In this document: piece by piece, positions 1 through 64,000 of the stretch | How the letters are laid out: every line of letters begins with the position of its first letter | Numbering within the stretch: position 1 is the first letter of the stretch | NCBI GenBank assembly: GCA_035547695.1 | Contig: DASZUK010000004.1 | Coordinates: forward strand, 1,299-65,298 | Reading direction: 5' to 3' | Length of the DNA: 64,000 nucleotides | DNA from: Acidimicrobiales bacterium | GTDB lineage: Bacteria; Actinomycetota; Acidimicrobiia; Acidimicrobiales; RAAP-2 | Notes under the pieces: model-generated | Database searches by the model: none | The model's input: only the letters and a program-made list of their open reading frames with translations | Told to the model about the DNA's origin: nothing | Translations under genes and position numbers: made by a program

Positions 1-1
1 C

Positions 2-397
2 GTGCAGCTCGTGCGCCCGCTGCCGGTACCGACCCCCCTCGGTGAACGTCGTCGCCGCCGCCGACAGCCGTACGGTGTCCGACCGCCGCCGGTCCTCGTC
101 GGGCGGCGTGTACCGGAACCGCAGGTACTCGTCGCCTGCCGGGTCCTCGACGTACCGGGTGTTGGTCAGCTCGCCGGCCACCACCGTCGACGTGAAGTCG
201 TACGGATGGTCGTGGACCGGCGGATCGCCGGCGACGCCGCTCGGGTCCCACACGTGCAGCCGGTACTCCCGGCGGTCGTCCAGCCGCAGGCCCATCAGCC
301 CGATGTCCACCATCCGCCACGGGAAGTTCCCGGCGTGCCGCAGGATGGCGAGCACCAGGGCCTTGCTCGCGGTCTCGGTGCTCAGCGTGTCGCTCAT
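2..397 (-). CDS. hypothetical protein, 5' part only (runs off left edge); His-rich, possibly cupin-like
   Basis: Hand translation of the minus strand from ATG 397-395 gives MSDTLSTETASKALVLAILRHAGNFPWRMVDIGLMGLRLDDRREYRLHVWDPSGVAGDPPVHDHPYDFTSTVVAGELTNTRYVEDPAGDEYLRFRY... The frame is open to the window edge with G/C-dominated third positions. It is absent from the ORF track because its stop lies outside the window. Confidence 0.55.
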   Translation of the reverse strand, partial: MSDTLSTETASKALVLAILRHAGNFPWRMVDIGLMGLRLDDRREYRLHVWDPSGVAGDPPVHDHPYDFTSTVVAGELTNTRYVEDPAGDEYLRFRYTPPDEDRRRSDTVRLSAAATTFTEGGRYRQRAHELH

Positions 398-498
398 CCA
401 CCAAATCACACACCTGTCATTCGGTGTGGTCAAGCGGGACCCCGATGGTCCTCCGCCTCGCCGAGGCCGGGGACGCGGGCGGGGTCCCCCGGAGGGGA

Positions 499-1761
499 CT
501 ACAAGGCGGCGCCGGCGATGGCCTCCCCGAGGGCGGCCACCCCCCGCCGGATCTCCGGCTCGGTGACGTGGCTGAACGCCAGCCGCAGGTACCGCTGCCC
601 GTGCTCGGCCATGTCCGGCCCCATGAACCGCTCGCCCGGCCGGAACGCCACCCCGGCGTTCTCGGCGGCCACCCGGGCCTTCTCCCAGTCCACCTGGTCG
701 GAGAGGCGCAGCCACAGGTAGAACCCGCCGTCCGGCACGTCGAAGGTGACCCACTTCCCGCAGTGCTCCCGGACCGCATCGACCGCCACGTCCCGCTTGT
801 GGCGGTAGACGGCGTTGATCCGGTCGATGTGCGGGTCCAGCATCCCCCGGGCCAGGTACTCGGCCATCACCCGGCAGGTCCACTGGCTGACCCCCAGGTC
901 CTGGCGGACCGCGGCCAGGCCGCCCACCAGTTCCGGCCGCCCGGCGATCCACCCCAGCCGCAGCGCCGGGGCCACGATCTTGGAGAACCCGTGCGACTGC
1001 AGCACCCGGCCGGAGGTGTCCAGCGACAGCAGCGTCGGCAGGGCCTCCCCGGAGTACCGGAGGTCCCCGTAGATGTTGTCCTCCAGGATCACTAAGTCGT
1101 GCTCCTCCGCCAGCTCCAGCAACCGCCGCCGCCGGGGCAGCGACGTGCACACCCCGGTCGGCAGTTGGAAGGTGGCGATGACGTACAGCATCTTGGGCCG
1201 CACCCCTGCCGCCCGCATCTGCTGCAGCGCGGCTTCCATGTCGTCCACGCAGATGCCGTCGCCGTCGACGGCCACCGGCCGGATGTTGGCTCCCCGCATC
1301 TGGAAGTACCGCAACGCGTACGGGAACGAGCTGGCTTCCACCATCACCCCGTCCCCGGCCTCCACCAGGGCGTTGATGGCCAGGGCGATGGCCTGCACCG
1401 ACCCCGACGTCAGGATGATCCCGTCCGGGTCCTGGCCGGCCAGTTCCTGCCGTGCCGTCAGCCAGGCGGCCACCTGCCGGCGCAGCTCGGTGTTGCCCAG
1501 CACCAGCTCCACGTACGTCGACAGGTACACGATCCGGTCGCTCCGGTCGTCGTACCCGAACGAGATGTACTCCAGCGCCCGCCCCTGGTCGCGGTCGAGG
1601 ACCTCGTCGTGCAGGGCCTTCAGGTCGGCGACCGGGAACGTCTCCTCCGCCGGCACCCCCTGGTCGAAGTTGAACGTCACCGGCACCGGCGGGTCCGGGA
1701 AGAACAGCGGCGGCCCCGACCGGGCGATGTCGCTGAACATGGACTCGGGATCGAACGGCAT
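499..1761 (-). CDS. PLP-dependent aminotransferase (fold type I, class I/II)
   Basis: 420-aa ORF. Motifs: TSGSVQAIALA, GFSKIVAPALRLGW (PLP lysine) and YLRLAF near the C-terminus. A GAGGAGGAGG SD lies 5 nt upstream of the ATG. Confidence 0.9.
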   Translation of the reverse strand: MPFDPESMFSDIARSGPPLFFPDPPVPVTFNFDQGVPAEETFPVADLKALHDEVLDRDQGRALEYISFGYDDRSDRIVYLSTYVELVLGNTELRRQVAAWLTARQELAGQDPDGIILTSGSVQAIALAINALVEAGDGVMVEASSFPYALRYFQMRGANIRPVAVDGDGICVDDMEAALQQMRAAGVRPKMLYVIATFQLPTGVCTSLPRRRRLLELAEEHDLVILEDNIYGDLRYSGEALPTLLSLDTSGRVLQSHGFSKIVAPALRLGWIAGRPELVGGLAAVRQDLGVSQWTCRVMAEYLARGMLDPHIDRINAVYRHKRDVAVDAVREHCGKWVTFDVPDGGFYLWLRLSDQVDWEKARVAAENAGVAFRPGERFMGPDMAEHGQRYLRLAFSHVTEPEIRRGVAALGEAIAGAAL

Positions 1762-1773
1762 CTCGGCCTCCTC

Positions 1774-1809
1774 CTCAACGAACCTTCGGCACTCAACGAA
1801 CCTTCGGCA
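1774..1809. repeat. perfect 18-bp tandem duplication of the LLM gene's last codons + stop
   Basis: ctcaacgaaccttcggca occurs at 1774-1791 and 1792-1809. The minus strand therefore reads PKVR* twice. Confidence 0.92.
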
Positions 1810-2809
1810 GCACTTCGGTCCCCAGCCGCCGCAGGAACCCGATCTGGTCCGGCACCAACTGGGTGAACAGCAGGTTGGTGGCCCCGTACCCCGCGATCTC
1901 CCGGAGCCGGTCCACGCAGGCCTCCGGCGGTCCGGTCACCGCGAACCGCTGGGCCAGCCAGTCCCGGAGCCCGCAGCGGTCCACCAGGTCGGCGTTGTGG
2001 GCGCTGCCGTCGGCCACCGCATGCTCCCCGTGGGCGTACCCGGCCATCAGTTCCCGCAGCCCGTCCGCCTGGTCCTCCGGCACCCGCTTGCCGGCCAGGG
2101 TGAACCGGAACACGTGGTCGGCGCTGGCCGCCAGCAGCCACCGCAGCGACGCCACCCCGTCCTCCACGGTGTCGGCGAACTGGAAGTTGACCATCCACCA
2201 GATCTCCACCGCGTCCGGCGACCGGCCGGCGTCGACGGCCCCCTGCCGCACCGTGGCGATGGTGTCCTGCACCACCTGCCGTGTCAGCCCGTTGGACACG
2301 ATCACCCCGTCGGCCATCGCCCCGGCCAGCCCCAGCTTCTTCGGCCCCTCCGCGGCCAGGAACACCGGCACCGGACGGACCGGGTCGGTGGCCCACCGCA
2401 GCCGCAGCCGTTCCCCGTGGTACGTGGCCGGCCGCCCCGCGGTCAGCTCCCGGACCGCGGTGGCGTAGGCCACCACCTCGTCCACCGGCGCCGGCCGCCG
2501 TCCCAGGTTCAGCACCGCGCTGTCCCCGCCGCCGATCCCCACCACCATCCGGCCGCCCGACAGCTCCTGCAGGCTGGTCATCGCGGCCGCCGTCACCGCC
2601 GGGTGCCGGGTCACCGGGTTGGTCACCATCGGGCCCAGCCGCAGCGTGGTCGACGCCTCGGCCGCCACCGCCAGCGCCACGTACGGGTCGTGCCACAGGC
2701 ACGGCGAGTCACCGTGCCCCAGCAGCTCCAGCCCCGCCTCCTCGCAGGCCCGCACCGTGCCGGCGTAGGCCCCCATGTCCCTGGCGTAGTAGTCGGTGCC
2801 GAACCGCAT
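1793..2809 (-). CDS. LLM-class (luciferase-like) flavin/F420-dependent oxidoreductase
   Basis: 338-aa ORF with an MRFG start, GRMVVGIGGG and LAAEGPKKLGLAG, typical of the LLM TIM-barrel family. Confidence 0.88.
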   Translation of the reverse strand: MRFGTDYYARDMGAYAGTVRACEEAGLELLGHGDSPCLWHDPYVALAVAAEASTTLRLGPMVTNPVTRHPAVTAAAMTSLQELSGGRMVVGIGGGDSAVLNLGRRPAPVDEVVAYATAVRELTAGRPATYHGERLRLRWATDPVRPVPVFLAAEGPKKLGLAGAMADGVIVSNGLTRQVVQDTIATVRQGAVDAGRSPDAVEIWWMVNFQFADTVEDGVASLRWLLAASADHVFRFTLAGKRVPEDQADGLRELMAGYAHGEHAVADGSAHNADLVDRCGLRDWLAQRFAVTGPPEACVDRLREIAGYGATNLLFTQLVPDQIGFLRRLGTEVLPKVR

Positions 2810-2877
2810 CGGTGCCGCCTGCGACGGTCCCGTGGCCCACCCCTCCCTTCCTGTCCCTCTCCCTTCCTTCCTATGCT

Positions 2878-2891
2878 AAGCAAGCATTTGG
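2878..2891. promoter_or_regulatory. AAGCAAGCATTTGG motif, shared with 7209-7222
   Basis: See 7209-7222. This copy lies between the LLM (minus) and SMP-30 (plus) genes. Confidence 0.4.
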
Positions 2892-2938
2892 TTGGTCGAC
2901 AACCGGGTCGGCCGCCGGGGACTGGCCGGAGGGTCGCC

Positions 2939-3847
2939 GTGCAGACCGAACCGTTCGTGGACGGCCTCGCCTACCCGGAGTGCCCCCGCTGGCACCGCGG
3001 CGCGGTCTGGCTGTCCGACCAGCACGCCGGCGTCGTCGTCAAGGTCGACGTCCCCGGTGCCGGCCGCCCCGCCCCCGTGGCCGAGGAGGTGGCCGCCCCG
3101 CCCACCGAGCCGGCCGGCCTGGGTTGGGCCCCCGACGGCACCCTGCTGGTGGTGTCCATGCACGACCGCCGCCTGCTGGCCTTCGATCCCGACGGCGCCG
3201 GTGCCCCCGGGACCGGCGGCGGTCGGTTCCGGACGGTGGCCGACCTGGCCCCGTTCCACCCCGGCCTCAGCAACGAACTGTTGGTCGACCCGGCCGGCCG
3301 GGCCTACGTCGGCAACATCGGCTTCGACTACTACGGCGGCCAGGACCCGCGGCCGACGGTGGTGGTGCTGGTCCACCCCGACGGCGCCGTCCGGGTGGCC
3401 GCCGACGACCTGCTGGTCCCCAACGGCATGGTGCTGACCCCCGACGGGGCCACCCTGGTGGTGGCCGAGTCGTTCGCCCACCGGTTGACCGCCTTCACCG
3501 TCGCCGCCGACGGCTCCCTGGGCCACCGCCGGGTGTTCGCCGACCTCGACGACGACATCCCCGACGGCATCTGCCTCGACGCCGACGGCGCCGTCTGGTA
3601 CGCCGCCATCGGCCGCCACCAGGTCGTCCGGGTGCTGCCCGGTGGTGGGCCGGCCGGGAAGGGGACGGTGGACGAGCGGGTGTCCACCGGCGACCGGGAG
3701 GCCGTGGCCTGCATGCTCGGCGGCCCCGACCGCCGCCGCCTGTTCGTCTGCACCACCCTCCATCTCGATCCCGAGCACTCCGTGCCGGCCCGCAGCGGCC
3801 GGCTGGAGGTGGTGGACGTCGCGGTGCCCGGCGCCGGCCTGCCCTGA
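2939..3847 (+). CDS. SMP-30/gluconolactonase/LRE-family beta-propeller protein
   Basis: This is the in-frame tail of a spurious 924-aa track ORF. A GGAGGG SD (2926-2931) precedes GTG 2939; ATG 2873 is an alternative start. Motifs: PECPRWH, LLVDPAGRAYVGN, LVPNGMVLTPDG, PDGICLDADGAVW. Confidence 0.82.
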   Translation: MQTEPFVDGLAYPECPRWHRGAVWLSDQHAGVVVKVDVPGAGRPAPVAEEVAAPPTEPAGLGWAPDGTLLVVSMHDRRLLAFDPDGAGAPGTGGGRFRTVADLAPFHPGLSNELLVDPAGRAYVGNIGFDYYGGQDPRPTVVVLVHPDGAVRVAADDLLVPNGMVLTPDGATLVVAESFAHRLTAFTVAADGSLGHRRVFADLDDDIPDGICLDADGAVWYAAIGRHQVVRVLPGGGPAGKGTVDERVSTGDREAVACMLGGPDRRRLFVCTTLHLDPEHSVPARSGRLEVVDVAVPGAGLP

Positions 3848-3848
3848 T

Positions 3849-4391
3849 CTACGCCGGCGGCTGCGCCGCCCAGAACCGCTGCCAACTGTCCCACCGGTAC
3901 GGCAGGGTGCCGGTCCCGGTGTCGTGGGCCGGCCAGTCCGCCGCCGCCATCCCCACCGGGCGCCGGCCGTGGGCGGCGCCGTAGAACAGCTCGTGCCGGC
4001 GCTGCGCCGCGAAGTACCACCGGCCGTCCCGCCGGACGTACCGGTCGCCGTAGCAGATGGCCTGGTGGACCCAGGTGTCCGGGCCGGTCTGCACCTCGCC
4101 GTGGCAGTACACCGCCCCGGTGGCCTGGTCGTCGTCGGTGAACTCGATGACGTGGTTCCCGACGTGCAGGATGGTGGTCCGCACCCGCCGCAGCGACGGC
4201 TCCATCAGCTCCCGGAGGGCGTCGCGGCCCCGGCGGCCGCCGGGCAGCTCGACGTCGTCGGCGTACAGCCCCATCAGCCCGTCCATGTCCCGGCGGTCCA
4301 GGGTGGCCGAGTACCGCCAGGCCAGTTGCCGGATCTGCCCGGCCGACTCCAGCCGGTCGATCCGGGCGGCCAGCGTGGCCGGATCAGCCAT
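3849..4391 (-). CDS. SnoaL-like / NTF2-fold protein (SnoaL_4 type)
   Basis: 180-aa ORF with IRQLAWRYSATLDRRDMDGLMGLYADD and HVGNHVIEF. The W-rich tail TLPYRWDSWQRFWA is shared with the upstream paralogue. Confidence 0.8.
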   Translation of the reverse strand: MADPATLAARIDRLESAGQIRQLAWRYSATLDRRDMDGLMGLYADDVELPGGRRGRDALRELMEPSLRRVRTTILHVGNHVIEFTDDDQATGAVYCHGEVQTGPDTWVHQAICYGDRYVRRDGRWYFAAQRRHELFYGAAHGRRPVGMAAADWPAHDTGTGTLPYRWDSWQRFWAAQPPA

Positions 4392-4992
4392 CGGCCGCGG
4401 GGTCCACCCCGGCCTCCGCCCAGAACCGGCCCCACGACGGCCACCGGTCCGGCAGCGTCGGCCGGGTCATGAACGGGTTGTTCGGGAAATGGAACCGGCC
4501 CTCCACCGCCAGCGGGCTCTCGGTGACGTCGGCGGCGTAGAACGCGTGGGGTCGCCGGCTCCGGAAGTACCAGTGCCCCCCCTGCCGTTCGTACCGGTCC
4601 TCGTACACCATCGGCATCACCACCCACAGGTCCCCGACCTCGTGCTCCGGCCGGCAGTACACCGCCCCGGTGGCGTGGTCGTCGTCCACGAAGTCGATGA
4701 CGTGGTTGCCGACCAGGTGGAAGGTGGTGGTGTACCCCTGCCGCAGCACCGGCCCGTTGAACCAGTCGGCCAGCGCCCGGCGGCCCTTGCCGCCGTCGTG
4801 CACGTCCACGTCCTCCACGAACAGCGCCGCCAGCCCCTCCACGTCGCGGCTGTCCAGGGCCAGGGCGTACCGGGACACCAACTGCCGGATCTCCTCCACC
4901 GCCTCCAGTCGCCGCACCCGGGCCTCCAGCACCGCCAGCCCGCCGTCGGTGTCGCCGTTGCCGTCGGTGTCGGTGTCGGTGTCGTCAGCCAT
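4384..4992 (-). CDS. SnoaL-like / NTF2-fold protein, tandem paralogue
   Basis: 202-aa ORF with IRQLVSRYALALDSRDVEGLAALFVED and LVGNHVIDF, and the tail TLPDRWPSWGRFWA. It overlaps the downstream paralogue by 8 nt. Confidence 0.8.
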   Translation of the reverse strand: MADDTDTDTDGNGDTDGGLAVLEARVRRLEAVEEIRQLVSRYALALDSRDVEGLAALFVEDVDVHDGGKGRRALADWFNGPVLRQGYTTTFHLVGNHVIDFVDDDHATGAVYCRPEHEVGDLWVVMPMVYEDRYERQGGHWYFRSRRPHAFYAADVTESPLAVEGRFHFPNNPFMTRPTLPDRWPSWGRFWAEAGVDPAADG

Positions 4993-7189
4993 CCTCGGTC
5001 CCCCCGTGCTCCACGACCACCAGGGCGTCCAGGGCCACCGCCCCCCGCCCCTCGTCCAGGACCAGCAGCGGGTTCACGTCCACCTCGGCGACGGTGCCGG
5101 CCAGCTCCATCCCGACGGCCTGCACCGCCATCACCGCGTCCAGCAGCGCCTCCACGTCGGCCGGCCACCGGCCGCGCACCCCGGTGAGCAACGGGAACCC
5201 CTTCAGCTCGGCCACCATCCGCCGGGCCTCGTCCCGGTCGAACGGCGGCACCCGGAACGCCACGTCCCCCAGCACCTCGACCAGCACCCCGCCCAGGCCG
5301 ACCATGACGGTGGGCCCGAACACCGGGTCCTGGCTGAGCCCCACCACCGTCTCCACCCCGCCGCCGACCATCTCGGCCACGATGACCCCCTCGATGGCGA
5401 CCGGAGCCCGGGCCACCAGGTCGTCGTAGGCCGCGGCCACCGCCGCGGCGTCGGCCACCCCCAGCCGGACCAGGCCGGCGTCGGACTTGTGGGCGACCGC
5501 CCCGCCGCAGGCCTTCAGCACCACCGGGTACCCGACGTCGGCCGCCGCGGCCACCGCCTCGTCCGCCGACGTGCACAGCCGGGCCGCCGGGGTGCGGATG
5601 CCGTAGGCCTGCAGCACCCGGCCGCTGTCCCATTCCGACAGGGTCCGTTTGGACAGGGCCCCACCGGACAGGGCCCCACCGGACGGGGCCCGCTCGGCCA
5701 GGACCCCCTCGGCCACGGCCCTGGCCGCCGATGGGGCCGCCGACGGGGCCGGCGAAAGGCCGGCGAACGGCGACCGGTACCGGCGCTGGAAGTCGTAGTA
5801 GTCGAAGTAGGCCCGGACCGCGGTGGCGCAGTTGGCGAAGGTCCGGAACACGGCGATCTTCCGGGAGCCCAGCAGGATGTCCCGGTAGGCCGCCTCGGTG
5901 CCGACCGGGGACCCCCAGATGACGCAGACCGGCTTGTCGGTGGTCTCGGCCACGTCCACCAGGTCCTGGGCCAGCTTGTCGCTCATCGGCGGGAACGCCC
6001 CGGTGATGGGGGCCACCAGCACCCCGACGTCGGGGTCCGCGACCAGGGTGTCCAGGATCTTGCGGCCCCGCCAGTCCCCGACGGGGTGGCCGCCGTTGTC
6101 GACCGGGTTGGACACCCGCAGGTACGACGGGATCCACTCGTGCAGCCGGTCCTGGGTGGCCTGGCTGAGCCGCGGCAGCCGGAGGCCGCGGCTGGCGCAG
6201 ACGTCGGCCATGTGGGCGCCGGTGCCGCCGGAGATGGAGGTGATGACGACGCCGTCCCCGGTCGGGGGCCGGGCCCGGGCCAGCAGCACGGCGGTGTCGG
6301 CCAGCTCGTCCAGCCCCTCCACCCGGACGATGCCGGCCTGGCGGAGGGCGGCCCCGGCCACCGCGTCGGCCCCGGCCAGCTTGCCGGTGTGCGAACCGGC
6401 CATCGACCGGCCCTCCTCGGTCCGGCCCACCTTCACCATCACCACCGGCACCTTCCGCCGGGCGGCGTGGTCGGCGGCCAGCAGCAGGCTGCGGCCGTCC
6501 TTGAACCCCTCCACGTACGCGGCGATGGCCCCCACCTTGGGCTGGTCGGCGAAGTACCGGACGAAGTCGGCCACCTCCAGGTCGCCCTCGTTGCCGGTCG
6601 GCGCCCAGTACGCCAACCGGACCCCCAGCTCCTGGGTCTGGAAGATCGGCCGCCCCTGGTGCCCGCTCTGCGAGATCAGCGCGACGGCCGGACCGTCCAG
6701 GTCGGTCCGGAACTGCTCGAAGGCGTTCAGGTTGGTGTTCGGTCCCAGCAGCCGCATCCCGGTGGCCCGCACCTCGGCGGTCAGGGCGGCCTGGGCGGCC
6801 CGGCCGTCGGCCCCCAGCTCGGCGAACCCGGCGGTGAACACCACGGCGAACCCGAACCCCTTGCCGGCGGCCTGCCGGATGGCGTCGACGGGGTCCGACA
6901 CCACGAAGGCCAGCACGTCCACCCCGTCCGGGAGGGCGGCCACCGACGGGACGCACGGGGTGTCGAACACCGTGGCCCGCTTGGGGTGCACCGGGAAGAA
7001 CGTGGCCCCCATCCGCTGCGCCCACTGGTGCAACTGCCGGGTGATCCCGGTGTTGGGCCGCCCCTCCTCGTCGGAGGCCCCGACCACCGCCACCGTGGTG
7101 GGGTGGAAGAACCGGTCCAGGTCGGCGTCCTCCAGGGTCACCGGGCGGCCGCTGACGTCCACATCGGGTGGCACGGCGTCGGGGGGCAC
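4985..7189 (-). CDS. acetate--CoA ligase family protein (NDP-forming acyl-CoA synthetase: CoA-binding + ATP-grasp)
   Basis: It has a CoA-binding start TVAVVGASDEEGRPNTG, a succinyl-CoA-ligase-like middle and a C-terminal ATP-grasp (GYPVVLKA...SDAGLVRLGV). The track ORF runs to 7273, but its first 28 codons are low-GC and not protein-like. GTG 7189 is preferred. Confidence 0.88.
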   Translation of the reverse strand: MPPDAVPPDVDVSGRPVTLEDADLDRFFHPTTVAVVGASDEEGRPNTGITRQLHQWAQRMGATFFPVHPKRATVFDTPCVPSVAALPDGVDVLAFVVSDPVDAIRQAAGKGFGFAVVFTAGFAELGADGRAAQAALTAEVRATGMRLLGPNTNLNAFEQFRTDLDGPAVALISQSGHQGRPIFQTQELGVRLAYWAPTGNEGDLEVADFVRYFADQPKVGAIAAYVEGFKDGRSLLLAADHAARRKVPVVMVKVGRTEEGRSMAGSHTGKLAGADAVAGAALRQAGIVRVEGLDELADTAVLLARARPPTGDGVVITSISGGTGAHMADVCASRGLRLPRLSQATQDRLHEWIPSYLRVSNPVDNGGHPVGDWRGRKILDTLVADPDVGVLVAPITGAFPPMSDKLAQDLVDVAETTDKPVCVIWGSPVGTEAAYRDILLGSRKIAVFRTFANCATAVRAYFDYYDFQRRYRSPFAGLSPAPSAAPSAARAVAEGVLAERAPSGGALSGGALSKRTLSEWDSGRVLQAYGIRTPAARLCTSADEAVAAAADVGYPVVLKACGGAVAHKSDAGLVRLGVADAAAVAAAYDDLVARAPVAIEGVIVAEMVGGGVETVVGLSQDPVFGPTVMVGLGGVLVEVLGDVAFRVPPFDRDEARRMVAELKGFPLLTGVRGRWPADVEALLDAVMAVQAVGMELAGTVAEVDVNPLLVLDEGRGAVALDALVVVEHGGTEDG

Positions 7190-7208
7190 GCCGCGGCACC
7201 CTACCACC

Positions 7209-7222
7209 AAGCAAGCGCTTGG
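7209..7222. promoter_or_regulatory. AAGCAAGCGCTTGG motif (part of palindrome CCAAGC-N4-GCTTGG), shared with 2878-2891
   Basis: Twelve of 14 positions are identical to AAGCAAGCATTTGG at 2878-2891. Both lie in divergent intergenic regions. Confidence 0.4.
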
Positions 7223-7274
7223 AACCCACCCGGCGGTCCAGTTGGTAAACTTCGGGAAGAGCTGACACACCATC

Positions 7275-7313
7275 AGATGCAGCGTGTAGATGCAGCATTT
7301 GTGAAGATGCAGC
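7275..7313. promoter_or_regulatory. three direct copies of AGATGCAGC in a divergent promoter region
   Basis: The copies lie at 7275-7283, 7288-7296 and 7305-7313 (spacing 13 and 17 bp). They sit between the acyl-CoA synthetase and amidohydrolase starts. Confidence 0.55.
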
Positions 7314-7332
7314 GTTGGATCGGAGCGAGCCG

Positions 7333-8532
7333 ATGCCGGACATCCCCAAGATCATCAGCGTCGACGACCACGTGGTGGAGCCGGCCCACGTCTGGGAGCG
7401 GTGGATGCCGTCCAGGTTCGCCGACCGCGCCCCCCGGGTGGAGCGGCGCGGCATCGGCCCCATGAAGCACATCGGGGGCGGCGTCTACGACATCACCTGG
7501 GACCCGGAGGGCCCGAAGGCGGACTGCTGGGTGTTCGAGGACCTGGTGTACGTGCACAAGCGCCACGTCGCCGCCGTCGGGTACGACCGCGACGAGATGA
7601 CCATGACCCCGATGACCTACGACGAGATGCGGCCCGGCTGCTACGACGTGGCCGCCCGGGTGGCCGACATGGAGATGAACCATGTCGAGGCCTCCCTGTG
7701 CTTCCCGACCTTCCCCCGGTTCTGCGGCCAGACCTTCACCGAGGCCACCACCGACCGCGAGCTGGGCATGGCCTGCATCACGGCCTACAACGACTGGATG
7801 GTGGACGAGTGGTGCGGGGACAGCGGCGGCGTCAACATCCCGCTGTGCCTCATCCCGCTGTGGGACGCCGACCTGGCCGCCGCCGAGGTCCGCCGGAACG
7901 CCGAGCGCGGGGTCCGGGCGGTGTGCTTCAGCGAGATCCCCCCGCACCTCGGCCTGCCCAGCATCCACTCCGGCTACTGGGACCGGTTCTTCGCGGCCTG
8001 CGCCCAGACCGGCACGGTGGTGTGCATGCACATCGGGTCGTCCTCCAAGATGCCGGCCACCTCCGGCGACGCCCCCGTGGCGGTCGCCGCCACCCTGTCG
8101 TTCGGCAACGCCATGGCGTCGCTGGCCGACTTCCTGTTCTCCGGCGTCCTGGTCCGGTTCCCGGACCTCCGGTTGGCCTACTCCGAGGGCCAGATCGGCT
8201 GGCTGCCGTACATCCTGGAGCGCGCCGACGACGTCTGGATGGAGCACCGCGCCTGGGGCGGCGTCCGCGACATCGTGCCGGAGCCGCCGTCCACCTACTA
8301 CTACCGGCAGGTCTACGGCTGCTTCTTCCGCGACCGGCACGGCCTGGAGTCCCTGGACCGGGTCGGGGTGGACAACATCACCTTCGAGACCGACTACCCC
8401 CACACCGACTCCACCTGGCCCCACACCAAGGAGGTCGCCGAGAAGATGATGGGGGACCTCCCCGCGGAGGCCATCCGCAAGATCGTCCGCGGCAACGCCA
8501 TCCGGATGCTGCAGCTCGACCTGGAGCCCTGA
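7333..8532 (+). CDS. amidohydrolase-2 family metal-dependent hydrolase/decarboxylase
   Basis: Motifs: ISVDDHVVEP and ITFETDYPHTDSTWP. GGAG lies 7 nt before ATG 7333; the track start TTG 7315 is also possible. Confidence 0.88.
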   Translation: MPDIPKIISVDDHVVEPAHVWERWMPSRFADRAPRVERRGIGPMKHIGGGVYDITWDPEGPKADCWVFEDLVYVHKRHVAAVGYDRDEMTMTPMTYDEMRPGCYDVAARVADMEMNHVEASLCFPTFPRFCGQTFTEATTDRELGMACITAYNDWMVDEWCGDSGGVNIPLCLIPLWDADLAAAEVRRNAERGVRAVCFSEIPPHLGLPSIHSGYWDRFFAACAQTGTVVCMHIGSSSKMPATSGDAPVAVAATLSFGNAMASLADFLFSGVLVRFPDLRLAYSEGQIGWLPYILERADDVWMEHRAWGGVRDIVPEPPSTYYYRQVYGCFFRDRHGLESLDRVGVDNITFETDYPHTDSTWPHTKEVAEKMMGDLPAEAIRKIVRGNAIRMLQLDLEP

Positions 8533-8538
8533 GCCAGT

Positions 8539-8583
8539 GGTAGGCCCGGGCCGGCCGAGGCCCTGTTCCGGGAGGGGCCTACC
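8539..8583. terminator. GC-rich hairpin between convergent genes
   Basis: GGTAGGCCC (8539-8547) pairs perfectly with GGGCCTACC (8575-8583). The loop contains an inner GGGCC/GGCCC pair. It sits directly after the amidohydrolase stop. Confidence 0.5.
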
Positions 8584-8634
8584 GGCGCTGGGCCGGCTGG
8601 CACCGGCGCAGCGCAACCGAAGTCTCCTCCACAT

Positions 8635-9111
8635 TCACGGTGTGATGACCACCGTGATGTTGGCACCGAAGGCGAGACCACCACATGCGCCGGCAAAGGC
8701 ATCTGTAGGTGCTCTGAGGACAAGTGTGAACTTGAGCGGAGGATAGACCGGTGTTGGTGTCACCGGAGGTGTGCGGAATAGCGATACAACGCAGACAGCT
8801 CCCCCGGGGATCCTGAGCACCACTGTTCCAGCAACGAATCTTGTCAGCGGTGCAGGTGTCAATACGATTGTAAGTGTCGCGGTGATGCCGCCTCCGGCTG
8901 TGCATCCGCGACCGACGACGAATCCAGCGATTGTTGTGGCTAGGGCGGCTGTACAAATGATGGCACCCAACCCGGCTGCCGTGACCACAACACGCACTGG
9001 ACCGTTTATTGGTGTCGCACCGGCGACGGTGGCACCAGAAAACGTGATCCCTCCGAGTGGAAGAAGCAATGCCGCGGCGATACCGCATGACTTCACGAGC
9101 TGTGACTTCAC
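8635..9111 (-). CDS. orphan small secreted/membrane-anchored protein (no family recognised), foreign codon usage
   Basis: 158-aa ORF. An AGGAGG SD lies 7 nt upstream of GTG 9111. The N-terminal signal/anchor is MKSQLVKSCGIAAALLLPLGG. The protein is T/G/V/A-rich with several Cys. Third codon positions are A/T-rich, unlike all neighbours. Confidence 0.6.
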   Translation of the reverse strand: MKSQLVKSCGIAAALLLPLGGITFSGATVAGATPINGPVRVVVTAAGLGAIICTAALATTIAGFVVGRGCTAGGGITATLTIVLTPAPLTRFVAGTVVLRIPGGAVCVVSLFRTPPVTPTPVYPPLKFTLVLRAPTDAFAGACGGLAFGANITVVITP

Positions 9112-9187
9112 AGTTATTCCTCCTATGCGACCGAACGAACAGGGTGGTGCTGATTGTCGGTCGTCTACTCGGTACCCCCCAGTCAGC

Positions 9188-9199
9188 TTAATTAATTAA
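9188..9199. promoter_or_regulatory. TTAATTAATTAA perfect palindrome overlapping the -10 region of a TTGACT-N17 promoter for the 8635..9111 gene
   Basis: The minus strand reads TTGACT-cgagcagacttccctgt-TAATTAATTAA about 75 nt upstream of the GTG. The 12-mer carries stop codons in all six frames. Confidence 0.4.
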
Positions 9200-9473
9200 C
9201 AGGGAAGTCTGCTCGAGTCAATATTTTACAGAAAGAGAAAGAAAAAATCCTATTACGATGTGAAAAATTCTTAAGGCGACACATACAAAAGGCCTTTCCA
9301 ACTCAAAGTTATAGGCCGGGCTTGGTGCCTTTGCTGTTGCCGCGTCGATCGCCACGGGGCCGGCGCGGTCGGCGACGAGACGTCAGCCCGCCTTCGCCTG
9401 GGCGCCGTGGCGTGCCGGCAGGTGGCTTGGTCCTGGCCCGTCCCGCCGCACGCCGTCCTGCCATAGTGGCGGG

Positions 9474-10433
9474 ATGCGGCTCGGCATCTTCCTGGACCTC
9501 CGGAACCCCTCGCAGTGGCAGCGGCCGTGGGCCGACCACTACCGGCAGCAGTTGGACCTCGTCGTGGAGGCCGAACGGCTGGGCGCCGGCAGCGTGTGGC
9601 TGACCGAGCACCACCGGTTCGACGACGGCTACCTGACCCAGCCGTTGACGCTGGCCGCCGCGGTGGCCGCCCGGACGAGCACCGTCCGCATCGGCACCGC
9701 CATCCTGCTGGCCCCGTTGCGGCACCCGGTGCACATCGCCGAGGAGGCCACCGTGGTGGACCTGGTGTCCGGCGGCCGGGTCGAGATCGGCCTCGGCGCC
9801 GGCTACGTGGCCGAGGAGTACCGGCTGTTCGGGGTGGACCCCGCCGGCCGGTACGGCGTCACCGACGCCACCTACCGCGAGCTCCGTCGGCTGCTGGACG
9901 GCGACGAGCTGACCCCGCCGCCCCTGCAGCGGCCGTTCCCGCTGTGGCTGGGGTACCAGGGGCCCCGCAACGCCCGCCGCGCCGGGCGGTTGGGGGCAGG
10001 GCTGCTCACCCTGAACCGGCAGGCCTTCGACCACTACACGGCCGGCCGGGCCGCCGCCGGCCACGACCCCGCCGCCGCCCGGGTCAGCGGCCTCGTGGAC
10101 GTGGTGGTGGCCGACGACCCCGACCGGGCATGGGCCCAGATCGTGCCGCACTACCTGCACCAGCTCAACACCTACCGCGAGGCCGGTGGTGCCGGCGCGC
10201 CGCTGACCGCCGCCGACCTCGGTGACCGCCACGGCAAGGGCGGGGCCGCGGTCAACGTGAAGCTGGCGGTTCTGTCCGTCGACGAGGCCGTCGCCGACAT
10301 CCGGCGGCGGACCGACGGGCTGCCGGTGGTGCACGCCTACGCCTGGGCCACCGTCGGCGGCATGCCCGACGACCTCAGCCTCCGGCACGTCCAGCTACTG
10401 CTCGGTCCGGTCCGCCAGGCCCTGGGGGCCTGA
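9474..10433 (+). CDS. LLM-class flavin-dependent oxidoreductase
   Basis: 319-aa ORF with MRLGIFLD, WLTEHHRFDDGY and GRVEIGLGAGY. Confidence 0.88.
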   Translation: MRLGIFLDLRNPSQWQRPWADHYRQQLDLVVEAERLGAGSVWLTEHHRFDDGYLTQPLTLAAAVAARTSTVRIGTAILLAPLRHPVHIAEEATVVDLVSGGRVEIGLGAGYVAEEYRLFGVDPAGRYGVTDATYRELRRLLDGDELTPPPLQRPFPLWLGYQGPRNARRAGRLGAGLLTLNRQAFDHYTAGRAAAGHDPAAARVSGLVDVVVADDPDRAWAQIVPHYLHQLNTYREAGGAGAPLTAADLGDRHGKGGAAVNVKLAVLSVDEAVADIRRRTDGLPVVHAYAWATVGGMPDDLSLRHVQLLLGPVRQALGA

Positions 10434-10503
10434 AGACAGGAGCCGGAGACGGGGGCCGGAAGACGGGAGCCGGAGACGGGGGCCCGAAGACGGGCCGGAG
10501 ACG
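10432..10503. repeat. 27-bp tandem repeat x2.7 starting inside the LLM stop codon
   Basis: Copies: gaagacaggagccggagacgggggccg (10432-10458), gaagacgggagccggagacgggggccc (10459-10485) and a partial third copy. Confidence 0.9.
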
Positions 10504-10531
10504 TCTCCGCGGCGACGTCTCCGCGGAGACG
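10496..10531. terminator. palindrome cluster between convergent genes (putative bidirectional terminator)
   Basis: CGGAGACGTCTCCG (10496-10509) and CGTCTCCGCGGAGACG (10516-10531) are perfect palindromes. They lie between stop 10433 (+) and stop 10535 (-). Confidence 0.5.
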
Positions 10532-10534
10532 CGT

Positions 10535-11518
10535 TCAGGCGACGACGACCGGGTTGACCGGGCTGCCGGACCCGCCGGTGACCAACAGGGGGGCGGCCAC
10601 GAACAGGCCCTCCACGACGCCGTCGGCGGCCATCGGGGTCAGCACCAGGTGCTCGAACAGGACCACCCCCAGTTGGTGCAGCAGGGCCACGTGCACCGGC
10701 AGGTAGCCGCCGTTGTCGAACGGGATCACCTCCACCGCGGCGTTGTCGGCCCCCACCGCCGCCAGGTCGTGGTCGGCGACGAAGTCCACCGTGGACAGGT
10801 CCAGGCCGGGCTGGGCGTACGGCGGCTTCTCCCCGCGGCCCAGCGAGGCGAACAGGTCCAACCAGCCGGTGCGGACCAGCAGCACGTCCCCGGCGGCCAG
10901 GGTCACCCCGGCGGCCGACCGGCAGGCCTCCAGCAGGTCGGCGTCCACCCGCTGCCCCGGCTCCAGCCAGTCCACCCCCAGGTGGCCCGCCACGTCCAGC
11001 AGCACCGCCCGGCCCACCACCGACCCCACCTTCTCGATCCCGCACCGCGACGCCCCCCGGTTGGCCTCCACGGCACCGGCCGAGAACCCGTTGTACAGGG
11101 TGCCGTCCGACACGCAGTGGGCCAGGGCGTCCATGTGGGTGCCGTTGTGAGTGGGCACCGTCAGGACGTCCTCGTTGAACCCCACGGTGCCGTCGGAGCC
11201 GAGCTTGGCGAACATGTCCTTGTCGGTGTCCCGGAACAGCGCGTACCGCTCCGGGGTCGGCCGGAAGTCGATCAGCGGCACCCCCTTGCGCTGCACCTTC
11301 AGCCCCAGGGCATAGGTCCGGCCGGTTCGGCAGGCGGCCGCCCCGGCCAGCACCTGGGCCGGCCCGATCAGGTTGAGGGCCCCCCGCTCGTCGTCGGCTC
11401 CCCACCGACCCCAGTTGTGCCGGGCGCCGCCGCCGGTGCCGCCGGTGCCGCCGCCGGTGTCGCCGGGGGCTCCGGTGCCGTCGGGGGCTGGGGTCGGTTC
11501 GATGGTGGCGTCAGTCAT
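10535..11518 (-). CDS. cyclase-family protein (kynurenine-formamidase-like metal hydrolase)
   Basis: 327-aa ORF with the family motif HNGTHMDALAH and DVLLVRTGW. Confidence 0.88.
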   Translation of the reverse strand: MTDATIEPTPAPDGTGAPGDTGGGTGGTGGGARHNWGRWGADDERGALNLIGPAQVLAGAAACRTGRTYALGLKVQRKGVPLIDFRPTPERYALFRDTDKDMFAKLGSDGTVGFNEDVLTVPTHNGTHMDALAHCVSDGTLYNGFSAGAVEANRGASRCGIEKVGSVVGRAVLLDVAGHLGVDWLEPGQRVDADLLEACRSAAGVTLAAGDVLLVRTGWLDLFASLGRGEKPPYAQPGLDLSTVDFVADHDLAAVGADNAAVEVIPFDNGGYLPVHVALLHQLGVVLFEHLVLTPMAADGVVEGLFVAAPLLVTGGSGSPVNPVVVA

Positions 11519-11538
11519 GGCGACGCCATACTAGGAAG

Positions 11539-12672
11539 GTGAACCCCGGGTCGGACCAGGTGCCGCCGGACCAGGTGCCGCCGGGCCAGGTGCTGTCGGA
11601 CCAGGTACTGGACGACGCCCTGGCCGCCCTGGACGGCTACGGGCCGGAGTTCGGCCACGGGCTGGCCAACCATGGCCCGATGGCCGCCGAGGCGTTGGTG
11701 GCCCTGGGCCGGTCCGAGGACGTGCCGGCGTTCGTCACCGCCTACCGCCGCCGCCTGCGGCCGGCACCGCCGCCCGGGCGGGCCCTGCCGCCCGGGGAGT
11801 GGGAGGGCGCGCTCGGCCGGGTCGACCGGTGGGCGGACTGGGTGGCCCTGTTCGACCGCGAGCTGGACGCGGAGCCGTTCGACGAGGTGACGGCCCGATG
11901 GGTGCCGCGGCTGGCCCCGGGGTCGATGGCCGCGGCCACCCACGGGTTGATCCGCACCGCCCACGCCGTCCGGTCGCTGTGCCGGGCCGGGGCCACCCCC
12001 GGCTCGGACCGGCCGGCGGCGCCGTCGCGGCGACGGGACGAGCTGGCCCGGGGGCTGGCCTACTGGGCGGCCCGGTACCAGGAGGTGCCGGGGCCGCCGT
12101 TGCTGGTCGGCCGCGACGGGGTGGAGGCGGCGCTGGCCGGCCTGCCGGTCCTCCCGGAGGAGGCCCCCCGGGAATGGTTGATCGCCGACCGGGTGCGGCA
12201 CCTGGACATGGTGGCGGCGCCGTTCGAGCAGGCGGTGGCCGCCCTGGCGCCGCCGGACGACCCGGCGGCGGCCCTGGCCCAGTTGGCCGCCGGCGGCGCG
12301 GTGGCCTACCTGGCCAACGCCGAGGACGGTGACGCCGTGGCCCTGGTCCATGCCGTCACCGCCCCGATGGCCCTGGACCTGCTGTTGCCGGTGGTCGACG
12401 GGGCCGACCGGCCGACGGTGTTCGCCTACGCCTGGCAGGCCGTGGCCGCCCTGCACGCCTGCTTCGCCCCCCGCCGCGGCGCCCCCCCGGCAGTCGACGA
12501 CCGGGGTGGCGACGACGAGCCGTTCGACCAGGCCGTGCTGGCCGCCGCGGCCGCGGCCAGTGGGGACGAGCACGCCATCAAGCTGGCCGAGGCCGCCTAC
12601 CGGGCGTACGCCGCCACCGGCCACCCGGCGCTGCCGGCCGCCGCGGTGGACGCCGCCTCCCGGCTGGGCTGA
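11539..12672 (+). CDS. questin-oxidase-like protein (DUF4243 family)
   Basis: 377-aa ORF with GLANHGPMAAEALVALG, ATHGLIRTAHAVR and LVHAVTAP. The N-terminus carries a 4 x 5-aa repeat, so the true start is uncertain. Confidence 0.72.
   Translation: MNPGSDQVPPDQVPPGQVLSDQVLDDALAALDGYGPEFGHGLANHGPMAAEALVALGRSEDVPAFVTAYRRRLRPAPPPGRALPPGEWEGALGRVDRWADWVALFDRELDAEPFDEVTARWVPRLAPGSMAAATHGLIRTAHAVRSLCRAGATPGSDRPAAPSRRRDELARGLAYWAARYQEVPGPPLLVGRDGVEAALAGLPVLPEEAPREWLIADRVRHLDMVAAPFEQAVAALAPPDDPAAALAQLAAGGAVAYLANAEDGDAVALVHAVTAPMALDLLLPVVDGADRPTVFAYAWQAVAALHACFAPRRGAPPAVDDRGGDDEPFDQAVLAAAAAASGDEHAIKLAEAAYRAYAATGHPALPAAAVDAASRLG
11554..11613 (+). repeat. 15-bp in-frame tandem repeat x4 (DQVPP DQVPP GQVLS DQVLD)
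   Basis: gaccaggtgccgccg occurs twice perfectly (11554-11583), followed by ggccaggtgctgtcg and gaccaggtactggac. Confidence 0.9.
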
Positions 12673-12735
12673 GCCGGCCCAGTTGAGAAATTCGCCTTGT
12701 TCTGGATCAGTTTTGGCCGGCGCTACTGTTGATGG

Positions 12736-13576
12736 ATGGCGAAGGGATCAGTTGCTCGGCGACCACGTCTTGCGAAGGATCATCCCTGTTCGGCGGCCTT
12801 TCTCGATGAATCTGGGGCCATCTCGGCCGATCGGTTTTTCTCCGTAGGGCTGCTCAAGATGGAGGAGCCAGCGAGACTGTTGCGAAAGCTGCAAAAATTT
12901 CGGGGATAGAAAGCATTGGTACACGGAGATCAAGTTTTCGACAATCAGCTCAGCCAATACCGCCGCGTTGTACCAGGAGGTGCTCGACCTCTGCCTGGGA
13001 ACCGGTTTGCTCGAGTTCTTCTGCTTCGTCGCCGACCGAAAAGTCGCAGACCCCGTTGCCAGGTTCAGTACCCAGTGGGATGCCTACGGGAAGCTGGCCG
13101 AGCAGCTCGTCGTAGCCGCGACCCATCCGGATGAACTGGTGTCCATCATGGCTGACAACTATTCGACCCCAGATCACATCTTGTTCGAAGAGGATCTCAA
13201 GGCATCTGTCAACCGGAGGCTTCGCCGGTTGGCAGTTGTCATGGTCTGTCGGCTTGACTCTCGTTCGTCGGATGGATTGCAACTCGCCGATCTTCTTACC
13301 TCGGCGGCAACGTTCGAGTTTCGTGCCGAAGCTGGCTTGGCCTCCCACACAAGTCACAAGGGGATCGTGGCGAGCCACCTGCGTGACATGCTTGGCGCCT
13401 CCACCTTTCTTTCCGGTTGGCGCAAGTCAACGCACAGCGTCCAGATTTACAAGGATGGGACGGCAACTACTAGGCAACTACTACTGGAATCCCGCGTGCT
13501 CCGTGATCCAGACCTGCAACCCATACTGCGACCATGGTTGCGTTTCCATGGTTGCGTTTCTTTGGGCAGGGAGTAA
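12736..13576 (+). pseudogene. DUF3800-family gene split by a +1 frameshift, inside a low-G+C islet
   Basis: The frame-1 segment 12736-12909 reads MAKGSVARRPRLAKDHPCSAAFLDESGAISADRFFSVGLLKMEEPARLLRKLQKFRG* and has the DUF3800 N-terminal xDESG motif. The frame-2 continuation (DRKHWYTEIKFSTISS..., track ORF 12968..13576) has the C-terminal DGLQLADLL motif. The frames switch at the CAAAAATTT run (12892-12900). Confidence 0.55.
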
Positions 13577-13625
13577 CATATTGCCATCGGGTGTGGACCC
13601 TCGGGGTCTTTAGCCCGTGGATTTA

Positions 13626-13657
13626 GGAATGGCTCGGCCTTCGTGCCGAGCCATTCC
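13626..13657. terminator. perfect 13-bp-stem hairpin between convergent genes
   Basis: GGAATGGCTCGGC (13626-13638), loop CTTCGT, then GCCGAGCCATTCC (13645-13657). Confidence 0.65.
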
Positions 13658-13666
13658 GCGTCTGGT

Positions 13667-14443
13667 TCAGAACAGGGTGGCCGGCTCCGGGTCGGCGCCG
13701 ACGGGGACGACCAGGGCGGGGTCGTCGTGGCGGACGTTGCCCACCCGTTGGTCGACGGGGTGGTGGACCAGGGTGCCGGCGGGGGGCGGCCGGAGCAGGC
13801 CGGCCAGCTCGTCGTGGTCGGCTACGGCGGGGTCGACCCAGAGGTCGACGAGGTCTCGGGCCAGCACCACCGGCATGCGGTCGTGGACGCCGTCCATGTC
13901 CTGGCTGGCGGTGGTGGTGATGACGGCGCAGGTCCGGACGGCCGGCCGCCCGGCGGCCTCCGGCCGGGGGTCGCGCCAGTCGGCCCACAGCCCGGCGAGG
14001 GCCAGCGGCTGGCTGTCGGCGCGTCGGAAGTAGTGCGGCCGGCGGCGGCTGCCGGGGCCCTTGCGCCACTCGTAGAACCCGTCGGCCAGCACCACCGCCC
14101 GGTGCCGGTCGAAGGCGTCCCGGAACGACGACCGGGTGGCCACCGATTCGGCCCGGGCGTTGAACAGCCGGCTGCCCGGCGACGGGTCGGCCGCCCCGGC
14201 CGGGACGAGGCCCCAGCGGAACCGGTCGAGGACCAGCGGCAGCCGGGCCGGGCCGTCGCCGTCGGGGGACCCGACCGGCCGGCCGTCGGTCCCGGAGCCG
14301 CCGCCGAAGCGGAGGCCGAGGACGTCGGTGGTGGGGGCCACGTTCCAGCGCGGCGCCAGGTCGCCGGCGCCGGCGGCCAGCTCGGCGTCGAACAGCCGGG
14401 CCAGGGTGTCCGGCGGGGTGTACAGGGCGATCCGGCCGCACAT
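13667..14443 (-). CDS. SOS-response-associated peptidase (SRAP / YedK / HMCES family, abasic-site processing)
   Basis: 258-aa ORF starting MCGR (catalytic Cys2), with WNVAPT and ADGFYEW. Confidence 0.9.
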   Translation of the reverse strand: MCGRIALYTPPDTLARLFDAELAAGAGDLAPRWNVAPTTDVLGLRFGGGSGTDGRPVGSPDGDGPARLPLVLDRFRWGLVPAGAADPSPGSRLFNARAESVATRSSFRDAFDRHRAVVLADGFYEWRKGPGSRRRPHYFRRADSQPLALAGLWADWRDPRPEAAGRPAVRTCAVITTTASQDMDGVHDRMPVVLARDLVDLWVDPAVADHDELAGLLRPPPAGTLVHHPVDQRVGNVRHDDPALVVPVGADPEPATLF

Positions 14444-14559
14444 GGTGGGCTCAGGCTAATGGTGGGCCGGGCTACGGGTTGGCCGCCGCCCGGGCCGCCA
14501 GCGCGGGGCGGCCAGCGTGGGCGGCCCAGCGCGGGCGGCCAGCGGGGCGGGCCGGAGAG

Positions 14560-15621
14560 TCAGCGGACCAGGCCGCGGCCGGTGATGAGGGGGAGGTCCA
14601 GGGCGGTGACGAGGCCGGCGGGGGCGGCGACGACGGCGGGGACGGCGTTGACCAGCCGCATGGCGGTGGCCTTGAGGCCGGCGGTGTTGTGGTCGCCGTC
14701 GGTGCCCAGCAACTGGAGGTCCAGGGTGTAGTGGGGTTCGCCGGTGACCACCACCCGGTAGCAGCCCTGGCCGGCCGGCTGCGGCCAGTCCGGGGCCAGG
14801 TCGTCACGGAGCCGGGTGACGTGCTCGAGGACCACCACCGGCCGGTCGTGCCAGATGCCGCGGACGCAGAAGTGGAGGCCGGCGGCGGTGCCGGCCGGGA
14901 CCGGGCCGGCGTCGACGGTGAAGTCGTCGGGCGCCGGCACCCGCTCGTACCACTCGTCGATCCGGTCCAGCTCGATGCCGAGGCCGGCGGCAAGCTGCCG
15001 GACGACGCTGCCCCAGGCCATGGTGAGGACGCCGGGCTGCAGCAGCATGGGCACCTGGTCCATGGGCCGGGCGAACCCCATGATGTCGAACAGCACCATC
15101 GGCTGGTCGTAGGTGGCGTAGTTCAGCACCTCCAGGCACCGGACCTCTTCGATGCGCTCGCTGATCCCGGTGAGCACCAGGGGCAGGACGTCGTTGGCGA
15201 AGCCGGGGTCGACGCCGTTGACGAAGAGGGAGGCCCCGCCGGCGGCCGCGGCCTCCCGGAGGGGGGCTGCCAACGGATCGCCGGGGGCGGGGTACTGCAG
15301 GAACACCGGCCCGGACGACACCACGTTGACCCCGGCGCGGAGGAACCGCTCCAGGTCGCCCAGGGCCTCCATCAGCCGGTCGTCGGCCATGGCGGAGTGC
15401 ACGATGCAGTCCGGCCGCAGCGCCAGCAGGGCGTCGGCGTCGGTGGTGGCCGCCACCCCGAGGTCGTGGTCGAGGCCGGCGAGGCGGCCGGCGTCCTGGC
15501 CGGCCTTGGCCGGGTTGGACACGAACAGGCCGACCAGTTCGATGTCGGGATGGGCGTCGATGCCGGCCAGGACGTGCCGACCGACGTTGCCGGTGCTCCA
15601 GGCCACCACTCGCAGGGCCAT
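14560..15621 (-). CDS. DapB-N-like NAD(P)-binding protein (amine dehydrogenase / diaminopentanoate dehydrogenase-type family)
   Basis: 353-aa ORF with a Rossmann start MALRVVAWSTGNVGRH. A GAGGAGGAGG SD lies upstream. Confidence 0.8.
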   Translation of the reverse strand: MALRVVAWSTGNVGRHVLAGIDAHPDIELVGLFVSNPAKAGQDAGRLAGLDHDLGVAATTDADALLALRPDCIVHSAMADDRLMEALGDLERFLRAGVNVVSSGPVFLQYPAPGDPLAAPLREAAAAGGASLFVNGVDPGFANDVLPLVLTGISERIEEVRCLEVLNYATYDQPMVLFDIMGFARPMDQVPMLLQPGVLTMAWGSVVRQLAAGLGIELDRIDEWYERVPAPDDFTVDAGPVPAGTAAGLHFCVRGIWHDRPVVVLEHVTRLRDDLAPDWPQPAGQGCYRVVVTGEPHYTLDLQLLGTDGDHNTAGLKATAMRLVNAVPAVVAAPAGLVTALDLPLITGRGLVR

Positions 15622-15646
15622 GGGTCCTCCTCCTCGGGGTGGGGGA

Positions 15647-16435
15647 CTACAGGTCGGGCAGACCGAAGTCCAGGTTGGGCACGTCCAGGCCGCCGTCGGC
15701 CTCCAGCACCTTGCCGGTCACGAACGACCCGGCGTCCGACGCCAGGAACAGGACGGCGGCGGCGATCTCGGTGGGGTCGGCGATCCGCCGCAGCGGGGTG
15801 GCCTGCTCCATGGTGGTCCGCAGCTCGTCGCTCTGCAGCACGATGTCCAGCGCGGAGGTCGCCGTGGACCCCACCCCGACGGCGTTGACCCGGATGCGGG
15901 GGGCCAGGTCCTTGGCGGCCAGCCGGGTGTAGTGGGTCAGGGCGGCCTTGACGGTTCCGTAGGCCAGGTAGCCGCGGCCGGCGGCGCGGCCCATGACCGA
16001 CGAGATGTTGACGACGGACCCGCCGCCGCCGGCCAGCATGACCGGCACGGCGGCCCGCACCAGGGCGTGGGCGGTGGCCACGTTGAAGTGGAACGCCTCC
16101 TCCAGGAACCTCGGGGAGGTGTCCAGGAGGGGCCGCGGCATGGTGCCGCCGACGTTGTTGACCAGCACGTCGACGCGGCCGAACGCCTGCTGGGCGGCAC
16201 CGGCCAGGCCGGCCACGGCGTCCAGGTCGTTGAGGTCGGCGGCCACCACCAGGGCCCGCCGGCCGGCGGCCTCCACCTGGCCGGCCACCGCCCGTAGCTG
16301 CTCGTCGGTCCGGGCGGCCAGCACCACGTCGGCACCGGCTTCGGCCAGGGCCACCGCCGAGGCCGCCCCGATGCCGCGGCCGGCGCCGGTCACGATGGCC
16401 ACCCGGTCGGTCAGGTGGAACCGGTCAAGGATCAT
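15647..16435 (-). CDS. short-chain dehydrogenase/reductase (FabG-like SDR)
   Basis: 262-aa ORF with [10 protein letters not shown] (TGxxxGIG), NNVG and YGTVK (YxxxK). A GGGGAGG SD lies upstream. Confidence 0.9.
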
Positions 16436-16543
16436 CCGTCGTACCTCCCCGGCGGACTGTACCCCTGTTTTGGAACACGTTCTCGTCTGGAGCCGACGAG
16501 TGGGCTGGCCCGGGGGGCGGATCGACGTGGTGGTCGCCCGGGG

Positions 16544-18148
16544 CTACACCGCCCCGGCCAGCAGCCGGTCCTGGCGGTCGGCCTCGGAGCGGACACCCTT
16601 CCAACCGAGGGCCAGGTACAGCAGCGCGGCCACGCCCATGCCCATGTAGATGCTGAAGTCGGCCCCGTAGCCGTAGGCGTCCCGGGTGGCGTAGGTGATC
16701 GGGTTCAGCCACTGCGGCAGGGAGAACGTGGCGGACAGCGCGGAGATGGCGGCGTACATGCCGACCACCTGGGCGACGATGGCGGCCCAGTGCACCCCGC
16801 CGTTCCGGTAGTACAGGCCGCCACGGTCGGTCCGCTGTAGCTCGGCCGGCACGTACCGGGTCCGGCGCATGAACCAGTCCACCAGGTAGATGGCCGCCCA
16901 GGGGGCGATCCAGACGATGACGAGGTCGACGAAGTCCTCCAGGTAGGTGTTGAACGACGAGTTGAACACGGCGTACAGGGTGATCAGGAAGGCGATGGCG
17001 CAGTCGATCAGGACGGCCTGGTACCGCTTCACCTTCAGGCCCAGGGCCTGGAGGGTGACCCCGGACGAGTACAGGTCCAGGCTGTTGATGGCGAACAACT
17101 GCAGGATGCAGAAGATGAGGAACACGTCCACGAACCAGGCCGGGATGACGCTCTGGTGGGCGAACGGGTACAACGCTCCGACCCCGTGGTTGGCGGCGCC
17201 GATGCCGGTGAGGAAGGTGCCGACGGTGGCTCCCAGGGTCATGATCAGGATCTCCGGCACCGCGGTCCCCAGGAACACCCAGCCGACGATGGCTTTGCGG
17301 GAGGTGTCCGGCTTGCAGTACCGGCTGTAGTCGTTGCCGCACTCCGCCCAGCCCAGCCCGGCCAGGGTGATGGTGAACGCCAGCCCCTCCAGCCAGGTCT
17401 GCCAGTCCGCCGCGGCCTTCACCCCGTGCACTGTGGTGTGGGGGACCGCGAAGCCGAGCAGGACGGCGAACAGCACCAGGAACGGGATGACCAGGACCCG
17501 CAGGGTCTTGACGATGGTGGCGTAGCCCAGGAACGGCAGCACCCCCTGGACCAGGATGGCCAGGACCACGAACACGATCTTGGACGGGTCCCCCGGCGAG
17601 AACCCGGCCTTCACCGTCAGCACCATGGCCGCGCCGACGATGAGGATCAGCCCCTCGATCTCGAACCCGATCAGGGTGGCCCAGTTGAACAGGGAGATCA
17701 GCCGGGACCCGTTCGGGCCGAAGCTGGCCCGGTTGATGGCGAACACCGTCGTGCCCGTCTGGGGACCCTGCAGGCTGCACAGCCCCAACAGGAAGTAGGA
17801 CAGGTTGCCGACCACGATGACCACCACCGCCTGGGCGAAGGTGAACCCGAAGGTCATCAGGATGGCGCCGTAGATGAAGTACTCGATCTGGACGCTGGCC
17901 CCGGCCCACATCGCACCGACGTCGCGGGGCCTGGCCCACCGCTCGGAGACCGGGATGAAGTCGGTCCCGTGCTGCTCGATGTGGAACGCCTGGTCCCCCA
18001 GCGGGAGCCCGTCCGCACCGACGGTGGTCTCAGATGCGATGGCCACGTGCCCTCCGATCGCCCGTTGTCTGGCTGCCCGTGCGACGCCGTCGGTGGCGCA
18101 CTGCCCGGAGTCGGGCAACACCATGCGTGCTCCGCCGCGTGACGTCAA
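16544..18148 (-). CDS. NCS1-family nucleobase/hydantoin/allantoin-type permease
   Basis: 534-aa polytopic ORF with the N-terminal family motif HIEQHGTDFIPVSERWARP. The start is uncertain: ATG 18148, ATG 18124 or GTG 18046. Confidence 0.85.
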   Translation of the reverse strand: MTSRGGARMVLPDSGQCATDGVARAARQRAIGGHVAIASETTVGADGLPLGDQAFHIEQHGTDFIPVSERWARPRDVGAMWAGASVQIEYFIYGAILMTFGFTFAQAVVVIVVGNLSYFLLGLCSLQGPQTGTTVFAINRASFGPNGSRLISLFNWATLIGFEIEGLILIVGAAMVLTVKAGFSPGDPSKIVFVVLAILVQGVLPFLGYATIVKTLRVLVIPFLVLFAVLLGFAVPHTTVHGVKAAADWQTWLEGLAFTITLAGLGWAECGNDYSRYCKPDTSRKAIVGWVFLGTAVPEILIMTLGATVGTFLTGIGAANHGVGALYPFAHQSVIPAWFVDVFLIFCILQLFAINSLDLYSSGVTLQALGLKVKRYQAVLIDCAIAFLITLYAVFNSSFNTYLEDFVDLVIVWIAPWAAIYLVDWFMRRTRYVPAELQRTDRGGLYYRNGGVHWAAIVAQVVGMYAAISALSATFSLPQWLNPITYATRDAYGYGADFSIYMGMGVAALLYLALGWKGVRSEADRQDRLLAGAV

Positions 18149-18176
18149 GCCAACGTGGGTGAACGCCGGGCCACCG

Positions 18177-18240
18177 GCCGGCCCGTCGGCCCGTCGGTCA
18201 GCCGGCCCGTCGGCCCGTCGGTCAGTCGGTCAGCCGGTCA
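18177..18240. repeat. perfect 24-bp tandem duplication plus 8-bp partial units, spanning the stop of the 18230..20317 gene
   Basis: gccggcccgtcggcccgtcggtca occurs at 18177-18200 and 18201-18224, followed by gtcggtca and gccggtca. Confidence 0.9.
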
Positions 18241-20317
18241 GGTCCCCGCCGGTGACCGGGGTGGTGCACGGCCGGCGGCCGCACACGTTCGGTACCGTCC
18301 CGGTCAACTGGAACCGGTTCAACTGGTACTGGGCCGCCGGCACCTCCCGGGGGACCGTCTGGTGCGGGTCGGTGCCCGCCGTCGGCGGCTCGTCGGTGGC
18401 CGGCGGCGCCGGCACGCCGGGGTCCCAGACGTACAGGGCGGCCCTGCCCCGGTACGGGTCCTTCCTGATCGGGCGCAGCCCCCAGAACAGGTGGCCGGGG
18501 AACCGGCCGGGGGCCAGCGCCGGCAGGTGCACCGCCGCCCCGATGGTCCGGGCCTCGGCGACGGTGGTGACGTTGGACACCTGGTGGTCACCGAACCCCA
18601 TCTGCAGCAGCACCTGGTGCCGCGGCGTCCCCGGCAGCCCGCCGGTCATCTGCTCGGCGTAGCCGTCGGTCTCCCCGCGGTCCCACTGCATCTGGAGCAG
18701 GTCGAAGATGACCTGGCGGTTGGCCGGTCCGGGGTAGGCCGGTTGGAACAGGTCGTTGAACGCCACGAAGTCCGAGCTGCGGTCCAGCAGGACGGCGTAG
18801 TCCATGGACGGCACCCCGAGCACCGCCCGGCGGAACACGGTGGAGATGGCGGTCAGCGCGCCGCCGGCCAGGCTGCCCTCGCTGTTGCCGTAGTAGGTCA
18901 GCGGCGACGACGTGTCGACGAGGGCGGCCCCTGTTGTCCGGAACGCCGGGTCCGACGCCAGGCCCCCCACGGCGGTCATCAGCCGGCCCAGGTACAGGGC
19001 GTCGATCAGCGACTGCGTCAGGTGGTCCGGCAGGGTGGTGAAGTTGGACAGGTCCGCCAGCAGGGCGGCGTCGGCCAGCTCGTCGTTCCCTGTCAGCCCC
19101 ATCCAGTCGGTGGCGCACAGCACCATGTCGTAGCGGTCGGCCATGACCGACACGTTCTCGTCGCCGATCTTGGCGGCCACGTTGAACAGGCCCACCCCGT
19201 AGAGGACCGGACGTGCCGGGTGGGCCGCCGTGGCCGAACGGGGGACCAGGCAGCTAAAGGCGGCCTGTTGGACGTTGCCCGGCAACTGCTGCGGCAGCCC
19301 TGTCGGCCCCAGGTTCAGCGTCGACCCGTACGGGCCGCCGGGCTGGTCCAGGAAGCTGGGCACCGTGAAGGTGCCGTCGACCTGCCGGCTGTCGCTGCCG
19401 TCCTGGGCCGTCGTGAAGTCGGTGACCGCGGTCACCGCGAAGGAAGGGGCGCCGCCGTGTAACTGGGCCATGGCCACGTCGCGCATGTGGACGGCGTACC
19501 CGGTCAGGTTCCGGGTGCTGATGACGGTGAAGTCCCAGGCCACCGTCAACGACCCGGTGGGGACGTGGCGGCGGTGCAGCCAGGACACCAGGGCCCGTTC
19601 GTGGTCGAGGAACGCCGCCGTCACCCCCTGCGGGGCTGGCCGCCGGCCCAGGACGGCGGCGAACGCCGGCCCCGGGGCGACGGGCGCCCCTTTGGCCGTC
19701 CGCACCCCGGTCAGGGCCACCGCGATGCGGTGCCCCTCCGGCAGGTTGGCGGCCGGGTGGACCATCAGCAGCCGGGTGGCCGGATCGCCGTCCCGGGCGT
19801 CCAGCTCCGCCCAGTACGCCAGCCGCTTCCCGGTGGCCTCGTCCACCAGCACCACCCCGGCCCGCCGGCGCAGCGATGTGCCGACGTGGCCGGCGTCGGG
19901 GATGCCCGACCTGGCCAGGTCGATGCCGGCGACGTGCACCAGGACGGTGCTGCCGGGGCTGAACCCGTCGTTGCGGCCGTACGCCGCCGGTGTGATGTGC
20001 AGGCCGACCACGTTGGTGGGCATGGCGGCCTTCGGGAACGCCACCTGCCGGCCCGACGGCATCGACCGGTCCACCACCGTGTAGTAGTCGCTCGGGAACG
20101 GCACCATGCAGGTCGACCCGCCCAGCGGGTCGCAGTCCGACGCCCCGGCCACCGACGCGCCCCAGTCGGTGCTCGGTGGTGCCGTCGGGCCCCGGCGGGT
20201 GGCGGCACCGGCGGCGGTGGGGGCGACCACCGGTGCCAGCAACGCCGCCGCCCCGACGGTGGCCGCGACGAGGACCGTGGCCAGGTGGCCGGCCGGCCGC
20301 CTCCCGGCCGGCCTCAT
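18230..20317 (-). CDS. secreted protein with C-terminal alpha/beta-hydrolase-like region
   Basis: 695-aa ORF with an RR-containing signal MRPAGRRPAGHLATVLVAATVGAAALLAPV. It has a nucleophile-elbow-like GNSEG and a downstream GDHQV. Its start overlaps the upstream SnoaL gene stop as ATGA. Confidence 0.72.
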   Translation of the reverse strand: MRPAGRRPAGHLATVLVAATVGAAALLAPVVAPTAAGAATRRGPTAPPSTDWGASVAGASDCDPLGGSTCMVPFPSDYYTVVDRSMPSGRQVAFPKAAMPTNVVGLHITPAAYGRNDGFSPGSTVLVHVAGIDLARSGIPDAGHVGTSLRRRAGVVLVDEATGKRLAYWAELDARDGDPATRLLMVHPAANLPEGHRIAVALTGVRTAKGAPVAPGPAFAAVLGRRPAPQGVTAAFLDHERALVSWLHRRHVPTGSLTVAWDFTVISTRNLTGYAVHMRDVAMAQLHGGAPSFAVTAVTDFTTAQDGSDSRQVDGTFTVPSFLDQPGGPYGSTLNLGPTGLPQQLPGNVQQAAFSCLVPRSATAAHPARPVLYGVGLFNVAAKIGDENVSVMADRYDMVLCATDWMGLTGNDELADAALLADLSNFTTLPDHLTQSLIDALYLGRLMTAVGGLASDPAFRTTGAALVDTSSPLTYYGNSEGSLAGGALTAISTVFRRAVLGVPSMDYAVLLDRSSDFVAFNDLFQPAYPGPANRQVIFDLLQMQWDRGETDGYAEQMTGGLPGTPRHQVLLQMGFGDHQVSNVTTVAEARTIGAAVHLPALAPGRFPGHLFWGLRPIRKDPYRGRAALYVWDPGVPAPPATDEPPTAGTDPHQTVPREVPAAQYQLNRFQLTGTVPNVCGRRPCTTPVTGGDLTG

Positions 20318-20763
20318 CGGAGGTCGAACAGCGTGTGGTGACCGACGTCGCCGACCAGGTCGACGACCATGTGCCGGTGCCGGAACCGCCAGGTTCCCTC
20401 GGCCCGGTCGAACCGGTCGCGGTACCGGCCGGCGACGATGGGCTGCAGGGCCAGCCGGTCGGGGACGGCCTGGAGGACGGTGAAGTACGACCGGGCGGTG
20501 GCCGTGCCGGCCGGCTCGTCCACGGTGACGACGACGTTGGTCATGACGTGCTTGGTCCTCGGGGTGCCGTCGTCGTAGCGGCGGGTGCTGGCCTCGTACA
20601 TGGCCCGCACCTCGTCACGACCGTGGCGGACCTGGTCGAACCCCTCGAAGGTGACGTCGGCGTCGGCGAACAGGTCGGCCACCCCGTCGAAGTCGCCGGC
20701 GTCGATCCGGTCGGCGTAGGTGAACAGCAGGTCCGTGATCTGTTCCCGGTCGGAGGCCCCCAC
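20314..20763 (-). CDS. SnoaL-like / NTF2-fold protein
   Basis: This is the C-terminal part of a spurious 641-aa track ORF. From GTG 20763 it reads VGASDREQITDLLFTYADRIDAGDFDGVADLFADAD... Confidence 0.72.
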   Translation of the reverse strand: MGASDREQITDLLFTYADRIDAGDFDGVADLFADADVTFEGFDQVRHGRDEVRAMYEASTRRYDDGTPRTKHVMTNVVVTVDEPAGTATARSYFTVLQAVPDRLALQPIVAGRYRDRFDRAEGTWRFRHRHMVVDLVGDVGHHTLFDLR

Positions 20764-20819
20764 GGGGCGAGTGTACGGCCGCGCCGGCCGCCGCCTATGG
20801 TCGGGGCTCCGCCGGCGGG

Positions 20820-22274
20820 TCAGCCCCCGAGCAGCCGTCCCATGGCGGTCGCCAACCGGCTCGGCCGGCCCCGCCGACCCTCGGTCCGGTCGGCCAGCTT
20901 CATCGACGCCAACCCGGCGTTGACCCCCAGCCACCGCAGCGGCTCCGGTTCCCACGACGGCGACCGGTGGCCCACCCACGGCAGCCGGACCAGGTCGCTG
21001 TCGCGGTCCAGGACCAGGTCGGCCAGGGTGCGACCGGCCAGGTTGGCGGTGGACACCCCGTCCCCCACGTACCCGCCGGCCCACCCCATCCCGGTGGCCC
21101 GGTCCAGCCCGACCGACGAGAACCAGTCCCGCGGCACCCCCAGCGGGCCGCCCCAGGTGTGGGTGATCCGCACCCCGGCCAGCGCCGGGAACAGGTCCAC
21201 CAGGGTGTCCCGCAGGGCTCGGTGCACCGCCGGCACCCGGTCGTAGGCCGGCCGGACCTGCGACCCGAAGTGGTACGGCGCCCCCCGGCCGCCGAAGGCG
21301 ATCCGGCCGTCCGCGGTCCGCTGGCCGTACACGATCAGGTGCCGGTGGTCCGAGAACGTCTGCCGGTCCGCCAGCCCGGCCTCGGCCCAGAACCGGTCGC
21401 CCAGGGGCTCGGTGGCCACCATCAGCGAGTACACCGGCGCCACCGCCCGCCCGGTGCCCGGCAGGCGGGGCGTCCAGCCCTCCACCGCCCGGACCACCAC
21501 GTCCGCCCGCACCCGGCCGCCCGCGGTGTGCACCGTCGGCCGCCGCACCGTCGGCCGCCGCGCTGGGGGCCGCCGCACTGGGCCGTCGCCCGTCCCCGGC
21601 GGCCCTCCCGGTTCGATCGCCGTCACCACGGTCTGCTCGTAGACGGCGCCGCCGCGGCGTTCCACGGCGCCGGCCAGCCCCCGGGCCAGCAGGGCCGGCT
21701 GCAGCGCCGCGCAGTGCGGCGTGTAGGTCGCCCCCAGCACCCCGGCCGCCCCGAGCACCGATCGGGCCTCGCCGGCGTCCAGCCACCGCAGGTCGTCCTC
21801 GGTGACCCCGTGCTCCCGGGCTTCGGCCACCTCCCGGCGGGCCCGCACCACCTGGGCCGGGCTGCGGGCCGCCACCACCGTCCCGCCCTTGGCGAACCGG
21901 CAGTCGATCCCGTCGGCCGCCGCCGCCCGGCCGACCTGGTCCACGCTGTCCTGCATGGCCCGCCGCATCGCCCGGGCCGCCCCCTCGCCGTGCTCCCGGG
22001 CGATGCGGCCGTCGGAGGCCGCGAACAGCGCCGAGCACCACCCGCCGTTCCGCCCCGACGCCCCGAACCCGGCCACCTCCTGCTCCAGCACCGCCACCCG
22101 CAGCGACCGGTCCGCGTCCAGCAGCGACCGGGCCGTCCACAGCCCGGTGAACCCGGCCCCGACGATCGCCACGTCCACGTCCAGGTCCCCCGGCAGGCCG
22201 GGGCGGGGGACGATGTCGCCGTCCACCTGGTCCCACCACAGGGACAGCCGCCGGTACGGGCCGGCGCCGTTCAC
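20820..22274 (-). CDS. FAD-dependent oxidoreductase (DAO family; gamma-glutamylputrescine-oxidase-like)
   Basis: 484-aa ORF with the dinucleotide-binding start VAIVGAGFTGL and GASGRNGG. It contains an internal RRPTVRRPTV duplication. Confidence 0.88.
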   Translation of the reverse strand: MNGAGPYRRLSLWWDQVDGDIVPRPGLPGDLDVDVAIVGAGFTGLWTARSLLDADRSLRVAVLEQEVAGFGASGRNGGWCSALFAASDGRIAREHGEGAARAMRRAMQDSVDQVGRAAAADGIDCRFAKGGTVVAARSPAQVVRARREVAEAREHGVTEDDLRWLDAGEARSVLGAAGVLGATYTPHCAALQPALLARGLAGAVERRGGAVYEQTVVTAIEPGGPPGTGDGPVRRPPARRPTVRRPTVHTAGGRVRADVVVRAVEGWTPRLPGTGRAVAPVYSLMVATEPLGDRFWAEAGLADRQTFSDHRHLIVYGQRTADGRIAFGGRGAPYHFGSQVRPAYDRVPAVHRALRDTLVDLFPALAGVRITHTWGGPLGVPRDWFSSVGLDRATGMGWAGGYVGDGVSTANLAGRTLADLVLDRDSDLVRLPWVGHRSPSWEPEPLRWLGVNAGLASMKLADRTEGRRGRPSRLATAMGRLLGG

Positions 22275-22310
22275 CGGCGGTCCCTCACCCGCCGCCCGGC
22301 CCGGCGCCGG

Positions 22311-23708
22311 TCAGATGCGCCGCCAGGCCTCGACCAGGACGTTGCGGAGCACCTCCGCCATCAGGTCGATCTCGGCCTGGCCGCAGATGAGCGGCGGCGC
22401 AAGCTGCACCACCGGGTCCCCCCGGTCGTCGGCCCGGCAGATCAGGCCGGAGTCGAACAGCGCTCCGGACAGGAACCCCCGCAGCAGGAACTCGCTCTCC
22501 TCGTCGCTGAACGTCTCCCGGGTGGCCTTGTCCTTCACCAGCTCGATCCCGTAGAAGAACCCGTCGCCGCGGACCTCGCCGACGATCGGCAGGTCCCCCA
22601 GCCCCTCCAGGGCCGCCCGGAAGCTGCCCTGGGTGGCCCGGACGTGGTCCAAGATGCCGTCCCGCTCGAACACGTCCAGGTTGGCCATGGCCACCGCGCA
22701 GCTCACCGGGTGGCCGGCGAAGGTGAACCCGTGGGCGAAGCTGCGGTCGCCGTGCAGGAACGGCTCCACCAGCCGGTCGGTGGCGATCATGGCCCCGAGC
22801 GGCGCGTACCCGCTGGTGAGCCCCTTGGCCACCGTGATGATGTCCGGCAGGTACCCGTACTTGGCGGCCCCGAAGTACTCACCGAGACGGCCGAAGGCGC
22901 AGATGACCTCGTCCGACACCAGCAGCACCCCGTACCGGTCGCAGATCTCGCGGACCCGGGCGAAGTACCCCGGTGGCGGCGGGAAGCAGCCGCCGGCGTT
23001 CTGCACCGGCTCCAGGTACACCGCGGCCACCGTGTCCGCCCCCTCCCGCTCGATGGCCCGCCCGATCTCGTCCGCCGCCCACCGGCCGAACGCCTCCCAG
23101 TCGTCCCCGTGCTCCGGCGCCCGGTAGAAGTTGGTGTTCGGCACCTTCACCGACCCCGGCACCAGCGGCTCGAACGGCGTCTTCAGCTCCGGGATCCCGG
23201 TGATCGACAGCGCCCCGAGGGTGGTGCCGTGGTAGGCGATGTCCCGGCTGATCACCTTCGTGCGGTACGGCTGGCCGGTCAGCCGGAAGTACTGCCGGGC
23301 CAGCTTCCACGCCGACTCCACCGCCTCCGACCCGCCGGTGGTGAAGAACACCCGGTTCAGGTCGCCGGGCGCCAGGCTGGCCACCCGTTCGGCCAGCTCG
23401 ATGGCCCTCGGGTGGGCGTAGGTCCACAGCGGGAAGTACGCCAGCTCCGACGCCTGCTTCGACGCCGCCTCGGCCAGCTCCGTCCGGCCGTGCCCGATCT
23501 GGCTGGTGAACAGCCCCGACAGCCCGTCCAGGTACCGCTTGCCGCTCTGGTCCCACACGTAGGCCCCCTCGCCCCGGACCATCACCGGCACCTCGTGGTG
23601 CGGGCCGTAGGCCCCCAGCCGGGTGAAGTGCATCCACAGGTTCCGCTGGGCCCGCTCGCTCAGGGTGTTGTCCCCGACGGTGCCGCTGACCGGTGCCACG
23701 TCGCTCAT
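22311..23708 (-). CDS. class-III (omega) aminotransferase, putrescine/GABA/beta-alanine:pyruvate type
   Basis: Motifs: FFTTGGSEAVESAWKLAR, DEVICAFGRLG and ITVAKGLTSGY (PLP lysine). ATG 23708 was chosen because the 54 upstream track codons are R/G-rich. The start overlaps the Lrp gene stop as ATGA. Confidence 0.9.
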   Translation of the reverse strand: MSDVAPVSGTVGDNTLSERAQRNLWMHFTRLGAYGPHHEVPVMVRGEGAYVWDQSGKRYLDGLSGLFTSQIGHGRTELAEAASKQASELAYFPLWTYAHPRAIELAERVASLAPGDLNRVFFTTGGSEAVESAWKLARQYFRLTGQPYRTKVISRDIAYHGTTLGALSITGIPELKTPFEPLVPGSVKVPNTNFYRAPEHGDDWEAFGRWAADEIGRAIEREGADTVAAVYLEPVQNAGGCFPPPPGYFARVREICDRYGVLLVSDEVICAFGRLGEYFGAAKYGYLPDIITVAKGLTSGYAPLGAMIATDRLVEPFLHGDRSFAHGFTFAGHPVSCAVAMANLDVFERDGILDHVRATQGSFRAALEGLGDLPIVGEVRGDGFFYGIELVKDKATRETFSDEESEFLLRGFLSGALFDSGLICRADDRGDPVVQLAPPLICGQAEIDLMAEVLRNVLVEAWRRI

Positions 23709-24274
23709 CTGGTCCCCCAGGTGTAGGTCTGCTTGGCCAACTTCAGGTACAAGAACGTCTCCGTCGACCGCACCCCCGGGATCGACCGGATCGAGTCGTT
23801 CAGCAGGTGCAGCAGCCGGTCGTCGTCCTCGCAGACCACCTCCGCCAGCACGTCGAAGGACCCGGCGCACATCACCACGTAGTCCACCTCGTCCAACGCC
23901 CCCACCTTGGCCGCCACCTGCCGGACGTCCCCCTCCACCCGGATGCCCACCATGGCCTGCCGGGCGAACCCCAACTGCAGCGGGTCGGTGACCGCCACGA
24001 TCTGGATGATGCCGTTCTCCCGCAGCCGCTGCACCCGGCGACGCACCGCGGCCTCCGACAGCCCCACCTCCTCGGCGATGGCCCCGTACGGCCGCCGGCC
24101 GTCCCGTTGCAGGGCCTCGATGATGGCCCGGTTGGCCCGGTCCAACAGCCCCGACGGCACCTGCCCGGCGCCGACGTCCGGGTCGGGGAGCGGGTTGTCG
24201 TCCGGCTCCAGGTCGGGGCGCTCGTCGTCGCGGCTGGGCTTGGCGGGCATGGCGCTGCTTCTCCTCCGCTCCAT
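23705..24274 (-). CDS. Lrp/AsnC-family transcriptional regulator (AldR-like position)
   Basis: 189-aa ORF with [37 protein letters not shown] and a C-terminal AsnC-type ligand domain. Confidence 0.9.
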
Positions 24275-24483
24275 CTCGCGACCCTTACCCGACCGGAGCC
24301 GGACCGGGCCGCGTGTCGAATTCTTTCACGTCACCCTGCACAGTCAAGGGTTTTCGGCGTCCTCGTCCCACTTCTTCACGGTATCGCTTGTCCTACCCCT
24401 CATTCTCTGTGATCCTTGCGGTGAGCCATCGGACGGACCCGGTGCCCCGGCACATCGGTGCGGCACGTCCGTATGGCAGGTTT

Positions 24484-24499
24484 GTACGGCACGCCGTAC
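24484..24499. promoter_or_regulatory. 16-bp palindrome GTACGGC-AC-GCCGTAC in the Lrp / aldehyde-dehydrogenase divergent region
   Basis: The inverted repeat is perfect. A related half-site CGGCACGTCCGTAT lies at 24461-24474. Confidence 0.4.
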
Positions 24500-24536
24500 C
24501 GTATCCAGCCCGACCCAGCCCGCTCGGGAGGTCCCA

Positions 24537-26036
24537 GTGAGCGCAGACGCCACCACCCCAGGCACCCAGGACGGCCCAGGAACCCAGGACCGCCCCGGCA
24601 CCCGGGACGGACGGCCGCAGCTCCGCAACTTCGTCGGCGGCCAGTACGTCGACGCCGACGGGCCCATGGCGCCGGTCGTCGACCCCACCACCGGCCAACC
24701 CTACGCCGACGCCCCGGTGTCCGGGACCGCCGACGTCGACCGCGCCGTCCGCAGCGCCGCCGACGGGTTCGCCGCCTGGAAGCGGGCCACCCCGGCCGAC
24801 CGCAGCCTGGCCCTCCTCCGCATCGCCGACGCCATCGAGGCCCGCGCCGACGCCCTGGTCCGGGCCGAGTGCGCCAACACCGGCAAGCCGTACGCCCTGA
24901 CCATGGCCGAGGAAGTCCCCCCGATGGTGGACCAGATCCGGTTCTTCGCCGGGGCCGCCCGCCTGCTGGAGGGCCGGTCCGCCGGGGAGTACCTGGCCGG
25001 CCACACCTCCTACGTCCGCCGCGAGCCCATCGGGGTCTGCGGTGCCGTCACCCCCTGGAACTACCCCATGATGATGGCCGTCTGGAAGTGGGCCCCGGCC
25101 CTCGCCGCCGGCAACGCCATGGTGCTCAAGCCGTCCGACACCACCCCCGTCAGCACCCTGCTGCTGGCCGAGATCGTCGCCGAGCACGTCCCGCCCGGCG
25201 TCCTCAACGTGGTGTGCGGCGACCGCCACACCGGCCGGGCCCTGGTCGAGCACCCGGTGCCCGCCATGGTGTCCATCACCGGCAGCGTCCGGGCCGGCAT
25301 CGAGGTCGCCGGGTCCGCCGCCGCCGACCTCAAACGGGTCCACCTGGAGCTCGGCGGCAAGGCCCCGGTCATCGTCTTCGACGACGCCGACGTCGCCAGC
25401 ACCGCCGAGGGCATCGCCGGGGCCGCCTACTTCAACGCCGGCCAGGACTGCACCGCCGCCACCCGCGTCCTCGCCGGCCCCCGCGTCCACGCCGACCTCC
25501 TCGACGCCCTGGTCGACCAGGCCCGGGCCCAGACCGTCGGCGGCACCGACGTCGACGACGCCGACTTCGGCCCCCTCAACAACGCCGACCAGCTCGCCCG
25601 GGTCCGCGGCTTCCTCGACCGGGCCCCCTCCCATGCCCGGGTGCTCACCGGCGGCGAACCGGTGGGGGAGCGCGGCTACTGCTTCGCCCCCACCGTCGTC
25701 GCCGGCCTCCGCCAGGACGACGAGATGGTCCAGCACGAGATCTTCGGCCCCGTCGTCACCGTCCAGGAGTTCGACGGCGAGGCCCAGGCCCTCGAGTGGG
25801 CCAACGGCGTCCAGTACGGCCTGGCCTCCTCCGTCTGGACCAGGGACCACGGCCGCGCCATGCGGATGGCCCGCGACCTCGACTTCGGTTGCGTCTGGAT
25901 CAACACCCACATCCCCCTCGTCGCCGAGATGCCCCACGGTGGCTTCAAGCACTCCGGCTACGGCAAGGACCTGTCCGTCTACGGCTTCGAGGACTACACC
26001 CGCATCAAGCACGTCATGAGCCACATAGAAGACTGA
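24537..26036 (+). CDS. NAD(P)-dependent aldehyde dehydrogenase (gamma-aminobutyraldehyde / betaine-aldehyde dehydrogenase-like)
   Basis: Motifs: VTPWNYP, ELGGKAP (catalytic Glu), FNAGQDCTA (catalytic Cys) and EIFGPV. A GGGAGG SD lies 5 nt upstream of GTG 24537. Confidence 0.9.
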
Positions 26037-26044
26037 GAGAGGTG

Positions 26045-26211
26045 ACGGCCGGCGTGGGGCTGGGGCCCCACGCTTCGGAGGAGGACGCCATCGTCGGACG
26101 GGGCAGTGGGGCCCCGGCCGGGCAAGGAGACACAGACGGCCGGCGTGGGGCTGGGGCCCCACGCTTCGGAGGAGGCCGGGGTTGGGGCCCCGGCCGGGCA
26201 AGGAGACACAG
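26045..26211 (+). repeat. two tandem copies (91 and 76 nt) of a GGGGCCCC-centred intercistronic repeat; copy 2 supplies the ald SD
   Basis: ACGGCCGGCGTGGGGCTGGGGCCCCACGCTTCGGAGGAGG...GGGGCCCCGGCCGGGCAAGGAGACACAG occurs at 26045-26135 and 26136-26211. The copies differ only by an internal indel. Confidence 0.9.
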
Positions 26212-26214
26212 TCC

Positions 26215-27333
26215 GTGATCGTCGGGGTCCCGAAAGAGGTGAAGGAGGACGAGTACCGGGTGGCCATCACGCCGGCCGGCGTCCGGGAGCTGGTGTCGCA
26301 CGGCCACGTGGTGCAGGTCGAGAAGGGGGCGGGGGAGGGGTCGTCGATCACCGACGACGAGTTCGTGGCCACCGGGGCGGTGATGGTGACCGACCCCGAC
26401 GAGATCTGGGCCGCCGCCGACATGGTGCTCGGCGTCAAGGAGCCGGTCCCCGAGGAGTACCCCCGGTTGGCCCTGCGGACCGACCAGGTCCTGTTCACCT
26501 ACCTGCACCTGGCCGCCTCCCGGTCGTGCACCGACGCCCTGCTGGCCGCCGGCAACACCGCCATCGCCTACGAGACCGTCCGGCTGCCCGACGGGTCCCT
26601 CCCGCTGCTCACCCCCATGAGCGAGGTGGCCGGCCGCATGGCCCCGTTCATGGGCGCCCACCACCTCATGCGCCCCGGCGGCGGCCGCGGCAGCCTCATC
26701 TGCGGGGTGCCCGGGGTGGAAGCGGCCAAGGTGGTCATCCTGGGCGCCGGCGTCGCCGGCATGGCCGCCGCCACCCTGGCGGTGGGGATGCACGCCAACG
26801 TGTTCATCCTCGACCGCAACCTGGAGCGGCTGCGGCAGGTCGACCACCACTTCCGCGGCGCCCTGGAGACCGTGGCGTCCAGCACCCACGCCGTCGAGCA
26901 CGTCTGCGAGGACGCCGACCTGGTCATCGGCGCCGTCCTGGTCGTCGGCGCCCGCACCCCCAAGCTGGTTTCCGACGACCTGGTGGCCCGGATGCCGGCC
27001 GGTTCGGTGCTGGTGGACATCTCCGTCGACCAGGGCGGCTGCTTCGAGTCCACCCGGCCCACCACCCACTCCCACCCCACCTTCGACGTCAACGGGTCCA
27101 TCTTCTACTGCGTCGCCAACATGCCCGGGGCGGTGCCCCACAGCTCCACCCACGCGCTGGTCAACGCCACCCTGCCGTACACCCTGGAGATCGCCGACCG
27201 CGGCTGGAAGGACGCGGTCCGGGCCGATCCGGCCCTGGCCCAGGGGGTCAACGTGGTGGACGGGTCGGTGGTCTGTGCCCCGGTGGCCGATGCCCACGGG
27301 CTGGACTACGTGCCCCTCGCGTCGGTGCTCTGA
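26215..27333 (+). CDS. ald: L-alanine dehydrogenase
   Basis: Motifs: VIVGVPKEVKEDEYRVAITP, KVVILGAGVAGMAAA (NAD site), DISVDQGGCFE and FYCVANMPGAVP. An AAGGAG SD lies 9 nt upstream of GTG 26215. Confidence 0.93.
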   Translation: MIVGVPKEVKEDEYRVAITPAGVRELVSHGHVVQVEKGAGEGSSITDDEFVATGAVMVTDPDEIWAAADMVLGVKEPVPEEYPRLALRTDQVLFTYLHLAASRSCTDALLAAGNTAIAYETVRLPDGSLPLLTPMSEVAGRMAPFMGAHHLMRPGGGRGSLICGVPGVEAAKVVILGAGVAGMAAATLAVGMHANVFILDRNLERLRQVDHHFRGALETVASSTHAVEHVCEDADLVIGAVLVVGARTPKLVSDDLVARMPAGSVLVDISVDQGGCFESTRPTTHSHPTFDVNGSIFYCVANMPGAVPHSSTHALVNATLPYTLEIADRGWKDAVRADPALAQGVNVVDGSVVCAPVADAHGLDYVPLASVL

Positions 27334-27416
27334 ACCGGGGCCCGAGCCGCCGGCCCGGGGAGACGCCTCAACGAGGGCGAAGGCTGCTCAGCCGGCGGCC
27401 AGTGCGTCCCACCCGG

Positions 27417-27614
27417 TCAACGCCATGCCTCCGAACGGTCGACCAGCGGGACCTCGATGAGCACGTCCAAAGCCCTTTCGAGTCCCTCCTCCCGGTCAGC
27501 GACGGCCAGTCGCAGCGCCTGGCCCACGGTGTCCTTGATGGTGGTCGTGCCCACGGGACGTTTCCGCGGAGACGTCCCGTCCCGGGGGCCGTCCAGGTAC
27601 CGGTCCACACCCAC
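27417..27614 (-). CDS. small hypothetical protein (65 aa), weakly VapB/RHH-antitoxin-like, no partner
   Basis: MGVDRYLDGPRDGTSPRKRPVGTTTIKDTVGQALRLAVADREEGLERALDVLIEVPLVDRSEAWR. By hand count about 80% of third positions are G/C. It is the only coherent frame in the 295-bp gap. Confidence 0.35.
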   Translation of the reverse strand: MGVDRYLDGPRDGTSPRKRPVGTTTIKDTVGQALRLAVADREEGLERALDVLIEVPLVDRSEAWR

Positions 27615-27627
27615 CTACGCTTGGTGG

Positions 27628-28449
27628 ATGGCGCCGCCACCCCTCACCCTCATGGCCGTCCACGCCCACCCCGACGACGAGGCCACCGGGACCGGCGGCA
27701 TCCTGGCCCGGTACTCCGACGAGGGCGTCCGCACCGTCCTGGTCACCTGCACCAACGGCGAGCTCGGTGACGCGCCGGGCGGCACCAAGCCGGGGGAGCC
27801 GGGGCACGACGTGGCCGAGATCGTGGCCCTCCGCCGCCAGGAGCTGGAGGCAAGCTGCGCGGTGCTCGGCGTCACCGACCTGGAGCTGCTGGGCTACCAC
27901 GACTCCGGCATGATGGGCTGGCCGCAGAACGACGCCCCCCATGCCTTCTGGAACACCCCGGTCGACGTGGCCGCCGACCGCCTGGCCGAGCTGATGGACC
28001 GGTACCGCCCGCAGGTGGTGGTCACCTACGACGAGAACGGCTTCTACGGCCACCCCGACCACATCCAGGCCAACCGGATCACCCTGGCCGCCGCCCGGGC
28101 CACCGGCATCCCGGACAAGCTGTACTACACCGCCGTCCCCCGCTCCATCATCGCCGGGTTCGGTGACCTGCTGCGCGAGCAGGGCATCGAGCCGCCCGGG
28201 GAGGTGGTCGAGGACCCCGACTTCGGCACCCCCGACGAGCTGGTCACCACCGCCGTCGACTGCACCGGCTGGACCGACCGCAAGTACGACAGCCTGGCCG
28301 CCCACGCCAGCCAGTCCGAGAACATCTTCTTCCTCCGGCTGGGCCGCCCGCTGTTCGCCACGGTGTTCGGCCGCGAGATGTTCGTCCGGGTCGACGACCG
28401 GACGCGGGCACCGGTGCCCGAGGACGACCTGTTCGCCGGGCTGCGCTGA
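27628..28449 (+). CDS. mca: PIG-L/LmbE-family deacetylase, mycothiol S-conjugate amidase (Mca)-like
   Basis: Motifs: LMAVHAHPDDE, TYDENGFYGHPDHIQ and AHASQ, with a C-terminal LFAGL as in mycobacterial Mca. ATG 27652 is an alternative start. Confidence 0.8.
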   Translation: MAPPPLTLMAVHAHPDDEATGTGGILARYSDEGVRTVLVTCTNGELGDAPGGTKPGEPGHDVAEIVALRRQELEASCAVLGVTDLELLGYHDSGMMGWPQNDAPHAFWNTPVDVAADRLAELMDRYRPQVVVTYDENGFYGHPDHIQANRITLAAARATGIPDKLYYTAVPRSIIAGFGDLLREQGIEPPGEVVEDPDFGTPDELVTTAVDCTGWTDRKYDSLAAHASQSENIFFLRLGRPLFATVFGREMFVRVDDRTRAPVPEDDLFAGLR

Positions 28450-28491
28450 CCACCGGCGGCCGGGCGGGGCGGACGGAGGCAGGGGGCGGAG

Positions 28492-30453
28492 GTGGCCGGC
28501 ACCGCGACGATGCGGCCCGCAGGGGACGTGGCCGCTCGTGGGCCCGGGCCCGACGCCCACCGGACCGGGTCCGGCCGGCGGCCGTGGGGCGGCTGGAGGG
28601 AAGTCGGCGTCGTCGCCTTCTTCGTGGCCGTCGGGGTGTTCGCCTGCTGGCAGGCCGTCGGGACCGGCCACCTCTCCACCGCCGTCACCTGTTCCTGCGG
28701 AGACCCCGCCCAGGAGCTGTGGTGGCTCGAGTGGTTCCCCTGGGCCGTGGCCCACGGCCACGACCTGTTCCACACCGACCTCATGTACGCCGGCGCCGGC
28801 GGGGTCAGCGCCCTGGCCAACACCTCCTACCTCCTGCCCGCCGCCGTCCTGTCCCCGGTCACGGTGGCCGCCGGGCCGATCGCCTCGTTCAACGTCGCCA
28901 TGGTGCTGTCGGTGGCCCTGTCGTCGTGGGCCATGTACCGGTTCCTGTCCCGGCTGGCCGGCTCCCTGGCCGCCACGGTGCTGCCGGCCACCCTGTACGG
29001 GCTGTCCCCGTTCATGGTCGCCAACCTCCCCCTCGGGCACCTGAACCTGACCATGGCCTGGTACCCGCCGGTGGTGGCCTCCGTCGCCTACGACACCGTG
29101 CTCGGCCGACGACGGTCCCCGGTCCGGCTGGGCGTGGTCCTGGCGGCGGCCACCGTGGCCCAGTTCTTCACCGGCACCGAGCTGCTGGCCATGACCGGCA
29201 TCGGGGCCGTGGTGGGGGTCGCCCTGGGCCTCCTGCTGGCCCCCCGGCGGATCTGGCCGGCCCGGCACCGGGCGCTCCGGGTCGGCGGCCTCGCCGCCGC
29301 CATCGCCGTCCCGGTCCTGGCCTACCCGCTGTGGTACACCCTGTTCGGGCCCCGGCACGTCACCGGGGTCATCTGGCCGAAGGCGTCCGCGGGCGACCTG
29401 GTGTCGTCCCTGGTCGACCAGGGACCGCTGGTGCACCACAGCTATCCCGAGCTGGCCCAGATCGGCTACCGCGGTGCGGTCGGGTTGCCGGTGGGGTACA
29501 TCGGGTGGCCGGTACTGGTCTTCCTGTTGGCGTCCGTCTGGCTGTGGTGGCGATCGCGGCTGATCTGGGTGGCCTGCGGGGTCGGGCTGTGCTTCTGGTG
29601 GTTGTCCCTCGGGTCGCGGCACGGCCCGCTCTACCCCTGGAACGGCCTGCGGCACGTGCCGGTGCTCCAGCAGATCCAGCCGCAGCGGTTCTCGCAGTTC
29701 GTCGTCCTCGTCGTCTGCCTGCTGATGGCCGTCGCCCTGGACCGGTGGCGGTCCTGGCTGGTCGCCAGGTGGCGGTCGTCCGCCGGGGCACCGTCCGGCG
29801 CCGTGGTCGCGGCCGTCGGCATCGGCCTGGTGCTGTCGATCGCCGGCTGGTACACCCTTCCGTTCACCGAGGCGTCCACACCACCGCCGCAGGCGCTGAC
29901 CGCCGACCGGGGCCGGTTCGACCCGGCGACACGGCTGCTGCTCATCCCGTACCCGTCCTCGGAGGTCAGCTCCGGCATGGGCTGGCAGGCCGAACTGGAC
30001 ATGCCGTTCGCCATCGCCGGCGGGTACGTCGTCGTGCCCGGCCGGAACGGCCACGACGACGCCTGGGTGTCCAAGCCGGGAGGGGCGCTGCCGGTCCTGG
30101 ACACCCTGTCCTACGGGTACGGCCGGTCGGTGGTCCCGTCGGCGGCCCAGTTGCGCGCCGTCCGCCAACTGCTGCAGCGGACCGGGGTGACCAGGGTCAT
30201 CGTCACCACACAGGGCCGGAACCCGATCTTCGCCGCCACCCTCATGACCGCGGTGATCGGGCGGCCGCCGACGTTCCACGACGGGGCCTGGGAGTGGGAC
30301 CTGGCGTCGACCCCGATGGGCCCCATGGCGCCCCGGTCGACCCTCCGGAGGTGCGCGGCGCAGGTCCGCCTCACCGACCTGCAGGCCGGCCTCCGGTGCA
30401 TCAACTCGGCCGTTGGGCGCTCGGCCGTCAGGGGCTCGGCCGTTGGGCGCTGA
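28492..30453 (+). CDS. large polytopic membrane protein, family not recognised (GT-C-like topology?)
   Basis: 653-aa ORF with more than 10 hydrophobic segments. An acidic/aromatic first loop reads GDPAQELWWLEWFPWAVAHGHDLFHTD. The soluble C-terminal part is about 170 aa. Confidence 0.7.
   Translation: MAGTATMRPAGDVAARGPGPDAHRTGSGRRPWGGWREVGVVAFFVAVGVFACWQAVGTGHLSTAVTCSCGDPAQELWWLEWFPWAVAHGHDLFHTDLMYAGAGGVSALANTSYLLPAAVLSPVTVAAGPIASFNVAMVLSVALSSWAMYRFLSRLAGSLAATVLPATLYGLSPFMVANLPLGHLNLTMAWYPPVVASVAYDTVLGRRRSPVRLGVVLAAATVAQFFTGTELLAMTGIGAVVGVALGLLLAPRRIWPARHRALRVGGLAAAIAVPVLAYPLWYTLFGPRHVTGVIWPKASAGDLVSSLVDQGPLVHHSYPELAQIGYRGAVGLPVGYIGWPVLVFLLASVWLWWRSRLIWVACGVGLCFWWLSLGSRHGPLYPWNGLRHVPVLQQIQPQRFSQFVVLVVCLLMAVALDRWRSWLVARWRSSAGAPSGAVVAAVGIGLVLSIAGWYTLPFTEASTPPPQALTADRGRFDPATRLLLIPYPSSEVSSGMGWQAELDMPFAIAGGYVVVPGRNGHDDAWVSKPGGALPVLDTLSYGYGRSVVPSAAQLRAVRQLLQRTGVTRVIVTTQGRNPIFAATLMTAVIGRPPTFHDGAWEWDLASTPMGPMAPRSTLRRCAAQVRLTDLQAGLRCINSAVGRSAVRGSAVGR
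30405..30451. repeat. 17-bp direct repeat (30-bp period) covering the marR stop / membrane-protein 3' end
   Basis: ctcggccgttgggcgct occurs at 30405-30421 and 30435-30451. Confidence 0.85.
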
Positions 30454-30970
30454 GCACCGAGTCGGCCGCGGCCACCTTGGCCAGCAGGTCCCGGAGCCGG
30501 CGCTGGTCGGCCGGAGCCAGCCGCAGGAACGCCGGTGGGGTCTCGTCCATCAGCGCCCTCGCCCGGGCCAGCACCTCGCGGCCCTGGTCGGTGAGCACCA
30601 CCGTCTTGACCCGCCGGTCGGTCGGGTGGGCGCGACGCTCGGCCAGGCCGTTGGCCTCCAACCCGTCGACCAGCGAGGTGCAGTAGGACGCGTCGACGTT
30701 GAAGTGGTCGGCCAGGTCCCGCATGGACGGCGGCGGCTCCCGGTCCTGGCCCAACCGGCCGACGGTCAGCATGGCCTTGACCAGGTTCACCGGCAGGCCG
30801 ACCTGCCGGCAGGCCTCGTGCAGCCGGGTGTGGGCCTCCCCTTCGAGGACGAGGGAGTACACCAGGCGCCAGGCCTCGGCGGCTTCCGCTCCGGTGTCGG
30901 GCGCTCCCGTTTCGGGCACGGCCGCTGACGGTACGGTCAATGGTGGTTCCTTGTCAACTTTCGGATTCAT
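30428..30970 (-). CDS. MarR-family transcriptional regulator
   Basis: It has the winged helix MRDLADHFNVDASYCTSLVDGLEANGLAERRAHPTDRRVKTVVLTDQG. The start is ATG 30970. It overlaps the previous gene convergently by 26 nt. Confidence 0.88.
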   Translation of the reverse strand: MNPKVDKEPPLTVPSAAVPETGAPDTGAEAAEAWRLVYSLVLEGEAHTRLHEACRQVGLPVNLVKAMLTVGRLGQDREPPPSMRDLADHFNVDASYCTSLVDGLEANGLAERRAHPTDRRVKTVVLTDQGREVLARARALMDETPPAFLRLAPADQRRLRDLLAKVAAADSVLSAQRPSP

Positions 30971-31031
30971 CAAAGGTAGAGGATAGTCGATATTTGACAA
31001 CTTCAAAGTGTTCTTCGTAGCCTGAGGACCC
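30971..31031. promoter_or_regulatory. AT-rich divergent promoter/operator region of marR and the MFS gene (both apparently leaderless)
   Basis: Plus strand: TTGACA (30994-30999), 18 nt, TAGCCT, 8 nt, ATG 31032. Minus strand: TTGTCA, 16 nt, TACCTT, 2 nt, ATG 30970. The TTGTCAA/TTGACAA inverted arms lie at 30951-30957 and 30994-31000. Confidence 0.5.
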
Positions 31032-32651
31032 ATGAGCGAGACGACCCCCGCCGCCCGCCCCGGCCGCTCTGCCCGCCCCGGCCGCTCTGCCGACCGCCCC
31101 GCCGCCCGCCCCGCCGACCGCCCCATCCTGGCCCCGGCGGCGTCGACCGAGAACCCGTTGAAGGACCCGGTGCTCCGCCGGCTGTCCATGGTGGTGATCC
31201 TCGGGGCGATCATGTCCATCCTGGACACCACCATCGTCAACGTCGCCATCGAGACGTTGAGCCGCGACTTCCACACGTCGCTGTCCACCATCCAGTGGGT
31301 CATCACCGGGTACCTGCTGGCCCTGGCCATCGTCATCCCCATGTCCGGCTGGATGGTGGAGCGGTTCGGGGCCAAGCGGATGTGGATGATCTCCCTCGGG
31401 CTGTTCACCGTCGGCTCCGCGCTGTGCGGGCTGTCGTGGTCGGCCAGCAGCATGATCGTCTTCCGCATCCTGCAGGGGCTGGGCGGCGGCATGATCATGC
31501 CGGTCGGCCAGACCATCCTGGCCCGGGCGGCCGGGCCGCAGCGGATGGGCCGGGTGATGTCCGTCCTGGGGGTGCCCACCCTGATCGCCCCGGTGCTGGG
31601 CCCGGTGCTGGGCGGCCTGATCGTGGACAACACCACCTGGCGGTGGATCTTCTTCGTCAACGTCCCCATCGGGGCCGTCGCCCTGCTGCTGTCCGCCCGG
31701 TTCCTGGTCCACGACCCCACCCACGACGCCGGCCGGTTCGACTTCGTGGGCGTCGCCCTGCTGTCCCCCGGCCTGGCCGCCCTGGTGTACGGGCTGTCCG
31801 AAGCCGGCGGCGGCAGCGGGTTCGGCGGCACCACCGTCGTCGTGCCCCTGGTGATCGGGGCGGTGCTGTGCGCCGCCTTCGTGGCCCACGCCCTGCGGAT
31901 CGACCGGCCGCTGCTGGACATGCGGCTGTTCAGGGACCGCAGCTTCTCCATGGCCAACCTGGCCACCTTCGTGTTCGGGGCCGTGCTGTACGGCGGCATG
32001 TTCCTGTTGCCGCTCTACTACCAACTGGTCCGGGGGGAGAGCGCCCTGATGGCCGGCCTGCTGATGGCCCCCCAGGGCCTCGGGGCCGCCCTGACCATGC
32101 CGTGGGGCGGCCGCATGACCGACCGGATCGGGGCCGGCAAGGTGGTGCCCATCGGCATGGTGGTGGTGCTGCTGGGCACCCTGGCCTACACCCAGGTGGG
32201 GGCGGACACCGGGTACGGCTGGCTGGCCCTCGCCCTGTTCGTCCGGGGGCTCGGGATGGGGTGGGTGATGATGCCGGTGATGGCCGCGGCGTACGTCAAC
32301 CTGACCCATGCCACCGTGCCCCGGGCCACTACCGTCATCAACATCCTGATGCGCGTGGGGGGCTCCCTCGGCACCGCCCTGGTCGCCGTGGTCCTCCAGC
32401 GCCAGATCGCCGACCGCCTGCCCAGCTTCGCCGGCATCCTGGGCTCGGCGCCGTCGTCCGGCAACGCCAAGCTGCCCGAACCGGTGGCCGCCAAGCTGGC
32501 CGGCTCGTTCGGGTACTCCTTCTGGATCGTCATCGCCATCACCGCGGTCGGCCTGGTGGCGGCTCTGGTGCTGCCGAAGGGTCGGCCGGCCCCGGCCGGC
32601 GCGCCGGGCGGCGGCGAGGGGGCCACGGTGGCGGCCCCCCTGGCGGACTGA
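31032..32651 (+). CDS. MFS transporter, DHA2 (EmrB/QacA, 14-TMS) family
   Basis: 539-aa ORF with ILDTTIVNVAIETL, FRILQGLGGGMIMP and WRWIFFVNVPIG. Confidence 0.9.
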   Translation: MSETTPAARPGRSARPGRSADRPAARPADRPILAPAASTENPLKDPVLRRLSMVVILGAIMSILDTTIVNVAIETLSRDFHTSLSTIQWVITGYLLALAIVIPMSGWMVERFGAKRMWMISLGLFTVGSALCGLSWSASSMIVFRILQGLGGGMIMPVGQTILARAAGPQRMGRVMSVLGVPTLIAPVLGPVLGGLIVDNTTWRWIFFVNVPIGAVALLLSARFLVHDPTHDAGRFDFVGVALLSPGLAALVYGLSEAGGGSGFGGTTVVVPLVIGAVLCAAFVAHALRIDRPLLDMRLFRDRSFSMANLATFVFGAVLYGGMFLLPLYYQLVRGESALMAGLLMAPQGLGAALTMPWGGRMTDRIGAGKVVPIGMVVVLLGTLAYTQVGADTGYGWLALALFVRGLGMGWVMMPVMAAAYVNLTHATVPRATTVINILMRVGGSLGTALVAVVLQRQIADRLPSFAGILGSAPSSGNAKLPEPVAAKLAGSFGYSFWIVIAITAVGLVAALVLPKGRPAPAGAPGGGEGATVAAPLAD

Positions 32652-32988
32652 CAGCCGCGCCGGCCGGGGACCGCGCCGTTGTGCGGCCCGTCCCCACCGG
32701 CTAGGGTCGCATCGGTTTTCCGCCGGGCCTGCCCGGATGCGACGGTGACCGTTCCACGATCGGGGGTTCCTTGCGGCGAGCGGGCCCCGGGGAGCCGGCA
32801 GGCTGCCGGCCCCGGGGCCGCCGCCGCTCCACAGACTCGGAGCCCAGGGTCCTCGAACCAGGGCCCTCGAACCGGAAGTACATGAAAATCACTGGAACAT
32901 CGCGTGCTTAAAAAAGTCTTCGCGAAACCTCAGCGTTTTCCTATGAAACTCCGAACTGATCCCCAGGTTTCCCTGGAAGCCTGGAGGC

Positions 32989-33624
32989 GTGGAACGGCAT
33001 CCAGGCACCTTGTGGCTGGTCCGGCACGGCGAGAGCACTTGGAACGCGCTGGGGCTGGTGCAGGGCCAGAAGGCGGAGCCGGAGCTGACCCCACGGGGTA
33101 GGGACCAGGCCGAAGCGGTCGCCCGGGCCCTGTCGTCGTCGCTGGCCGGCCGATCGCTGCGGGCGGTGTACTCCAGCGACCTCCGGCGGGCCGTCCAGAC
33201 CGCGGCGCCGGTCACCGCCGCCCTGGGCCTGGCCGCCGTGGCCGACCCTCGGCTGCGGGAGCGCAGTTTCGGCGACGTCGAGGGGCTGCCGTCTAGGCTG
33301 TTGGGCACGCAGCACTCCGGGTTCGACGGCGAGCGGGTGGTCGACGCCGACGCGTCGCCGCCCGGTGGGGAGTCGATCCGGGACCTGGTGGGACGGACGG
33401 CCGGCTTCGTGGAGGATGTCCTGGTCGGCGTCGGTGCCGGCGAGGTCGACGACGGGACGGGCGGTGACGTGGTGCTGGTGGTCCATGGCGGGGTGGTCCG
33501 GGCGCTGCTGGCCTGGCTCGACGGGGTCGAACCGGACCGCATGGCCTGGGGCGCGGTCGGGAACGGGCTGGTCGTGGGCCGGCCGTTGGCCGCCACCCGC
33601 CGGGCATCGATGTCGGCCGCCTGA
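32989..33624 (+). CDS. histidine phosphatase family protein (phosphoglycerate-mutase-like)
   Basis: It has LWLVRHGESTWNALG (the RHGE catalytic motif), SDLRRAVQTA and VVHGGVVRAL. Confidence 0.85.
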   Translation: MERHPGTLWLVRHGESTWNALGLVQGQKAEPELTPRGRDQAEAVARALSSSLAGRSLRAVYSSDLRRAVQTAAPVTAALGLAAVADPRLRERSFGDVEGLPSRLLGTQHSGFDGERVVDADASPPGGESIRDLVGRTAGFVEDVLVGVGAGEVDDGTGGDVVLVVHGGVVRALLAWLDGVEPDRMAWGAVGNGLVVGRPLAATRRASMSAA

Positions 33625-33651
33625 GCGGCCGAGGCGCGAAAGGAAGCGTGC

Positions 33652-34428
33652 ATGAACCACAGCGCTCTGCAGTTGCCGCAGCGGGCCGTCAAGCCCCGAC
33701 GGGTGGGGGTGACCATGGTGGTGGACGGCGGCCTGCCGCTGGGCACCCTGCGCGACATCGTGGCCAGCGCCGGGGAGTACCTGGACTTCGTCAAGTTCGG
33801 CTGGGGCACCGCGGTGGTGTCCTGCCAACTGGCCGACAAGGTGGCGCTGCTGCAGGACAGCGGCATCGCCTACTACTTCGGCGGCACCCTGTTCGAGAAG
33901 CACGTCCTCCAGGGCCGCTTCGAGGAGTTCCGGGCCCTCTGCCACGAGTTCTCCTGCAGCCACGTCGAGGTGTCCAACGGCACCGTCGACATGTCCAACC
34001 AGGAGAAGGCCGGCTACGTCCGGAAGCTGTCCGACGAGTTCACCGTGGTCTCCGAGGTGGGGTTCAAGGACTCGACACGGTCCGAGAAGCTGATGCCGAA
34101 GCGCTGGATCGAGTACATCCGGGAGGACCTGGAGGCCGGCGCCGCCCTGGTCACCCTGGAGTCCCGGGAGAGCGGCCGGTCCGGCATCTGCCGGCCCAAC
34201 GGCGAGCTCCGGTTCGGCCTCATCGAGGAGCTGCTGGGCGGCGAGGTGCCGACGGACCGCCTGATGTTCGAGGCCCCCACCAACACCCTGCAGGCCTACT
34301 TCGTCAGCCGGGTCGGCTACGACGTCAACCTGGGCAACGTGCCGCCCACCGGGGTCATCAGCCTGGAGACCCTGCGGCTCGGGCTGCGGGCGGACACCCT
34401 GACCGAGTTCGAAGAGCCGCGCCGGTGA
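33652..34428 (+). CDS. comA: phosphosulfolactate synthase (ComA family, PEP + sulfite -> phosphosulfolactate)
   Basis: 258-aa ORF colinear with archaeal ComA. Motifs: YLDFVKFGWGT, GGTLFE, VEVSNG, ESRESG and VISLETLRLGLRADT. Confidence 0.88.
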   Translation: MNHSALQLPQRAVKPRRVGVTMVVDGGLPLGTLRDIVASAGEYLDFVKFGWGTAVVSCQLADKVALLQDSGIAYYFGGTLFEKHVLQGRFEEFRALCHEFSCSHVEVSNGTVDMSNQEKAGYVRKLSDEFTVVSEVGFKDSTRSEKLMPKRWIEYIREDLEAGAALVTLESRESGRSGICRPNGELRFGLIEELLGGEVPTDRLMFEAPTNTLQAYFVSRVGYDVNLGNVPPTGVISLETLRLGLRADTLTEFEEPRR

Positions 34429-34838
34429 GGGAGCAGGGCGACGCCTTCCACCTGGCCGTCCCCGCCTTCGACCTGCGGGCGACCCAGCACTTCTACGTGG
34501 ACCTGCTCGGCTGCAAGCTGGCCCGGACCTACGACGACCGGATCACCGTCGACTTCTTCGGCGACCAACTGGTCTGCCACCTGACCGACCCCGGCCCGGA
34601 CTGGAAGCCGGGCGGCCCCCTGTCCCTGTACCCGCGGCACTTCGGGGTGACCTTCCGCCGGGCCGACGACTTCGACGCCCTGTACGACCTGGTCCAGCTC
34701 CGGAAGGTGCCGATGTTCCGCGACGTCGCCGTCCGGTTCGACGGCACCGCCGAGGTGCACCGCACCTTCGTCCTCCGGGACCCCTCGGACAACCTGGTCG
34801 AGTTCAAGCACTACCGCGACCCCCGGATGATGTACTGA
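34425..34838 (+). CDS. VOC (glyoxalase/bleomycin-resistance/dioxygenase fold) family protein
   Basis: The start overlaps the comA stop as GTGA. Motifs: AFHLAVPAFDLRATQHFYVDLLGC, YPRHFGV and LRDPSDNLVEFKHY. Confidence 0.72.
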   Translation: MREQGDAFHLAVPAFDLRATQHFYVDLLGCKLARTYDDRITVDFFGDQLVCHLTDPGPDWKPGGPLSLYPRHFGVTFRRADDFDALYDLVQLRKVPMFRDVAVRFDGTAEVHRTFVLRDPSDNLVEFKHYRDPRMMY

Positions 34839-34840
34839 CC

Positions 34841-36412
34841 GTGCCGTCCGTTCCCGACCTCCATCGACCGGCCGGCCCCCGGACCACCCCGTTCGGCACC
34901 CAGTTGGCCGAGCTGATCTGGGTGCGGTCGCTGACCGGGACCGACCACCCCTTCGTCGAGCACATCCGCACCGGTCGGTCGGTCACCTTCGGGGCCCTCC
35001 GCCGGGCCACCAGCCGGTGGGCCCTGCTGCTCGAAGATCTCGGCGTCGGCCTGGGGGACACCGTCGGCATCGCGGTGTCCGACCCGGTGGACTTCGCCAT
35101 GGTGTTCCTCGGCACCATGGCGGCCGGCCGGGTGGCCGCCCCGCTGGACCCGTCGGCTCCGGACGCCGAGCTGGAGATCGTCTGCGGCCGGGTGCGACCG
35201 GCCGTGGTGCTGAGCGACCGCCCCGTTCCCGGCGGCACCGGGTTCGACTGGGTGGTGCTCCGTCCGGGGTCGTTCGAGCTCCCCGACCCCGATCCGTCCA
35301 CCGCCCCGGCCCTGCCGCCGGCGCTCGGCGCCTCCGCCGGCAGCGGTTGGGTGGCCGCCGCCCGTCCCGGCGCCGGGGGACTGGTCCTCTCCACCTCCGG
35401 CACCACCGGCGCGCCGAAGCTGATCCGGCTGGACGAGCGGCAGTTGCTGCACACCGCCGGCTCCATCGCCGGCCACCACCACCTGTCGGTGGCCGACCGC
35501 GGGTTCAGCCCGTTGCCGCTGTTCCACATCAACGGCGAGGTGGTCGGCCTGCTCGCCGCGCTGGTCGCCGGCTCCACCCTGGTGCTCGACGACAAATTCC
35601 ACCGCACCCGGTTCTGGGAGCTGATGGCGGCGCACCGGATCACGTGGGTCAACGCGGTGCCGGCCATCATCGCCCGGTTGGCCCCGCTGCGGGACGGGGA
35701 GACGGTGCCGGCGGACGTCCGGTTCGTCCGCTCCGCCTCCGCCCCCCTGTCGGCGGTGACCCTGCAGCGGTTCGAGGACGCCACCGGCCTGCCGGTGATC
35801 GAGACCTACGGCATGACCGAGGCCGGCAGCCAGATCACCGCCAACCCGCTGCACGGGCCGCGCAAGCCCGGCTCGGTCGGCATGCCGGTCGGCGTCGACC
35901 TCCGGGTCGTGGGCGACCGGGTGCAGATCCGGGGCCCCGGCGTCATCACCGCCTACGCCGGCCACGGCTACGAGGACCGCGTGGACCCGGACGGTTGGCT
36001 GGACACCGGCGATCTGGGGCACCTGGACGACGACGGGTACCTTTTCCTCGTGGGCCGGGCCGACGACGTCATCAACCGGGGCGGGGAGAAGATCCTGCCC
36101 CGCGAGGTGGAGGACGTCATCCTGGCCGACCCCGACGTGCGCGCCGTGGTGGTCGTGGGCTGGGACCACCAGGTGCTGGGCCGGGTGCCGGTGGCCTTCC
36201 TGGTCGCCGAGGGGGTCGCCGGCGACGGCGACCGGCAGCGGGCGGAGGCCATCGTCGGCCGGCTGCAGGACCGGTGCGCCAGCGACCTGTCCCGACCGAA
36301 GCGCCCCGTGGCCTTCCACGTGGTCGAGCGGTTGCCGGCCGGGACCAACGGCAAGATCCGCCGGTCCCAGGTCGGGCAGGACGCGGCGATCTACAGCCTG
36401 CTGGTCAGTTGA
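34841..36412 (+). CDS. ANL-superfamily adenylating enzyme (acyl-CoA/acyl-AMP ligase)
   Basis: Motifs: LSTSGTTGAPK, YGMTEAG, GWLDTGDLG and PAGTNGKIRR. The start lies 2 nt after the VOC stop. Confidence 0.9.
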   Translation: MPSVPDLHRPAGPRTTPFGTQLAELIWVRSLTGTDHPFVEHIRTGRSVTFGALRRATSRWALLLEDLGVGLGDTVGIAVSDPVDFAMVFLGTMAAGRVAAPLDPSAPDAELEIVCGRVRPAVVLSDRPVPGGTGFDWVVLRPGSFELPDPDPSTAPALPPALGASAGSGWVAAARPGAGGLVLSTSGTTGAPKLIRLDERQLLHTAGSIAGHHHLSVADRGFSPLPLFHINGEVVGLLAALVAGSTLVLDDKFHRTRFWELMAAHRITWVNAVPAIIARLAPLRDGETVPADVRFVRSASAPLSAVTLQRFEDATGLPVIETYGMTEAGSQITANPLHGPRKPGSVGMPVGVDLRVVGDRVQIRGPGVITAYAGHGYEDRVDPDGWLDTGDLGHLDDDGYLFLVGRADDVINRGGEKILPREVEDVILADPDVRAVVVVGWDHQVLGRVPVAFLVAEGVAGDGDRQRAEAIVGRLQDRCASDLSRPKRPVAFHVVERLPAGTNGKIRRSQVGQDAAIYSLLVS

Positions 36413-37743
36413 CCGCCGTCGGCACCGGCGGCCCCGCGGCCACGGCGGACGCGGTCGACGCCGTGCCGGCCTCCGCTCCGGCGCAGGCCCCGCAGGCCGG
36501 CGAGGCCACGGCGGCGGCGCCGGCCAAGAAGGCCAAGAAGCGGCTGGACCACGTCGACGCCATGCGGCCCATCAAGCAGGCCGGCGTGGTGTCCACCCAC
36601 TCCCTCCTGTTCTTCGCTCCCGGGGCCAGCCTGGCGGTGGGCGGCGCGCTGATGCTGCTGCACGTCACCCGGGAGGCGTTCCTGTTCATCTCGGCCTGCA
36701 TGCTGATGTACAGCTACGGCGCCCTGAAGCGGTCCGGCTACGGCCGGTTCTACAAGCGCCGGTTCGTGTCGGTCTGCCTGCCGTACCTGTGCTGGACCGT
36801 CATCTACTTCTTCGTCACCCTGCCCACAGGGACCTACACCCCGTGGACCGGGTTCCGGCACTTCTGGTTCCTGGTGGCCACCGGCTATTACCAGCTCTAC
36901 TACCTGCTGGTCATCATGCAGTTCTACGTGCTGTTCCCGCTGCTGCTGCTGCTGGTCCGCCGCACCAAGGGGCACCACGCCGCCCTGATGGCCGCCAGCC
37001 TCGTCGTGCAGGTGCTGGTGGTCAGCCTCATGCACTGGCGGGTGCTGCCGCCGGAGATGCGCGGCTTCTGGGCCAGCCGGGAGGTCATCTCGTACCAGTT
37101 CTACCTGCTGGCCGGCATGGTGGCCGCGGTGCACCTGGACGACGTCCACAACTGGATCTGCCGCCACGTCCGCCTCATCCTGGCCGGCACGGTGGTGTCC
37201 GCGGCGGTGGCCGAGGTCTGGTTCGTGCTTTCGGCCAGGCACATCGTCCCCTGGATGGGGTCGGGGTCGGACCCCCTGCAGCCGATCGTCATCCCGTTCA
37301 ACGTCGGGGCCATCGCCTGCATCTACCTCGTCGGCGTCTACCTGGTCGACGCCCGCCGGTCCACCACGGTGCGGGCCATGATCCGGTCCGGCTCCGACAA
37401 CTCCTACGGCATCTACCTGGCCCAGATGCTGTTCATCCTCGCCCTTAGCTGGCTGGGCTGGCGGGCCCTCGACCACTACCTGTCCTGGCCGGTGGTCAGC
37501 ATCCTGACGATCACCATCGTGTTCCTCGGCTGCATCCTGCTGACCAGCCTCCTGGCCCGGACCCCGCTGACCGTCGCCCTGACCGGCCGGCAGCGCCAGG
37601 AGTGGCGCACCTGGGCCCCCGAACGGTGGCGGTCCCGGCCGACAACGCCGGCCGAGCTGGCCGCGGAGGAGGCGGTGTCCTCGCCCATCGACCCCGACCC
37701 GCTGGCCGCCGATCCGGTGGCCGCCGATCCGGTGGCCACGTGA
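36409..37743 (+). CDS. membrane acyltransferase-3 (AT3) family protein, copy 1
   Basis: The start overlaps the ligase stop as TTGA. It has the AT3 N-terminal motif RLDHVDAMRPIKQAGVVSTH and about 10 TM segments, with YYQLYYLLVIMQFYVLFPLL. Confidence 0.8.
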   Translation: MTAVGTGGPAATADAVDAVPASAPAQAPQAGEATAAAPAKKAKKRLDHVDAMRPIKQAGVVSTHSLLFFAPGASLAVGGALMLLHVTREAFLFISACMLMYSYGALKRSGYGRFYKRRFVSVCLPYLCWTVIYFFVTLPTGTYTPWTGFRHFWFLVATGYYQLYYLLVIMQFYVLFPLLLLLVRRTKGHHAALMAASLVVQVLVVSLMHWRVLPPEMRGFWASREVISYQFYLLAGMVAAVHLDDVHNWICRHVRLILAGTVVSAAVAEVWFVLSARHIVPWMGSGSDPLQPIVIPFNVGAIACIYLVGVYLVDARRSTTVRAMIRSGSDNSYGIYLAQMLFILALSWLGWRALDHYLSWPVVSILTITIVFLGCILLTSLLARTPLTVALTGRQRQEWRTWAPERWRSRPTTPAELAAEEAVSSPIDPDPLAADPVAADPVAT

Positions 37744-39077
37744 CCGCGGTGTCCGCCGCCCGCGCCGCCGCGCCCGGCCCGTCGGCCGCGGCCGCGACCG
37801 GCTCCGTCGTCACCGGCCGCGGGTTCTACCTCCGGCAGTTCGACCTGTTCCGCACCGTCGCCTTCGTCGGGGTGGTGGCCCAGCACTCGGTGCTGTGGCC
37901 GGTGACCGGCGGGGCCAAGATCGGGTGGGGCTCGGTGATGCTGCTGCACGCCACCCGGGAGATCTTCTTCTTCCTCAGTGCCTTCGTGGCCTACTACGCG
38001 CAGGCCACCCGGCCCCGCTCCCCGGGCCGGCTGTGGTGGCGGCGGCTGACCCAGATCGTGGTGCCGTACCTGGTGTGGACGGTGGTGTACTGGACCTACA
38101 CAATGATCGTGAACCCCCAGCCCCTCGGCGGCCTGGGGTCGTTCCGCCACGACCTGTGGTGGGGCTACTACCAGCTCTACTACGCGGTGGTCCTCATCCA
38201 GTTCTTCGTGCTGCTGCCCCTGCTGATCTGGCTGGTCCGGGTCAGCCGGCGGTACCACTGGTGGGTGCTCGGGGGCAGCGTCCTGCTGCAGTTGGCCATG
38301 ATGACGATCTCCCACTACTTCTCCTGGAAGACCGGCGTCGGCCACACCATCCGGCACTTCGACATCGACCTGACCCAGTCCCGGCTGATCGTGGGGTACC
38401 AGCTCTACATCGTGGCCGGGTTGCTGGCCGCCGACCATGCCGACGACGTGCAGCGGTTCGTGGCCCGCCACCACCGGGCCATCGTCGCCGGAGCCGCCGC
38501 CGTCGGGGTGCTGGCCATCGGCTACTACGTCGTCGGCCTCTCCCTCCACCAGACCCCCGGCCACGCCTCCGACCTGTACCAACCGGTGGCCGTGGTCTGG
38601 TTCATGGCCGCCGCCGCCGGGCTGTACGCGCTGGGCTGGATCTGGGCCAACCGGTCCGCCGCCCGGCCGGCGCCGGCCCGGATCGACCGGCTGCTGACCT
38701 GGGGCTCCGACCTGTCCGGCGGGTTCTACTTCGCCCACGTCCTGGTGCTGCAGCTCGTCCTGATGGGCCTGGTGCACGCCGGCCTGGAGTCGGCGGCGCC
38801 GTGGTGGGTGACCAGCGTGGTGCTGTTCCCGGCCACCCTGGCCGGCACCGCCATCCTGGTGACCCTCCTGGAGCGGACCCCGGCGCGATTCGCGCTGACC
38901 GGGCCGAACCGGACGGAGGAGCGGGCGACCCTGGCGTGGCTGCCCCGGCCGTCCTGGCTCCGCCAGGCCGGCGACCCGGCCGGGGCCGGCGCGGGGCGGG
39001 ACACCGGCCCGGCGATCGGTGACCCCAGGGCCTGGGCCGGCCGTCCCCAGATCCCGCCGGCCCTGGCCACCACCTAG
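37740..39077 (+). CDS. membrane acyltransferase-3 (AT3) family protein, copy 2 (tandem paralogue)
   Basis: The start overlaps copy 1 as GTGA. Motifs: LRQFDLFRTVAFVGVVAQHS and YYQLYYAVVLIQFFVLLPLL. Confidence 0.8.
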   Translation: MTAVSAARAAAPGPSAAAATGSVVTGRGFYLRQFDLFRTVAFVGVVAQHSVLWPVTGGAKIGWGSVMLLHATREIFFFLSAFVAYYAQATRPRSPGRLWWRRLTQIVVPYLVWTVVYWTYTMIVNPQPLGGLGSFRHDLWWGYYQLYYAVVLIQFFVLLPLLIWLVRVSRRYHWWVLGGSVLLQLAMMTISHYFSWKTGVGHTIRHFDIDLTQSRLIVGYQLYIVAGLLAADHADDVQRFVARHHRAIVAGAAAVGVLAIGYYVVGLSLHQTPGHASDLYQPVAVVWFMAAAAGLYALGWIWANRSAARPAPARIDRLLTWGSDLSGGFYFAHVLVLQLVLMGLVHAGLESAAPWWVTSVVLFPATLAGTAILVTLLERTPARFALTGPNRTEERATLAWLPRPSWLRQAGDPAGAGAGRDTGPAIGDPRAWAGRPQIPPALATT

Positions 39078-39110
39078 CGGCTCCGCCTGCCAGGCGGTCG
39101 GCCCGCCCGT

Positions 39111-39134
39111 CTGCCCGCCTGCCCGCCTGCCCGC
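39111..39134. repeat. (CTGCCCGC)x3 tandem octamer between convergent genes
   Basis: Three perfect units lie at 39111-39118, 39119-39126 and 39127-39134. Confidence 0.9.
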
Positions 39135-39146
39135 CGGCCGGCCGGT

Positions 39147-40106
39147 TCAGGCCCGGCCGCCCCGTTCGGCTCCGGCCGCCCCCAGCGCGTGGGCCGCGGC
39201 GTCGGCGATGGCGTCGTACCCGCGGGTGTTGGGGTGGACGTTGTGGTGGGCGTACGGCAGCGGGCTGCAGGTCCATCCGAGCCGGCAGGCCAGGGCCACC
39301 TCGGCGGGGACCCGGCCGTGCCCGCGCAGGAGGACCGGGTGGAGGTTGCCCACGTCGAACGCCCGGGGGACGTCGGCCACCGGGTCGCCGGCCGCCCGGT
39401 ACGCGGAGCGGAGCACCGCGTTCAACCGGTCGAAGGCCACCACGCTCTCCTGGGCGAACCTCCGGCCCTTCGGCCCGCCGAGGTAGAACCCCAGAAAGGG
39501 GTCGTTGTGCTCCAGCCCGACCACGTGCAGCCCGGGGCCGCCGGCGGCGGCCAACCGCCGGAGCAGCAGCCGCAGGTGGCGCGCCACCTCCCGCAGGGTG
39601 GTGGCCACGCAGGACCGGCCCACCCGCTCGTGGGCCAGGCAGGGCCGCAGGTCGTTGAAGCCGAGGTCCACGGTGGCCACCACGGTGGTGGCCGCGTGGG
39701 CCCGGATGAACCCCACCGCTGTGGCCAGTTGCGAACCGCTCGGGTACCGGCAGGCACCGCCGCCGTCGACGGCGGCCGCCACGGTGGTGCCCGGGCAGCC
39801 GAACTGCACCAGCCGGAGCCCGGGCCAGCGGTGCCTCAAGGTGGCCGCCAGGTCGTTGGCGTACCCGTGGTCGGTCCGCCTTCCCCGACGGTGCCCGGGG
39901 ACCGGCTGCACCCCGACCGACTCGGACGCCCCGATGGCCACGTAGTAGGTGGTCCGCGGCCGGTGGCGCGCCGCGGTCGCCCCGGACGGGCCCCCGACGA
40001 CGGCGGAGCCCAACAGCCCGACGGCGCTGAGGCCGACCCCGGCGGCCACCACCCACCGTCCCGTCCACCACGTCGTCCACCATCCCGTCCGCCGGCGACT
40101 CAGCAT
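39147..40106 (-). CDS. secreted/anchored SGNH (GDSL-like) hydrolase
   Basis: 319-aa ORF with an N-terminal TM/signal WWTGRWVVAAGVGLSAVGLLG. Block I is AIGASESVG and block V is HPNTRGY. Confidence 0.78.
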   Translation of the reverse strand: MLSRRRTGWWTTWWTGRWVVAAGVGLSAVGLLGSAVVGGPSGATAARHRPRTTYYVAIGASESVGVQPVPGHRRGRRTDHGYANDLAATLRHRWPGLRLVQFGCPGTTVAAAVDGGGACRYPSGSQLATAVGFIRAHAATTVVATVDLGFNDLRPCLAHERVGRSCVATTLREVARHLRLLLRRLAAAGGPGLHVVGLEHNDPFLGFYLGGPKGRRFAQESVVAFDRLNAVLRSAYRAAGDPVADVPRAFDVGNLHPVLLRGHGRVPAEVALACRLGWTCSPLPYAHHNVHPNTRGYDAIADAAAHALGAAGAERGGRA

Positions 40107-40145
40107 ATTTTCAGGTTAATCCCAGGCTAACCACAGATACAGTCA

Positions 40146-40183
40146 CCCCGGGCCGGGCCGGGCCGGGCCGGGCCGGCCCGGGG
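40146..40183. repeat. (CCGGG)x5 microsatellite embedded in an 11-bp-stem palindrome
   Basis: CCGGG units run from 40148 to 40172. CCCCGGGCCGG (40146-40156) is the reverse complement of CCGGCCCGGGG (40173-40183). Confidence 0.9.
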
Positions 40184-40217
40184 CGGGAGCCGCGGCCGGG
40201 GCCTGCCGGCCGGCGCC

Positions 40218-41939
40218 CTACGTGCGGTGCCGGGCCAGGTCGGCGTCCAGCCGGCCCCGGTCGCCGGCGGTGAGCACCCGGTACGGGCCGTCCCGGTCCG
40301 GCCGCCACCACACCGGGTCGACGGTGGTCCAGCCGTCGTCCCGCAGGGCGGCCTTGGTGATCTTGCCGTTGGCCGTCTGGGGGATGGTGCCGGTGACCCG
40401 GACGAACCGGGGGGCCCACTTGGTGCCCAGGTCCGGCTGGGCGGCCAGCCAGGCCGCGAAGCCGTCGGGATCGAAGGCGGCCCCGGGCCGCAGCTCCACC
40501 GCGGCCATCACCTGGTCGCCGGCCGCGGTGGCGGTGTCGGGGACCGGGTAGACGGCGGCCACCACCACGTCGGGGTGCCGGCACAGCACCGCCTCGACGG
40601 GGCCGGCCGCGAAGTTCTCGGAGTCCACCCGCAGCCAGTCGCCGCCGCGGCCGGCGTAGTAGAAGTACCCCGCCGCGTCCCGGTAGGCCAGGTCCCCGGT
40701 CCAGTACCAGCCGTTCCGGGTCCGGTCGGACGCCGCGCCGGGGTCGCCGTAGTAGCCCTCGAACTTGCCGGGGCCGCTGCGGTTGACCAGCTCCCCGGTG
40801 GCCTCCGCGGCGTTGGCCAGCCGGCCGGCGCCGTCGACCACCGCCGGTGGGCACTCCTCCCCGGTGTCCGGGTCCACCACCGCCAGGTCCACCCCCGGGG
40901 CCGCCTTGCCCAGCGACCCGGCCGGCATGCCGGCCACCGGGTTGATGGTGGCCCCGCCCTCGCTCTGGCCGTAGCCCTCCACCAGGACGCAGCCGAACCG
41001 CTCGGCGAACCGCCGGCGGTCCCGGGCGGACGCCTCGGTGCCGAACGCGCTGACCAGCGTGTTGTCGGCGTCGTCCGGCCGCTCCGGGGTGGCCAGGATG
41101 TAGGCGACGGCCTTGCCGACGTAGCTGAACATGGTGGCCCGGTACCGGCGGACGTCGTCCAGGAACGCCGACGCGCTGAACCGGGGCCGCAGCGCCACGG
41201 TGGCCCCGACGTACAGGGCCGGCCCCCACAGCGCCATGAGGGCGTTGCCGTGGAACAGCGGCATCGGGCAGTAGCACACGCTGTCCCGCCGGTACCCGTA
41301 GCCGGGGGCCGCCACCTCGGCGATGCCGGCCAGCCGGCCCTGGGTGCACCGCACCGCCTTCGGCCGGCCGGCGGTGCCGGAGGTGAACAGCAGCAGGAAC
41401 AGCCGGTCCTCCGGTATGTCGGCGGCCCCGGCCAGCACCGCACGGGCCGCCGCCGCTTGCGGACTGGCTGCTTCCGGACTGGCTCCCTCCGGCCCGGCGG
41501 CCTCCGGGCCGGTCCCGCCGGGGTCCCAGGCGGCCACGGCGGCGGCGTAGGCCGGGGTGCCCACCACCAGCACCCGGTCGGCCGCCACCCCCAGGTCCAG
41601 GCCGGCCAGCAGGGCGGCGCCGTCGGCGTCGGTGACGATCACCTGGCAGTCGGTGGCCCGGACGTCGGCGGCCAGGGCGTCGCCGCGGCGGGTGGGGTTG
41701 ATCCCCACCACCGTCGCCCCGACCAGGGCGGCGGCCCCCAGCCAGAACAGGTACTCCGGGACGTTCGGCAGCAGCACCCCGACGTGGAACGGCCCCGGCC
41801 GCCGCAGCGACTGCGCCAGTGCCCCCCGGCTGCAGCCGGCAGCCACCACCTGTCGCCACGTCCACGACCCGGTGGGGTCCAGCACCGCCGGGTGGTCGTC
41901 GTCGGCCCGGGCCGCCAGGAACCCCGCGATCGTGCTCAT
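40218..41939 (-). CDS. FadD-like fatty-acyl-CoA/AMP ligase (ANL superfamily)
   Basis: 573-aa ORF with FTSGTAGRPK, GYGQSEGG, WYWTGDLAY and QTANGKITK. Confidence 0.9.
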   Translation of the reverse strand: MSTIAGFLAARADDDHPAVLDPTGSWTWRQVVAAGCSRGALAQSLRRPGPFHVGVLLPNVPEYLFWLGAAALVGATVVGINPTRRGDALAADVRATDCQVIVTDADGAALLAGLDLGVAADRVLVVGTPAYAAAVAAWDPGGTGPEAAGPEGASPEAASPQAAAARAVLAGAADIPEDRLFLLLFTSGTAGRPKAVRCTQGRLAGIAEVAAPGYGYRRDSVCYCPMPLFHGNALMALWGPALYVGATVALRPRFSASAFLDDVRRYRATMFSYVGKAVAYILATPERPDDADNTLVSAFGTEASARDRRRFAERFGCVLVEGYGQSEGGATINPVAGMPAGSLGKAAPGVDLAVVDPDTGEECPPAVVDGAGRLANAAEATGELVNRSGPGKFEGYYGDPGAASDRTRNGWYWTGDLAYRDAAGYFYYAGRGGDWLRVDSENFAAGPVEAVLCRHPDVVVAAVYPVPDTATAAGDQVMAAVELRPGAAFDPDGFAAWLAAQPDLGTKWAPRFVRVTGTIPQTANGKITKAALRDDGWTTVDPVWWRPDRDGPYRVLTAGDRGRLDADLARHRT

Positions 41940-42004
41940 TGCCCGCCTGGGGCCCCAACCCCAAGCTCCTCCGAGGCGAGGGGCCCCAACCCCTCGCCGG
42001 CCGT
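41940..42004 (-). repeat. third copy of the GGGGCCCC intercistronic repeat, filling the gap between two operon genes
   Basis: The minus strand reads ACGGCCGGCGAGGGGTTGGGGCCCCTCGCCTCGGAGGAGCTTGGGGTTGGGGCCCCAGGCGGGCA and is followed directly by the ATG of the fadD-like gene. Confidence 0.85.
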
Positions 42005-42009
42005 GGTGC

Positions 42010-43176
42010 TCACGGCCCGCCGGCCGGGCGGCGGACGAGGGACCGGTCGATGTCGGCCACGGTGGGGGCCCCGCAGAGGGCCATGGCCCGGCGGACCTCC
42101 CGCTCGAACCAGTCCAGCAGCTCCGTGACGCCGTCGGCCCCGGCGGTGGCCAGGGACCAGATGACCGGGCGGCCCAGCAGGACGGCCCGTGCCCCGAGGG
42201 CCAGGGCCTTCACCACGTCGGCCGGCCGGCGGAGGCCGCCGTCCACGTACACCTCCGCCCGGTCCCCGACGGCGTCGGCGACGTCGGCCACCACGTCGGC
42301 GGTGGCCGGCCCGTCGTCCAACTGCCGGGCCCCGTGGTTGGACACCAGGACGGCGGCGGCGCCGCTGTCGACGCAGCGGACCGCGTCGTCCGGCCGCAGC
42401 ACCCCCTTCACCACCACCGGCAGCCCGCTGACGTCGGCCAGCCAGCCGATGTCGTCGAAGCCGACGGACCGGTCGAACTCGTTGCCGACCACCGCCATGA
42501 ACCCGCCCTCCCGGGCCCGGTCGGTGCTGTCGACGGTCAGGTTGGGCAGCACCAGGTCGTCGGGCAGGTGCACCCCCTCCCGGATCTCCCGACGGCGCAG
42601 GCCGGAGACCGGGGTGTCGACGGTGAGCACCAGCGCCCGGTACCCGGCGGCGGCCGCCCGGGTCACCATGTCCACCGTGGCGGACCGGTCCCGCAGGATG
42701 TACACCTGCATCCACCGCACCCCGTCCGGCGCGGCGGCCGCCACCGCCTCCAGCGGCTGGGTGGCCAGCGACGACAGCACCAGGCAGGTCCCCGCGGCGG
42801 CGGCCGCGGCGGCGGTGGCCAGCTCGGCGTCGGGGTGGGCCAGCCCCTGGATGGCCGTCGGGGCGACCAGCACCGGGGACCGCACCGGGGCGCCCAGCAC
42901 GGTGGTGGCGGTGTCGCACCGGCTGACGTCGACCAGGACCCGGGGGTGCAGCCGCCACCGCGACCAGGCCGCCACGTTGTCGGCCAACTGCCGCTCCTGG
43001 TCGGCGGCGCCGGCGTAGTAGGCGTAGGCCATCTCCCCGACGGCCTGCCGGGCGGCCTGCTCCAGCAGCGCCAGGTCGAGCTGGGCCTCCCGGGCCGCCG
43101 CAGGGGTACCGCCGTCCGGAGTGGGCGCGACGGGCGCGGTGCTGCCAAGATGGGGCCTGACCGGATGGGTCGTCAT
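42010..43176 (-). CDS. FMN-dependent alpha-hydroxy-acid oxidase/dehydrogenase (LldD / glycolate-oxidase family)
   Basis: Motifs: RVLVDV, SNHGARQLD, VYVDGGLRRPADV and GARAVLLGRP. GTG 43203 is an alternative start. Confidence 0.88.
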   Translation of the reverse strand: MTTHPVRPHLGSTAPVAPTPDGGTPAAAREAQLDLALLEQAARQAVGEMAYAYYAGAADQERQLADNVAAWSRWRLHPRVLVDVSRCDTATTVLGAPVRSPVLVAPTAIQGLAHPDAELATAAAAAAAGTCLVLSSLATQPLEAVAAAAPDGVRWMQVYILRDRSATVDMVTRAAAAGYRALVLTVDTPVSGLRRREIREGVHLPDDLVLPNLTVDSTDRAREGGFMAVVGNEFDRSVGFDDIGWLADVSGLPVVVKGVLRPDDAVRCVDSGAAAVLVSNHGARQLDDGPATADVVADVADAVGDRAEVYVDGGLRRPADVVKALALGARAVLLGRPVIWSLATAGADGVTELLDWFEREVRRAMALCGAPTVADIDRSLVRRPAGGP

Positions 43177-43270
43177 GCGGCCGATGGTAGGCCGGTCGAC
43201 CACGGGGGGGCATGGTCGCCGTCCCGAACGGACGCAGGTCGGGCGGAAGCCCGGCCGCAGGGGGGTGAAC

Positions 43271-44143
43271 GTGCGCTTTTCCTACGCCGAGTCCATGACC
43301 GACCCGTCGTTCTACGTGCCCCTGGCCAGGGCCGCCGAGGAAGCCGGGTACGACAGCATGGTGGTCCCCGACAGCATCTGCTACCCGGAGCACGCCGACA
43401 GCGTGTACCCGTTCAACCCCGACGGCACCCGCGAGTTCCTGGACGACAAGCCGTTCCTGGAGCCGTTCTCCCTCATCCCCGCCCTCGGGGTGGTGACCGA
43501 GAAGCTGCGGTTCACCACCTTCGTCGTCAAGCTGCCCATCCGCAACCCGGTGCTGGTGGCCAAGCAGGCCACCTCCACCGCCGTCCTCACCGGCAACCGG
43601 CTGCTGCTGGGGGTGGGCACCAGTCCGTGGCGGGAGGACTACGACGTCCTCGGCGTGCCCTGGGAGCGCCGGGGCCGCCGGATGGACGAGGCGCTGGACA
43701 TCGTCAAGGGCCTGTCCGCCGGCGGGTTCTTCGAGTACCACGGCGACATCTTCGACGTGCCGTCCATCAAGATGACCCCGGTGCCCACCGAGCCGCTGCC
43801 CATCCTGATCGGCGGCCACGGCGACGCCGCCCTGCGCCGCGCCGCCCGGATGGGGGACGGCTGGATGCACGGCGGCGGCAACCCCGACGACCTGCCCGGC
43901 CTGCTCCGGCGGCTGGCCGAGCTGCGCCAGGACGAGGGCACCGCCGACCGGCCGTTCGAGGTGCACGTCATCTCCGCCGACGCCTACACCGTCGACGGGG
44001 TCCGCCGGCTCGAGGAGCGGGGGGTCACCGACGTCATCGTCGGGTTCCGGTGGCCCTACGACGTCGGCCCGGACACCGAGCCGCTGCAGGACAAGCTCGA
44101 CAACCTCCGCCGGTTCGCCGACGCCGTCATCGCCAAGGTCTGA
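43271..44143 (+). CDS. LLM-class F420-dependent oxidoreductase
   Basis: It starts VRFSYAESMTDPSFYVPLARAAEEAGYDSMVVPDS and contains LLLGVGTSPW and ILIGGHGDAALRRAARMGDGW. Confidence 0.83.
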   Translation: MRFSYAESMTDPSFYVPLARAAEEAGYDSMVVPDSICYPEHADSVYPFNPDGTREFLDDKPFLEPFSLIPALGVVTEKLRFTTFVVKLPIRNPVLVAKQATSTAVLTGNRLLLGVGTSPWREDYDVLGVPWERRGRRMDEALDIVKGLSAGGFFEYHGDIFDVPSIKMTPVPTEPLPILIGGHGDAALRRAARMGDGWMHGGGNPDDLPGLLRRLAELRQDEGTADRPFEVHVISADAYTVDGVRRLEERGVTDVIVGFRWPYDVGPDTEPLQDKLDNLRRFADAVIAKV

Positions 44144-44164
44144 GAGACGCCGAGGTCTGAGAGA
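44136..44164. repeat. 12-bp direct repeat (17-bp period) duplicating the LLM stop codon
   Basis: aggtctgagaga occurs at 44136-44147 and 44153-44164. Confidence 0.85.
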
Positions 44165-44175
44165 AAGGAGTGGCC

Positions 44176-44610
44176 GTGGCCGCAGGAGCAGCAGGGGAGG
44201 GGGCACCGTTGACAGCCCGCCGGTTGGGCGAGCTGTCGCGGGCCGCGGTCAAGGCCAAGGACCGGGAGGGGTGGCTCGACCTGTTCGCCGCCGACGGCAT
44301 CGTCCAGGACCCCATCGGGCCGTCCCCGTTCGACCCCGAGGGCCACGGCCACCGCGGCCGCGACGCCATCGCCGCCTTCTACGACAACGTCATCGCCGGC
44401 AGCGACGCGGTGGACTTCGACATGCAGGAGTCCTTCCTGTGCGGCGACGAGGCCGCCGCCGTCGGCACCATCAGGACCACCCTGGCCGGCGGCGCCCACG
44501 TCGCCGTGGTCCGGTGCATCTTCACCTACCGGGCCACCCCCGACGGCAAGCTGGCGTCGCTGCGGTCCTACTGGGAGTTCGACCAGCTTCAGTTGGTGGA
44601 GGTCAACTGA
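44176..44610 (+). CDS. NTF2-like / ketosteroid-isomerase-fold protein
   Basis: An AAAGGAG SD lies 5 nt before GTG 44176; the track start is 44170. Motifs: REGWLDLFAADGIVQDPIG and SYWEF. Confidence 0.72.
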   Translation: MAAGAAGEGAPLTARRLGELSRAAVKAKDREGWLDLFAADGIVQDPIGPSPFDPEGHGHRGRDAIAAFYDNVIAGSDAVDFDMQESFLCGDEAAAVGTIRTTLAGGAHVAVVRCIFTYRATPDGKLASLRSYWEFDQLQLVEVN

Positions 44611-45550
44611 CCAGGACGATCTTGCCGAACTTGTGACCGGCGGCGAACCGGTCGTAGGCGGCCTCGGCGTCGGCCATGGCGAAGGTGTCGCACACCGGCA
44701 CGGCGATGCGGCCGTCGGCCAGCAGCGGGGCCACGTGCCGCTCCAGGCCTCGCACCACCGCGGCCTTGCCCGGCCGGTCCCGGCCCCGCAGGGTGGACGC
44801 CGAGATCCGGGCGCGCAACCCCATCAGCCGCCGCAGGTCGACCTCCGTCTTCGCCCCGCTGCCGGCCACCCCGATCACCACCACCCGGCCGCCGGTGGCC
44901 AGCGCCCCGAGCGCCGCCGGCAGGGTGGCCGCACCGACCAGCTCCAGCACCACGTCGTAGGGGCCGTGGTCGGCGATGGCCGCCGGGTCGATCACCTCGT
45001 CGGCCCCCAGCTCGGCCACCTGGTCCCGGGCCGCCTCGGCCCGCACCGCCGCCACCACGTGGGCCCCGGTGCCCCGGGCAAGCTGCACCCCGGCGGTCCC
45101 CACCCCGCCGGCCGCCCCGGTGACCAGCACCCGCTCGCCCATGGCCAGCCCGGCCTGGGTGAACAGGGCGTCGTGGGCGGTGGCGAACACCTCCGGGAAC
45201 CCGCCGGCCTCCGCCCAACCCAGCCGGTCCGGCACCGCCAGCACGTGGGTCTCGTCCACCACCGCCAGGGTGGCCTGGGCGCCGCCGCCGACCAGCCCCA
45301 TCACCCGGTCACCGACCGCGAACCGGGTCACCTGCCGCCCGGCGGCCGCCACCACCCCGGCCAGCTCCATCCCCGGGATGTCCGGCGGCGATCCCGGCGG
45401 CGCCGGGTACCGGCCCCGCCGCTGCAGCATGTCCGCCCCGTTCAGCCCGGCCCCGCGGACGTCCACCAGCAGCTCCGTGTCCCCCGGCACCGGGTCCGGC
45501 CGCTCCTCCCAACCCAGGGTCTCGTCGTCGTGGACCACCACCGCCTGCAC
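44603..45550 (-). CDS. NADPH:quinone oxidoreductase (zeta-crystallin-type MDR)
   Basis: 315-aa ORF with GAAGGVGTAGVQLA and a C-terminal GKIVL. Confidence 0.88.
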   Translation of the reverse strand: MQAVVVHDDETLGWEERPDPVPGDTELLVDVRGAGLNGADMLQRRGRYPAPPGSPPDIPGMELAGVVAAAGRQVTRFAVGDRVMGLVGGGAQATLAVVDETHVLAVPDRLGWAEAGGFPEVFATAHDALFTQAGLAMGERVLVTGAAGGVGTAGVQLARGTGAHVVAAVRAEAARDQVAELGADEVIDPAAIADHGPYDVVLELVGAATLPAALGALATGGRVVVIGVAGSGAKTEVDLRRLMGLRARISASTLRGRDRPGKAAVVRGLERHVAPLLADGRIAVPVCDTFAMADAEAAYDRFAAGHKFGKIVLVS

Positions 45551-45566
45551 GTCGGCCCTCCTTGCC

Positions 45567-46397
45567 TCAGCCTCGGTCGAAGAAGTCCAGCAACACCGGC
45601 AGCACCGCGTCGGGGTCCTCCAGCGGGCCCAGGTGCCCGCAGCCGGGGATCTCCACGTACCGCGCTCCCGGGATGGCCTCGGCCACCTCCCGCCCCAGCG
45701 CCGGCGGCGTCACCAGGTCGTGCTGGAACGCCACCACCAGCGACGGCACCCGGACCCCGGCCAGGGCCTCCAGCCGGCCGTCGTAGGCCAGGTCCGCCGC
45801 GTACTGCCCCTCCGCCCCCGGTCCGTCCCACGGCGGGGCCGCCGCCATCAGCTCCAGCCACGGCCCGATGAACCCGTCGTCCAACTGCCGGGCCGGGCTG
45901 ACCACCTGCATGGCCGTCGTCACCGCCTCCAGCCGTGCCGGCAGCGCCGTCCCGGACCGGACCAGCTCCAGGTGGGCCTCTGCCGAGGCCCGCATCAGCG
46001 CGTTGGTCCGTCCCACCGTCCCCATCATCACCGCCCCACGCACCAGCTCCGGCCGGGCCAGGGCCAGCTCCTGGGCGATCGTGGCCCCCAACGACAGCCC
46101 GGCCACCCAGCACGGCCCGATCGCCAGCGCCTCGACCAGCCCGGCGGCGTCCGCCGCCATGTCCATGACCGAGTACGGCGGCGGCGGCGCCTCGGAGGGG
46201 TCCACGCCGCGGTTGTCGAACGTCACCACCGGGTGGCCGGCCGCCAGCAGCGCCGGCCCGACGGTCAGCCGCCACGAGATCGCCGGCTGCCCGGTCCCGC
46301 AGACCAGCACCACCGGCGCCTTGTCGCCCTCGCCGGTTCCGGCCGGCCGGTCCACCTGGTAGCTCAGGCGGACGCCGTTGGTGGTGAGCTCGGGCAC
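45567..46397 (-). CDS. alpha/beta-fold hydrolase
   Basis: 276-aa ORF with the nucleophile elbow GLSLG and a C-terminal GCGH histidine region. Confidence 0.88.
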   Translation of the reverse strand: MPELTTNGVRLSYQVDRPAGTGEGDKAPVVLVCGTGQPAISWRLTVGPALLAAGHPVVTFDNRGVDPSEAPPPPYSVMDMAADAAGLVEALAIGPCWVAGLSLGATIAQELALARPELVRGAVMMGTVGRTNALMRASAEAHLELVRSGTALPARLEAVTTAMQVVSPARQLDDGFIGPWLELMAAAPPWDGPGAEGQYAADLAYDGRLEALAGVRVPSLVVAFQHDLVTPPALGREVAEAIPGARYVEIPGCGHLGPLEDPDAVLPVLLDFFDRG

Positions 46398-46497
46398 GGC
46401 CGCCCACGTTACGCCACCCCGCGGTCCGGCCCCCGTTCACGTGCCGTTCACAGCAGCGAAATGGTGGGGCAACGAAGGTTCCGTAACCTGCCCGTCA

Positions 46498-47226
46498 ATG
46501 AGCACAGACCCGCATATGACCGTGTATACGCCGGTGCACACGGCGAGCGCGGTGGCCTACCAGGAGCTGAAGTCCTGGATCCTGATGGGCGAGGTCCCCG
46601 TCGGGGTCCGGCTCCGCGAGGAGCGCATCGCCGACCGTATCGGGGTCTCCCGGACCCCGGTCCGCGAGGCCATGCTCCGCCTCCACGCCGAGCGGTTCCT
46701 GGAGCGCCACGTCGAGGGCGGCTACCGGGTGGCCGTCCTCAGCTCCACCGTGGTCAGCGAGCTCTACGAGGTCCGGCGGGCCCTGGAGCTGTTCGCCCTC
46801 AACCGGGCCACCGACAGCGGCGCGGCCTACGACCGGGACCTGCTGGAGCAGCTCCGGCGGGACTGGACCAGCGTCGACGCCGACGTCGACATCCCCGACC
46901 CCGAGTTCGTGCTGCTGGACGAGGAGTTCCATGGCACCCTGGCCGAGGCGGCCGGCAACCACGAGCTGGCCGACGAGCTCCGCCGGGTGAACGAGCGGAT
47001 CCGGCCGGTGCGGAGCCACGACTTCGTCACCCCCGGCCGGATCGCCGCCACCATCGACGAGCACCTCGACATCCTGTCCGCCGTGCTCGACGGCCTGGAG
47101 GGGAAGGCCTCGTTGCTGCTCGACCGCCACATCCGTGAGTCCCAGGCCATCGCCCAGCAGGCGTCGTCCCTGGCCCTGGAGCGGATGCTCTTGGCCGGGA
47201 CCGGAAAGGGGGCCGAGTACTGGTGA
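46498..47226 (+). CDS. GntR-family regulator (FadR/FCD subfamily)
   Basis: It has the w[34 protein letters not shown] and an FCD-type helical C-terminal domain. Confidence 0.88.
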
Positions 47227-49010
47227 ACCCTGCCCCGGTAGGTGCACCGGCCCGGGGGACCCCGGCCGGGACCGCAGGGGGGGAGCAGGCGAGCGGGGGG
47301 GACACCGGGCGGCACGCCGGCACCGAGCTGCTGGCCGTCCGCCACATCACCAAGCGGTTCGGGCCCGTCGTCGCCAACGACGACGTCAGCTTCACCGTCC
47401 GCGCCGGCGAGGTCCACGCCCTGCTCGGTGAGAACGGCGCCGGCAAGAGCACCCTGGTGAAGATGCTGTACGGCGTCTACCACCCCGACGCCGGCGACAT
47501 CGTCGCCCGGGGCCGCCCCGTCAGGGTCCCCTCCCCGGCCGCCGCCCGTGAGCTCGGCCTCGGCATGGTCTTCCAGGACCTCCGCCTGGTCCCCGCCCTC
47601 ACGGTCTGGGAGAACGTCGCCCTGCACGTCCGGCCACCCGGCCGGGTGCTACGGCCCGGGCCGCTGCAGCGGTGGATCGCGGCGTCCTCCGAGCGGTACG
47701 GCCTGGAGGTCGACCCCAGGGCCCGGGTGGCCGACCTGTCCATCGGCGAGTGGCAGCGGGTGGAGCTGCTGAAGGTGCTCCTGGCCGGGGCCGAGGTGCT
47801 CATCCTGGACGAGCCCACCAGCGTGCTCACCCCCCAGGAGGTCGACGCCCTGTTCACCGTCGTCCGCCGGCTGCGGGCCGACGGCACCGGGGTCGTCATC
47901 ATCACCCACAAGATGCGCGAGGTCCGGGACATCGCGGACCGGCTGACCGTGCTGCGCGGCGGCAAGGTCGTCCTGTCCGACGCCGCCACCGGCGACGTCG
48001 ACGACCACGACCTGGTCACCGCCATGGTCGGCGAGGCCGTCCGGCCGACCCAGAACCCCAGGTCCGGCGTTGACGTCGGAGTCGCCGCCCTGCTCCGGGC
48101 CGACGGCCTCTGGCTCACTGGCGTCGGCGAGGGCTCCGGGCTCCGCGGGGTCGACCTCACCGCCGGCGCCGGCGAGATCGTCGGGGTGGCCGGCGTCGCC
48201 GGCAACGGGCAGCAGGAGCTCGTGGACCTCCTCACCGGCGCCGCCACCCCCGACCGCGGGACCGTGGTGGTCGGCGGCCACACCCCGCCCGCCGGCCACC
48301 CCGGGGCGTTCCGGGCGGCCGGCGTGGTGTCGGTGGCGGCCGACCCACTGCGGGAGTTCGTCGTCCCCGGCCTCACCATCGCCGAGCACGCCGCCCTGTG
48401 GGAGGCCGCGGCACGGCGGAACGGGCCATCCGATCGGTCGACAGCCGGGTCGACAGCCCGCCCGGCGGCCCGGCCGGCCGGCCGGGCCGGGCGCCGGCGG
48501 CGGTTCGACACCAAGGGGGCCGGGCGGCGGCTGTCCGACACCGGCCAGCGCCTCGGCCTTCGCCTGGCCCCGGCCGGCCGGCGGCTCGACCGGCTGTCCG
48601 GCGGCAACATCCAGCGGGTCCTGCTGGCCCTGGCCCTCGGCGACCATGCCCGGGTCCTGGTGGCGTCCTACCCCACCCGTGGCCTCGACGTCCGGACCAC
48701 CGAGCTGACCCGGTCCCTGCTCCTCGAGGCCCGGGCAGCCGGCACCGCCGTCGTCCTGGTCTCCGAGGACCTCGACGAGCTGATGACCCTGTCCGACCGC
48801 ATCGTCGTCCTGGCCCACGGCCGGGTCAGCGGCGTGGTGGCCGGCGCCAACGCCGACCGGCGGGCGCTCGGCCGGCTGATGACCGCCACCCCCGAACCTG
48901 CTGCCGCCGCCGGTTCTGGCGCCGCCGGTTCCGCCACCGCCGCCACCGCCGGTTCCGCCGCCGGCGCCGGCGGATCGGACGGCCCGACCCCGCTGGAGGT
49001 GGCCTTGTGA
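47223..49010 (+). CDS. ABC transporter ATP-binding protein, duplicated NBD (BMP/nucleoside-sugar type)
   Basis: The start overlaps the gntR stop as GTGA. Motifs: [25 protein letters not shown] and the second-domain LSGGNIQRV. Confidence 0.9.
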
Positions 49011-50095
49011 CCGTCGCCCCCCTCGTCGAGCTGCCGGCCTCCCCGGCCGACCGTCCGTGGCAGCGGCTGGCCGCCCGGATCGACCTCCGCCGGGTGGCCG
49101 TCGTCGTCGGCACCTACCTGGCCGTCCTGGCCGTCTTCGCCGTCGTGCTGGCCCTGCGCGGCACCAACCCGTTCGCCGTGCTCGGCACCATGATCGACAC
49201 CACCCTCCTCAACTGGGGCGCCCTGCAGCAGACCATCCTCCGGGCCGTGCCGCTGTCCATGGCCGCCCTGGCCGTCGCCATCCCCGCCCGGGCCGGCATG
49301 GTGAACGTCGGTGGCGAGGGCCAGCTCATCATGGGGGCGGTCGCCGCCGCCGGCATGGGCATGGTGGTGGGCGCCACCTGGCCCGGCCCCCTGGCCTGGC
49401 TGGTGATGGCCCTGGCCGGCGCCGGTGCCGGGGCCATCTGGGCCGGCATCGCCGGCCTGCTGCGCACCGTCCTCGACGCCAACGAGGCGGTCACCACCCT
49501 GCTGATGAACTTCGTGGCCAACGACCTGATGCTCTTCCTCATCTACCAGCCCTGGAAGTACGCCCAGGGCTCCGGGCAGCCCGAGAGCGCCCCGCTGGCC
49601 ACAACCGCCCACCTGCCCCGGCTGTTCGCCAGCGACCTCAACCTCGGGGTCATCATCGCCCTGGTCGTCGCCCTCGGCGTCTGGGTCCTGCTGCGCCGCA
49701 GTGGGTGGGGGTTCGCCCTCCGGGTGGTCGGCGGCAACCGCGAGGCCGCCCGCCGCTCCGGCCTGCCAGTCCGCCGCCTGATGCTGTCCGCCATGGCCGT
49801 CGGCGGCGCCCTGGCCGGCATCGGCGGCATGCTCAACTTCGCCGGCCTCGAGTTCCAGTTGCGCCCCGACATCACCGCCACCTTCGGCTACGTCGGCTTC
49901 CTGGCCAGCTTCCTCGGCCGCCACGACCCGCCCAAGGTGGTGGGCGCCGCCCTGCTGTTCGCCGCCATCGCCGTCAGCGGCAACGGCGTCCAACTGACCT
50001 ACGGCCTCGACGGTGCGGTGGTGGACGTCCTGCTCGGCCTCATCGTCGTCGCCCCCCTGGTGCTCTCCCGAGGGGCGCGGAGGGCGGCGGGATGA
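49007..50095 (+). CDS. ABC transporter permease (BPD_transp_2 type)
   Basis: The start overlaps the preceding stop as GTGA. It is polytopic, with [12 protein letters not shown] and [15 protein letters not shown]. Confidence 0.88.
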
Positions 50096-50144
50096 CCGGC
50101 GGCCGGACGGCCCGGAGGACCCAGCGGGCCCGGAGGGGGCCAGC

Positions 50145-51056
50145 GTGAACGGCATCCAGGAGACCCTGATCGGCGGGGTGGCCGGCGGCACCGCCATCCT
50201 GATCCCCGCCCTGGGCGAGCTCGTCGGCGAGCGGGCCGGCGTCGTCAACCTGGGGATGGAGGGCTGCATGCTGAGCGGCGCCCTCGGCGCCTACGCCGTG
50301 GCCGTCGCCACCGGCAGCGCCTGGATCGGGCTCCTCGGCGGGCTGGCCGCCGGTGCCGCCTGCGGCCTGCTGCACGCCTGGATGGTCGTCGTCCGCCGGG
50401 CCGACCAGTTGGCCAGCGGCCTCGTGGTCTGGTTCCTGGCCCTCGGGGTGACCTCGGTCTTCGGCACCGGCTACGTCGACGACACCGTCACACCGCTGCC
50501 CACCCTCACCGTTCCCGGGCTCGGCCACCTCCCCTTCGTCGGCCCCGTCCTCTTCCAGCAGGACGCCCTCGTCTACGTCGCCCTGGTCCTCGTCCCGGTG
50601 CTCTGGTTCCTGCTCTACCGCACCCGCCTCGGCCTGGTGCTCCGGGCCACCGGCGAGCGGCCGGAGGTGGTCGGGGCGGCCGGCGGCCATCCGACGGCGG
50701 TGCAGATCCTCGCCGTCACCGCCGGCGCCGCCCTGGGCGGCCTGGGCGGGGCCCAACTGTCGGTGGCCTACGTCGGCAACTGGTTCAACGACATGACCAG
50801 CGGCTATGGGTTCGTGGCGGTGGCCGTCGTCCTCTTCGCCGCCTGGCGGCCCTTCGCCGTGCTGGCCGGCGCCCTGCTCTTCGGCGTCGCCCTGGCCGCG
50901 GCGTCCGTCCTCCAAGCCCACGGGGTGGCCGTCAACCAGTACCTGCTGGACGCCATGCCGTACCTGGTCACCCTGCTCGCCTTCGTCACCTTCGCCCGAA
51001 AGGGGAGTGCCGAGGCGCCCGAAGGTCTCCGCCGGGCCCTCACCAACTCCGCCTGA
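50145..51056 (+). CDS. ABC transporter permease, second subunit
   Basis: A GGAGGGGG SD precedes GTG 50145. Motifs: VVNLGMEGCMLSGA and LRATGERPEVVGAAG. Confidence 0.85.
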   Translation: MNGIQETLIGGVAGGTAILIPALGELVGERAGVVNLGMEGCMLSGALGAYAVAVATGSAWIGLLGGLAAGAACGLLHAWMVVVRRADQLASGLVVWFLALGVTSVFGTGYVDDTVTPLPTLTVPGLGHLPFVGPVLFQQDALVYVALVLVPVLWFLLYRTRLGLVLRATGERPEVVGAAGGHPTAVQILAVTAGAALGGLGGAQLSVAYVGNWFNDMTSGYGFVAVAVVLFAAWRPFAVLAGALLFGVALAAASVLQAHGVAVNQYLLDAMPYLVTLLAFVTFARKGSAEAPEGLRRALTNSA

Positions 51057-51208
51057 TCCCTGCTCCTGCCCGCCTCGCGCGAGCCACGTCCTGGCGGACG
51101 TCGTGGCCTCGCCTACCCCGGATCCGCCCGACACGACCACAACCGACCAACCCACAGGCAACCCGACAACCGATCTCGTCCTCGCCCGCGAGGAACAGGA
51201 GGAAACGC

Positions 51209-52360
51209 ATGTCCTTCCGACCAACCTTCCGACGGCTGCTGGCCGGCGCCGCGGCGCTCGCCATGGCCCTGCCCGGCGTCGTCGCCGTCACGGCCTCCTC
51301 GACCGGGACGGCCGGCGCGGCCACCGGCAAGACCGTGGTGGGCTTCATCATGGTCGGCTCCCGGGCCGACTACGGCTACAACCAGGCCGTCTACGAGGGC
51401 AGCCAGTCGGTGGCCAAGACCATGAAGAACGTCAAGGTCATCACCGCCGACAACATCCCCGAGAACGAGTCGGTCACCCAGACCATGCAGGCCATGGTCA
51501 GCCAGGGGGCCAAGGTCATCTTCGCCACCAGCTACGGCTACTACTCCTACGCCCTGGCCTTCGCCAAGGCCCATCCCACAGTCATCGTCCTCCACCAGGG
51601 CGGTTACCTGACAGGGACGTTCCCGGCCAACTTCGGCACCTACTGGGGCGAGGCCTTCGAGCCGGTGAGCCTCGGCGGCATGGCCGCGGGGGCGGTGACC
51701 AAGACCGACAAGCTCGGCTTCGTCTACGCCTTCCCGATCAGCCAGACCATCGCCAACATCGACGCCTTCGAGCTCGGCGCCCAGATGACCAACCCCAAGG
51801 CCAAGACCTACCTGGTCAACACCTCCACATGGTGCAACCCGCTGAAGCAGAAGGAAGCGGCCTCGGCCCTGCTGTCCGAGGGCGCCGACGTCCTCACCCA
51901 GCACCAGGACTGCCAGGCCACCGTCGTCGACGCCGCCAAGGCCAAGCACGCCTACGTCGTCGGCTACCACTACGACGCCCAGTCCCTCGACCCCAGCGGT
52001 TGGCTGACCGGCTCGGAGTGGAACTGGGCGCCGGTCTACAAGGCCATCATCACCACGGCGATGGCCGGCAAGTTCACCGGCAGCAAGTACAACGCCAACT
52101 GGGTCGGCACCTACGCCACAAAGGACAACCCCCTCCAGTTGGCCCCGTTCGGCTCCTCGGTGAAGCCGGCCGTCCGGACCAAGATCCTGGCCGAGGAGAA
52201 GAAGCTGCAGCAGCCCGGGGCCTCGGTGTTCAAGGGCCCCATCACCTGCCAGGACGGCAAGATCCTGTACCCGGCCGGCACCACCCCGACCTACGCCCAG
52301 ATCAACACAATCAAGTGCCTCGTCAAGGGCGTCGTCGGCACCCTGCCGTCCACAACATGA
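51209..52360 (+). CDS. BMP-family (basic membrane protein / PnrA-like) substrate-binding protein
   Basis: 383-aa ORF with a signal peptide and an AGGAGG SD. It has VGFIMVGSRADYGYNQAVYEG, typical of Bmp nucleoside/purine-type binders. Confidence 0.88.
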   Translation: MSFRPTFRRLLAGAAALAMALPGVVAVTASSTGTAGAATGKTVVGFIMVGSRADYGYNQAVYEGSQSVAKTMKNVKVITADNIPENESVTQTMQAMVSQGAKVIFATSYGYYSYALAFAKAHPTVIVLHQGGYLTGTFPANFGTYWGEAFEPVSLGGMAAGAVTKTDKLGFVYAFPISQTIANIDAFELGAQMTNPKAKTYLVNTSTWCNPLKQKEAASALLSEGADVLTQHQDCQATVVDAAKAKHAYVVGYHYDAQSLDPSGWLTGSEWNWAPVYKAIITTAMAGKFTGSKYNANWVGTYATKDNPLQLAPFGSSVKPAVRTKILAEEKKLQQPGASVFKGPITCQDGKILYPAGTTPTYAQINTIKCLVKGVVGTLPSTT

Positions 52361-53787
52361 CGCCGACGGTCGACGCGCTGCCGTACCGCTGGCCGTGGCA
52401 CGGCGCCCTGGAGCCGGGCCGTACCGCGCTGGTGGTCCACCGACACCGCCGTTGGCGGCCCGGTGGCGTGGCGCCCGCCGACCCCGACCGCCGCCTCGCC
52501 TCCCTGGCCGACGCCCTGGCGTCGGCCGGGGGGCGGGTGGTGGTCGTCACCGACGTGGCCGCTCCCGGCTGTGGCCAGGCCGGCGGGGACCAGGTCACGA
52601 CCGCCGCCGACCGGCCCCCCGGGGCCGTCGAGGTGCCGGTTCCCGGTGTCGACGGGTTCTTCGGCTCCGCCCTCCACTCCGTACTCCGCCGGCTCGGCGT
52701 CACCGACCTGCTGGTGGCCGGGTGGGGCCTCGAGGGGCCGGTCCACTCCACCCTGCGTTCTGCCAACGACCGCGGCTACGAGTGCCTCCTGGTCCCCGAC
52801 GCCTGCACCGCCGTCGACCCCGACCTCGTCGCCGGGGCCTGCTCCACCGTGACCATGTCCGGCGGCATCTTCGGGGCCCACGCCCCCACTGCCGCCGTCC
52901 TCGCCGTCCTCGCCGCACTCGCCGCAGCGCCGTCCCCGGCCGCCCCGCCGGTCCTGCCGGGCGGGGTGCCGGGCGGGGTGCCGGCCGGCGGGCACCAATC
53001 CGACCACGTCCCACCCGCCGGAGCCCCGACCGGCGAGAAGGAGGCTCCTGTGAGCACCCCCATCCCCGACCGACCCGTCTTCGACCGGCCCGGTCCCGTC
53101 GCCGCCCAGCCGTATCCGTGGCCCTTCGACGGCGCCCTCGACCCCGCCCGGACCGCCCTGGTCCTCATCGACTGGCAGGTCGACTTCTGCGGCCCCGGTG
53201 GCTACGTCGACCAGATGGGCTACGACCTGTCCCTCACCCGGGCCGGCCTGGCCCCGACGGCCGTCGTCCTCGACCGGGTCCGCCGGTGGGGGGCCACCGT
53301 CATCCACACCCGGGAGGGGCACCGGCCCGACCTGTCGGACTGCCCCGACAACAAGCGGTGGCGGTCCCGGCGGATCGGCGCCGGCATCGGCGACGCCGGA
53401 CCCTGCGGCCGCATCCTGGTCCGCGGCGAGCCCGGATGGGAGATCGTCCCCGAAGTGGCCCCGATCGACGGGGAGCCGGTGGTGGACAAGCCCGGCAAGG
53501 GCGCCTTCTACGCCACCGACCTCGACCTGCTACTGGCCAACCGGGGCATCACCCACCTGGTGCTCACCGGCATCACCACCGACGTCTGCGTGCACACCAC
53601 CATGCGGGAGGCCAACGACCGCGGCTACGAGTGCCTGCTGCTCTCCGACTGCACCGGCGCCACCGACGTCGGCAACTACGAGGCCGCCCTGAAGATGGTC
53701 ACCATGCAGGGCGGCGTCTTCGGCGCGGTGGCCCCGTCCGCCGCCTTCCTCGCCGCCCTCGACGGCGTCGCCGGGCGGGCGGCGTGA
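52357..53787 (+). CDS. tandem isochorismatase-like (cysteine hydrolase) fusion: degenerate N-domain + intact C-domain
   Basis: The start overlaps the SBP stop as ATGA. There is no in-frame stop for 476 codons. The C-domain has LIDWQVDFC, DKPGKGAFYATDL and GITTDVCVHTTMREANDRGYEC (Asp-Lys-Cys). The N-domain keeps RSANDRGYEC but reads VVHRHRR, VPGVDGFFGS and GWGLEGPVHST at the triad positions. An internal AAGGAGG + GTG lies at 53038-53052. Confidence 0.8.
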   Translation: MTPTVDALPYRWPWHGALEPGRTALVVHRHRRWRPGGVAPADPDRRLASLADALASAGGRVVVVTDVAAPGCGQAGGDQVTTAADRPPGAVEVPVPGVDGFFGSALHSVLRRLGVTDLLVAGWGLEGPVHSTLRSANDRGYECLLVPDACTAVDPDLVAGACSTVTMSGGIFGAHAPTAAVLAVLAALAAAPSPAAPPVLPGGVPGGVPAGGHQSDHVPPAGAPTGEKEAPVSTPIPDRPVFDRPGPVAAQPYPWPFDGALDPARTALVLIDWQVDFCGPGGYVDQMGYDLSLTRAGLAPTAVVLDRVRRWGATVIHTREGHRPDLSDCPDNKRWRSRRIGAGIGDAGPCGRILVRGEPGWEIVPEVAPIDGEPVVDKPGKGAFYATDLDLLLANRGITHLVLTGITTDVCVHTTMREANDRGYECLLLSDCTGATDVGNYEAALKMVTMQGGVFGAVAPSAAFLAALDGVAGRAA

Positions 53788-55340
53788 CCGCCCCCGCCGG
53801 CACCGTCGCCACCGCCGCCTTCGACGACGCCCGCCGGGTCCTGGCCGGGCTGCCGACCGACGACCCGGCGGCTCCGCCGCCCCTGCTGCTCACCGGCCGC
53901 CACCTCACCGTCCACGCCACCCCCGTCGTCCAGCCCCCGCCGGTGGTGCCCAGGTCGGGCGGTGAACCGCCGGCGCCGCGCCAGCCGACGACGCCGCGCC
54001 GCCCGGCGATGCCGGTCCGCCTGGCCCCGGGCCGGCCCGGCCTGGCCGAGGTGGCCGCGGCCATCGTCCGCGGCACCGTCACCTCCCGCCTCCTGGTCGA
54101 AGAGGCCCTGGAGGTGGCGGCCAGGACCGCCGAGCTGGGCGGGGTCGTCCACCTGGACGCCGAAGAGGCCCGCCGCCAGGCCGACATCCTCGACGCCGAG
54201 GCCGCCGCCGGTCGGATCAGGGGTCCCCTCCACGGGGTGCCGGTGACCGTCAAGGACGTCATCCACGTCGACGGCATGCCCACCCGGGCCGGGTCGGCCG
54301 CCTACGAGAACCTGCAGCCCGTCGAAGGCACGGCGGTGGCCCGCCTGCGGTCGGCCGGCGCCCTCCTGCTGGCCAAGGTGGCCACCCACGAGTTCGCCCT
54401 CGGCGTCACCACCCCGCAGTGCCGGAACCCCCACGACCCGTCCGTCATCGCCGGGGGGTCCAGCGGTGGCTCGGCCATCGCCGTCGCCACCGGGGTCGGG
54501 CTGGCGTCCCTCGGCACCGACACCCGGGCCTCGCTCCGGGTGCCGTCCGCCCTCTGCGGAGTCGTCGGGTTCAAGCCCACCCTGGGCAGGGTCCCCACCG
54601 ACGGGATCGTCCCGCTGTCGTGGACCATGGACCACCTCGGCCCCATCGCCCGCACCGTCGGCGACGCCGCCCTCGTCCTCGACGTCCTGGCCGGCCAGGC
54701 CGGGATCGGCGGCCTCCGCTGGGCCGCCGGCCTGGACGACCGGCGACCGGTGGTCGGCGTGGTCCCCGACGTCCTGGCCGCCGCCGATCCCGCGGTGGCC
54801 GACGCGGTCGACGGCGCCCTCCACGCCCTGGCCGGGCTGGGTTGCCCGGTCGTCGCCCTGGACGGTCCGGGTCCCGCCGACCTGGAGGTCGGCAACGCAC
54901 TGGGCCTCCTGATCAGCCGAGCCGAGGCAACCACCTTCCACCGGTCGCAGGGCACCGACCTGGACCGGTGCATCCCCGAGGTCCGTGACCAGCTCCGGGT
55001 GGCCCTCGGGATCACCGCGGCCGACTACCTCGACGCGCAGCGCCAGCGCCGGACCCTGGCCGAACGGACCCTGGCCCACTTCGCCAAGGTCGACATCCTG
55101 GTGTCCCCGACCACGCCCGTGCCGGCGCCGCCGGCGGACGACTACGAGGAGTACCTCCTGGTGCTGTCCCGAAACGCCATCATCTGGAGCCTGGTCGGCA
55201 ACCCGGTCCTCTCGCTGCCCTGCGGGACCACCCCGTCGGGGTTGCCCGTGGGGGTGCAGCTCACCGGACCCCCGGGGGGTGAAGCGCTGCTGGCGGCCAC
55301 CGGCAGCCTGCTCGAATCGGCCCTCGCCGGGCCCCGATGA
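53784..55340 (+). CDS. amidase-signature enzyme (AtzE/GatA-like) with ~75-aa N-terminal extension
   Basis: The start overlaps the preceding stop as GTGA. Motifs: VTVKDVIHV and GGSSGGSAIAVATGVGLASLGTDTRASLRVPSALCGVVGFKPT. Internal ATG 54009 would give a canonical-length amidase. Confidence 0.85.
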   Translation: MTAPAGTVATAAFDDARRVLAGLPTDDPAAPPPLLLTGRHLTVHATPVVQPPPVVPRSGGEPPAPRQPTTPRRPAMPVRLAPGRPGLAEVAAAIVRGTVTSRLLVEEALEVAARTAELGGVVHLDAEEARRQADILDAEAAAGRIRGPLHGVPVTVKDVIHVDGMPTRAGSAAYENLQPVEGTAVARLRSAGALLLAKVATHEFALGVTTPQCRNPHDPSVIAGGSSGGSAIAVATGVGLASLGTDTRASLRVPSALCGVVGFKPTLGRVPTDGIVPLSWTMDHLGPIARTVGDAALVLDVLAGQAGIGGLRWAAGLDDRRPVVGVVPDVLAAADPAVADAVDGALHALAGLGCPVVALDGPGPADLEVGNALGLLISRAEATTFHRSQGTDLDRCIPEVRDQLRVALGITAADYLDAQRQRRTLAERTLAHFAKVDILVSPTTPVPAPPADDYEEYLLVLSRNAIIWSLVGNPVLSLPCGTTPSGLPVGVQLTGPPGGEALLAATGSLLESALAGPR

Positions 55341-55750
55341 CCGGCGGGCCCGAGGCGATGGGTGCTGACGTCGCCGCCGACGTGGTGCTCGAAGTGGGCG
55401 CCGCCTTCACCGCCTACGAGGCTGCGCTGGTGGCCAACGACGTCGTCGCCATGAACCGGTGGTTCCGGCCCGGCCCGTCGACGTGCCGGTTCGGCATCGC
55501 CGACGTCCAGTCCGGCTACGACGAGATCGTGGCCTGGCGGCGGCAGGCGGCTCCGGTCCCTCCGGGGCGGACCCTGTCGGGCACCTCGGTGGTCCCGCTC
55601 TGCCCGGACGTGGCGGTGGTGACCACCTGCTTCTCCTACCCGGGCCGGCCGGTCGTCGGGCGGCAGTCCCAGGTGTGGCTGCGCACCGGCGACGGCTGGC
55701 GGATCGCCAGCGCGCACGTCTCCGAGGTCCCCGCGGTGCCGGCCGGGTGA
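55337..55750 (+). CDS. AtzH-like / DUF3225 NTF2-fold protein (oxalurate/dicarboxyurea-hydrolase family)
   Basis: The start overlaps the amidase stop as ATGA. Motifs: AYEAALVANDVVAMNRWF, CRFGIADVQSGYDEIVAWRR and GRQSQVWLRTGDGWRIASAHVS. Confidence 0.72.
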   Translation: MTGGPEAMGADVAADVVLEVGAAFTAYEAALVANDVVAMNRWFRPGPSTCRFGIADVQSGYDEIVAWRRQAAPVPPGRTLSGTSVVPLCPDVAVVTTCFSYPGRPVVGRQSQVWLRTGDGWRIASAHVSEVPAVPAG

Positions 55751-55800
55751 CCGTCCGCGGTGCCGGCCGGGTGACCCGAGGCGCCGGCCGGGTCCACGCC
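55732..55800. repeat. 24-bp tandem repeat x2.8 spanning the AtzH-like stop codon
   Basis: Copies: cgcggtgccggccgggtgaccgtc (55732-55755), cgcggtgccggccgggtgacccga (55756-55779) and a degenerate third unit. Confidence 0.88.
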
Positions 55801-55839
55801 GGCCGTCACGCCACGACCGGCTGCCGGTAGCCTGCGGGC

Positions 55840-56328
55840 ATGGCGCTCTACGACATCCCCATCCACACCCTCCAGGGCGAGCCGTCGTCCCTGGCCCCCT
55901 ACGAGGGCAGGGCCCTCCTGCTGGTCAACGTGGCCTCCAAGTGCGGCCTCACCCCCCAGTACGAGGGGCTGGAGAAGCTGCAGAAGGAGTACGGCGACAA
56001 GGGGTTCTCCGTCCTCGGGTTCCCGTGCAACCAGTTCATGGGCCAGGAGCCCGGCACCGCCGAGGAGATCCAGGAGTTCTGCTCCACCACCTACGGGGTG
56101 ACCTTCCCCATGTTCGAGAAGATCGACGTCAACGGGGCCAAGCGGCATCCCATCTACGACGAGCTCACCCAGGTCCCCGACGCCGACGGCGAGGCCGGTG
56201 ACGTCACCTGGAACTTCGAGAAGTTCCTGGTGTCCCCGGCCGGGGAGATCGTGGGCCGGTTCCGCCCGCAGGTCACCCCCGAAGACCCCGCCCTGGTCGG
56301 CGCGATCGAAGCCCAGCTACCGTCCTGA
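55840..56328 (+). CDS. glutathione peroxidase-family thiol peroxidase
   Basis: 162-aa ORF with LLVNVASKCGLTPQY, FPCNQF and WNFEKFLV. Confidence 0.92.
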   Translation: MALYDIPIHTLQGEPSSLAPYEGRALLLVNVASKCGLTPQYEGLEKLQKEYGDKGFSVLGFPCNQFMGQEPGTAEEIQEFCSTTYGVTFPMFEKIDVNGAKRHPIYDELTQVPDADGEAGDVTWNFEKFLVSPAGEIVGRFRPQVTPEDPALVGAIEAQLPS

Positions 56329-57038
56329 GCGTCGCCCCGCCCTTCGGGGCGTCCATCTTCGACATGGACGGCCTCCTGGTCGACTCCGAGCCGCTGTGGC
56401 ACGAGGCCGAGATGGACATCCTCGGCGGCCTGGGGGTCCCCCTGGTGGCGTCGGCCTGCCGGCAGACCAAGGGCATGTTCGTCAACGAGGTCACCCGGTA
56501 CTGGTTCGACCGGTACCCGTGGACCGGGCCGGGCACCGACGCCGTCGCCGTCGCCGTCGTCGACCGCGTCATGGCCCTGGTGGTGGCCAAGGGGGAGCTG
56601 AAGCCGGGGGTGCACCGGGCCATCGACCTGTGCCGGTCCCACCGGCTGCCGCTGGCGGTGGCGTCGTCGTCGCAGTACCGCCTCATCCACCTCGTCCTGG
56701 ACCACTTCGGGCTCGCCGGGTGCTTCGACCTGGTGCACTCCGCCGAGGACGAGCCCTACGGCAAGCCGCACCCCGCCGTCTTCCTGACCGCCGCCGGCAA
56801 GCTGGGGGTGGCCCCCGACCGCTGCCTGGTCTGGGAGGACGCCCCGGCCGGGGTGCTGGCGGCCAAGGCTGCCCGCATGGCCTGCGTCGCCGTCCCGGAG
56901 CCGGCCGAACGGGACCGGCCGGCCTTCGCCATCGCCGACGCCGTGCTGGGCTCCCTGGAGGAGGCCGACCAGGCCCTGTGGACCAGGGTGGCCGCCGCCC
57001 ATCTGGCCGATCCGATGGCGGCGCCGCGGGCTCCATAG
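56325..57038 (+). CDS. HAD-IA phosphatase (HxpB/YniC sugar-phosphatase-like); start codon unresolved
   Basis: The sequence is colinear with E. coli YniC: IFDMDGLLVDSEPLW...VASSS...GKPHP...WEDAPAGVLAAKAARM. The nucleophile Asp of FDMDG lies upstream of the only ATG (56364). The frame is open back to 56202 with CTG as the only near-cognate start codon (56208, 56325). CTG 56325 overlaps the gpx stop as CTGA. Confidence 0.75.
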   Translation: MSVAPPFGASIFDMDGLLVDSEPLWHEAEMDILGGLGVPLVASACRQTKGMFVNEVTRYWFDRYPWTGPGTDAVAVAVVDRVMALVVAKGELKPGVHRAIDLCRSHRLPLAVASSSQYRLIHLVLDHFGLAGCFDLVHSAEDEPYGKPHPAVFLTAAGKLGVAPDRCLVWEDAPAGVLAAKAARMACVAVPEPAERDRPAFAIADAVLGSLEEADQALWTRVAAAHLADPMAAPRAP

Positions 57039-57048
57039 GGCCGGCGTA

Positions 57049-57104
57049 GGGGCCGGCCGGCCCCCGTGCGGTGCCCGCCCCGGTCCGGGCCGATCCGGGG
57101 CGGG
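57049..57104. terminator. two strong GC hairpins after the HAD gene
   Basis: GGGGCCGGCCGGCCCC is a 16-bp palindrome (57049-57064). CCCGCCCCGG (57074-57083) pairs with CCGGGGCGGG (57095-57104). Confidence 0.55.
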
Positions 57105-57237
57105 ACCCGGCCGGGACCCGGCCGGCGAGGGCACGTGGCGGCCGGCCGCGGCTAACCTGCCGGCGGCGGAGCACCGTCGTCGTGGGGGCCACGGCGGGGT
57201 GCCCGCCGATCGCGGTACGGGACTCGGGGGGTCGTCA

Positions 57238-57864
57238 ATGTCCGGCAAGAAGGCGCTGTTGGCCGTCGGCGCGGCGGGGGTCGTCGGCGTCGTGGTGTCC
57301 CTGGGACTGGCCCTCGGCGCCGGTTCGACCCCGAGCGGCCGGTACACCGGCCCCACCGGGGCCAATCCCCACGGCGTCGGCTACACCTCCGGGAAGATCG
57401 TCTCCACGGTGGCCGGCAACACATCCACCGCCCAGGGGGGTGGCCAGGCTGGTGGAGGTGTCGGCGCAGCCGGGGCGGTGACATCCGGAGCGTCCGGACC
57501 CACAGCGGCCGCCGCCGGGGGAGCGGGCGTCGGCACGTCCGGCGCGGCGACACCGGGTGCCGGCGGCGGCGTTTCCGCTTCCGCCTCTGCCGCCGCCGGC
57601 CGGGGCGCGGCCTCCCTCGGTGGCGGTGCCTCGGCGTCGGGCTTCGGAGGCACAGCGACAGCGGCAGCGACCACGACAGCGGCGTCGGCATCGGCATCGG
57701 CGTCGGCCGGTGCAGCCGGCGGAGGGACCACAGCGGCGGCTGCGGCCGCCGGCGGGGCGGGGGCGACAGGAGCCGGCCTCGGCAGCAGCGGCGGCGCCGG
57801 CGGATTGGGCAGTGCCGGCGGATTGGGCAGCGCCGGCGCCACAGGGTACGGCGGCGCCGGGTAG
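57238..57864 (+). CDS. membrane-anchored Gly/Ala/Ser/Thr-rich low-complexity protein
   Basis: ATG 57238 follows GGGGGG. The N-terminal anchor is MSGKKALLAVGAAGVVGVVVSLGLALGAG. It is followed by about 170 aa of GAST-rich sequence ending in GGLGSAGGLGSAG repeats. Synonymous-type variation falls on third positions in this frame. Confidence 0.5.
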   Translation: MSGKKALLAVGAAGVVGVVVSLGLALGAGSTPSGRYTGPTGANPHGVGYTSGKIVSTVAGNTSTAQGGGQAGGGVGAAGAVTSGASGPTAAAAGGAGVGTSGAATPGAGGGVSASASAAAGRGAASLGGGASASGFGGTATAAATTTAASASASASAGAAGGGTTAAAAAAGGAGATGAGLGSSGGAGGLGSAGGLGSAGATGYGGAG

Positions 57865-57882
57865 GGCCCTGCCGGGCGCGGG

Positions 57883-59067
57883 TCAGCCGAGCCGGAGGGT
57901 CTCCAGCGGTTCGAGCCGGGCCGCCTTGATGGAGGGGTAGAGGCCGGCCACCACCGACACCAGCAACGCCAGGCCCATCCAGACGGGGATCTCGGCGTAG
58001 GCGATCACCACGGTCCAGCCGGCCAGGGCGGACACGCCGTAGACCACCAGGATGCCGAGCACCGCGCCGACGGCGCCGCCGAGGATGCCGATGAACAGGG
58101 ACTCCAGGAGGAACTGTGAGCCGACGGTGGAGCGGCTGTGCCCGACGGCGCGCCGGATGCCGATCTCGGAGGACCGCTGGATCACGGAGATGGACATGAC
58201 GTTGGCGATGCCGATGCCGCCGACGGTCAGCGCCAGCAGGCCGGCCAGCAGGGCGACCTCCTGCAGGGTCTTGTTGGCCTGGGCCTGGGCGGCCAGGGCG
58301 TCGCTGGGGACCTGGGTGGACACCTGCACTGTGCCGCCCAGGTTCACCGCGGTGGGGACGGCCTTGGCGGTGGCCTGGGTGGTGCCTGTGCGGGCGCGGA
58401 TGTAGAGCTGGTTCGGCCGGCCGGTGGTGCCGAGCAGGTGCTTGGCGGCCCACTCGGTGACGAAGGCGGCGTTGTCCAGTGTGGGGTCGAGCGGCACGCT
58501 GTCCAGCACGCCGACGACGCCGAAGTCCTTGCCGTTGAGCTGGATCGTCCGGGTCTCGCCGGGGAGGTAGCCGTACTGCTTGGCGATGCCCTCCCCGAGC
58601 ACCACCGAGCGGAGGTGCAGGGTTGTGTCGGCGCGGTTCAGCCACCGGCCGTCGAGCACCGGCACCCCGAGGACGGCCGGCAGGTTGTCGCCGGCGGCCC
58701 GCACCGGCACCGGGAAGGCCTGGTAGTAGCTGCTCGCTCCCTGGACCGGCAGGGCGATCACCCCGGACAGGTTCCCGGTGGCCGCCGCCGAGGTCACGGT
58801 GGAGATGTTCTCGACCCGCTCCACCGCATTGGCCGGCAGGGTGGGGTTCTGCGACCCGAAGCTGCTGCCGGCCTGGGCGATGATCAGGTTGGTGCCCAGT
58901 TGGGCCAGTTGGGCCTGCAGCGCCCCCTTCGCGCTCTCGGTCAGGCCGACCGCGCTGACCATGGCCGCCACCCCGATGACCGGCCCGAGCATGATCATCA
59001 TGGTCCGCACCTTCCGGGCCCGCAGGCCGGCCCAGGCGACGGTCGCCAGGTCCCGGGACTTGCTCAT
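57883..59067 (-). CDS. MacB/FtsX-type ABC permease with extracytoplasmic domain
   Basis: 394-aa ORF. TM1 is followed by a MacB_PCD-like loop of about 220 aa and a C-terminal FtsX 3-TM bundle (RSSEIGIRRAVGHSR). The start overlaps the ATPase gene stop as ATGA. Confidence 0.9.
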   Translation of the reverse strand: MSKSRDLATVAWAGLRARKVRTMMIMLGPVIGVAAMVSAVGLTESAKGALQAQLAQLGTNLIIAQAGSSFGSQNPTLPANAVERVENISTVTSAAATGNLSGVIALPVQGASSYYQAFPVPVRAAGDNLPAVLGVPVLDGRWLNRADTTLHLRSVVLGEGIAKQYGYLPGETRTIQLNGKDFGVVGVLDSVPLDPTLDNAAFVTEWAAKHLLGTTGRPNQLYIRARTGTTQATAKAVPTAVNLGGTVQVSTQVPSDALAAQAQANKTLQEVALLAGLLALTVGGIGIANVMSISVIQRSSEIGIRRAVGHSRSTVGSQFLLESLFIGILGGAVGAVLGILVVYGVSALAGWTVVIAYAEIPVWMGLALLVSVVAGLYPSIKAARLEPLETLRLG

Positions 59068-59831
59068 CGCCGGTCGCCTTTCCCGGCGGCGCCGGCCCGG
59101 CGCTCGTCGGCGACGATCCTCCCGTCGCGCATCGACACCTTCCGCAGCGCGGTGTCGGCGACGGTGAGGTCGTGGGTCACCATCACCACCGCCCGTTCCG
59201 GGGACTGCAGGCTCTCGAAGATCTCCAGGACGTGCGCGGCGTTGGCCGAGTCGAGGGCCCCGGTCGGCTCGTCGGCCAGGATCATCAGCGGCTCCGTCAC
59301 GATGGCCCTGGCCAGGGCCACCCGTTGCTGCTCGCCGCCCGACATCTGCACCGGCCGGTGGTCGGCCCGCTTCCCCAGGCCCAGGCGGTCCAGGGCGTCG
59401 TAGGCCCGGTCCCGGCGGTCCTTCGGCCGGATGTCCCGGTAGAGCAGGGCGGTCTCCACGTTGCCGAGCGCCGTCAGGTGGGGGATGAGGTGGAACTGCT
59501 GGAACACGAACCCGATGGCGTCCCCGCGGACCCGGGACCGGGTGGCGTCGTCCAGCCCGCTCACGTCCTGGCCGGCCACCCGGACGGTGCCCGACGTCGG
59601 GTGGTCGAGGATCCCGAGCAGGCCCAGCATGGTGGACTTTCCCGATCCCGACGGGCCCACGATGGACATGAGCTCGCCCGGGAAGATCTGCAGGGACACC
59701 TCCCGGAGGGCGTACACCTCCACCTCCTCCCCGTACACCCGGGACACCGTGTCGAGCTCCAGGAGCGGCCGGGCCGTCTCGGCGGCCAGGGTCATGTGGA
59801 CTGGCGGGGTCATGTGGACTGGCCGGGTCAT
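59064..59831 (-). CDS. MacB/LolD-type ABC ATP-binding protein
   Basis: Motifs: GPSGSGKST, MSGGEQQRVALARA and ILADEPTGALD. ATG 59831 overlaps the adaptor stop as ATGA. Two further in-frame ATGs lie 18 and 36 nt downstream, within a tandem repeat. Confidence 0.9.
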   Translation of the reverse strand: MTRPVHMTPPVHMTLAAETARPLLELDTVSRVYGEEVEVYALREVSLQIFPGELMSIVGPSGSGKSTMLGLLGILDHPTSGTVRVAGQDVSGLDDATRSRVRGDAIGFVFQQFHLIPHLTALGNVETALLYRDIRPKDRRDRAYDALDRLGLGKRADHRPVQMSGGEQQRVALARAIVTEPLMILADEPTGALDSANAAHVLEIFESLQSPERAVVMVTHDLTVADTALRKVSMRDGRIVADERRAGAAGKGDRR

Positions 59832-59842
59832 TTGGACTGGTT
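59789..59842. repeat. 18-bp tandem triplication at the adaptor-stop / ATPase-start junction
   Basis: gggtcatgtggactggc occurs at 59789 and 59807, and gggtcatttggactggt at 59825. The encoded sequence is M-TRPVH-M-TPPVH-M-T. Confidence 0.9.
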
Positions 59843-62365
59843 GGTCTGCAGGACCACGGTCTGGCCGGGGCGGAGCGCGCCGCCCTTGATCTGGATGTAG
59901 GAGCCCTCGGTCAGGCCGGTCCTGACCGGCACCGTCGTCACCCGGCCGCCCTTGGACAGGTCGATGACGCGCACCACGTCGTGGCCGGCCCCGTTCTGCA
60001 GCACGGCGGCGATCGGGACCGTCAGGGCGTCGTCGACCTGCTGGTCCACCACGTTGATGGTCACCTGCGATCCGTCGGCACCGCTGAAGTCGGAGACCTC
60101 GATGCGGCCCTCGTAGACCTGCGACGACTGCCCCCCCGAGCCCGTCGTCACTGTGGGGGTGCGGTTCAGCTCGGTGATGGTGCCGGTCCCCTGTGTGCCC
60201 TGCCCGGAGATCTGCACCGTGCAGTGCTGGCCGACCTTCAACTTGGTCCGGTCGGCCGCCGTGGCCTGCAGCGTGACGCTCAGGTTGGGCTCGGTGAGCG
60301 ACAGGATGGCGGTGCCGGCCGCCACCGGCTGGCCGGCCTTCACGTAGACCTGGCCGATGCGGATGGGCCAGTGGCCGACGATCATGTCGGTGGGCTCGAA
60401 CTGCACGTCGGTCTGCAGGGTCTGGAGGGCCACGGTGACCTGGGTCTGCCCGGCCCTCAGCAGCGCGGTGCCCGACAGCGGGACGTAGCTCTGCCCGGGC
60501 TCGGCGGTGCCCTGGGCGGTGAAGTTCACCGACGTGTCCTTCACCGGGGGCTGGCTCGCCGTGATCGTGAACGACGCCGACCCGCCCTGGGCGACGCTGG
60601 AGGTGCTCGCCGTCAGGGTCAGCGTCGGGACCACTGTCGACGTGATGGTCGCCGTCGCGCTGTTCGGTGTCCCCACCACGTAACTGCCCGAAGGCGCCAG
60701 CGCCACCGTGAGGACCCGGTCGGCCTCCACTGTGTTGCTGGTCACCGTCGGCACTGTCACCTTGAGCGCCGTCTGGCCGGCCGGGACGACGATGTTGCCC
60801 GGGGGCACCGTGTAGTCGGTTCCCCGGACCGCGGTGCCCGAGTACGAGAGGTGGACGGTGAGGGGCGTGCTGGTGGCCTTGCTGAGCCCCACCGCCAGCG
60901 TGAACGGCTGCCCCTTCTTCAGGTAGGTGGTCGGCGACTGCAGGGTGACGACCGGCTCCGCTCCGGACTCGCTGATGGTGACGACGGCCGACCCGGGGGT
61001 TGTGACGGTGTAGTTGCCCGCCGACGGGGTGACGGACACCGACAGGTACTTGTCCGGCTCGATCACTGTGGTGGCCACGGTCTGGACCGTCACCGTGGCC
61101 GACGTGCTCCCCGCCGGCAGCGTCACCACCGGGTTGACCGGGTCGTAGTCGGTCCCGGCGGTGGCGCTGCCGGTCACCGCCAATCCGACCTGCAGGTCCT
61201 GCAGCGGTGGCTGGCTCGCCGTCACCGTCAACGTGGCCGACGCCCCCGGGGTGACCGTCGTGGCCCCGGTGATGGTCAGGGCCGGCACGTTGGGGTTCTT
61301 GATCGTGGTCTCCGCGACGCCGGGGTTCCCCACGGTGTACCCGGTGCCGGCGGCGACGGAGAGCTCGATGGTGCGGTCCGGCGCCACCGCCGTGGTCACC
61401 CGGGTCTGCACCGTCACCGAGACCTGGGTCGCCCCGGCAGGCAGGGTGACCGACGTGGGGGGCGACACCACGTCCTGCGCCCCGGCCGTGCCCCCCGGGG
61501 TCAGCGACACGGTGAGCGGGTTTGTCACCGCCGCCGACGACGACACCACGAACGTCGCCGGCTGCCCCTGGGCCACCTGGTCGTCGACGGACTGGATGGT
61601 GAGCACCGGTGTCCCTGTGCTGCTGCTGGCGGTGCTGTCGGCGTACGACGCCAACGTGGCGTCGGCCCCGGCGGCCCCGGCGGCCGCCCCGGCCGCGGTC
61701 CCGACACCGGCGCCGGCGCCGGCCCCGGCGGTGCGGTCCCGGCCGGTGGCCAGTGCCGCGGTCTGCGCGGGAGGTGGCCCGATGATCAGCCCGGCGGCGT
61801 CCTGGCTGCCGACCTTGTAGCCGGTGCCCTGCTGGAGGGCCACGGTCACCGACTGCGGGGTGGCCGGGGTGGTGTTGGGGTAGTCGTGCTGGGCCTGCCA
61901 CTGGGCCAGGGCGAACTGGGTCTGCTGGTTGAAGTAGTTGTTCATCGGCCCCGGGTAGTCCCCGGCCGCGGCAAGGATCTGCTTCAACTGCAGCACGTCG
62001 GCCCCCTGGTCGCCCAGGGTGAGGGCCCGGAAGAACCGCACGGTGCCGTCCTCGGCGACGGCCGTCCGGCCGTTGAGGGCGAACATGGCGTCGCCGGCCT
62101 GGGTGGTCGACCCGTTGGTGGCGGTGACGGTGCTCACCAGTCCCTGGTTGGCCGCGTCGACGTTGCGGATCTGCTTCCGGGCCAGGGTGCCACTGAGGGT
62201 CACCGTGTCCTGGAGGGTCCTCGTCTGCACTTGACCGAACACGACGGTCTCGTTCTGCGTGCTCGTCCCCCCGGCGGTGCCGACGATGGCGTAGGCGATG
62301 CCCCCGGCTGCCAGGGCGACGACGCCCACCGCCGCCGCCAGCACCTTCTTGTTCCGCAGGTTCAC
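59828..62365 (-). CDS. membrane-fusion (HlyD/MacA-like) adaptor with PG-binding domain and four Calx-beta-like repeats
   Basis: GTG 62365 follows GGGGGG. The order is: an N-terminal TM (VLAAAVGVVALAAGGIAYAIV); PG_binding_1-like LGDQGADVLQLKQILAAAGDYPGPMNNYFNQQTQFALAQWQ; four repeats of about 108 aa (GSATAGTDYDPV...TLPAGSTSATVTVQTV...EPDKYLSVSV); and the MFP barrel-sandwich, beta-barrel and membrane-proximal end (IRIGQVYVKAGQPVAAGTAILSL ... VPVRTGLTEGSYIQIKGGALRPGQTVV). Confidence 0.85.
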   Translation of the reverse strand: MNLRNKKVLAAAVGVVALAAGGIAYAIVGTAGGTSTQNETVVFGQVQTRTLQDTVTLSGTLARKQIRNVDAANQGLVSTVTATNGSTTQAGDAMFALNGRTAVAEDGTVRFFRALTLGDQGADVLQLKQILAAAGDYPGPMNNYFNQQTQFALAQWQAQHDYPNTTPATPQSVTVALQQGTGYKVGSQDAAGLIIGPPPAQTAALATGRDRTAGAGAGAGVGTAAGAAAGAAGADATLASYADSTASSSTGTPVLTIQSVDDQVAQGQPATFVVSSSAAVTNPLTVSLTPGGTAGAQDVVSPPTSVTLPAGATQVSVTVQTRVTTAVAPDRTIELSVAAGTGYTVGNPGVAETTIKNPNVPALTITGATTVTPGASATLTVTASQPPLQDLQVGLAVTGSATAGTDYDPVNPVVTLPAGSTSATVTVQTVATTVIEPDKYLSVSVTPSAGNYTVTTPGSAVVTISESGAEPVVTLQSPTTYLKKGQPFTLAVGLSKATSTPLTVHLSYSGTAVRGTDYTVPPGNIVVPAGQTALKVTVPTVTSNTVEADRVLTVALAPSGSYVVGTPNSATATITSTVVPTLTLTASTSSVAQGGSASFTITASQPPVKDTSVNFTAQGTAEPGQSYVPLSGTALLRAGQTQVTVALQTLQTDVQFEPTDMIVGHWPIRIGQVYVKAGQPVAAGTAILSLTEPNLSVTLQATAADRTKLKVGQHCTVQISGQGTQGTGTITELNRTPTVTTGSGGQSSQVYEGRIEVSDFSGADGSQVTINVVDQQVDDALTVPIAAVLQNGAGHDVVRVIDLSKGGRVTTVPVRTGLTEGSYIQIKGGALRPGQTVVLQTNQSK

Positions 62366-62376
62366 CGGTTCCCCCC

Positions 62377-62415
62377 GTGTCGTGTTGCCGTGTCGTGTTG
62401 CCGTGTCGTGTGTGC
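62377..62415. repeat. 13-bp tandem repeat x3 immediately upstream of the adaptor start
   Basis: Units: gtgtcgtgttgcc (62377-62389), gtgtcgtgttgcc (62390-62402) and gtgtcgtgtgtgc (62403-62415). Confidence 0.9.
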
Positions 62416-62420
62416 TCGGT

Positions 62421-63095
62421 CTACGTGGCGCCGACCTTGGCCGCACAGGCCTGCAGGTCGGGGCTGGAGAGCAGGGTCTGGCCGGGCGGCGGCGTGAGCT
62501 GTGGCCCTTCACCTGTGCCGCCGAACGAGAACAGCAGGCCCTTGGCGTTCGGGGTGGGCTCCGGGATCTTCCAGCCGCGGCCGATCATGCACTTGCGCCA
62601 CTGGATATAGGCCTTGTTCTGCTTCTTGACCTGGGCCGGCGTCAGGTTGTCCTGCGAGCTCTGGGCGGCCTTGAGGGCGTTGAGGATGTTGCTCTTGCTG
62701 GCGCAGGTGGCCAGCGCCTTGACGTAGTTGGGGTCGTTCACCGGTGTGCCGGCGCCCTTGGCGTTGGGGATGCCGATGAAGGTCACCCCCATGCCGGCCA
62801 GGCAGCCCTGGAAGGAGGCCAGGGCGGTGAACAGGGCCGTCGTCGGGCTCTGCTTGGCCAGCGGGATGGTGCTGCCCACCGTCGCCGCGCCGCCGTGGCC
62901 GCTGCCGGCCGTCGGGAGGTCCGCCTGGGGGATCTGGCCCGATTCGACGAACGTGGTGCCCGCGGACGGGTCACCGCCTCCGCAACCGGCTGCCAGGCCG
63001 CCGGCGGCCAGGACCGCCATGACGGCCAGCACGACGCCACCCCGACGAACCAGTGCGCCGCGCGCCGGATTTTCGTCAGTCCCCCCCGGACGCAC
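62421..63095 (-). CDS. orphan lipoprotein, first gene of the MacB-type operon
   Basis: From GTG 63095 it reads VRPGGTDENPARGALVRRGGVVLAVMAVLAAGGLAAGC (lipobox LAAGC). The mature part has 4 further Cys and is K/N/Q-richer than its neighbours. No family was recognised. Confidence 0.62.
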   Translation of the reverse strand: MRPGGTDENPARGALVRRGGVVLAVMAVLAAGGLAAGCGGGDPSAGTTFVESGQIPQADLPTAGSGHGGAATVGSTIPLAKQSPTTALFTALASFQGCLAGMGVTFIGIPNAKGAGTPVNDPNYVKALATCASKSNILNALKAAQSSQDNLTPAQVKKQNKAYIQWRKCMIGRGWKIPEPTPNAKGLLFSFGGTGEGPQLTPPPGQTLLSSPDLQACAAKVGAT

Positions 63096-63133
63096 GTCGA
63101 AGGACACTACAAGACCACAGGTCAACGGAACAG

Positions 63134-63211
63134 CCCACCGCCGTCCCGGCGCCATCCCACCGCCGTCCCGGCACGGCGCCGGCACCGTCCGGGCACGGCG
63201 CCGGCACCGTC
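63134..63211. repeat. two adjacent 22-bp-period tandem duplications in the lipoprotein-operon / ileS divergent region
   Basis: cccaccgccgtcccggc occurs at 63134 and 63156. ggcacggcgccggcaccgtc occurs at 63170 and 63192. Confidence 0.88.
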
Positions 63212-63289
63212 GGACGGACCGACCGGTGCGACCCTCTAGTCTTTCCGGAGCCGTTCCTGCCCACCCCGACGCCCTGACCAGGAGATCCC

Positions 63290-64000
63290 GTGTTCCGCCC
63301 CGTGCCACCCGACGCCGACTTCGTCGCCCTGGAGCAGGCCGAGCTGGACCGTTGGCGGGAGCACGGCATCTTCGAACGGTCGGTGGCCCAGCGGGAGGGG
63401 GCGGAGCCGTGGACGTTCTACGAGGGCCCCCCCACCGCCAACGGCCGGCCCGGCCTGCACCACGTGTGGGCGCGGGTCTACAAGGACCTGTTCTGCCGGT
63501 ACCGCACCATGCGCGGCTACCAGGTGGCCCGGCGGGCCGGCTGGGACACCCACGGCCTCCCCGTCGAGGTGGAGGTGGAGAAGAAGCTGGGCATCTCCGG
63601 CAAGCGGCAGATCGAAGAGGGGGTGGGCATCGCCGAGTTCACCCGGCTCTGCAAGGAGTCGGTGCTCGGCTACGTGGAGGACTGGCGGCGGCTGACCGAG
63701 CGCATCGGCTACTGGGTGGACCTGGACAGCGCGTACTGGACGTTCGACCCGTCCTACGTCGAGTCGGTGTGGTGGCTGCTCAAGAACCTGTTCGACCAGG
63801 GCCTGCTGTACGAGGACCTGAAGGTGGTGCCGTACTGCCCCCGCTGCGGCACCGCCCTGTCCAGCCACGAGCTGGGGCAACCGGACGTGTACAGCGACGA
63901 GGAGGACGAGTCCGCCTACGTGATCCTGCCGCTGGTGGACCCGGACCCGGCGGTGGTCGGCCGGGCTGGCGACGGCCGGGCTGGCGACGGCGGGGCTGGT
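63290..64000 (+). CDS. ileS: isoleucine--tRNA ligase, N-terminal part (runs off right edge)
   Basis: Hand translation from GTG 63290 (AGGAG 5 nt upstream) gives VFRPVPPDADFVALEQAELDRWREHGIFERSV...FYEGPPTANGRPGLHHVWARVYKDLFCRYRTMRGYQVARRAGWDTHGLPVEVEVEKKLG. This matches the actinobacterial type-2 IleS N-terminus with its HIGH-region variant. It is not in the ORF track because there is no stop in the window. Confidence 0.88.
   Translation, partial: MFRPVPPDADFVALEQAELDRWREHGIFERSVAQREGAEPWTFYEGPPTANGRPGLHHVWARVYKDLFCRYRTMRGYQVARRAGWDTHGLPVEVEVEKKLGISGKRQIEEGVGIAEFTRLCKESVLGYVEDWRRLTERIGYWVDLDSAYWTFDPSYVESVWWLLKNLFDQGLLYEDLKVVPYCPRCGTALSSHELGQPDVYSDEEDESAYVILPLVDPDPAVVGRAGDGRAGDGGAG

Follow-up and report, generated by a model that had tools for sequence, protein, structure and literature searches.

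Gene content and organisation of the locus

The analysed DNA, a stretch of 64 kb referred to here as the window, is part of an Acidimicrobiales MAG and contains six tightly packed genes of the forward strand faced by a seventh gene. The GC3 frame plot and the GC3-based gene call located all seven at the positions given in the first-pass annotation, and publicly available gene calls made independently on this DNA agreed in product length (211, 258, 137, 523 and 444 aa). The first gene, HisP (32989..33624, + strand; His_Phos_1, 8e-42), is followed after a 27-nt gap by ComA (33652..34428, +; ComA family, 3e-80). ComA shares a GTGA overlap with the VOC gene (34425..34838, +; Glyoxalase, 9e-12), which a 2-nt gap separates from ANL1 (34841..36412, +; AMP-binding, 2e-50, and AMP-binding_C). 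A TTGA overlap joins ANL1 to AT3a (36409..37743, +; Acyl_transf_3, 2e-26) and a GTGA overlap joins AT3a to AT3b (37740..39077, +; Acyl_transf_3, 6e-34), whereupon the SGNH gene (39147..40106, - strand; Lipase_GDSL_2, 3e-12) converges across a 69-nt spacer. These junctions, read from the sequence, reproduced the gene set, overlaps and gaps described earlier, and the Pfam searches agreed with the family named for every gene. A second possible start codon of HisP, TTG, lies at 33010.

No convincing terminator was found in the operon interior. The AT-rich intergenic stretch upstream of HisP (32860..32988, +), in which GC falls at all codon positions of the GC3 frame plot, is a candidate promoter or regulatory region, to judge from its position and composition; it gave no Rfam family match and contains no sigma-70 consensus. 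A tblastn search with a ComB query and Pfam scans of nearly all called genes revealed no ComB homologue in the 64-kb window, in agreement with the earlier statement that ComB is absent.

Conservation of the cassette

The gene neighbourhood was surveyed from two sides, with ComA as the anchor in 80 species genomes and with AT3a as the anchor in metagenomes. On the ComA side, VOC adjoined ComA in 79/79 loci and HisP did so in 77/79, while ANL and AT3a were each present in 58/58. On the AT3a side, ANL adjoined AT3a in 29/29 cases, VOC was found near it in 21/21 and ComA in 20/21. The gene set stayed together in at least four gene orders, including a ligase-ComA-VOC order in some variants (loci L114-L119). 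The cassette was detected in Actinomycetota, Dormibacterota, the cultured Alicyclobacillus acidoterrestris and one unassigned JGI contig, and the operon is conserved over at least three bacterial phyla. The arrangement goes far beyond chance, since all related loci examined that are long enough contain the same genes. The flanks consist of housekeeping-type genes shared only among close relatives and contain no biosynthetic cluster. HisP-ComA-VOC-ANL-AT3 is a self-contained cassette, and the view of the cluster as one functional unit gained support from this near-perfect co-conservation across phyla despite the reshuffled order.

The SGNH gene was adjacent in 48/63 loci of the ComA-side survey and absent next door in 15/63, and a second AT3 gene was present in 29/63. 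The description of the locus as a twin AT3 and SGNH cluster was correct as to the genes, but both are accessories and not part of the core. Some loci lack any phosphatase, and an MFS transporter adjoins some cassettes. No carrier protein was encoded near any cassette examined, which fits a CoA thioester as the acyl donor. Glycan-synthesis genes were not consistently linked to the cassette, and a lipid or small molecule is also conceivable as the acceptor.

Predicted functions of the cytoplasmic enzymes

ComA matched B. subtilis YitD (1U83) over its full length (5e-80) as well as the M. jannaschii enzyme (1QWG, 4e-44). A lack of conserved catalytic residues, named in the first-pass annotation as an argument against its own proposal, was not observed: in an alignment, ComA kept all 61 residues (61/61) that do not vary among the cassette homologues and the solved phosphosulfolactate synthases of M. 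jannaschii and B. subtilis, among them K139, the equivalent of Mj K137. The protein is 47% identical to YitD versus 38-43% to the bacterial, plasmid-borne ComAs of coenzyme M (CoM) pathways, and its score of 220 bits falls below the 280-bit cut-off of the NCBIfam equivalog for archaeal ComA. Family membership and the conserved residues point to a (2R)-phospho-3-sulfolactate synthase using PEP and sulfite.

HisP belongs to branch 1 of the histidine-phosphatase superfamily, with R12-H13-G14-E15, R67, E91 and H166 conserved in 73 orthologues. Its nearest relative in the PDB is 4PZ9, the glucosyl-3-phosphoglycerate phosphatase (GpgP) of Mtb. In Ferroacidibacillus, a ComB-ComA-VOC operon carries a canonical ComB (PF04029) exactly in the slot of HisP, and for this reason HisP is proposed to be a phosphosulfolactate phosphatase replacing ComB. 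The earlier suggestion of such a non-orthologous substitute is strengthened by this shared slot and by GpgP being the nearest solved relative.

VOC, a VOC-fold metalloenzyme whose gene invariably comes after that of ComA, is 57% identical to 3RRI, an orphan structure from Alicyclobacillus acidocaldarius, and its invariant residues comprise H9, H72, E126, six Arg and K128. In searches with the structure model (pLDDT 90.6), the next neighbours after 3RRI were FosA/FosB/FosX and glyoxalase I, and no VOC protein of the methylmalonyl-CoA-epimerase type occurred among the top 50 structural neighbours. The model indicates a FosA-like metal site, which together with the seven invariant basic residues would suit a polyanionic small substrate. 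This substrate is probably a free acid, since VOC also occurs beside ComA with no ligase nearby, as ComA-VOC in A. mali and ComB-ComA-VOC in Ferroacidibacillus. VOC may convert sulfolactate into sulfoacetate, the chemistry being a guess; we know of no VOC enzyme that catalyses this conversion.

The nearest PDB relatives of ANL1 are the oxalate-CoA ligases 5IE0 (1e-62), 6QJZ and 8AFF, followed by MenE and malonyl-CoA synthetase. Across 70 orthologues, motifs A3, A5, A7, A8 and A10 (K505) are preserved. When the substrate pocket of AAE3 was mapped onto ANL1, S289 was kept (S300) and four positions differed (H319 to S330, H216 to N231, C288 to A299 and A313 to G324), so that the pocket appears enlarged and polar compared with that of AAE3. 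The best NCBIfam match was the FadD7 fatty-acid-CoA ligase family, far below its cut-off (246 versus 650 bits). ANL1 is proposed to be an AMP-forming ligase that joins CoA to a short anionic acid, either sulfoacetate or sulfolactate.

Membrane acyltransferases and the SGNH protein

AT3 proteins use acyl-CoA donors, including the anionic succinyl-CoA, and work with SGNH partners (PMC9558356, PMC7448272). AT3a has about ten hydrophobic segments, and the R53-X10-H64 motif of TMH1, of the type defined in PMC7448272, and the FLFISA motif are conserved in 60 orthologues. AT3b, 36.9% identical to AT3a, keeps R38-X10-H49; its gene lies downstream of AT3a in the window and upstream of HisP in other loci. 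Against the proposed role, the AT3 RXXR motif is only half kept. SGNH, a membrane-anchored extracytoplasmic SGNH/GDSL enzyme, has one N-terminal hydrophobic segment (residues 18-39), and 46 orthologues share S61, G103/G106, N151, H291 and six Cys; it is proposed to act as the final transferase or as an esterase. Other SGNH genes adjoin the cassette in A. acidoterrestris and in locus L116. The recruitment of SGNH genes in three different architectures favours the envelope-acylation logic put forward earlier for the AT3 and SGNH proteins.

Proposed pathway and alternative explanations

The genomic context suggests, with slightly better than even confidence, that the operon produces a short sulfonated acyl group in activated form and conveys it through the membrane to the envelope. 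ComA would form phosphosulfolactate from PEP and sulfite, as its family and conserved residues imply, and HisP, by analogy with the ComB found in the same slot in another phylum, would release sulfolactate. VOC may then yield sulfoacetate; the simplest route would be an oxidative decarboxylation that uses O2 at its 2-His-1-Glu metal site. ANL1 would convert the acid into sulfoacetyl-CoA, in line with its likeness to oxalate and malonate ligases and with the precedents of SauT and MisO. AT3a, with AT3b where present, would carry the acyl group through the membrane, and the anchored SGNH protein would either attach it to an acceptor outside the cytoplasm, probably a glycan of the cell wall, or remove it from such an acceptor. 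If this is correct, the envelope gains a strongly acidic, permanent and pH-independent negative charge by a modification so far undescribed.

The acyl group is most likely 2-sulfoacetyl. The misNOPQ operon of the misaugamycin cluster encodes an ACP, along with an acyl-CoA ligase, a synthase of phosphosulfolactate and a glyoxalase, and is predicted to provide the 2-sulfoacetyl group found in misaugamycin-B, a congener favoured by sulfite feeding and co-produced with a malonyl congener (PMC9136965). A link of ComA to an ANL enzyme, which the first-pass annotation had regarded as new, is thus already described there; as for the other half of that statement, no link of ComA to AT3 or SGNH proteins was found in the literature searched. 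The annotation had suggested the C3 acid sulfolactate, or a derivative of it made by VOC, as the unit adenylated and esterified to the envelope; an epimer would be one such derivative. A C3 unit is unlikely, even though the comparative evidence is identical to that for a sulfoacetyl group, ComA and the phosphatase yield sulfolactate directly, and a C3 acid would fit an ANL1 pocket in which four positions carry smaller residues than the oxalate pocket of AAE3. A sulfolactyl unit leaves VOC with no necessary role, the epimerase-type VOCs stand outside its top 50 structural neighbours, and the ligase-free loci of A. mali and Ferroacidibacillus speak against a CoA-thioester substrate. The terms sulfolactyl and sulfolactoyl were missing from the searched literature, and the only product-anchored precedent for ComA, glyoxalase and ligase is the C2 sulfoacetyl group beside its malonyl congener (PMC9136965). 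This precedent, the oxalate/malonate-ligase-like pocket and the presence of VOC in ligase-free ComB-ComA-VOC operons make the C2 group likelier. Of the earlier interpretation, the functional unit, the roles of ComA and HisP and the envelope logic were retained; the novelty of the ComA-ANL link, the C3 acid and the core status of AT3b and SGNH were not.

It is rather improbable that a small molecule, secreted or in the membrane and either a natural product or a lipid, serves as the acceptor instead of an envelope glycan. The product modified by the related mis cassette is an antibiotic (PMC9136965), and in Actinomycetota AT3 enzymes are known that acylate macrolides, chromomycin and ansamitocin (PMC9558356), so that AT3 could resemble the O-acyltransferases acting on macrolides and ansamitocin in Streptomyces. 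In another variant, ANL1 would activate a fatty acid, for which its FadD7 match could be cited despite the low score, and AT3 would esterify sulfolactate to give a sulfonolipid; among solved structures, however, ANL1 stands closest to short-dicarboxylate ligases and not to long-chain ones. Against a small acceptor, no scaffold genes (NRPS, PKS or glycosyltransferase sets) are linked, the housekeeping-like flanks vary by lineage, and SGNH partners that are membrane-anchored or lipoproteins and have conserved cysteines indicate a polymer-type reaction outside the cytoplasm. It is very unlikely that ComA, the phosphatase and VOC make only a soluble sulfonate (a spore or compatible solute, or a sulfite sink) beside unrelated ANL, AT3 and SGNH genes. 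The ComA-VOC and ComB-ComA-VOC loci of A. mali and Ferroacidibacillus without ANL or AT3 nearby, the latter among sporulation genes, and the MFS transporter would suit such a product. B. subtilis produces spore sulfolactate via ComA/ComB homologues. The recurrence of ANL and AT3 with ComA (58/58) and of ComA with AT3a (20/21) in four gene orders across phyla, and the translational-coupling overlaps along the whole operon, speak against so limited a role. Coenzyme M biosynthesis, which a ComA annotation would suggest, since both known PEP-dependent pathways begin with this enzyme (PMC9457059), is hardly credible here: Pfam scans of nearly all called genes revealed none of the ComC/ComDE or XcbC/D/E type (aspartase/fumarase family, PLP enzyme) in the cassette or elsewhere in the 64-kb window, and ComA is only 38-43% identical to the plasmid-borne enzymes.

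Comparison with known systems

By gene families, one of the closest known systems is misNOPQ of Streptomyces sp. WAC00631, from a type V glycopeptide cluster, for which the supply of a sulfonated short acyl group is likewise predicted. Sulfite feeding raises the sulfonated product (PMC9136965), and the enzyme roles are predicted and biochemically uncharacterised. Its ligase-ComA-VOC order is seen again in some variants of the cassette (L114-L119). The mis system uses an ACP and transfers its acyl group to an antibiotic made by an NRPS, whereas the present cassette has no ACP, lies outside biosynthetic clusters and contains AT3 membrane acyltransferases, usually an SGNH protein and usually a dedicated phosphatase. 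SauT of Cupriavidus necator, a PF00501 AMP-forming sulfoacetate-CoA ligase, resembles ANL1 in family and catalyses the reaction proposed for it; SauT is catabolic and feeds SauS/Xsc (PMC10413351).

The glycan O-acyltransferases OafA/OafB, OatA, and the succinyl-transferring OpgC/MdoC and ExoH represent systems that also combine a polytopic Acyl_transf_3 protein carrying R/K-X10-H in TMH1 with an extracytoplasmic SGNH domain; in the cassette, SGNH forms a protein of its own and RXXR is kept only in part. Known AT3 systems draw their donors from central metabolism (acetyl-, succinyl- and propionyl-CoA), whereas the cassette appears to make and activate its own unusual donor; the word ligase is absent from the AT3 review PMC9558356.

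The archaeal ComA-ComB(-ComC-ComDE) and bacterial XcbB-XcbC-D-E pathways to CoM and B. subtilis YitD/YitC share the first step, PEP and sulfite to phosphosulfolactate, with the fold and invariant residues of ComA, and dephosphorylation comes next in each case. The cassette differs in having a histidine phosphatase in place of ComB, and its VOC, ANL and AT3 bear no relation to the steps of CoM synthesis.

In the Dlt system, consisting of the adenylase DltA, the carrier DltC, the MBOAT protein DltB and the SGNH-like DltD, a dedicated ANL enzyme performs the cytoplasmic activation of a small acid, which passes via a polytopic acyltransferase and an SGNH-type protein to a wall polymer and alters surface charge. 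The same logic is proposed for the cassette, with an AT3 protein where Dlt has an MBOAT, without the carrier protein that Dlt needs, and with an anionic sulfonate in place of the cationic D-alanyl group.

Organization of the locus

The window has a G+C content of about 73%, and genes were modelled from a third-position GC frame plot together with a GC3-based gene call. The call placed six genes on the forward strand, coding for a histidine phosphatase (HisP, 32989-33624), a ComA-family enzyme (ComA, 33652-34428), a VOC-fold protein (VOC, 34425-34838), an ANL adenylating enzyme (ANL1, 34841-36412) and two AT3 membrane acyltransferases (AT3a, 36409-37743 and AT3b, 37740-39077), with the gene of an SGNH hydrolase (39147-40106, reverse strand) convergent on them. 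The product lengths were identical in the gene calls of public assemblies for the same DNA. The consecutive junctions were a 27-nt gap, GTGA, a 2-nt gap, TTGA, GTGA and a 69-nt convergent spacer. The first-pass annotation had listed the same genes, Pfam families and junctions, all of which were borne out by the gene calls, Pfam and the junction sequences; the HMM family searches it had proposed were run with Pfam and assigned every protein to the family it had named.

Directly upstream of the operon lies a stretch of about 130 nt (32860-32988) that is unusually AT-rich for a 73% GC genome and contains neither an Rfam match nor a sigma-70 consensus. The Rfam scan of the window detected no family, and the scan of the window for promoters and terminators gave nothing exceeding the shuffled expectation. 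The AT3b/SGNH spacer (39078-39146) carries a short GC hairpin (CCGCCTG/CAGGCGG) and an octamer resembling CTGCCCGC, repeated in tandem three to four times.

Several neighboring genes were also considered. A 653-aa polytopic membrane protein with about 10 or more hydrophobic segments and no Pfam match (28492-30453, forward strand) is encoded between the genes for a PIG-L deacetylase (27628-28449) and an MFS transporter (31032-32651); in the closest relatives (loci L001-L004, L094 and L095), there is no space for it between the PIG-L and MFS genes. After the comparison of loci, all three were rejected as core parts of the cassette. Just beyond SGNH (40218-44610), a second ANL enzyme (ANL2, 40218-41939, reverse strand), an FMN-dependent 2-hydroxyacid dehydrogenase (42010-43203, reverse strand), a luciferase-like monooxygenase and a SnoaL-like protein (both forward strand) are encoded. 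A 2-hydroxyacid oxidase beside an operon predicted to produce sulfolactate is suggestive and lies outside the conserved cassette; the whole four-gene block was conserved in close relatives only (L004 and L098), and ANL2 and the dehydrogenase were excluded from the cassette on that ground. Further along the window, a reverse-strand gene for an 845-aa Calx-beta-domain protein (59828-62365) lies upstream of those for an ABC ATPase and a MacB/FtsX-type permease (57883-59831, reverse strand). This set has no relation to the cassette and may comprise a secreted or surface protein together with its own exporter.

Conservation of the cassette

The window proteins were mapped onto the best 80 ComA loci, one genome per species, and only loci with enough flank entered the adjacency counts. 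ComA was adjoined by VOC in 79 of 79 loci and by HisP in 77 of 79, whereas orthologues of ANL1 and of AT3a were each found in all 58 loci scored for them. SGNH (48/63) and a protein of the AT3b type (29/63) were less constant, the latter being encoded either downstream, as in the window, or upstream of HisP. The reciprocal test, starting from AT3a in metagenome contigs, recovered ANL1 (29/29), VOC (21/21), ComA (20/21) and HisP (12/15). An all-against-all clustering of flanking genes revealed no further family in more than 19 loci, and the families of highest recurrence were housekeeping genes of one subclade.

The gene content remained constant through at least four gene orders, namely HisP-ComA-VOC-ANL-AT3, HisP-ComA-VOC-AT3-ANL, ANL-ComA-VOC-AT3 and HisP-ANL-ComA-VOC-AT3. 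Beyond Actinomycetota, HisP-ComA-VOC-ANL-AT3 was found in a Dormibacterota MAG and ComA-VOC-ANL-AT3 in a JGI contig of unassigned origin, while cultured Alicyclobacillus acidoterrestris (CP080467.1, about 4.054-4.061 Mb) carries ANL, MFS and AT3 genes divergent from SGNH-ComA-VOC. In one AT3a-anchored locus (L116), the order was SGNH-ANL-ComA-VOC-AT3, with all genes on one strand. On the basis of the adjacency counts and this recurrence across gene orders and phyla, the core consists of HisP, ComA, VOC, ANL and one AT3, with SGNH and a second AT3 as frequent accessories. The cassette has a wide distribution among soil phyla that have received little study. The SGNH genes beside it are mutually too diverged for detection by tblastn and occupy three different placements, which strongly indicates that SGNH and the cassette function together. 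No glycan-synthesis genes were consistently linked to the cassette loci.

ComA and its putative phosphatase partner

ComA matched Pfam PF02679 with 269.6 bits (gathering cut-off 25.2) over profile positions 2-243 of 243. It aligned over its full length with the B. subtilis ComA YitD (1U83, 5e-80) and the M. jannaschii enzyme (1QWG, 4e-44), the match to the bacterial structure being much stronger than that to the archaeal one. Cross-family invariance was used as the residue test in place of catalytic residues from the literature. All 61 columns invariant across 1QWG, 1U83 and cassette homologues from four lineages were kept, including K48, E82, E106, E135, K139, E170, R172, E173 and E207. K139 is the equivalent of M. 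jannaschii K137, which we take to be the catalytic acid. The protein scored below the equivalog cut-off of NCBIfam TIGR03849 (arch_ComA), a model named for archaeal enzymes (220.5 vs 280 bits). By its Pfam match and alignments, ComA is a member of the phosphosulfolactate synthase family, and it is predicted to form (2R)-phosphosulfolactate from PEP and sulfite.

A role in coenzyme M (CoM) biosynthesis was rejected, as no downstream enzymes of such a pathway (ComABCDE or XcbABCDE) were found in the cassette or the 64-kb window; the identity of ComA was 47% to YitD and only 38-43% to plasmid-encoded ComAs of the bacterial CoM pathway. Apart from a few others, the plasmid matches of ComA all belonged to the CoM/alkene clade, and no Streptomyces mis-type locus (the misaugamycin operon discussed below) was among them. 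Outside the known CoM/alkene context, phosphosulfolactate synthase genes are present on plasmids from Brevibacillus laterosporus and Legionella lytica (matches H37 and H38). The ComA-like cg2797 of C. glutamicum, reported to be induced 3.2-fold at pH 6 (PMC2627906), has a different gene context and was set aside.

HisP (Pfam His_Phos_1) belongs to branch 1 of the histidine phosphatase superfamily and is not a homologue of ComB (PF04029). Across 73 orthologues, the residues of its catalytic core (R12-H13-G14, R67, E91 and H166) showed a conservation of at least 95%, and its nearest solved relative is the glucosyl-3-phosphoglycerate phosphatase of M. tuberculosis. The best available evidence that HisP may work like ComB, as a phosphosulfolactate phosphatase, comes from the ComB-ComA-VOC operon of Ferroacidibacillus organovorans, in which a canonical ComB sits exactly in the slot of HisP. 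The first-pass annotation had proposed this substitution, which gains support from the operon position, and had correctly reported ComB as missing, none being found within the 64-kb window. It had also stated that the loss of conserved catalytic residues from ComA would speak against its reading, and the 61 retained invariants show no such loss. The Ferroacidibacillus locus (LPVJ01000007.1) lies in a sporulation gene neighborhood, with dpaA/dpaB, asd, dapG, dapA and further genes up to ylzJ before ComB-ComA-VOC and ftsK/spoIIIE after it. This context recalls the sulfolactate contained in B. subtilis spores.

The VOC protein and the ANL1 ligase

VOC is a Pfam Glyoxalase protein whose structure model (pLDDT 90.6) shows two beta-alpha-beta-beta-beta modules. 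Its closest structure is the orphan 3RRI from Alicyclobacillus acidocaldarius (57% identity, TM 0.88), and the family is very tight, with sampled members across phyla being 53-75% identical to the window protein. Invariant residues include H9, H52, H72, E110, H112, E126, six Arg and K128. In an alignment with an approximate FosA sequence, H9 and E126 matched the FosA Mn ligands H7 and E110, and H72 fell within two residues of H64.

The structural neighbors beyond 3RRI were FosA/FosB/FosX, glyoxalase I and uncharacterised VOC proteins. An assignment to the Fos enzymes or to glyoxalase I was rejected on identities of only 15-25% and TM values of about 0.55-0.68; the VOC family is a distinct orphan clade. 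The role of an acyl-CoA epimerase was down-weighted because no methylmalonyl-CoA epimerase occurred among the top 50 structural neighbors and because VOC is also found where the ligase is not: in A. mali and Ferroacidibacillus, it accompanies ComA with no ligase nearby, so that its substrate is probably a free acid. ANL1 is closest to oxalate-CoA ligases, followed by MenE and malonyl-CoA synthetases. The core motifs of ANL enzymes of the acyl-CoA ligase type (A3 SGTTGxPK, A5 YGMTE, A7 GD, A8 RxD..NxGGxK and the A10 Lys) were kept in 70 orthologues at S186-K193, Y323-E327, T389/D391, R406-K417 and K505, respectively. In AtAAE3, Ser289 and His319 are the oxalate-specific residues of the pocket (PMC8905533). 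ANL1 keeps the former as S300 but has S330 in place of the latter and smaller residues at three further positions (H216 to N, C288 to A and A313 to G). It is therefore not an oxalate-CoA ligase of the AAE3/Pcs60 type but a related enzyme whose polar pocket offers more space.

Plasmids of proteobacteria and cyanobacteria encode distant VOC homologues (35-40% identity), whose neighborhoods were unrelated and uninformative. In two loci of Sulfobacillus-type Firmicutes (L084 and L087), the VOC family occurs without ComA, beside a D-2-hydroxyacid dehydrogenase, an MFS transporter and MurJ-like flippases, and in L087 a sulfotransferase and an SGNH gene are also nearby. In such a context, the VOC substrate may be formed by a different route, and a further link to envelope polymers may exist.

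The acyltransferases and the SGNH hydrolase

AT3a and AT3b, 37% identical to each other, matched Acyl_transf_3 (PF01757) with 93 and 118 bits (cut-off 31). The R/K-X10-H motif of TMH1, essential in OafA (PMC7448272), was kept as R53-X10-H64 in AT3a and R38-X10-H49 in AT3b and conserved in their orthologues. The TMH2 motif FFXISG reads FLFISA and FFFLSA, with Gly replaced by Ala, and RXXR of loop 2-3 reads KRRFVS and RRLTQ, with the first Arg kept and the second not; neither motif is absolutely conserved in AT3 proteins (PMC7448272). The donors named in a review of the family comprise acetyl, succinyl, propionyl, isovaleryl and related groups, and the review makes no mention of a ligase (PMC9558356).

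In SGNH, 46 orthologues conserved S61 (GASES), G103/G106, N151 (GFND), H291 (NVHPN) and six Cys, while the usual Asp three residues ahead of the His was not evident. The conserved catalytic residues and the six Cys fit an extracytoplasmic enzyme, and a location outside the membrane is inferred from the Cys together with the single N-terminal hydrophobic anchor. The single-sequence AlphaFold model reached a pLDDT of 42.8, and the PDB sequence search gave no match.

Proposed pathway and its hosts

In the proposed pathway, ComA would convert PEP and sulfite to phosphosulfolactate, which HisP would dephosphorylate to sulfolactate. VOC would then convert sulfolactate to sulfoacetate, most economically by the reaction sulfolactate + O2 -> sulfoacetate + CO2 + H2O at a 2-His-1-Glu metal center. 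Such O2-dependent chemistry is favored because no external reductant would be needed; the named hosts of ComA-VOC are known as aerobes or facultative aerobes. ANL1 would form sulfoacetyl-CoA, and AT3a, with or without AT3b, would carry the acyl group through the membrane, with SGNH handling it at an extracytoplasmic acceptor. Sulfoacetate is a malonate isostere, which fits both the relatives of ANL1 and the malonyl/sulfoacetyl pair of misaugamycin. The overall picture of sulfonated acyl supply, CoA activation and AT3/SGNH delivery is judged to have slightly better than even chances, and within it a sulfoacetyl group is clearly preferred over a sulfolactyl one.

As an impression from names without statistics, most of the named hosts of ComA-VOC homologues are acidophiles or originate from acid soils and peat (Alicyclobacillus, Sulfobacillus, Ferroacidibacillus, Acidimicrobiales, Trebonia, Ktedonobacterales, Dormibacterota, and palsa and SPRUCE peat MAGs), which suggests a role in surface charge at low pH. 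As a sulfonate retains its charge under conditions in which carboxylates and phosphates lose theirs, the modification may be an envelope adaptation to acidity. A more specific version, which we put forward tentatively and at somewhat less than an even chance, is that acid-soil Actinomycetota (Acidimicrobiia and Streptosporangiales relatives), Dormibacterota and Alicyclobacillus carry ester-linked 2-sulfoacetyl groups on an envelope polymer as a low-pH-proof negative charge, a glycan modification that would be new, the VOC family (3RRI) being a new metal-dependent oxidative decarboxylase of sulfolactate and the source of sulfoacetate.

If true, this would add a new acyl donor and chemical class (a sulfonate ester-acyl) to AT3/SGNH modification of surface glycans and provide the first such system found with its own donor-synthesis module. 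It would also give a function to the orphan 3RRI and to the many ComA genes that have stayed orphans in aerobic bacteria not making CoM, suggest a biosynthetic route to sulfoacetate and indicate a sulfite and organosulfur sink in abundant, mostly uncultured soil lineages. The presence of the cassette in the cultured A. acidoterrestris makes the idea directly testable.

Comparison with known systems

The known ComA pathways, leading to CoM in archaea and bacteria, use quite different downstream enzymes (PMC9457059). In the literature searched, the terms "sulfolactyl" and "sulfolactoyl" were absent, and "sulfolactylation" gave nothing relevant. A precedent is misNOPQ, an operon of four genes within the misaugamycin cluster of Streptomyces sp. 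WAC00631. Xu et al. predicted that it provides misaugamycin-B with its N-terminal 2-sulfoacetyl group; feeding of sulfite favors the sulfoacetyl congener, which is produced together with a malonyl congener (PMC9136965). The first-pass annotation knew of no described pathway connecting ComA with ANL/AT3 enzymes, which for the ANL enzymes is contradicted by this operon. Its proposal of sulfolactate activation and transfer onto the envelope is partly supported: the genes remain a unit and HisP a likely stand-in for ComB, while the claimed lack of precedent falls away and the C3 acyl unit is probably C2.

Akin to misNOPQ, the window combines an acyl-CoA ligase, ComA and a glyoxalase in one operon (33652-36412), and the ligase, ComA and VOC trio recurs in every related locus examined. 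Unlike misNOPQ, the cassette has no acyl carrier protein partner: its genes in the window abut, leaving no room for a carrier-protein gene, no PP-binding-like ORF was found in or beside the 88 ComA/VOC-anchored loci (L001-L088), and the genes flanking the cassette in L116 gave no PP-binding match when checked with Pfam. The supply module is the same as in mis at the family level and the proposed delivery differs, passing from the ACP to the NRPS in mis and through AT3/SGNH in the cassette. The proposed system combines known kinds, an AT3/SGNH surface acylation and a sulfoacetyl supply cassette of the mis type.

Follow-up and report, generated by a model that had tools for sequence, protein, structure and literature searches.

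Gene content and layout of the operon

All coordinates are positions in a 64,000-nt window, the whole stretch of DNA analyzed, from contig DASZUK010000004.1 of the Acidimicrobiales bacterium assembly GCA_035547695.1, which represents an uncultured soil actinobacterium. Four genes follow one another on the minus strand: a lipoprotein (62421..63095, 224 aa), a membrane-fusion (periplasmic adaptor) protein (59828..62365, 845 aa, GTG start), an ABC ATPase of the MacB/LolD/FtsE clade (59064..59831, 255 aa), and a MacB-type permease (57883..59067, 394 aa). A preliminary description had presented these as tightly coupled, and all four open reading frames were recovered, along with both ATGA overlaps, which were read directly from the sequence at 59828-59831, where the ATPase start overlaps the adaptor stop, and at 59064-59067, where the permease start overlaps the ATPase stop. 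The adaptor, ATPase, and permease genes have a GC3 of 0.96-0.97, a strong coding signature. The 55-nt minus-strand spacer between the lipoprotein and adaptor genes (62366..62420) contains a perfect 13-nt tandem repeat in 2.8 copies (62375-62411; Tandem Repeats Finder), a G-rich stretch preceding the adaptor GTG start, and no terminator-like site. Upstream, the divergent intergenic region (63096..63289) separating the lipoprotein gene from a class I tRNA synthetase gene on the plus strand (start at 63290; tRNA-synt_1, 1e-49) is presumed to be the operon promoter region; it includes a 22-nt tandem repeat at 63163-63211 and yielded no match to the sigma-70 consensus.

The Gly/Ala-rich, membrane-anchored ORF described as converging on the operon does exist (57238..57864, with one predicted N-terminal transmembrane segment in a hydropathy scan), but it was ruled out as a member of the system by its GC3 of only 0.81 and its absence from 79 of 80 related loci.

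Domain architecture of the encoded proteins

Searches of the operon against Pfam and NCBIfam recovered all of the expected Calx-beta, PG_binding_1, ABC_tran, MacB_PCD, and FtsX domains. The adaptor begins with a transmembrane anchor (residues 6-33, 62267..62350; hydropathy scan), followed by beta strands of the AF2 model and the N-terminal half of a lipoyl domain (residues 41-105, 62051..62245). Residues 65-99 matched Biotin_lipoyl and HlyD_D23 weakly in Pfam, and the segment corresponding to residues 41-105 gave clear Biotin_lipoyl_2 matches in relatives. The PG_binding_1 domain that follows (residues 115-165, 61871..62023; Pfam 6.8e-5) scored 23.4 bits, barely above the gathering threshold of 23; the region was modeled as two helices (pLDDT about 83), matched the PG-binding domain of SleB (6tci) in PDB sequence searches, and contains FALAQWQA, the most conserved motif of the adaptor family and one of two conserved search patterns that the family alignment supplied for the genome scan. 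At the other end, residues 661-845 (59831..60385) comprise the C-terminal lipoyl half, the beta-barrel, and a membrane-proximal domain of YknX_C/RND-MFP_C type, so that all three classical adaptor domains are retained. TIGR01730 (RND_mfp) matched residues 669-841 at 2.8e-13, below its cut-off, a PDB profile match to MexC-like 9j3d was obtained for the C-terminal region, and adaptor homologs carry PF25967 and PF25989. In Foldseek, the model matched MacA (5nik_D and 9qgy_G; rmsd 3.2-3.4 Å over ∼178 columns, 23-24% identity), as well as BesA, AcrA, and CusB. The membrane-fusion core proposed in the preliminary description was thus found, and the 845-aa protein is a true membrane-fusion protein with a predicted core resembling those of MacA, BesA, and AcrA, although with a pTM of 0.35 the inter-domain geometry of the AF2 model is unreliable.

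Between the two lipoyl half-motifs lie the PG_binding_1 domain and the Calx-beta repeats. The AF2 model contains no helix of at least four residues between residues 160 and 702, and therefore no alpha-hairpin; the hairpin position is occupied instead by the PG_binding_1 domain, a disordered Ala/Gly-rich linker (residues 199-253, 61607..61771; pLDDT <50; A20 G10 T8 of 55), which is variable across the family, and the repeats themselves. Where four Ig-like repeats had been counted, the repeat alignment and profile resolved three complete repeats and one that is split. The complete repeats (60635..61606; R1 254-358, R2 359-468, R3 469-577) were identified as Calx-beta by Pfam (7e-16), had pairwise repeat z-scores of 12.8-18.4, matched NCX1 and CALX CBD12 in Foldseek, and were modeled mostly at pLDDT 84-91, dropping to 72-78 in a few 10-residue blocks. 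The fourth (residues 578-660, 60386..60634) comprises strands A-E only and ends at an invariant P-T-D-M, its C-terminal part missing from the four-repeat alignment; it covers positions 2-84 of a 109-position profile built from complete repeats in 46 of 46 family members. Its last two strands, F-G, are detached and sit ∼400 residues upstream, directly after the wall-binding domain (residues 171-198, 61772..61855), where they form a beta-hairpin (pLDDT 83-85) and correspond to profile positions 81-106 in all 46 members and in 18 of 18 distant relatives. This split layout is kept throughout both sets whatever the repeat number, which ranges from 2 to 11 complete repeats among lineages; the detached pair therefore probably completes the split repeat, and the insertion would then probably be a closed loop on the lipoyl ring.

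The ATPase matched ABC_tran (1e-33) and, among family models, the MacB nucleotide-binding region (9e-71) and LolD (1e-63). The permease matched MacB_PCD (3e-24) and FtsX (3e-17) in Pfam and, over its full length, the PDB sequences of MacB (5nik_J, 9e-31) and Spr0695 (5xu1_M, 9e-18); its matches to FtsX models were weak and partial (FtsX_actino, 29 bits; cut-off 250), and it scored 36.6 bits with the lolCE model, against a cut-off of 362. Its hydrophobic segments (∼20-43, 267-296, and 318-382; hydropathy scan) are read as four transmembrane helices, the first and second of which flank a large extracytoplasmic core domain (∼44-266). The ATPase and the MacB-fold permease, encoded by separate genes, are coupled in translation to the membrane-anchored adaptor.

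The lipoprotein consists of a signal peptide with lipobox (LAAG-C38; Cys38, nt 62982-62984), a disordered tether (residues 39-77, 62865-62981), and a helical domain (residues 78-224, 62424-62864) with four invariant cysteines (C98, C131, C169, and C217). In the AF2 model, residues 1-77 have pLDDT <50 and 10-residue blocks from residue 81 onward average 77-94, except for block 191-200 (63). An alignment of 47 homologs showed that the four cysteines are invariant together with the motifs GQIP, TIPLAK, GRGW-IP-P, and GLLFSF. No Pfam or NCBIfam family was matched, no PDB fold was matched by the model at E<1, and Foldseek returned no match to YbjP from a PDB library that included YbjP-pump complexes. 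The lipoprotein is nonetheless not the orphan it was first taken for, with 490 homologs; its supposedly distinct codon usage proved marginal (GC3 0.91 overall, 0.92-0.98 in 300-nt windows inside the mature part), and "Cys-rich" holds only in the sense of the four invariant cysteines and the lipobox cysteine. This lipid-anchored, first-encoded protein is a constant companion of the adaptor, as a homologous gene lies directly upstream in every complete relative examined. Tether length climbs with adaptor size, from 27-52 residues in compact systems to 151 beside a 1705-aa adaptor, across eight loci uncorrected for phylogeny.

Conservation and relationship to known systems

The four-gene neighborhood treated as a unit in the preliminary description is conserved: gene order was retained in 78 of 80 species-level Acidimicrobiia genomes, the two exceptions being cut contigs, and was still found where adaptor identity had fallen to 40%, with variable flanks. 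The same synteny was found in the other 13 contexts examined, save where a short contig stops within the operon. Acidimicrobiia genomes with the operon usually have a single copy. Across the 80 Acidimicrobiia loci no substrate, regulator, or peptide gene was conserved beside the operon, and no small secreted peptide gene was conserved near it or found in the window; no OEP/TolC family match was obtained among the genes of the 15 loci with gene tables.

A compact form with the same gene order and a homologous upstream four-Cys lipobox protein was recovered from Streptomyces, Actinomyces oris, and Dehalococcoidia. Compact adaptors are about 350-390 aa, lack Calx repeats, are accompanied by lipoproteins with short tethers, and carry PG_binding_1 exactly between the lipoyl halves, with a junction motif (D-[MV]-[IV]-V-G-x-W-P-A-R-V-G) in common with the Calx-bearing adaptor; the Calx array is thus an elaboration at the hairpin position. 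Two-component systems adjoin three of the five compact loci (Actinomyces oris, Streptomyces sp. HUAS 31, and one metagenomic locus), which fits an envelope-stress or peptide-resistance module, whereas none adjoins the Acidimicrobiia operons. At one Dehalococcoidia locus (L087), four lipoprotein paralogs interspersed with two secreted peptides (∼90 aa) rich in aromatic residues and cysteine lie just upstream of the adaptor, ABC, and permease genes; these peptides matched no known bacteriocin family. The compact modules are annotated, with no characterization found in the literature, and in public genomes the adaptor goes under the generic label "peptidoglycan-binding protein" or "AcrA (MFP)". 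No paper describing the architecture was found, in agreement with the earlier suggestion that it is undescribed, but it does not stand isolated: the system is a Calx-extended branch of a widespread family of modules that combine a PG-binding adaptor, lipoprotein, ABC ATPase, and MacB permease.

In MacAB-TolC of E. coli (5nik, 9qgy), the lipoyl, beta-barrel, and membrane-proximal domains of the adaptor ring MacB, and diderm adaptors dock TolC through an alpha-hairpin. The Acidimicrobiales system resembles it in the full-length MacB fold of the permease, the ATPase clade, the superposition of the adaptor core on MacA, and the N-terminal adaptor anchor; it differs in that the ATPase and permease are encoded separately, the hairpin has given way to PG_binding_1 and a Calx-beta loop, no outer-membrane factor occurs in any locus examined, and an obligate, operon-encoded lipoprotein without a solved-fold or YbjP match is present. 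YknWXYZ of Bacillus and Spr0693-0694-0695 of S. pneumoniae (5xu1) likewise belong to monoderm hosts, and their operons encode the ATPase and permease separately, together with a transmembrane-anchored adaptor; the Acidimicrobiales adaptor homologs share the YknX_C-type C-terminal domain, the permease matches Spr0695, and YknW is a precedent for a fourth, accessory component. PMC5985334 describes adaptors of Gram-positives that pair with MacB homologs: SpMacA, which stimulates the ATPase, and YknX, which binds peptidoglycan. YknX, however, has a prominent alpha-hairpin (PMC4446572) and Spr0693 forms a MacA-like channel (PMC5985334), whereas the Acidimicrobiales adaptor lacks the hairpin and has a dedicated PG_binding_1 domain, and YknW is an additional membrane protein (PMC5985334) where the accessory here is a disulfide-type lipoprotein. 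BesA of Borrelia (4kku, 4kkt), one of the closest structural counterparts of the adaptor core (TM-score on the target, 0.46-0.48), also lacks the hairpin, but has no insertion in its place and works in a diderm with an RND pump and the outer-membrane factor BesC (PMC4446572). FtsEX and LolCDE share the type VII ABC (MacB) fold and act by mechanotransmission on extracytoplasmic partners (PMC5985334), but the permease scored far under the FtsX and Lol model cut-offs.

Proposed function and alternatives

With moderate confidence, we interpret the operon as a four-component, MacAB-like, type VII ABC extrusion machine anchored in the wall of a monoderm actinobacterium. ATP binding and hydrolysis would be transmitted mechanically to the outer domain of the permease, and substrate from the outer leaflet or inner-wall zone would be expelled into the wall by way of the adaptor ring. 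The ring would be fixed to peptidoglycan by the wall-binding domain, with the Calx loop extending deeper; the preliminary description had pictured the adaptor as a possible conduit or strut across the wall. The lipoprotein is best read as the fourth subunit; it may be stoichiometric, held at a height set by its tether, and would capture or present substrate or regulate the pump.

LanI lipoproteins work with LanFEG transporters, and an export-and-immunity module for a bacteriocin or other secreted peptide, in which the lipoprotein binds a wall- or membrane-active peptide at the surface and the pump expels it, would account for the paralog and peptide array at L087 and the two-component systems flanking compact modules. 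We consider this unlikely given that no small secreted peptide gene is conserved around the operon across the 80 Acidimicrobiia loci, the L087 peptides match no known bacteriocin family, and no similarity between the lipoprotein and any solved structure was detected. Equally, the MacB/FtsX fold of the permease, a peptidoglycan-binding domain more conserved than the rest of the adaptor, and a conserved, usually single-copy system without a cargo gene could describe a mechanotransducer without substrate, whose ATP-driven motion through adaptor and lipoprotein controls wall remodeling or architecture, much as FtsEX regulates RipC, PcsB, and EnvC (PMC10694151 and PMC10214136). The full-length MacB match, set against the low FtsX_actino score, and the lack of any hydrolase or coiled-coil activator domain in the operon (Pfam) make this doubtful; to our knowledge, moreover, FtsEX systems have no membrane-fusion partner.

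Extraction or trafficking of lipoproteins or lipids, with the lipoprotein moving outward along the Calx arm as cargo or acceptor, appears quite improbable. LolCDE is itself a MacB-type transporter (PMC5985334), the first gene of the operon encodes a lipoprotein whose tether scales with adaptor length, and Lnt-like and LPG-synthase-like genes occur near one locus (L001); that neighborhood, however, is not conserved, the lolCE score is far below cut-off, and a monoderm offers no outer membrane as destination. The lipoprotein is helical without a solved-fold match, and thus no LolA/LolB-like fold was detected. We also know of no membrane-fusion protein with which LolCDE works. Tandem Calx-beta arrays are typical of bacterial adhesins, repeat number varies widely, and the repeats of relatives gave weaker Pfam matches to LapA adhesin-repeat and DUF4843/DUF5006 models, but it is highly improbable that the adaptor serves chiefly as a surface adhesin or a display protein anchored in the wall, fused to a membrane-fusion scaffold and encoded beside an unrelated efflux pair: the ATGA overlaps indicate translational coupling, synteny is invariant, and the repeats are nested within the membrane-fusion fold at the hairpin position, not appended to it.

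For the wall-anchored extrusion machine, the most likely role, by analogy with YknWXYZ, Spr0693-0695, and MacAB, would be to remove or export peptides or compounds that act on the membrane or wall. This resistance or export role is carried over from distant relatives and characterized homologs; the near single-copy conservation among operon-bearing Acidimicrobiia genomes could alternatively reflect a housekeeping role in the envelope. With the hairpin lost, a wall-binding domain and an Ig-like loop gained, and the lipoprotein constant, the Acidimicrobiia system thus appears, as judged from sequence, to be an undescribed variant within the known MacB pump family.

Operon organization and the MacB-type transporter

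Open reading frames for the four tightly coupled minus-strand genes proposed in the preliminary description were all recovered, encoding a lipoprotein (62421..63095), an adaptor (59828..62365), an ABC ATPase (59064..59831), and a permease (57883..59067), and both of the proposed ATGA overlaps were present. A class I tRNA synthetase gene lies upstream on the plus strand, starting at 63290 and divergent from the operon, which is thus a self-contained unit. The region is GC-rich (∼72% across the window), and GC content at third codon positions (GC3) is 0.96–0.97 for the adaptor, ATPase, and permease genes and 0.91 for the lipoprotein gene. The suggestion that the lipoprotein differs from its neighbors in codon usage has little substance, since GC3 in its mature part reaches 0.92–0.98 in 300-nt windows.

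Several short tandem repeats punctuate the locus. The 55 nt that separate the lipoprotein gene from the adaptor gene consist largely of a perfect 13-nt repeat (CCGTGTCGTGTTG in plus-strand orientation, 2.8 copies, 62375–62411). An 18-nt repeat (3.1 copies, 59784–59840) covers both the stop of the adaptor gene and the start of the ATPase gene; it produces a repeated PVHMT at the ATPase N-terminus, so the true start of this gene may vary among relatives. Between the divergent lipoprotein and tRNA synthetase genes is a 22-nt repeat (2.2 copies, 96% matches, 63141–63211), a possible operator or leader element. An Rfam scan of the region, including this intergenic stretch, returned no match and no T-box, and promoter and terminator scans of the operon region found nothing.

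The Gly/Ala-rich open reading frame that converges on the operon from the plus strand (57238..57864; one predicted N-terminal transmembrane segment) had also been noted. Its GC3 of 0.81 is low for this genome (versus 0.96), and of 80 related loci only that of the closest relative, L005, shares it, over just the N-terminal 60 residues. It was dropped as a fifth component on these two grounds, and it is doubtful that it is a real gene.

The permease matched the Pfam models MacB_PCD (87 bits; gathering score 27) and FtsX (63 bits; gathering score 25.5) and, among PDB sequences, aligned over its full length with MacB (5nik_J, 9e-31) and also with Spr0695 (5xu1_M, 9e-18). Hydrophobic segments at residues 20–43, 267–296, and 318–382 in a hydropathy scan are read as four predicted transmembrane helices around a large outer domain, with the extracytoplasmic core between TM1 and TM2, the arrangement of MacB-type (type VII) permeases. 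The ATPase matched ABC_tran (117 bits), and its best NCBIfam alignments were to the MacB nucleotide-binding domain (9e-71) and LolD (1e-63), all under the equivalog cut-offs; these sequence matches assign it to the MacB/LolD/FtsE clade. Together with the membrane-fusion protein (MFP) core of the adaptor, described below, these features make the operon a member of the MacB-type ABC family.

Architecture of the adaptor and its split Calx-beta array

The 845-residue adaptor is identical to an NCBI entry named ‘Calx-beta domain-containing protein [Acidimicrobiales bacterium]’, and its closest database match comes from an Acidimicrobiales MAG. Following an N-terminal transmembrane anchor predicted by hydropathy, Pfam models were matched by residues 67–96 (Biotin_lipoyl), 120–165 (PG_binding_1, marginally over its gathering score), and 670–690 (Biotin_lipoyl_2); the peptidoglycan-binding module anticipated in the protein is therefore present, between two lipoyl half-motifs. 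The lipoyl/HlyD signals are weak and lie on either side of the PG_binding_1 and Calx-beta domains. The MFP model TIGR01730 aligned with residues 669–841 at 49.5 bits, under its cut-off of 94.9, and homologues of the adaptor carry PF25967 and PF25989. In an AF2 model built with 46 homologues as input (mean pLDDT 74, ∼80–90 at the domain level), the core gave Foldseek matches to BesA, MacA, AcrA, TMexC, CusB, and ZneB, with an rmsd of 3.2–3.4 Å and 23–24% identity to MacA, bearing out the proposal that the protein is an MFP. Helices were modeled only at residues 15–18, 122–133 and 147–159 (the PG-binding domain), and 703–706. No helix of at least four residues was found between residues 160 and 702, and the adaptor is accordingly without an alpha-hairpin; the hairpin position is filled by PG_binding_1 and the Calx repeats.

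The Ig-like repeats are Calx-beta domains (PF03160, 58.7 bits, 7e-16; gathering score 27) that match the CBD12 regions of NCX1 and CALX in Foldseek. All four are mutually related (z 6.5–18.4 versus shuffles), but they are not four plain repeats as first described: three are complete and the fourth is split. This repeat (60386–60634, residues 578–660) ends after ∼84 of 109 profile positions, at an invariant P-T-D-M, and passes directly into the C-terminal half of the lipoyl domain. Its missing two strands, profile positions 81–106, are found at residues 171–198 (61772–61855), directly after PG_binding_1, where they precede the first five strands by ∼400 residues; the detached hairpin has a pLDDT of 83–85. 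The insertion therefore reads, in order, lipoyl-N, PG-binding domain, strands F–G, an Ala/Gly linker, the complete repeats, strands A–E, and lipoyl-C. None of the 46 family members departs from this split layout, nor does any of the 18 distant relatives checked (726–1705 aa); the latter contain 2 to 11 complete repeats, and their last repeat invariably breaks off at around position 77–89.

On the simplest reading, the two pieces would reconstitute one domain and so close the array into a loop. A linker serving as a plain return tether for a straight rod was considered and rejected, because by eye the 1705-aa relative has only ∼25 linker residues for 11 complete repeats; a split-domain clasp accounts for the topology better. 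Expansion of repeats inside a single domain, as in this split and nested Calx-beta domain, is unusual. At the site equivalent to the acidic Ca2+-binding motif of the NCX CBDs, the repeats in the window hold only one Glu or Asp pair by eye (VAPDR, IEPDK, VEADR, and FEPTD), and the same site has far more acidic residues in the marine-like relative P0415.

Conservation of the module and its lipoprotein

The adaptor has more than 300 close homologues, and those with names, as for the lipoprotein homologues, come from Acidimicrobiales MAGs. When 185,579 species-representative genomes were scanned, 106 stretches proved to encode a relative; 80 loci were kept, all from MAGs of Acidimicrobiia or other Actinomycetota except for one bin labeled Burkholderiales. 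That bin (L046, ‘uncultured Burkholderiales’, CAZLEC010000319.1) contributes a 5.6-kb contig with unchanged gene order and an adaptor 55% identical to that of the window, most likely mis-binned Acidimicrobiia sequence. Isolate names such as palsa, bog, and SPRUCE are frequent among the 80 loci and point to peatland samples. tBLASTn placed the lipoprotein gene immediately before the adaptor gene, in the same orientation, in 78 of the 80 loci (contig ends truncate the remaining two), and the ATPase and permease genes followed the adaptor wherever the contig continued, down to 40% adaptor identity, so the neighborhood put forward in the preliminary description is syntenic across the family.

The flanks of the operon are not conserved among these loci, with no recurring small open reading frame, regulator, or small peptide; the commonest flanking family is a downstream membrane protein present in 15 of 80, and no other family exceeds about that count. 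In some loci, envelope-lipid or glycopolymer genes adjoin the operon, among them a downstream 159-aa gene with a YfhO match in L003 (14158–14637) and, in L001 (327–5843), an Lnt-like acyltransferase and an LPG-synthase/MprF-like protein; no such neighbor is generally conserved. The four-gene module occurs twice, on different contigs, in the Acidimicrobiia MAGs MFD05512.bin.2.108 (L037 and L083) and in SPRUCE 437 (L014 and L064), and the single-chromosome MAG assemblies L027 and L039 have one module match each.

In the lipoprotein, the lipobox (LAAG-C38) is followed by ∼40 residues of disordered tether and then by a helical domain (residues 78–224) in which 10-residue blocks of the AF2 model average pLDDT 77–94, with one at 63. 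It matched no Pfam or NCBIfam family and no PDB fold; it is nonetheless no orphan, as first described, given its 490 homologues, and four Cys and several short motifs are invariant in an alignment of 47 homologues. An internal duplication suspected by eye was discarded (hhalign probability 2%). The signal peptide (62985–63095) has an arginine pair ahead of its hydrophobic stretch (LVRRGG), RR occurs in many homologues too, and export via the Tat pathway is possible.

A wider family was recruited by an exhaustive representative search with adaptor residues 40–200, which matched 1724 proteins at E ≤ 1e-3; in the top matches, the segment lies at the same position (residues ∼35–200). A query with the Calx region deleted gave only fragments of the same family and did not reach the compact relatives. 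Adaptors of the compact form are ∼350 aa and contain Biotin_lipoyl, PG_binding_1, and HlyD_3 in the same order as in the window, without Calx repeats, and longer forms are about 730, 815–845, 900–1050, 1126, and 1705 aa; a junction motif, D-[MV]-[IV]-V-G-x-W-P-A-R-V-G, is common to compact and long adaptors. Every context fetched had the order lipoprotein, adaptor, ATPase, and permease, apart from short contigs ending inside the operon. The proteins upstream of the relatives’ adaptors are lipobox proteins with four Cys; those of five loci (L085–L089) matched the lipoprotein profile at E 2e-49 to 2e-7, and those of Streptomyces and Actinomyces matched weakly; a comparison by hhalign gave a probability of 89%. 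We provisionally group these operons as a module of a PG_binding_1-containing MFP and a four-Cys lipoprotein in Actinomycetota and Chloroflexota, and the operon in the window has both features.

Tether length, measured as the distance separating the lipobox Cys and the first Cys of the domain, increases with the size of the adaptor: it is 27–52 residues beside adaptors of 346–378 aa, 82 beside 733 aa, 60 beside the 845 aa of the window, 80 beside 914 aa, 121 beside 1047 aa, and 151 beside 1705 aa (rank correlation ∼0.83, n = 8, calculated by hand and uncorrected for phylogeny).

The compact module is present in cultured Actinomyces oris and Streptomyces sp. HUAS 31 with a two-component system alongside, as it is at one metagenomic locus. 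In these two cultured bacteria, the genes are annotated as ‘hypothetical protein / peptidoglycan-binding protein / ABC transporter ATP-binding protein / ABC transporter permease’. In the Dehalococcoidia MAG contig JBBDMZ010000057.1 (L087), four lipoprotein paralogues are interleaved with two paralogous secreted peptides of ∼90 aa (2789–3058 and 4019–4297), aromatic- and Cys-rich, upstream of a compact adaptor, ABC ATPase, and MacB. These peptides matched nothing in Pfam or in bacteriocin families, and they might be bacteriocin-like cargo.

Relation to known systems and possible function

Compared with the tripartite MacAB-TolC pump, the adaptor has the lipoyl, beta-barrel, and membrane-proximal domains and lacks the hairpin that docks to the outer membrane, so the operon is not to be filed with that type. 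The Acidimicrobiia are regarded as monoderm, and no OEP/TolC family member was matched among the called or annotated genes of the 15 loci with gene tables. The layout is instead that of Gram-positive MacAB-like systems, with a transmembrane-anchored MFP, separate ATPase and MacB-type permease genes, and a monoderm host, and by analogy the system would work most like YknXYZ or Spr0693-0695. Unlike those, however, its adaptor is without a hairpin, has a bona fide PG_binding_1 domain, and carries a split, nested Calx array, and the operon adds a lipoprotein partner. The anatomy is thus shown to be that of a Gram-positive MacAB-like pump in which the docking hairpin is exchanged for wall-engaging modules and to which an obligate lipoprotein is added. 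Literature searches returned nothing on MFPs containing PG-binding or Calx domains, or on MacB-like systems in Actinobacteria, and no paper was found describing the adaptor architecture or the lipoprotein; public annotation of these proteins is generic.

By analogy with MacAB, Spr0693-0695, and YknWXYZ (PMC5985334), ATP-driven mechanotransmission would expel, via the adaptor ring, a substrate residing in the outer leaflet or inner-wall zone, with PG_binding_1 fixing the ring to peptidoglycan, the Calx loop extending further into the wall, and the lipoprotein acting as a fourth subunit at matched height. The Acidimicrobiia loci themselves contain no pointer to a substrate. Because two-component systems adjoin the compact relatives, the most likely role, again by analogy, would be resistance to or export of wall- or membrane-active peptides. 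Less likely alternatives are a dedicated bacteriocin export and immunity module, an FtsEX-like wall regulator, a Lol-like extractor, and an adhesin. The FtsEX-like reading is disfavored by the scores of the permease with the FtsX_actino and FtsX_Gpos models (29.1 bits versus a cut-off of 250 and 29.6 versus 225, over the C-terminal region only), and the Lol-like reading by its score with the LolC/E model TIGR02212 (36.6 bits versus 362).

A bolder reading, which we consider improbable, combines the closed Calx-beta loop clasped by the split domain with the length-matched tether into a wall-spanning device calibrated to wall depth, in which six loops on a MacB-driven ring would engage or even encircle peptidoglycan strands, and ATP-driven mechanotransmission would be exerted on the wall directly or would gate a passage across it. 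If this were true, the system would correspond, among Gram-positives, to a trans-envelope conduit operating with no outer membrane, and not to a simple efflux pump.

The question of what role adaptors have in bacteria without an outer membrane is raised in two reviews on MacB pumps and periplasmic adaptors (PMC5985334, PMC4446572), and this family is a natural experiment on what they do in monoderms. In it, the hairpin, an outer-membrane docking device, is swapped for a dedicated wall-binding domain, one branch adds a variable-length loop of Ig-like repeats, and a lipoprotein partner is always there, with a tether that lengthens with adaptor size. Since the compact form is present in culturable, genetically tractable Streptomyces and Actinomyces oris, what the wall anchor and the lipoprotein do can be tested directly.

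Follow-up and report, generated by a model that had tools for sequence, protein, structure and literature searches.

The window (the whole 64,000-nucleotide stretch analysed here) carries a four-gene MacB-type ABC export module from a monoderm (Gram-positive-type) soil bacterium of the class Acidimicrobiia. The module encodes a lipoprotein, an adaptor, an ATPase and an FtsX/MacB_PCD permease, all read from the reverse strand:

62421..63095, minus strand: clade-specific lipoprotein gene (lipobox LAAGC), 55 nt upstream of the adaptor
59828..62365, minus strand: adaptor (membrane fusion protein) gene, 845 amino acids
59064..59831, minus strand: ABC ATPase gene, MacB/LolD-like
57883..59067, minus strand: MacB-type permease gene (MacB_PCD and FtsX)

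The adaptor gene, delimited by open reading frame and start-codon analysis and by more than 300 clusters of full-length homologues, likely starts with the GTG at 62365, with GGGGGGAACC directly ahead, and stops with the TGA at 59828-59830. This stop overlaps the ATG of the ATPase gene (ATGA) and the ATPase and permease genes overlap by 4 nt; translation of the adaptor is thus coupled to that of the MacB-type ATPase and the FtsX/MacB_PCD permease. The ATPase (ABC_tran, 116.9 bits) finds its best NCBIfam matches in the MacB NBD (E 1.1e-70) and LolD (E 1.3e-63) and, like YknY and Spr0694, is a polypeptide of its own. In the permease, MacB_PCD (87 bits) and FtsX (63.4 bits) both exceed their Pfam cut-offs, and the MacB equivalog model is partly matched (E 6.6e-34).

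The lipoprotein, recognised by its lipobox and by a homologue alignment, has an uncertain start (GTG at 63095 or ATG at 63020). It has homologues in 487 clusters, with no Pfam domain among the 120 listed, and searches of Pfam, NCBIfam and PDB sequences gave no match that bears on its function. Among 80 loci related to that of the window, some on contigs too short for all module genes, the ATPase is present in 78, the upstream lipoprotein in 76 and the permease in 75. The gene order is constant across the related loci examined. The co-inherited lipoprotein is likely an accessory component or the cargo.

Adaptor body and insertion site

Residue numbers used here count from the GTG at 62365 and equal those of the initial annotation, which followed an 894-amino acid open reading frame, minus 49. 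The anatomy of the adaptor, which as a whole we regard as probable, reads as follows:

62279..62347, minus strand: N-terminal membrane anchor, residues 7-29, hydrophobic run KKVLAAAVGVVALAAGGIAYAIVG
62072..62245, minus strand: first β-barrel strand and N-terminal lipoyl half, residues 41-98
61871..62026, minus strand: PG_binding_1 domain, residues 114-165
61781..61858, minus strand: orphan F-G strand pair, residues 170-195, SVTVALQQGTGYKVGSQDAAGLIIG, putative complement of repeat 4
61613..61780, minus strand: Gly/Ala-rich low-complexity linker, residues 196-251
61289..61612, minus strand: Calx-beta repeat 1, complete, residues 252-359
60962..61288, minus strand: Calx-beta repeat 2, complete, residues 360-468
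60632..60961, minus strand: Calx-beta repeat 3, complete, residues 469-578
60386..60631, minus strand: Calx-beta repeat 4, strands A-E only, residues 579-660
60281..60385, minus strand: junction motif and C-terminal lipoyl half, residues 661-695
59831..60280, minus strand: β-barrel and membrane-proximal domains, residues 696-845

The protein is almost certainly an adaptor in which 560 residues are inserted between the two lipoyl halves, at the position of the α-hairpin of MacA. TIGR01730 (RND_mfp) matches it with E 2.9e-13 and 49.5 bits, under the curated cut-off of 94.9, while HlyD_3 reaches 37.6 bits against a cut-off of 22.2 in a construct with the insertion excised; Biotin_lipoyl_2 and HlyD_3 both match the C-terminal lipoyl half. 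The insertion site was located with a family profile from which the insertion had been removed, searched against known structures. This profile finds a MexC-like adaptor (E 3.6e-12) together with MexJ, MacA and AcrA, which cover the β-barrel and membrane-proximal domains. Residues 37-96 of the profile align to residues 5-64 of A. actinomycetemcomitans MacA (4dk0) and the alignment resumes at 170-352, so that the MacA hairpin falls on the excision point. Whole biotinyl/lipoyl domains (2d5d, 1z6h and 5gu8) span the junction (query 65-126), and the hairpin-less adaptor BesA aligns without interruption (profile 28-271 to BesA 16-270). The initial annotation had placed the inserted modules between two halves of a lipoyl-like domain, where adaptors normally carry the coiled-coil hairpin, and both parts of that proposal are upheld by these alignments. 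MacA (5nik_D), AcrA and BesA are also among the Foldseek matches of the adaptor.

No coiled-coil hairpin is found anywhere in the protein by its AlphaFold model and DSSP helices. Helices of at least four residues are limited to 7-20 in the anchor, 122-133 and 147-159 in the PG-binding domain, and the four residues 703-706. Relocation of the hairpin elsewhere in the adaptor is ruled out, as the model has no long helix. The full-length model (pTM 0.39) gives the lipoyl domain and junction a pLDDT of 42-60 and does not provide inter-domain geometry. At the point where the chain returns to the lipoyl domain lies a family-specific motif, F-x-P-T-D-M-I-V-G-x-W-P-x-R-x-G, in which F, P, D, P and R do not vary among 20 diverse members. 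The barrel and membrane-proximal domains, which contact the transporter, are well conserved in the family.

PG-binding domain and Calx-beta repeats

A PG_binding_1 domain had been proposed at residues ~163-212 in the earlier numbering and is recovered by Pfam at 169-214 on the same count. In the window's protein the match is marginal taken alone (23.3-23.4 bits against a cut-off of 23); across the family, 59 of 60 members match the model (best E 7e-7), and the family profile matches the PG-binding domain of SleB (6tci) with E 0.0018. The Gly/Ala-rich linker reported to follow this domain is present (pLDDT <45, with simple DNA repeats at 61658-61748), but does not follow directly, as a conserved 26-residue β-hairpin (170-195) intervenes.

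Two repeat HMMs were used, one built from all four repeats, which sets the borders, and the other from complete internal repeats only. The former places repeats 1 to 3 at 301-408, 409-517 and 519-627 in the earlier numbering, nearly identical to the borders first proposed (301-408, 409-518 and 519-627). Against the internal-repeat HMM, repeat 1 covers positions 1-107 (109 bits; pLDDT 86-90), repeat 2 positions 1-108 (111.6 bits) and repeat 3 positions 2-108 (113.8 bits). Repeat 2 is also the best Pfam Calx-beta stretch of a protein that scores 57.6 bits against a cut-off of 27, and all 60 of 60 family members match this model. With Foldseek top matches that include NCX1 and CALX CBD12 (probability 1.0), the suspected β-sandwich homology is well founded.

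The repeats are old duplications, as had been suggested from their divergence in DNA. TRF finds no DNA repeat of ~324 nt, and only patches of 60-80% identity exist at the DNA level. Between the window's protein and two close relatives, repeats of matching position share 56-74% identity, compared with 26-44% between positions within the window protein, and the position-matched identity falls in more distant relatives. A recent origin by slippage is ruled out by these three observations.

In canonical Calx-beta domains the E-F loop carries an acidic calcium-binding cluster (DDxxxExDE-like). The corresponding region of the window repeats reads TTAVAPDRT, TTVIEPDKY and SNTVEADRV, and over HMM positions 63-82 the window's clade averages 1.4 Asp and Glu residues versus 5.3 in distant members. 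Judged by these residues, the window's clade appears to be without most of the acidic side chains of the calcium site, which distant members seem to keep. Any calcium-dependent rigidity may not hold for the window's clade.

A probable split Calx-beta domain

The last repeat contains strands A-E only (internal-repeat HMM positions 1-81, 72 bits). Its missing F-G strands sit ~400 residues upstream, straight after the PG-binding domain, in the conserved 26-residue β-hairpin that precedes the Gly/Ala linker (positions 80-105, 11.3 bits, iE 5e-4). From this complementarity in sequence, the orphan F-G pair and the A-E piece probably make up one split Calx-beta domain, and the insertion would thereby be closed to a loop. 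The fourth repeat had been noted earlier at 628-~712, and an HMM match at 628-709 in that numbering supports its extent; its shortness, however, probably reflects half of a split domain and not a plain truncation.

The same division recurs throughout the family. In 27 of 27 diverse members the last repeat covers HMM positions 1 to ~77 and the piece after the PG-binding domain covers positions ~78-106 at 7.5-21 bits, where other stray matches reach at most 1 bit. The complementary split is also found in 68/68 complete genes from species genomes. At every repeat number the two pieces pair one-to-one (95/95 proteins), and hardly any HMM positions are shared or left uncovered between them. An early alignment and the four-repeat HMM had set WPIRIGQVYVKAG... 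on strands F-G, as if repeat 4 were completed by the C-terminal lipoyl half. This assignment is ruled out by the HMM of complete internal repeats, whose match stops at about position 77, the true F-G equivalent being upstream.

If the F-G and A-E pieces form a split domain at its base, the array is a closed out-and-back loop. We infer that the Calx-beta loop would then be the β-sandwich counterpart of the α-hairpin, and not a free rod. To treat the module as an extended rod and compare its length with the thickness of the wall, as had been envisaged, would then be too simple. The split-domain closure, the variable repeat number described below and the consequence of a closed loop all go beyond the initial annotation.

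Distribution and variation of the family

The family is found in at least 248 species genomes by its junction motif and comprises more than 300 full-length homologue clusters, which together rule out a unique or artefactual gene. Almost all of the 80 loci listed are from Acidimicrobiia MAGs. A broad taxonomic spread was rejected, as the Burkholderiales and Mycobacterium loci lie on contigs of 5.6 and 1.3 kb and are taken as mis-binned. Family members carry between 2 and 12 repeats, organised as two-domain units, with junctions of zero residues within a unit. Two 'Calx-beta adaptors' of ~350 amino acids (P0272 and P0292) were considered as a minimal architecture and ruled out, being C-terminal fragments of split or truncated genes.

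Comparison with known adaptors

Like the monoderm MacA-type adaptors, YknX of the YknXYZ system in Bacillus subtilis and B. amyloliquefaciens and Spr0693 of Spr0693-0695 in Streptococcus pneumoniae, and like MacA of Escherichia coli, the window adaptor consists of an anchor, a β-barrel, a split lipoyl domain and a membrane-proximal domain, and its gene adjoins those of a separate ATPase and a MacB_PCD/FtsX permease. As for YknX and Spr0693, the host is monoderm and an outer membrane partner is not expected. These adaptors and MacA possess a long α-helical hairpin that forms a tube, whereas the window adaptor has a PG_binding_1 domain and a Calx-beta loop. Where a fourth component such as YknW would stand, the module has a clade-specific lipoprotein. 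Purified YknX is reported to bind peptidoglycan, and the height of the adaptor fits the periplasm-like zone of Gram-positive bacteria (PMC5985334).

BesA of Borrelia burgdorferi, an RND adaptor (PDB 4kks, 4kkt and 4kku), resembles the window adaptor in being without the α-hairpin. In BesA, whose partners are an RND pump and an outer-membrane channel, the hairpin is simply absent, whereas in the window adaptor the site is filled with ~560 residues and the partner is an ABC pump. Closer in plan are actinobacterial PG_binding_1 adaptors (P0373, P0376 and P0377, and P0374 from Nonomuraea sp. H19), known only by the database annotation 'peptidoglycan-binding protein'. Like the window adaptor, they run from the N-terminal lipoyl half through the PG-binding domain to the C-terminal lipoyl half, and the entry motif G-R/x...P-F/A-F/W/Y-R...G-x-D-V-x-Q-L is common to both groups. 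They differ in that P0373, P0376 and P0377 (360-380 amino acids) have no Calx-beta domains and in P0374 (575 amino acids) the PG-binding domain is followed by a long helical region, again with no Calx-beta. Among the adaptors compared, the Calx-beta loop and split domain thus appear to be confined to the Acidimicrobiia family. In the literature found, including reviews on adaptors, there is no account of a PG-binding or Calx-beta adaptor, and the family is to that extent a conserved design not described before.

Possible function and alternative interpretations

The chain passes from the PG_binding_1 domain through the Calx-beta F-G strands, the disordered Gly/Ala linker, three full Calx-beta domains and strands A-E of the fourth, before re-entering the lipoyl domain via the invariant F-x-P-T-D-M...W-P-x-R motif. 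By analogy with MacA, YknX and Spr0693, the adaptor may oligomerise on a MacB-type dimer, with its PG-binding domains pinning the top of the ring to peptidoglycan. The Calx-beta loops could extend into the wall, either as a spacer or to line an exit path, and their reach would depend on how many two-domain units a member has (2 to 12 repeats in the family). Acidimicrobiia are monoderm and no outer-membrane duct such as TolC is accordingly expected. A wall-anchored exit role modelled on these relatives is offered tentatively, as a possibility that falls short of being probable. A bolder form of it, in which six PG-anchored loops of an adaptor hexamer build a proteinaceous chimney through peptidoglycan, with a split-domain base and a length tuned by units, replacing the α-hairpin tube and TolC, is doubtful.

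An alternative is that the four Calx-beta domains form a straight rod of ~17 nm across the peptidoglycan, a ruler with repeat number matched to wall thickness. The range of 2 to 12 repeats would suit a ruler, the zero-residue junctions suggest rigid pairs inside the two-domain units, and tandem Calx-beta domains of NCX1 and CALX are elongated. Yet the insertion is fixed at either end in a single lipoyl domain, and the linker that must return the chain measures 20-57 amino acids in the majority of relatives, with 28-35 typical of four-repeat proteins and 26 in the 12-repeat protein. Given ~3.5 Å for each residue, and provided that the split domain forms, such a linker is too short to bridge 4 to 12 domains that each measure ~4 nm. 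Nor is this closing linker longer in proteins with more repeats, and a straight rod is therefore very unlikely. The argument leans on the split domain, which may itself be questioned: the 170-195 hairpin might be a vestige or part of the PG module, and the truncated repeat 4 might pack on the lipoyl domain and the junction motif, leaving the array tethered at both ends with no split-domain closure. The contact between F-G and repeat 4 is indeed deduced from sequence, and repeat 4 could instead be capped by the conserved F-x-P-T-D-M...W-P junction. Removal of the N-terminal part in AlphaFold, an indirect test made with a shallower alignment (24 versus 60 sequences), leaves the DSSP strand assignments of repeat 4 in place and in this respect does not discriminate. 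The same truncation lowers the pLDDT of repeat 4 from ~85 to ~64, while repeat 3 stays at ~91 in both models. The hairpin is modelled at pLDDT ~89-90 in the full-length protein, and in all 95 proteins HMM positions 1 to ~77 fall to one piece and ~78-106 to the other. We therefore hold an array without complementation to be unlikely and favour the split domain.

A further interpretation assigns the array mainly to calcium, polysaccharide or matrix binding at the cell surface, with the adaptor fold serving as a membrane and wall anchor and export being secondary. The proteins that the repeats match also include thousands of giant ones, 2,000-7,500 amino acids long and built of Calx-beta repeats, and there are weak matches to carbohydrate-binding modules (CBM_4_9 in 3/60 members), as might be seen in such a surface scaffold or adhesin. 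This role is nevertheless highly improbable. The adaptor is translationally coupled to the pump, whose ATPase and permease accompany it in 78 and 75 of the 80 related loci, and its transporter-contacting barrel and membrane-proximal domains are well conserved. Moreover, the array would be a short closed loop buried near the membrane and not a long distal stalk, and the acidic calcium-site residues appear to be lost in the window's clade.

The family amounts to a natural experiment. In reviews, what adaptors do in bacteria that have no outer membrane is regarded as unresolved (PMC5985334; PMC4446572). Here, an entire class of Actinomycetota has given up the helical hairpin in favour of a PG-binding domain and a length-variable β-sandwich loop while keeping the pump-contacting domains, which argues that what the adaptor meets at its distal part is the cell wall and not a second membrane. 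The family makes the idea of a wall-facing distal part testable.

The array is also relevant to protein evolution and design. Like CBD1-CBD2 of NCX1 and CALX and the arrays of giant bacterial adhesins (PF03160), it is built of seven-strand β-sandwiches in tandem, head to tail. A rod-forming repeat of this kind has its termini at opposite poles. Unlike those arrays, that of the window is phase-shifted, with F-G first, then n-1 whole domains and A-E last, and it lies inside another domain; this shift of phase is what fits the array into a loop. A second departure from canonical Calx-beta is the acidic calcium-binding cluster, which appears to be largely gone in the window's clade and kept in distant family members.

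The adaptor gene and its operon

The adaptor, a membrane fusion protein, was called as an ORF of 894 aa (59828-62512, reverse strand) in a window of about 72-75% G+C. Translation likely starts at a GTG (62365) that follows GGGGGGAACC; this yields a protein of 845 aa that opens with a hydrophobic anchor. Residues are numbered on this shorter form unless the 894-aa call, whose numbers run 49 higher, is named. Three partner genes flank the adaptor.

Genes of the adaptor operon
57883-59067, reverse strand: permease; 4-nt overlap with the ATPase gene
59064-59831, reverse strand: ABC ATPase; directly downstream of the adaptor, its ATG overlapping the adaptor stop codon as ATGA
62421-63095, reverse strand: lipoprotein of about 200 aa with lipobox LAAGC and conserved cysteines; upstream, separated from the adaptor by 55 nt

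In Pfam, the permease matches MacB_PCD (87 bits) and FtsX (63 bits), and the family models nearest to the ATPase are the MacB and LolD nucleotide-binding domains. The window lipoprotein has no match in Pfam, NCBIfam or the PDB; it might serve as the pump's fourth component or as its cargo. In the gap from the lipoprotein stop to the adaptor start, a perfect 13-nt tandem repeat of 2.8 copies (62375-62411; CCGTGTCGTGTTG on the forward strand, CAACACGACACGG on the coding strand) takes up most of the 55 nt; it could serve as a regulatory site or have arisen by slippage. A second tandem repeat, of 18 nt and 2.3 copies (59800-59840), lies at the start of the ATPase gene, where it encodes MTRPVH-MTPPVH-MT and creates three in-frame ATG codons (59831, 59813 and 59795), the first of which overlaps the adaptor stop. 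Convergent with the permease gene is an ORF of 221 aa (57199-57864, forward strand) with a single N-terminal hydrophobic segment, an extremely Gly/Ala/Ser/Thr-rich tail and no family match. A similar low-complexity ORF occupies the matching relative place (12614-13264) in a related locus, L001.

An insertion in place of the alpha-hairpin

The initial annotation had proposed that a peptidoglycan (PG)-binding domain and four Calx-beta-like repeats sit between the two lipoyl halves, where adaptors normally carry their hairpin. Both elements are recognized by Pfam in the window protein, Calx-beta at 57.6 bits (cut-off 27) and PG_binding_1 at 23.3 bits (cut-off 23; residues 169-214 of the 894-aa call), and recur in 60/60 and 59/60 relatives, respectively, the latter with a best E-value of 7e-7. 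On the C-terminal side, the 894-aa call gives a sub-threshold Biotin_lipoyl_2 match (719-739) and an RND_mfp match in NCBIfam (718-890). A family profile matches the PG-binding domain of SleB (6tci) and the Calx-beta domains of NCX1. The repeat borders of the initial annotation agree with those placed by an HMM of the four repeats (repeats 1-3) and by an HMM of complete internal repeats (end of repeat 4).

Calx-beta repeats of the adaptor
252-359: repeat 1
360-468: repeat 2
470-578: repeat 3
579-660: repeat 4; end of the match with the HMM of complete internal repeats

To locate the insertion, residues 99-660 were excised from the window protein, as were the equivalent residues from 18 diverse relatives, and a profile of what remained was used to search PDB sequences. 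It matches adaptors, including a MexC-like protein (3.6e-12), MexJ, MacA, AcrA, ZneB and EmrA. Against Aggregatibacter actinomycetemcomitans MacA (4dk0) the alignment is split, with positions 37-96 on residues 5-64 and 111-271 on residues 170-352, so that the MacA hairpin falls exactly at the excision point. BesA, which has no hairpin, aligns without a break (28-271 to 16-270), and biotinyl/lipoyl domains align complete across the junction (query 65-126). In the AlphaFold model of the full protein (mean pLDDT 77.6, pTM 0.39), the only helices of at least four residues are the anchor, two PG-binding helices and one four-residue helix, leaving no coiled-coil hairpin elsewhere. Foldseek relates the repeats to CBD12 of NCX1 and CALX, as expected of the proposed beta-sandwiches, and the remainder to MacA, AcrA, BesA and TMexC. 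Together, the profile alignments, model helices and structural matches support the proposed placement.

The repeats had also been considered old duplications rather than recent slippage. TRF detects no DNA repeat with a period near 324 nt, and DNA identity between repeats is limited to patches of 60-80% at one- or two-repeat spacings. Position-matched repeats share 56-74% identity in two close relatives, versus 26-44% between positions inside the window protein, and the position-matched values fall as relatives become more distant. As suggested, then, the duplications are old, and each position is individually conserved.

A probable Calx-beta domain in two pieces

A feature that escaped the initial annotation emerged from an HMM of 109 positions, built from 91 complete internal repeats and used to scan 27 diverse family members. 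In all 27, the last repeat covers only positions 1 to ~77 (strands A-E), and a short piece that directly follows the PG-binding domain corresponds to positions ~78-106 (strands F-G); in the window protein this piece spans residues 170-195, SVTVALQQGTGYKVGSQDAAGLIIG. The F-G pieces score 7.5-21 bits, whereas other stray matches in these members reach at most 1 bit. The same one-to-one pattern occurs in 68/68 complete genes from species-representative genomes. As the two orphan pieces sum to exactly one domain, the sequences are most simply read as a split Calx-beta domain closing the base of the insertion, the F-G and A-E pieces presumably assembling with each other. The models lend this reading indirect support. 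The F-G piece is modeled with a pLDDT of ~90 in the full protein. In a fragment model starting at repeat 3, repeat 3 stays at ~91 and repeat 4 drops from ~85 to ~64; pLDDT also falls in the barrel and membrane-proximal domains, which likewise need N-terminal strands.

Geometry of the array

A seven-strand sandwich has its E-F loop and the end of strand G at one pole and the start of strand A at the opposite one, a layout with which the strand order of the AlphaFold model agrees. The linker thus exits the lipoyl-proximal pole of the proposed split domain and must get to the far end of repeat 1. This closing linker has 57 aa in the window protein; other four-repeat proteins mostly have 28-35 aa there, and one with 12 repeats has 26 aa. 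At ~3.5 Å per residue it cannot span 4 to 12 domains of ~4 nm each, so the array must fold back on itself, and the insertion would form a closed loop. Junction lengths between repeats, counted from the last, strictly alternate (0, 1-6, 0, ...), as do repeat types, with 2 and 4 most alike and 1 and 3 alike; the array is thus made up of two-domain units. The 12-repeat protein (P0121, 1705 aa) has junctions of 0,3,0,3,0,3,0,3,0,2,0 and the closing linker of only 26 aa; it is unlikely to be a misassembly artefact, since its repeats have diverged.

Acidic residues are scarcer in the window's own clade, from soil and peat, at about six per repeat versus about 15 in more distant, partly marine members. 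Most of the calcium-site acidic residues are missing from this clade but kept by distant members, so the canonical site was apparently lost here.

Possible role in the cell wall

The role of adaptors in Gram-positive bacteria has been treated as an open question (PMC5985334; PMC4446572), and YknX was reported to bind peptidoglycan (PMC5985334). Our literature search turned up no description of an adaptor with a PG-binding or Calx-beta domain. The present adaptor may oligomerise on a MacB-type dimer and be anchored to peptidoglycan, where the insertion could act as a spacer or exit path in the wall.

Distribution and related architectures

A collection of 5.8 billion proteins returned 325 matches; those listed, 120 full-length clusters at 58-100% identity, all have four repeats. 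Among the matches listed, the NCBI label, where given, is 'Calx-beta domain-containing protein [Acidimicrobiales bacterium]', and many JGI entries bear the name of AcrA-like adaptors. Representatives clustered at 50% identity have 2, 3, 4, 5, 6 or 12 repeats. The family-specific motif P[TSG]DM..[GA].WP, where the chain re-enters the C-terminal lipoyl half, is found in 248 species genomes, and nearly all of the best 80 are metagenome-assembled genomes of Acidimicrobiia from soil and peat. Marine (Tara) Acidimicrobiaceae carry three-repeat forms. The 68 complete genes encode mostly four repeats (58), with three in 5, five in 3 and two in 2. At 80 related loci the lipoprotein accompanies the adaptor in 76, the ATPase in 78 and the permease in 75, some contigs being too short for all. 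Members of the lipoprotein family fall into 487 clusters; no Pfam domain occurs in the 120 listed, and the two organism labels among these are both Acidimicrobiales.

Other adaptors fill the same site differently. Three of 360-380 aa (P0373, P0376 and P0377) hold a PG-binding domain alone, while a protein of Nonomuraea sp. H19 (P0374, 575 aa) has PG_binding_1 followed by a long helical, coiled-coil-like region and is possibly intermediate in architecture between the classical hairpin and Calx-beta forms. Given these relatives, the Acidimicrobiia family looks like a PG-binding adaptor whose hairpin slot holds a phase-shifted piece of a Calx-beta array. The slot seems tolerant of further insertion: P0265 (1126 aa) has an extra region between its first PG-binding domain and the Calx-beta repeats, where another PG-binding-like segment is visible by eye, along with about three repeated, beta-rich segments of a different type. 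On one 60,578-nt contig, an adaptor is called as two proteins, its N-terminal (P0348, 461 aa) and C-terminal (P0292, 352 aa) parts, each recurring on five contigs, which points to a frameshift or to a gene truly split in one lineage.
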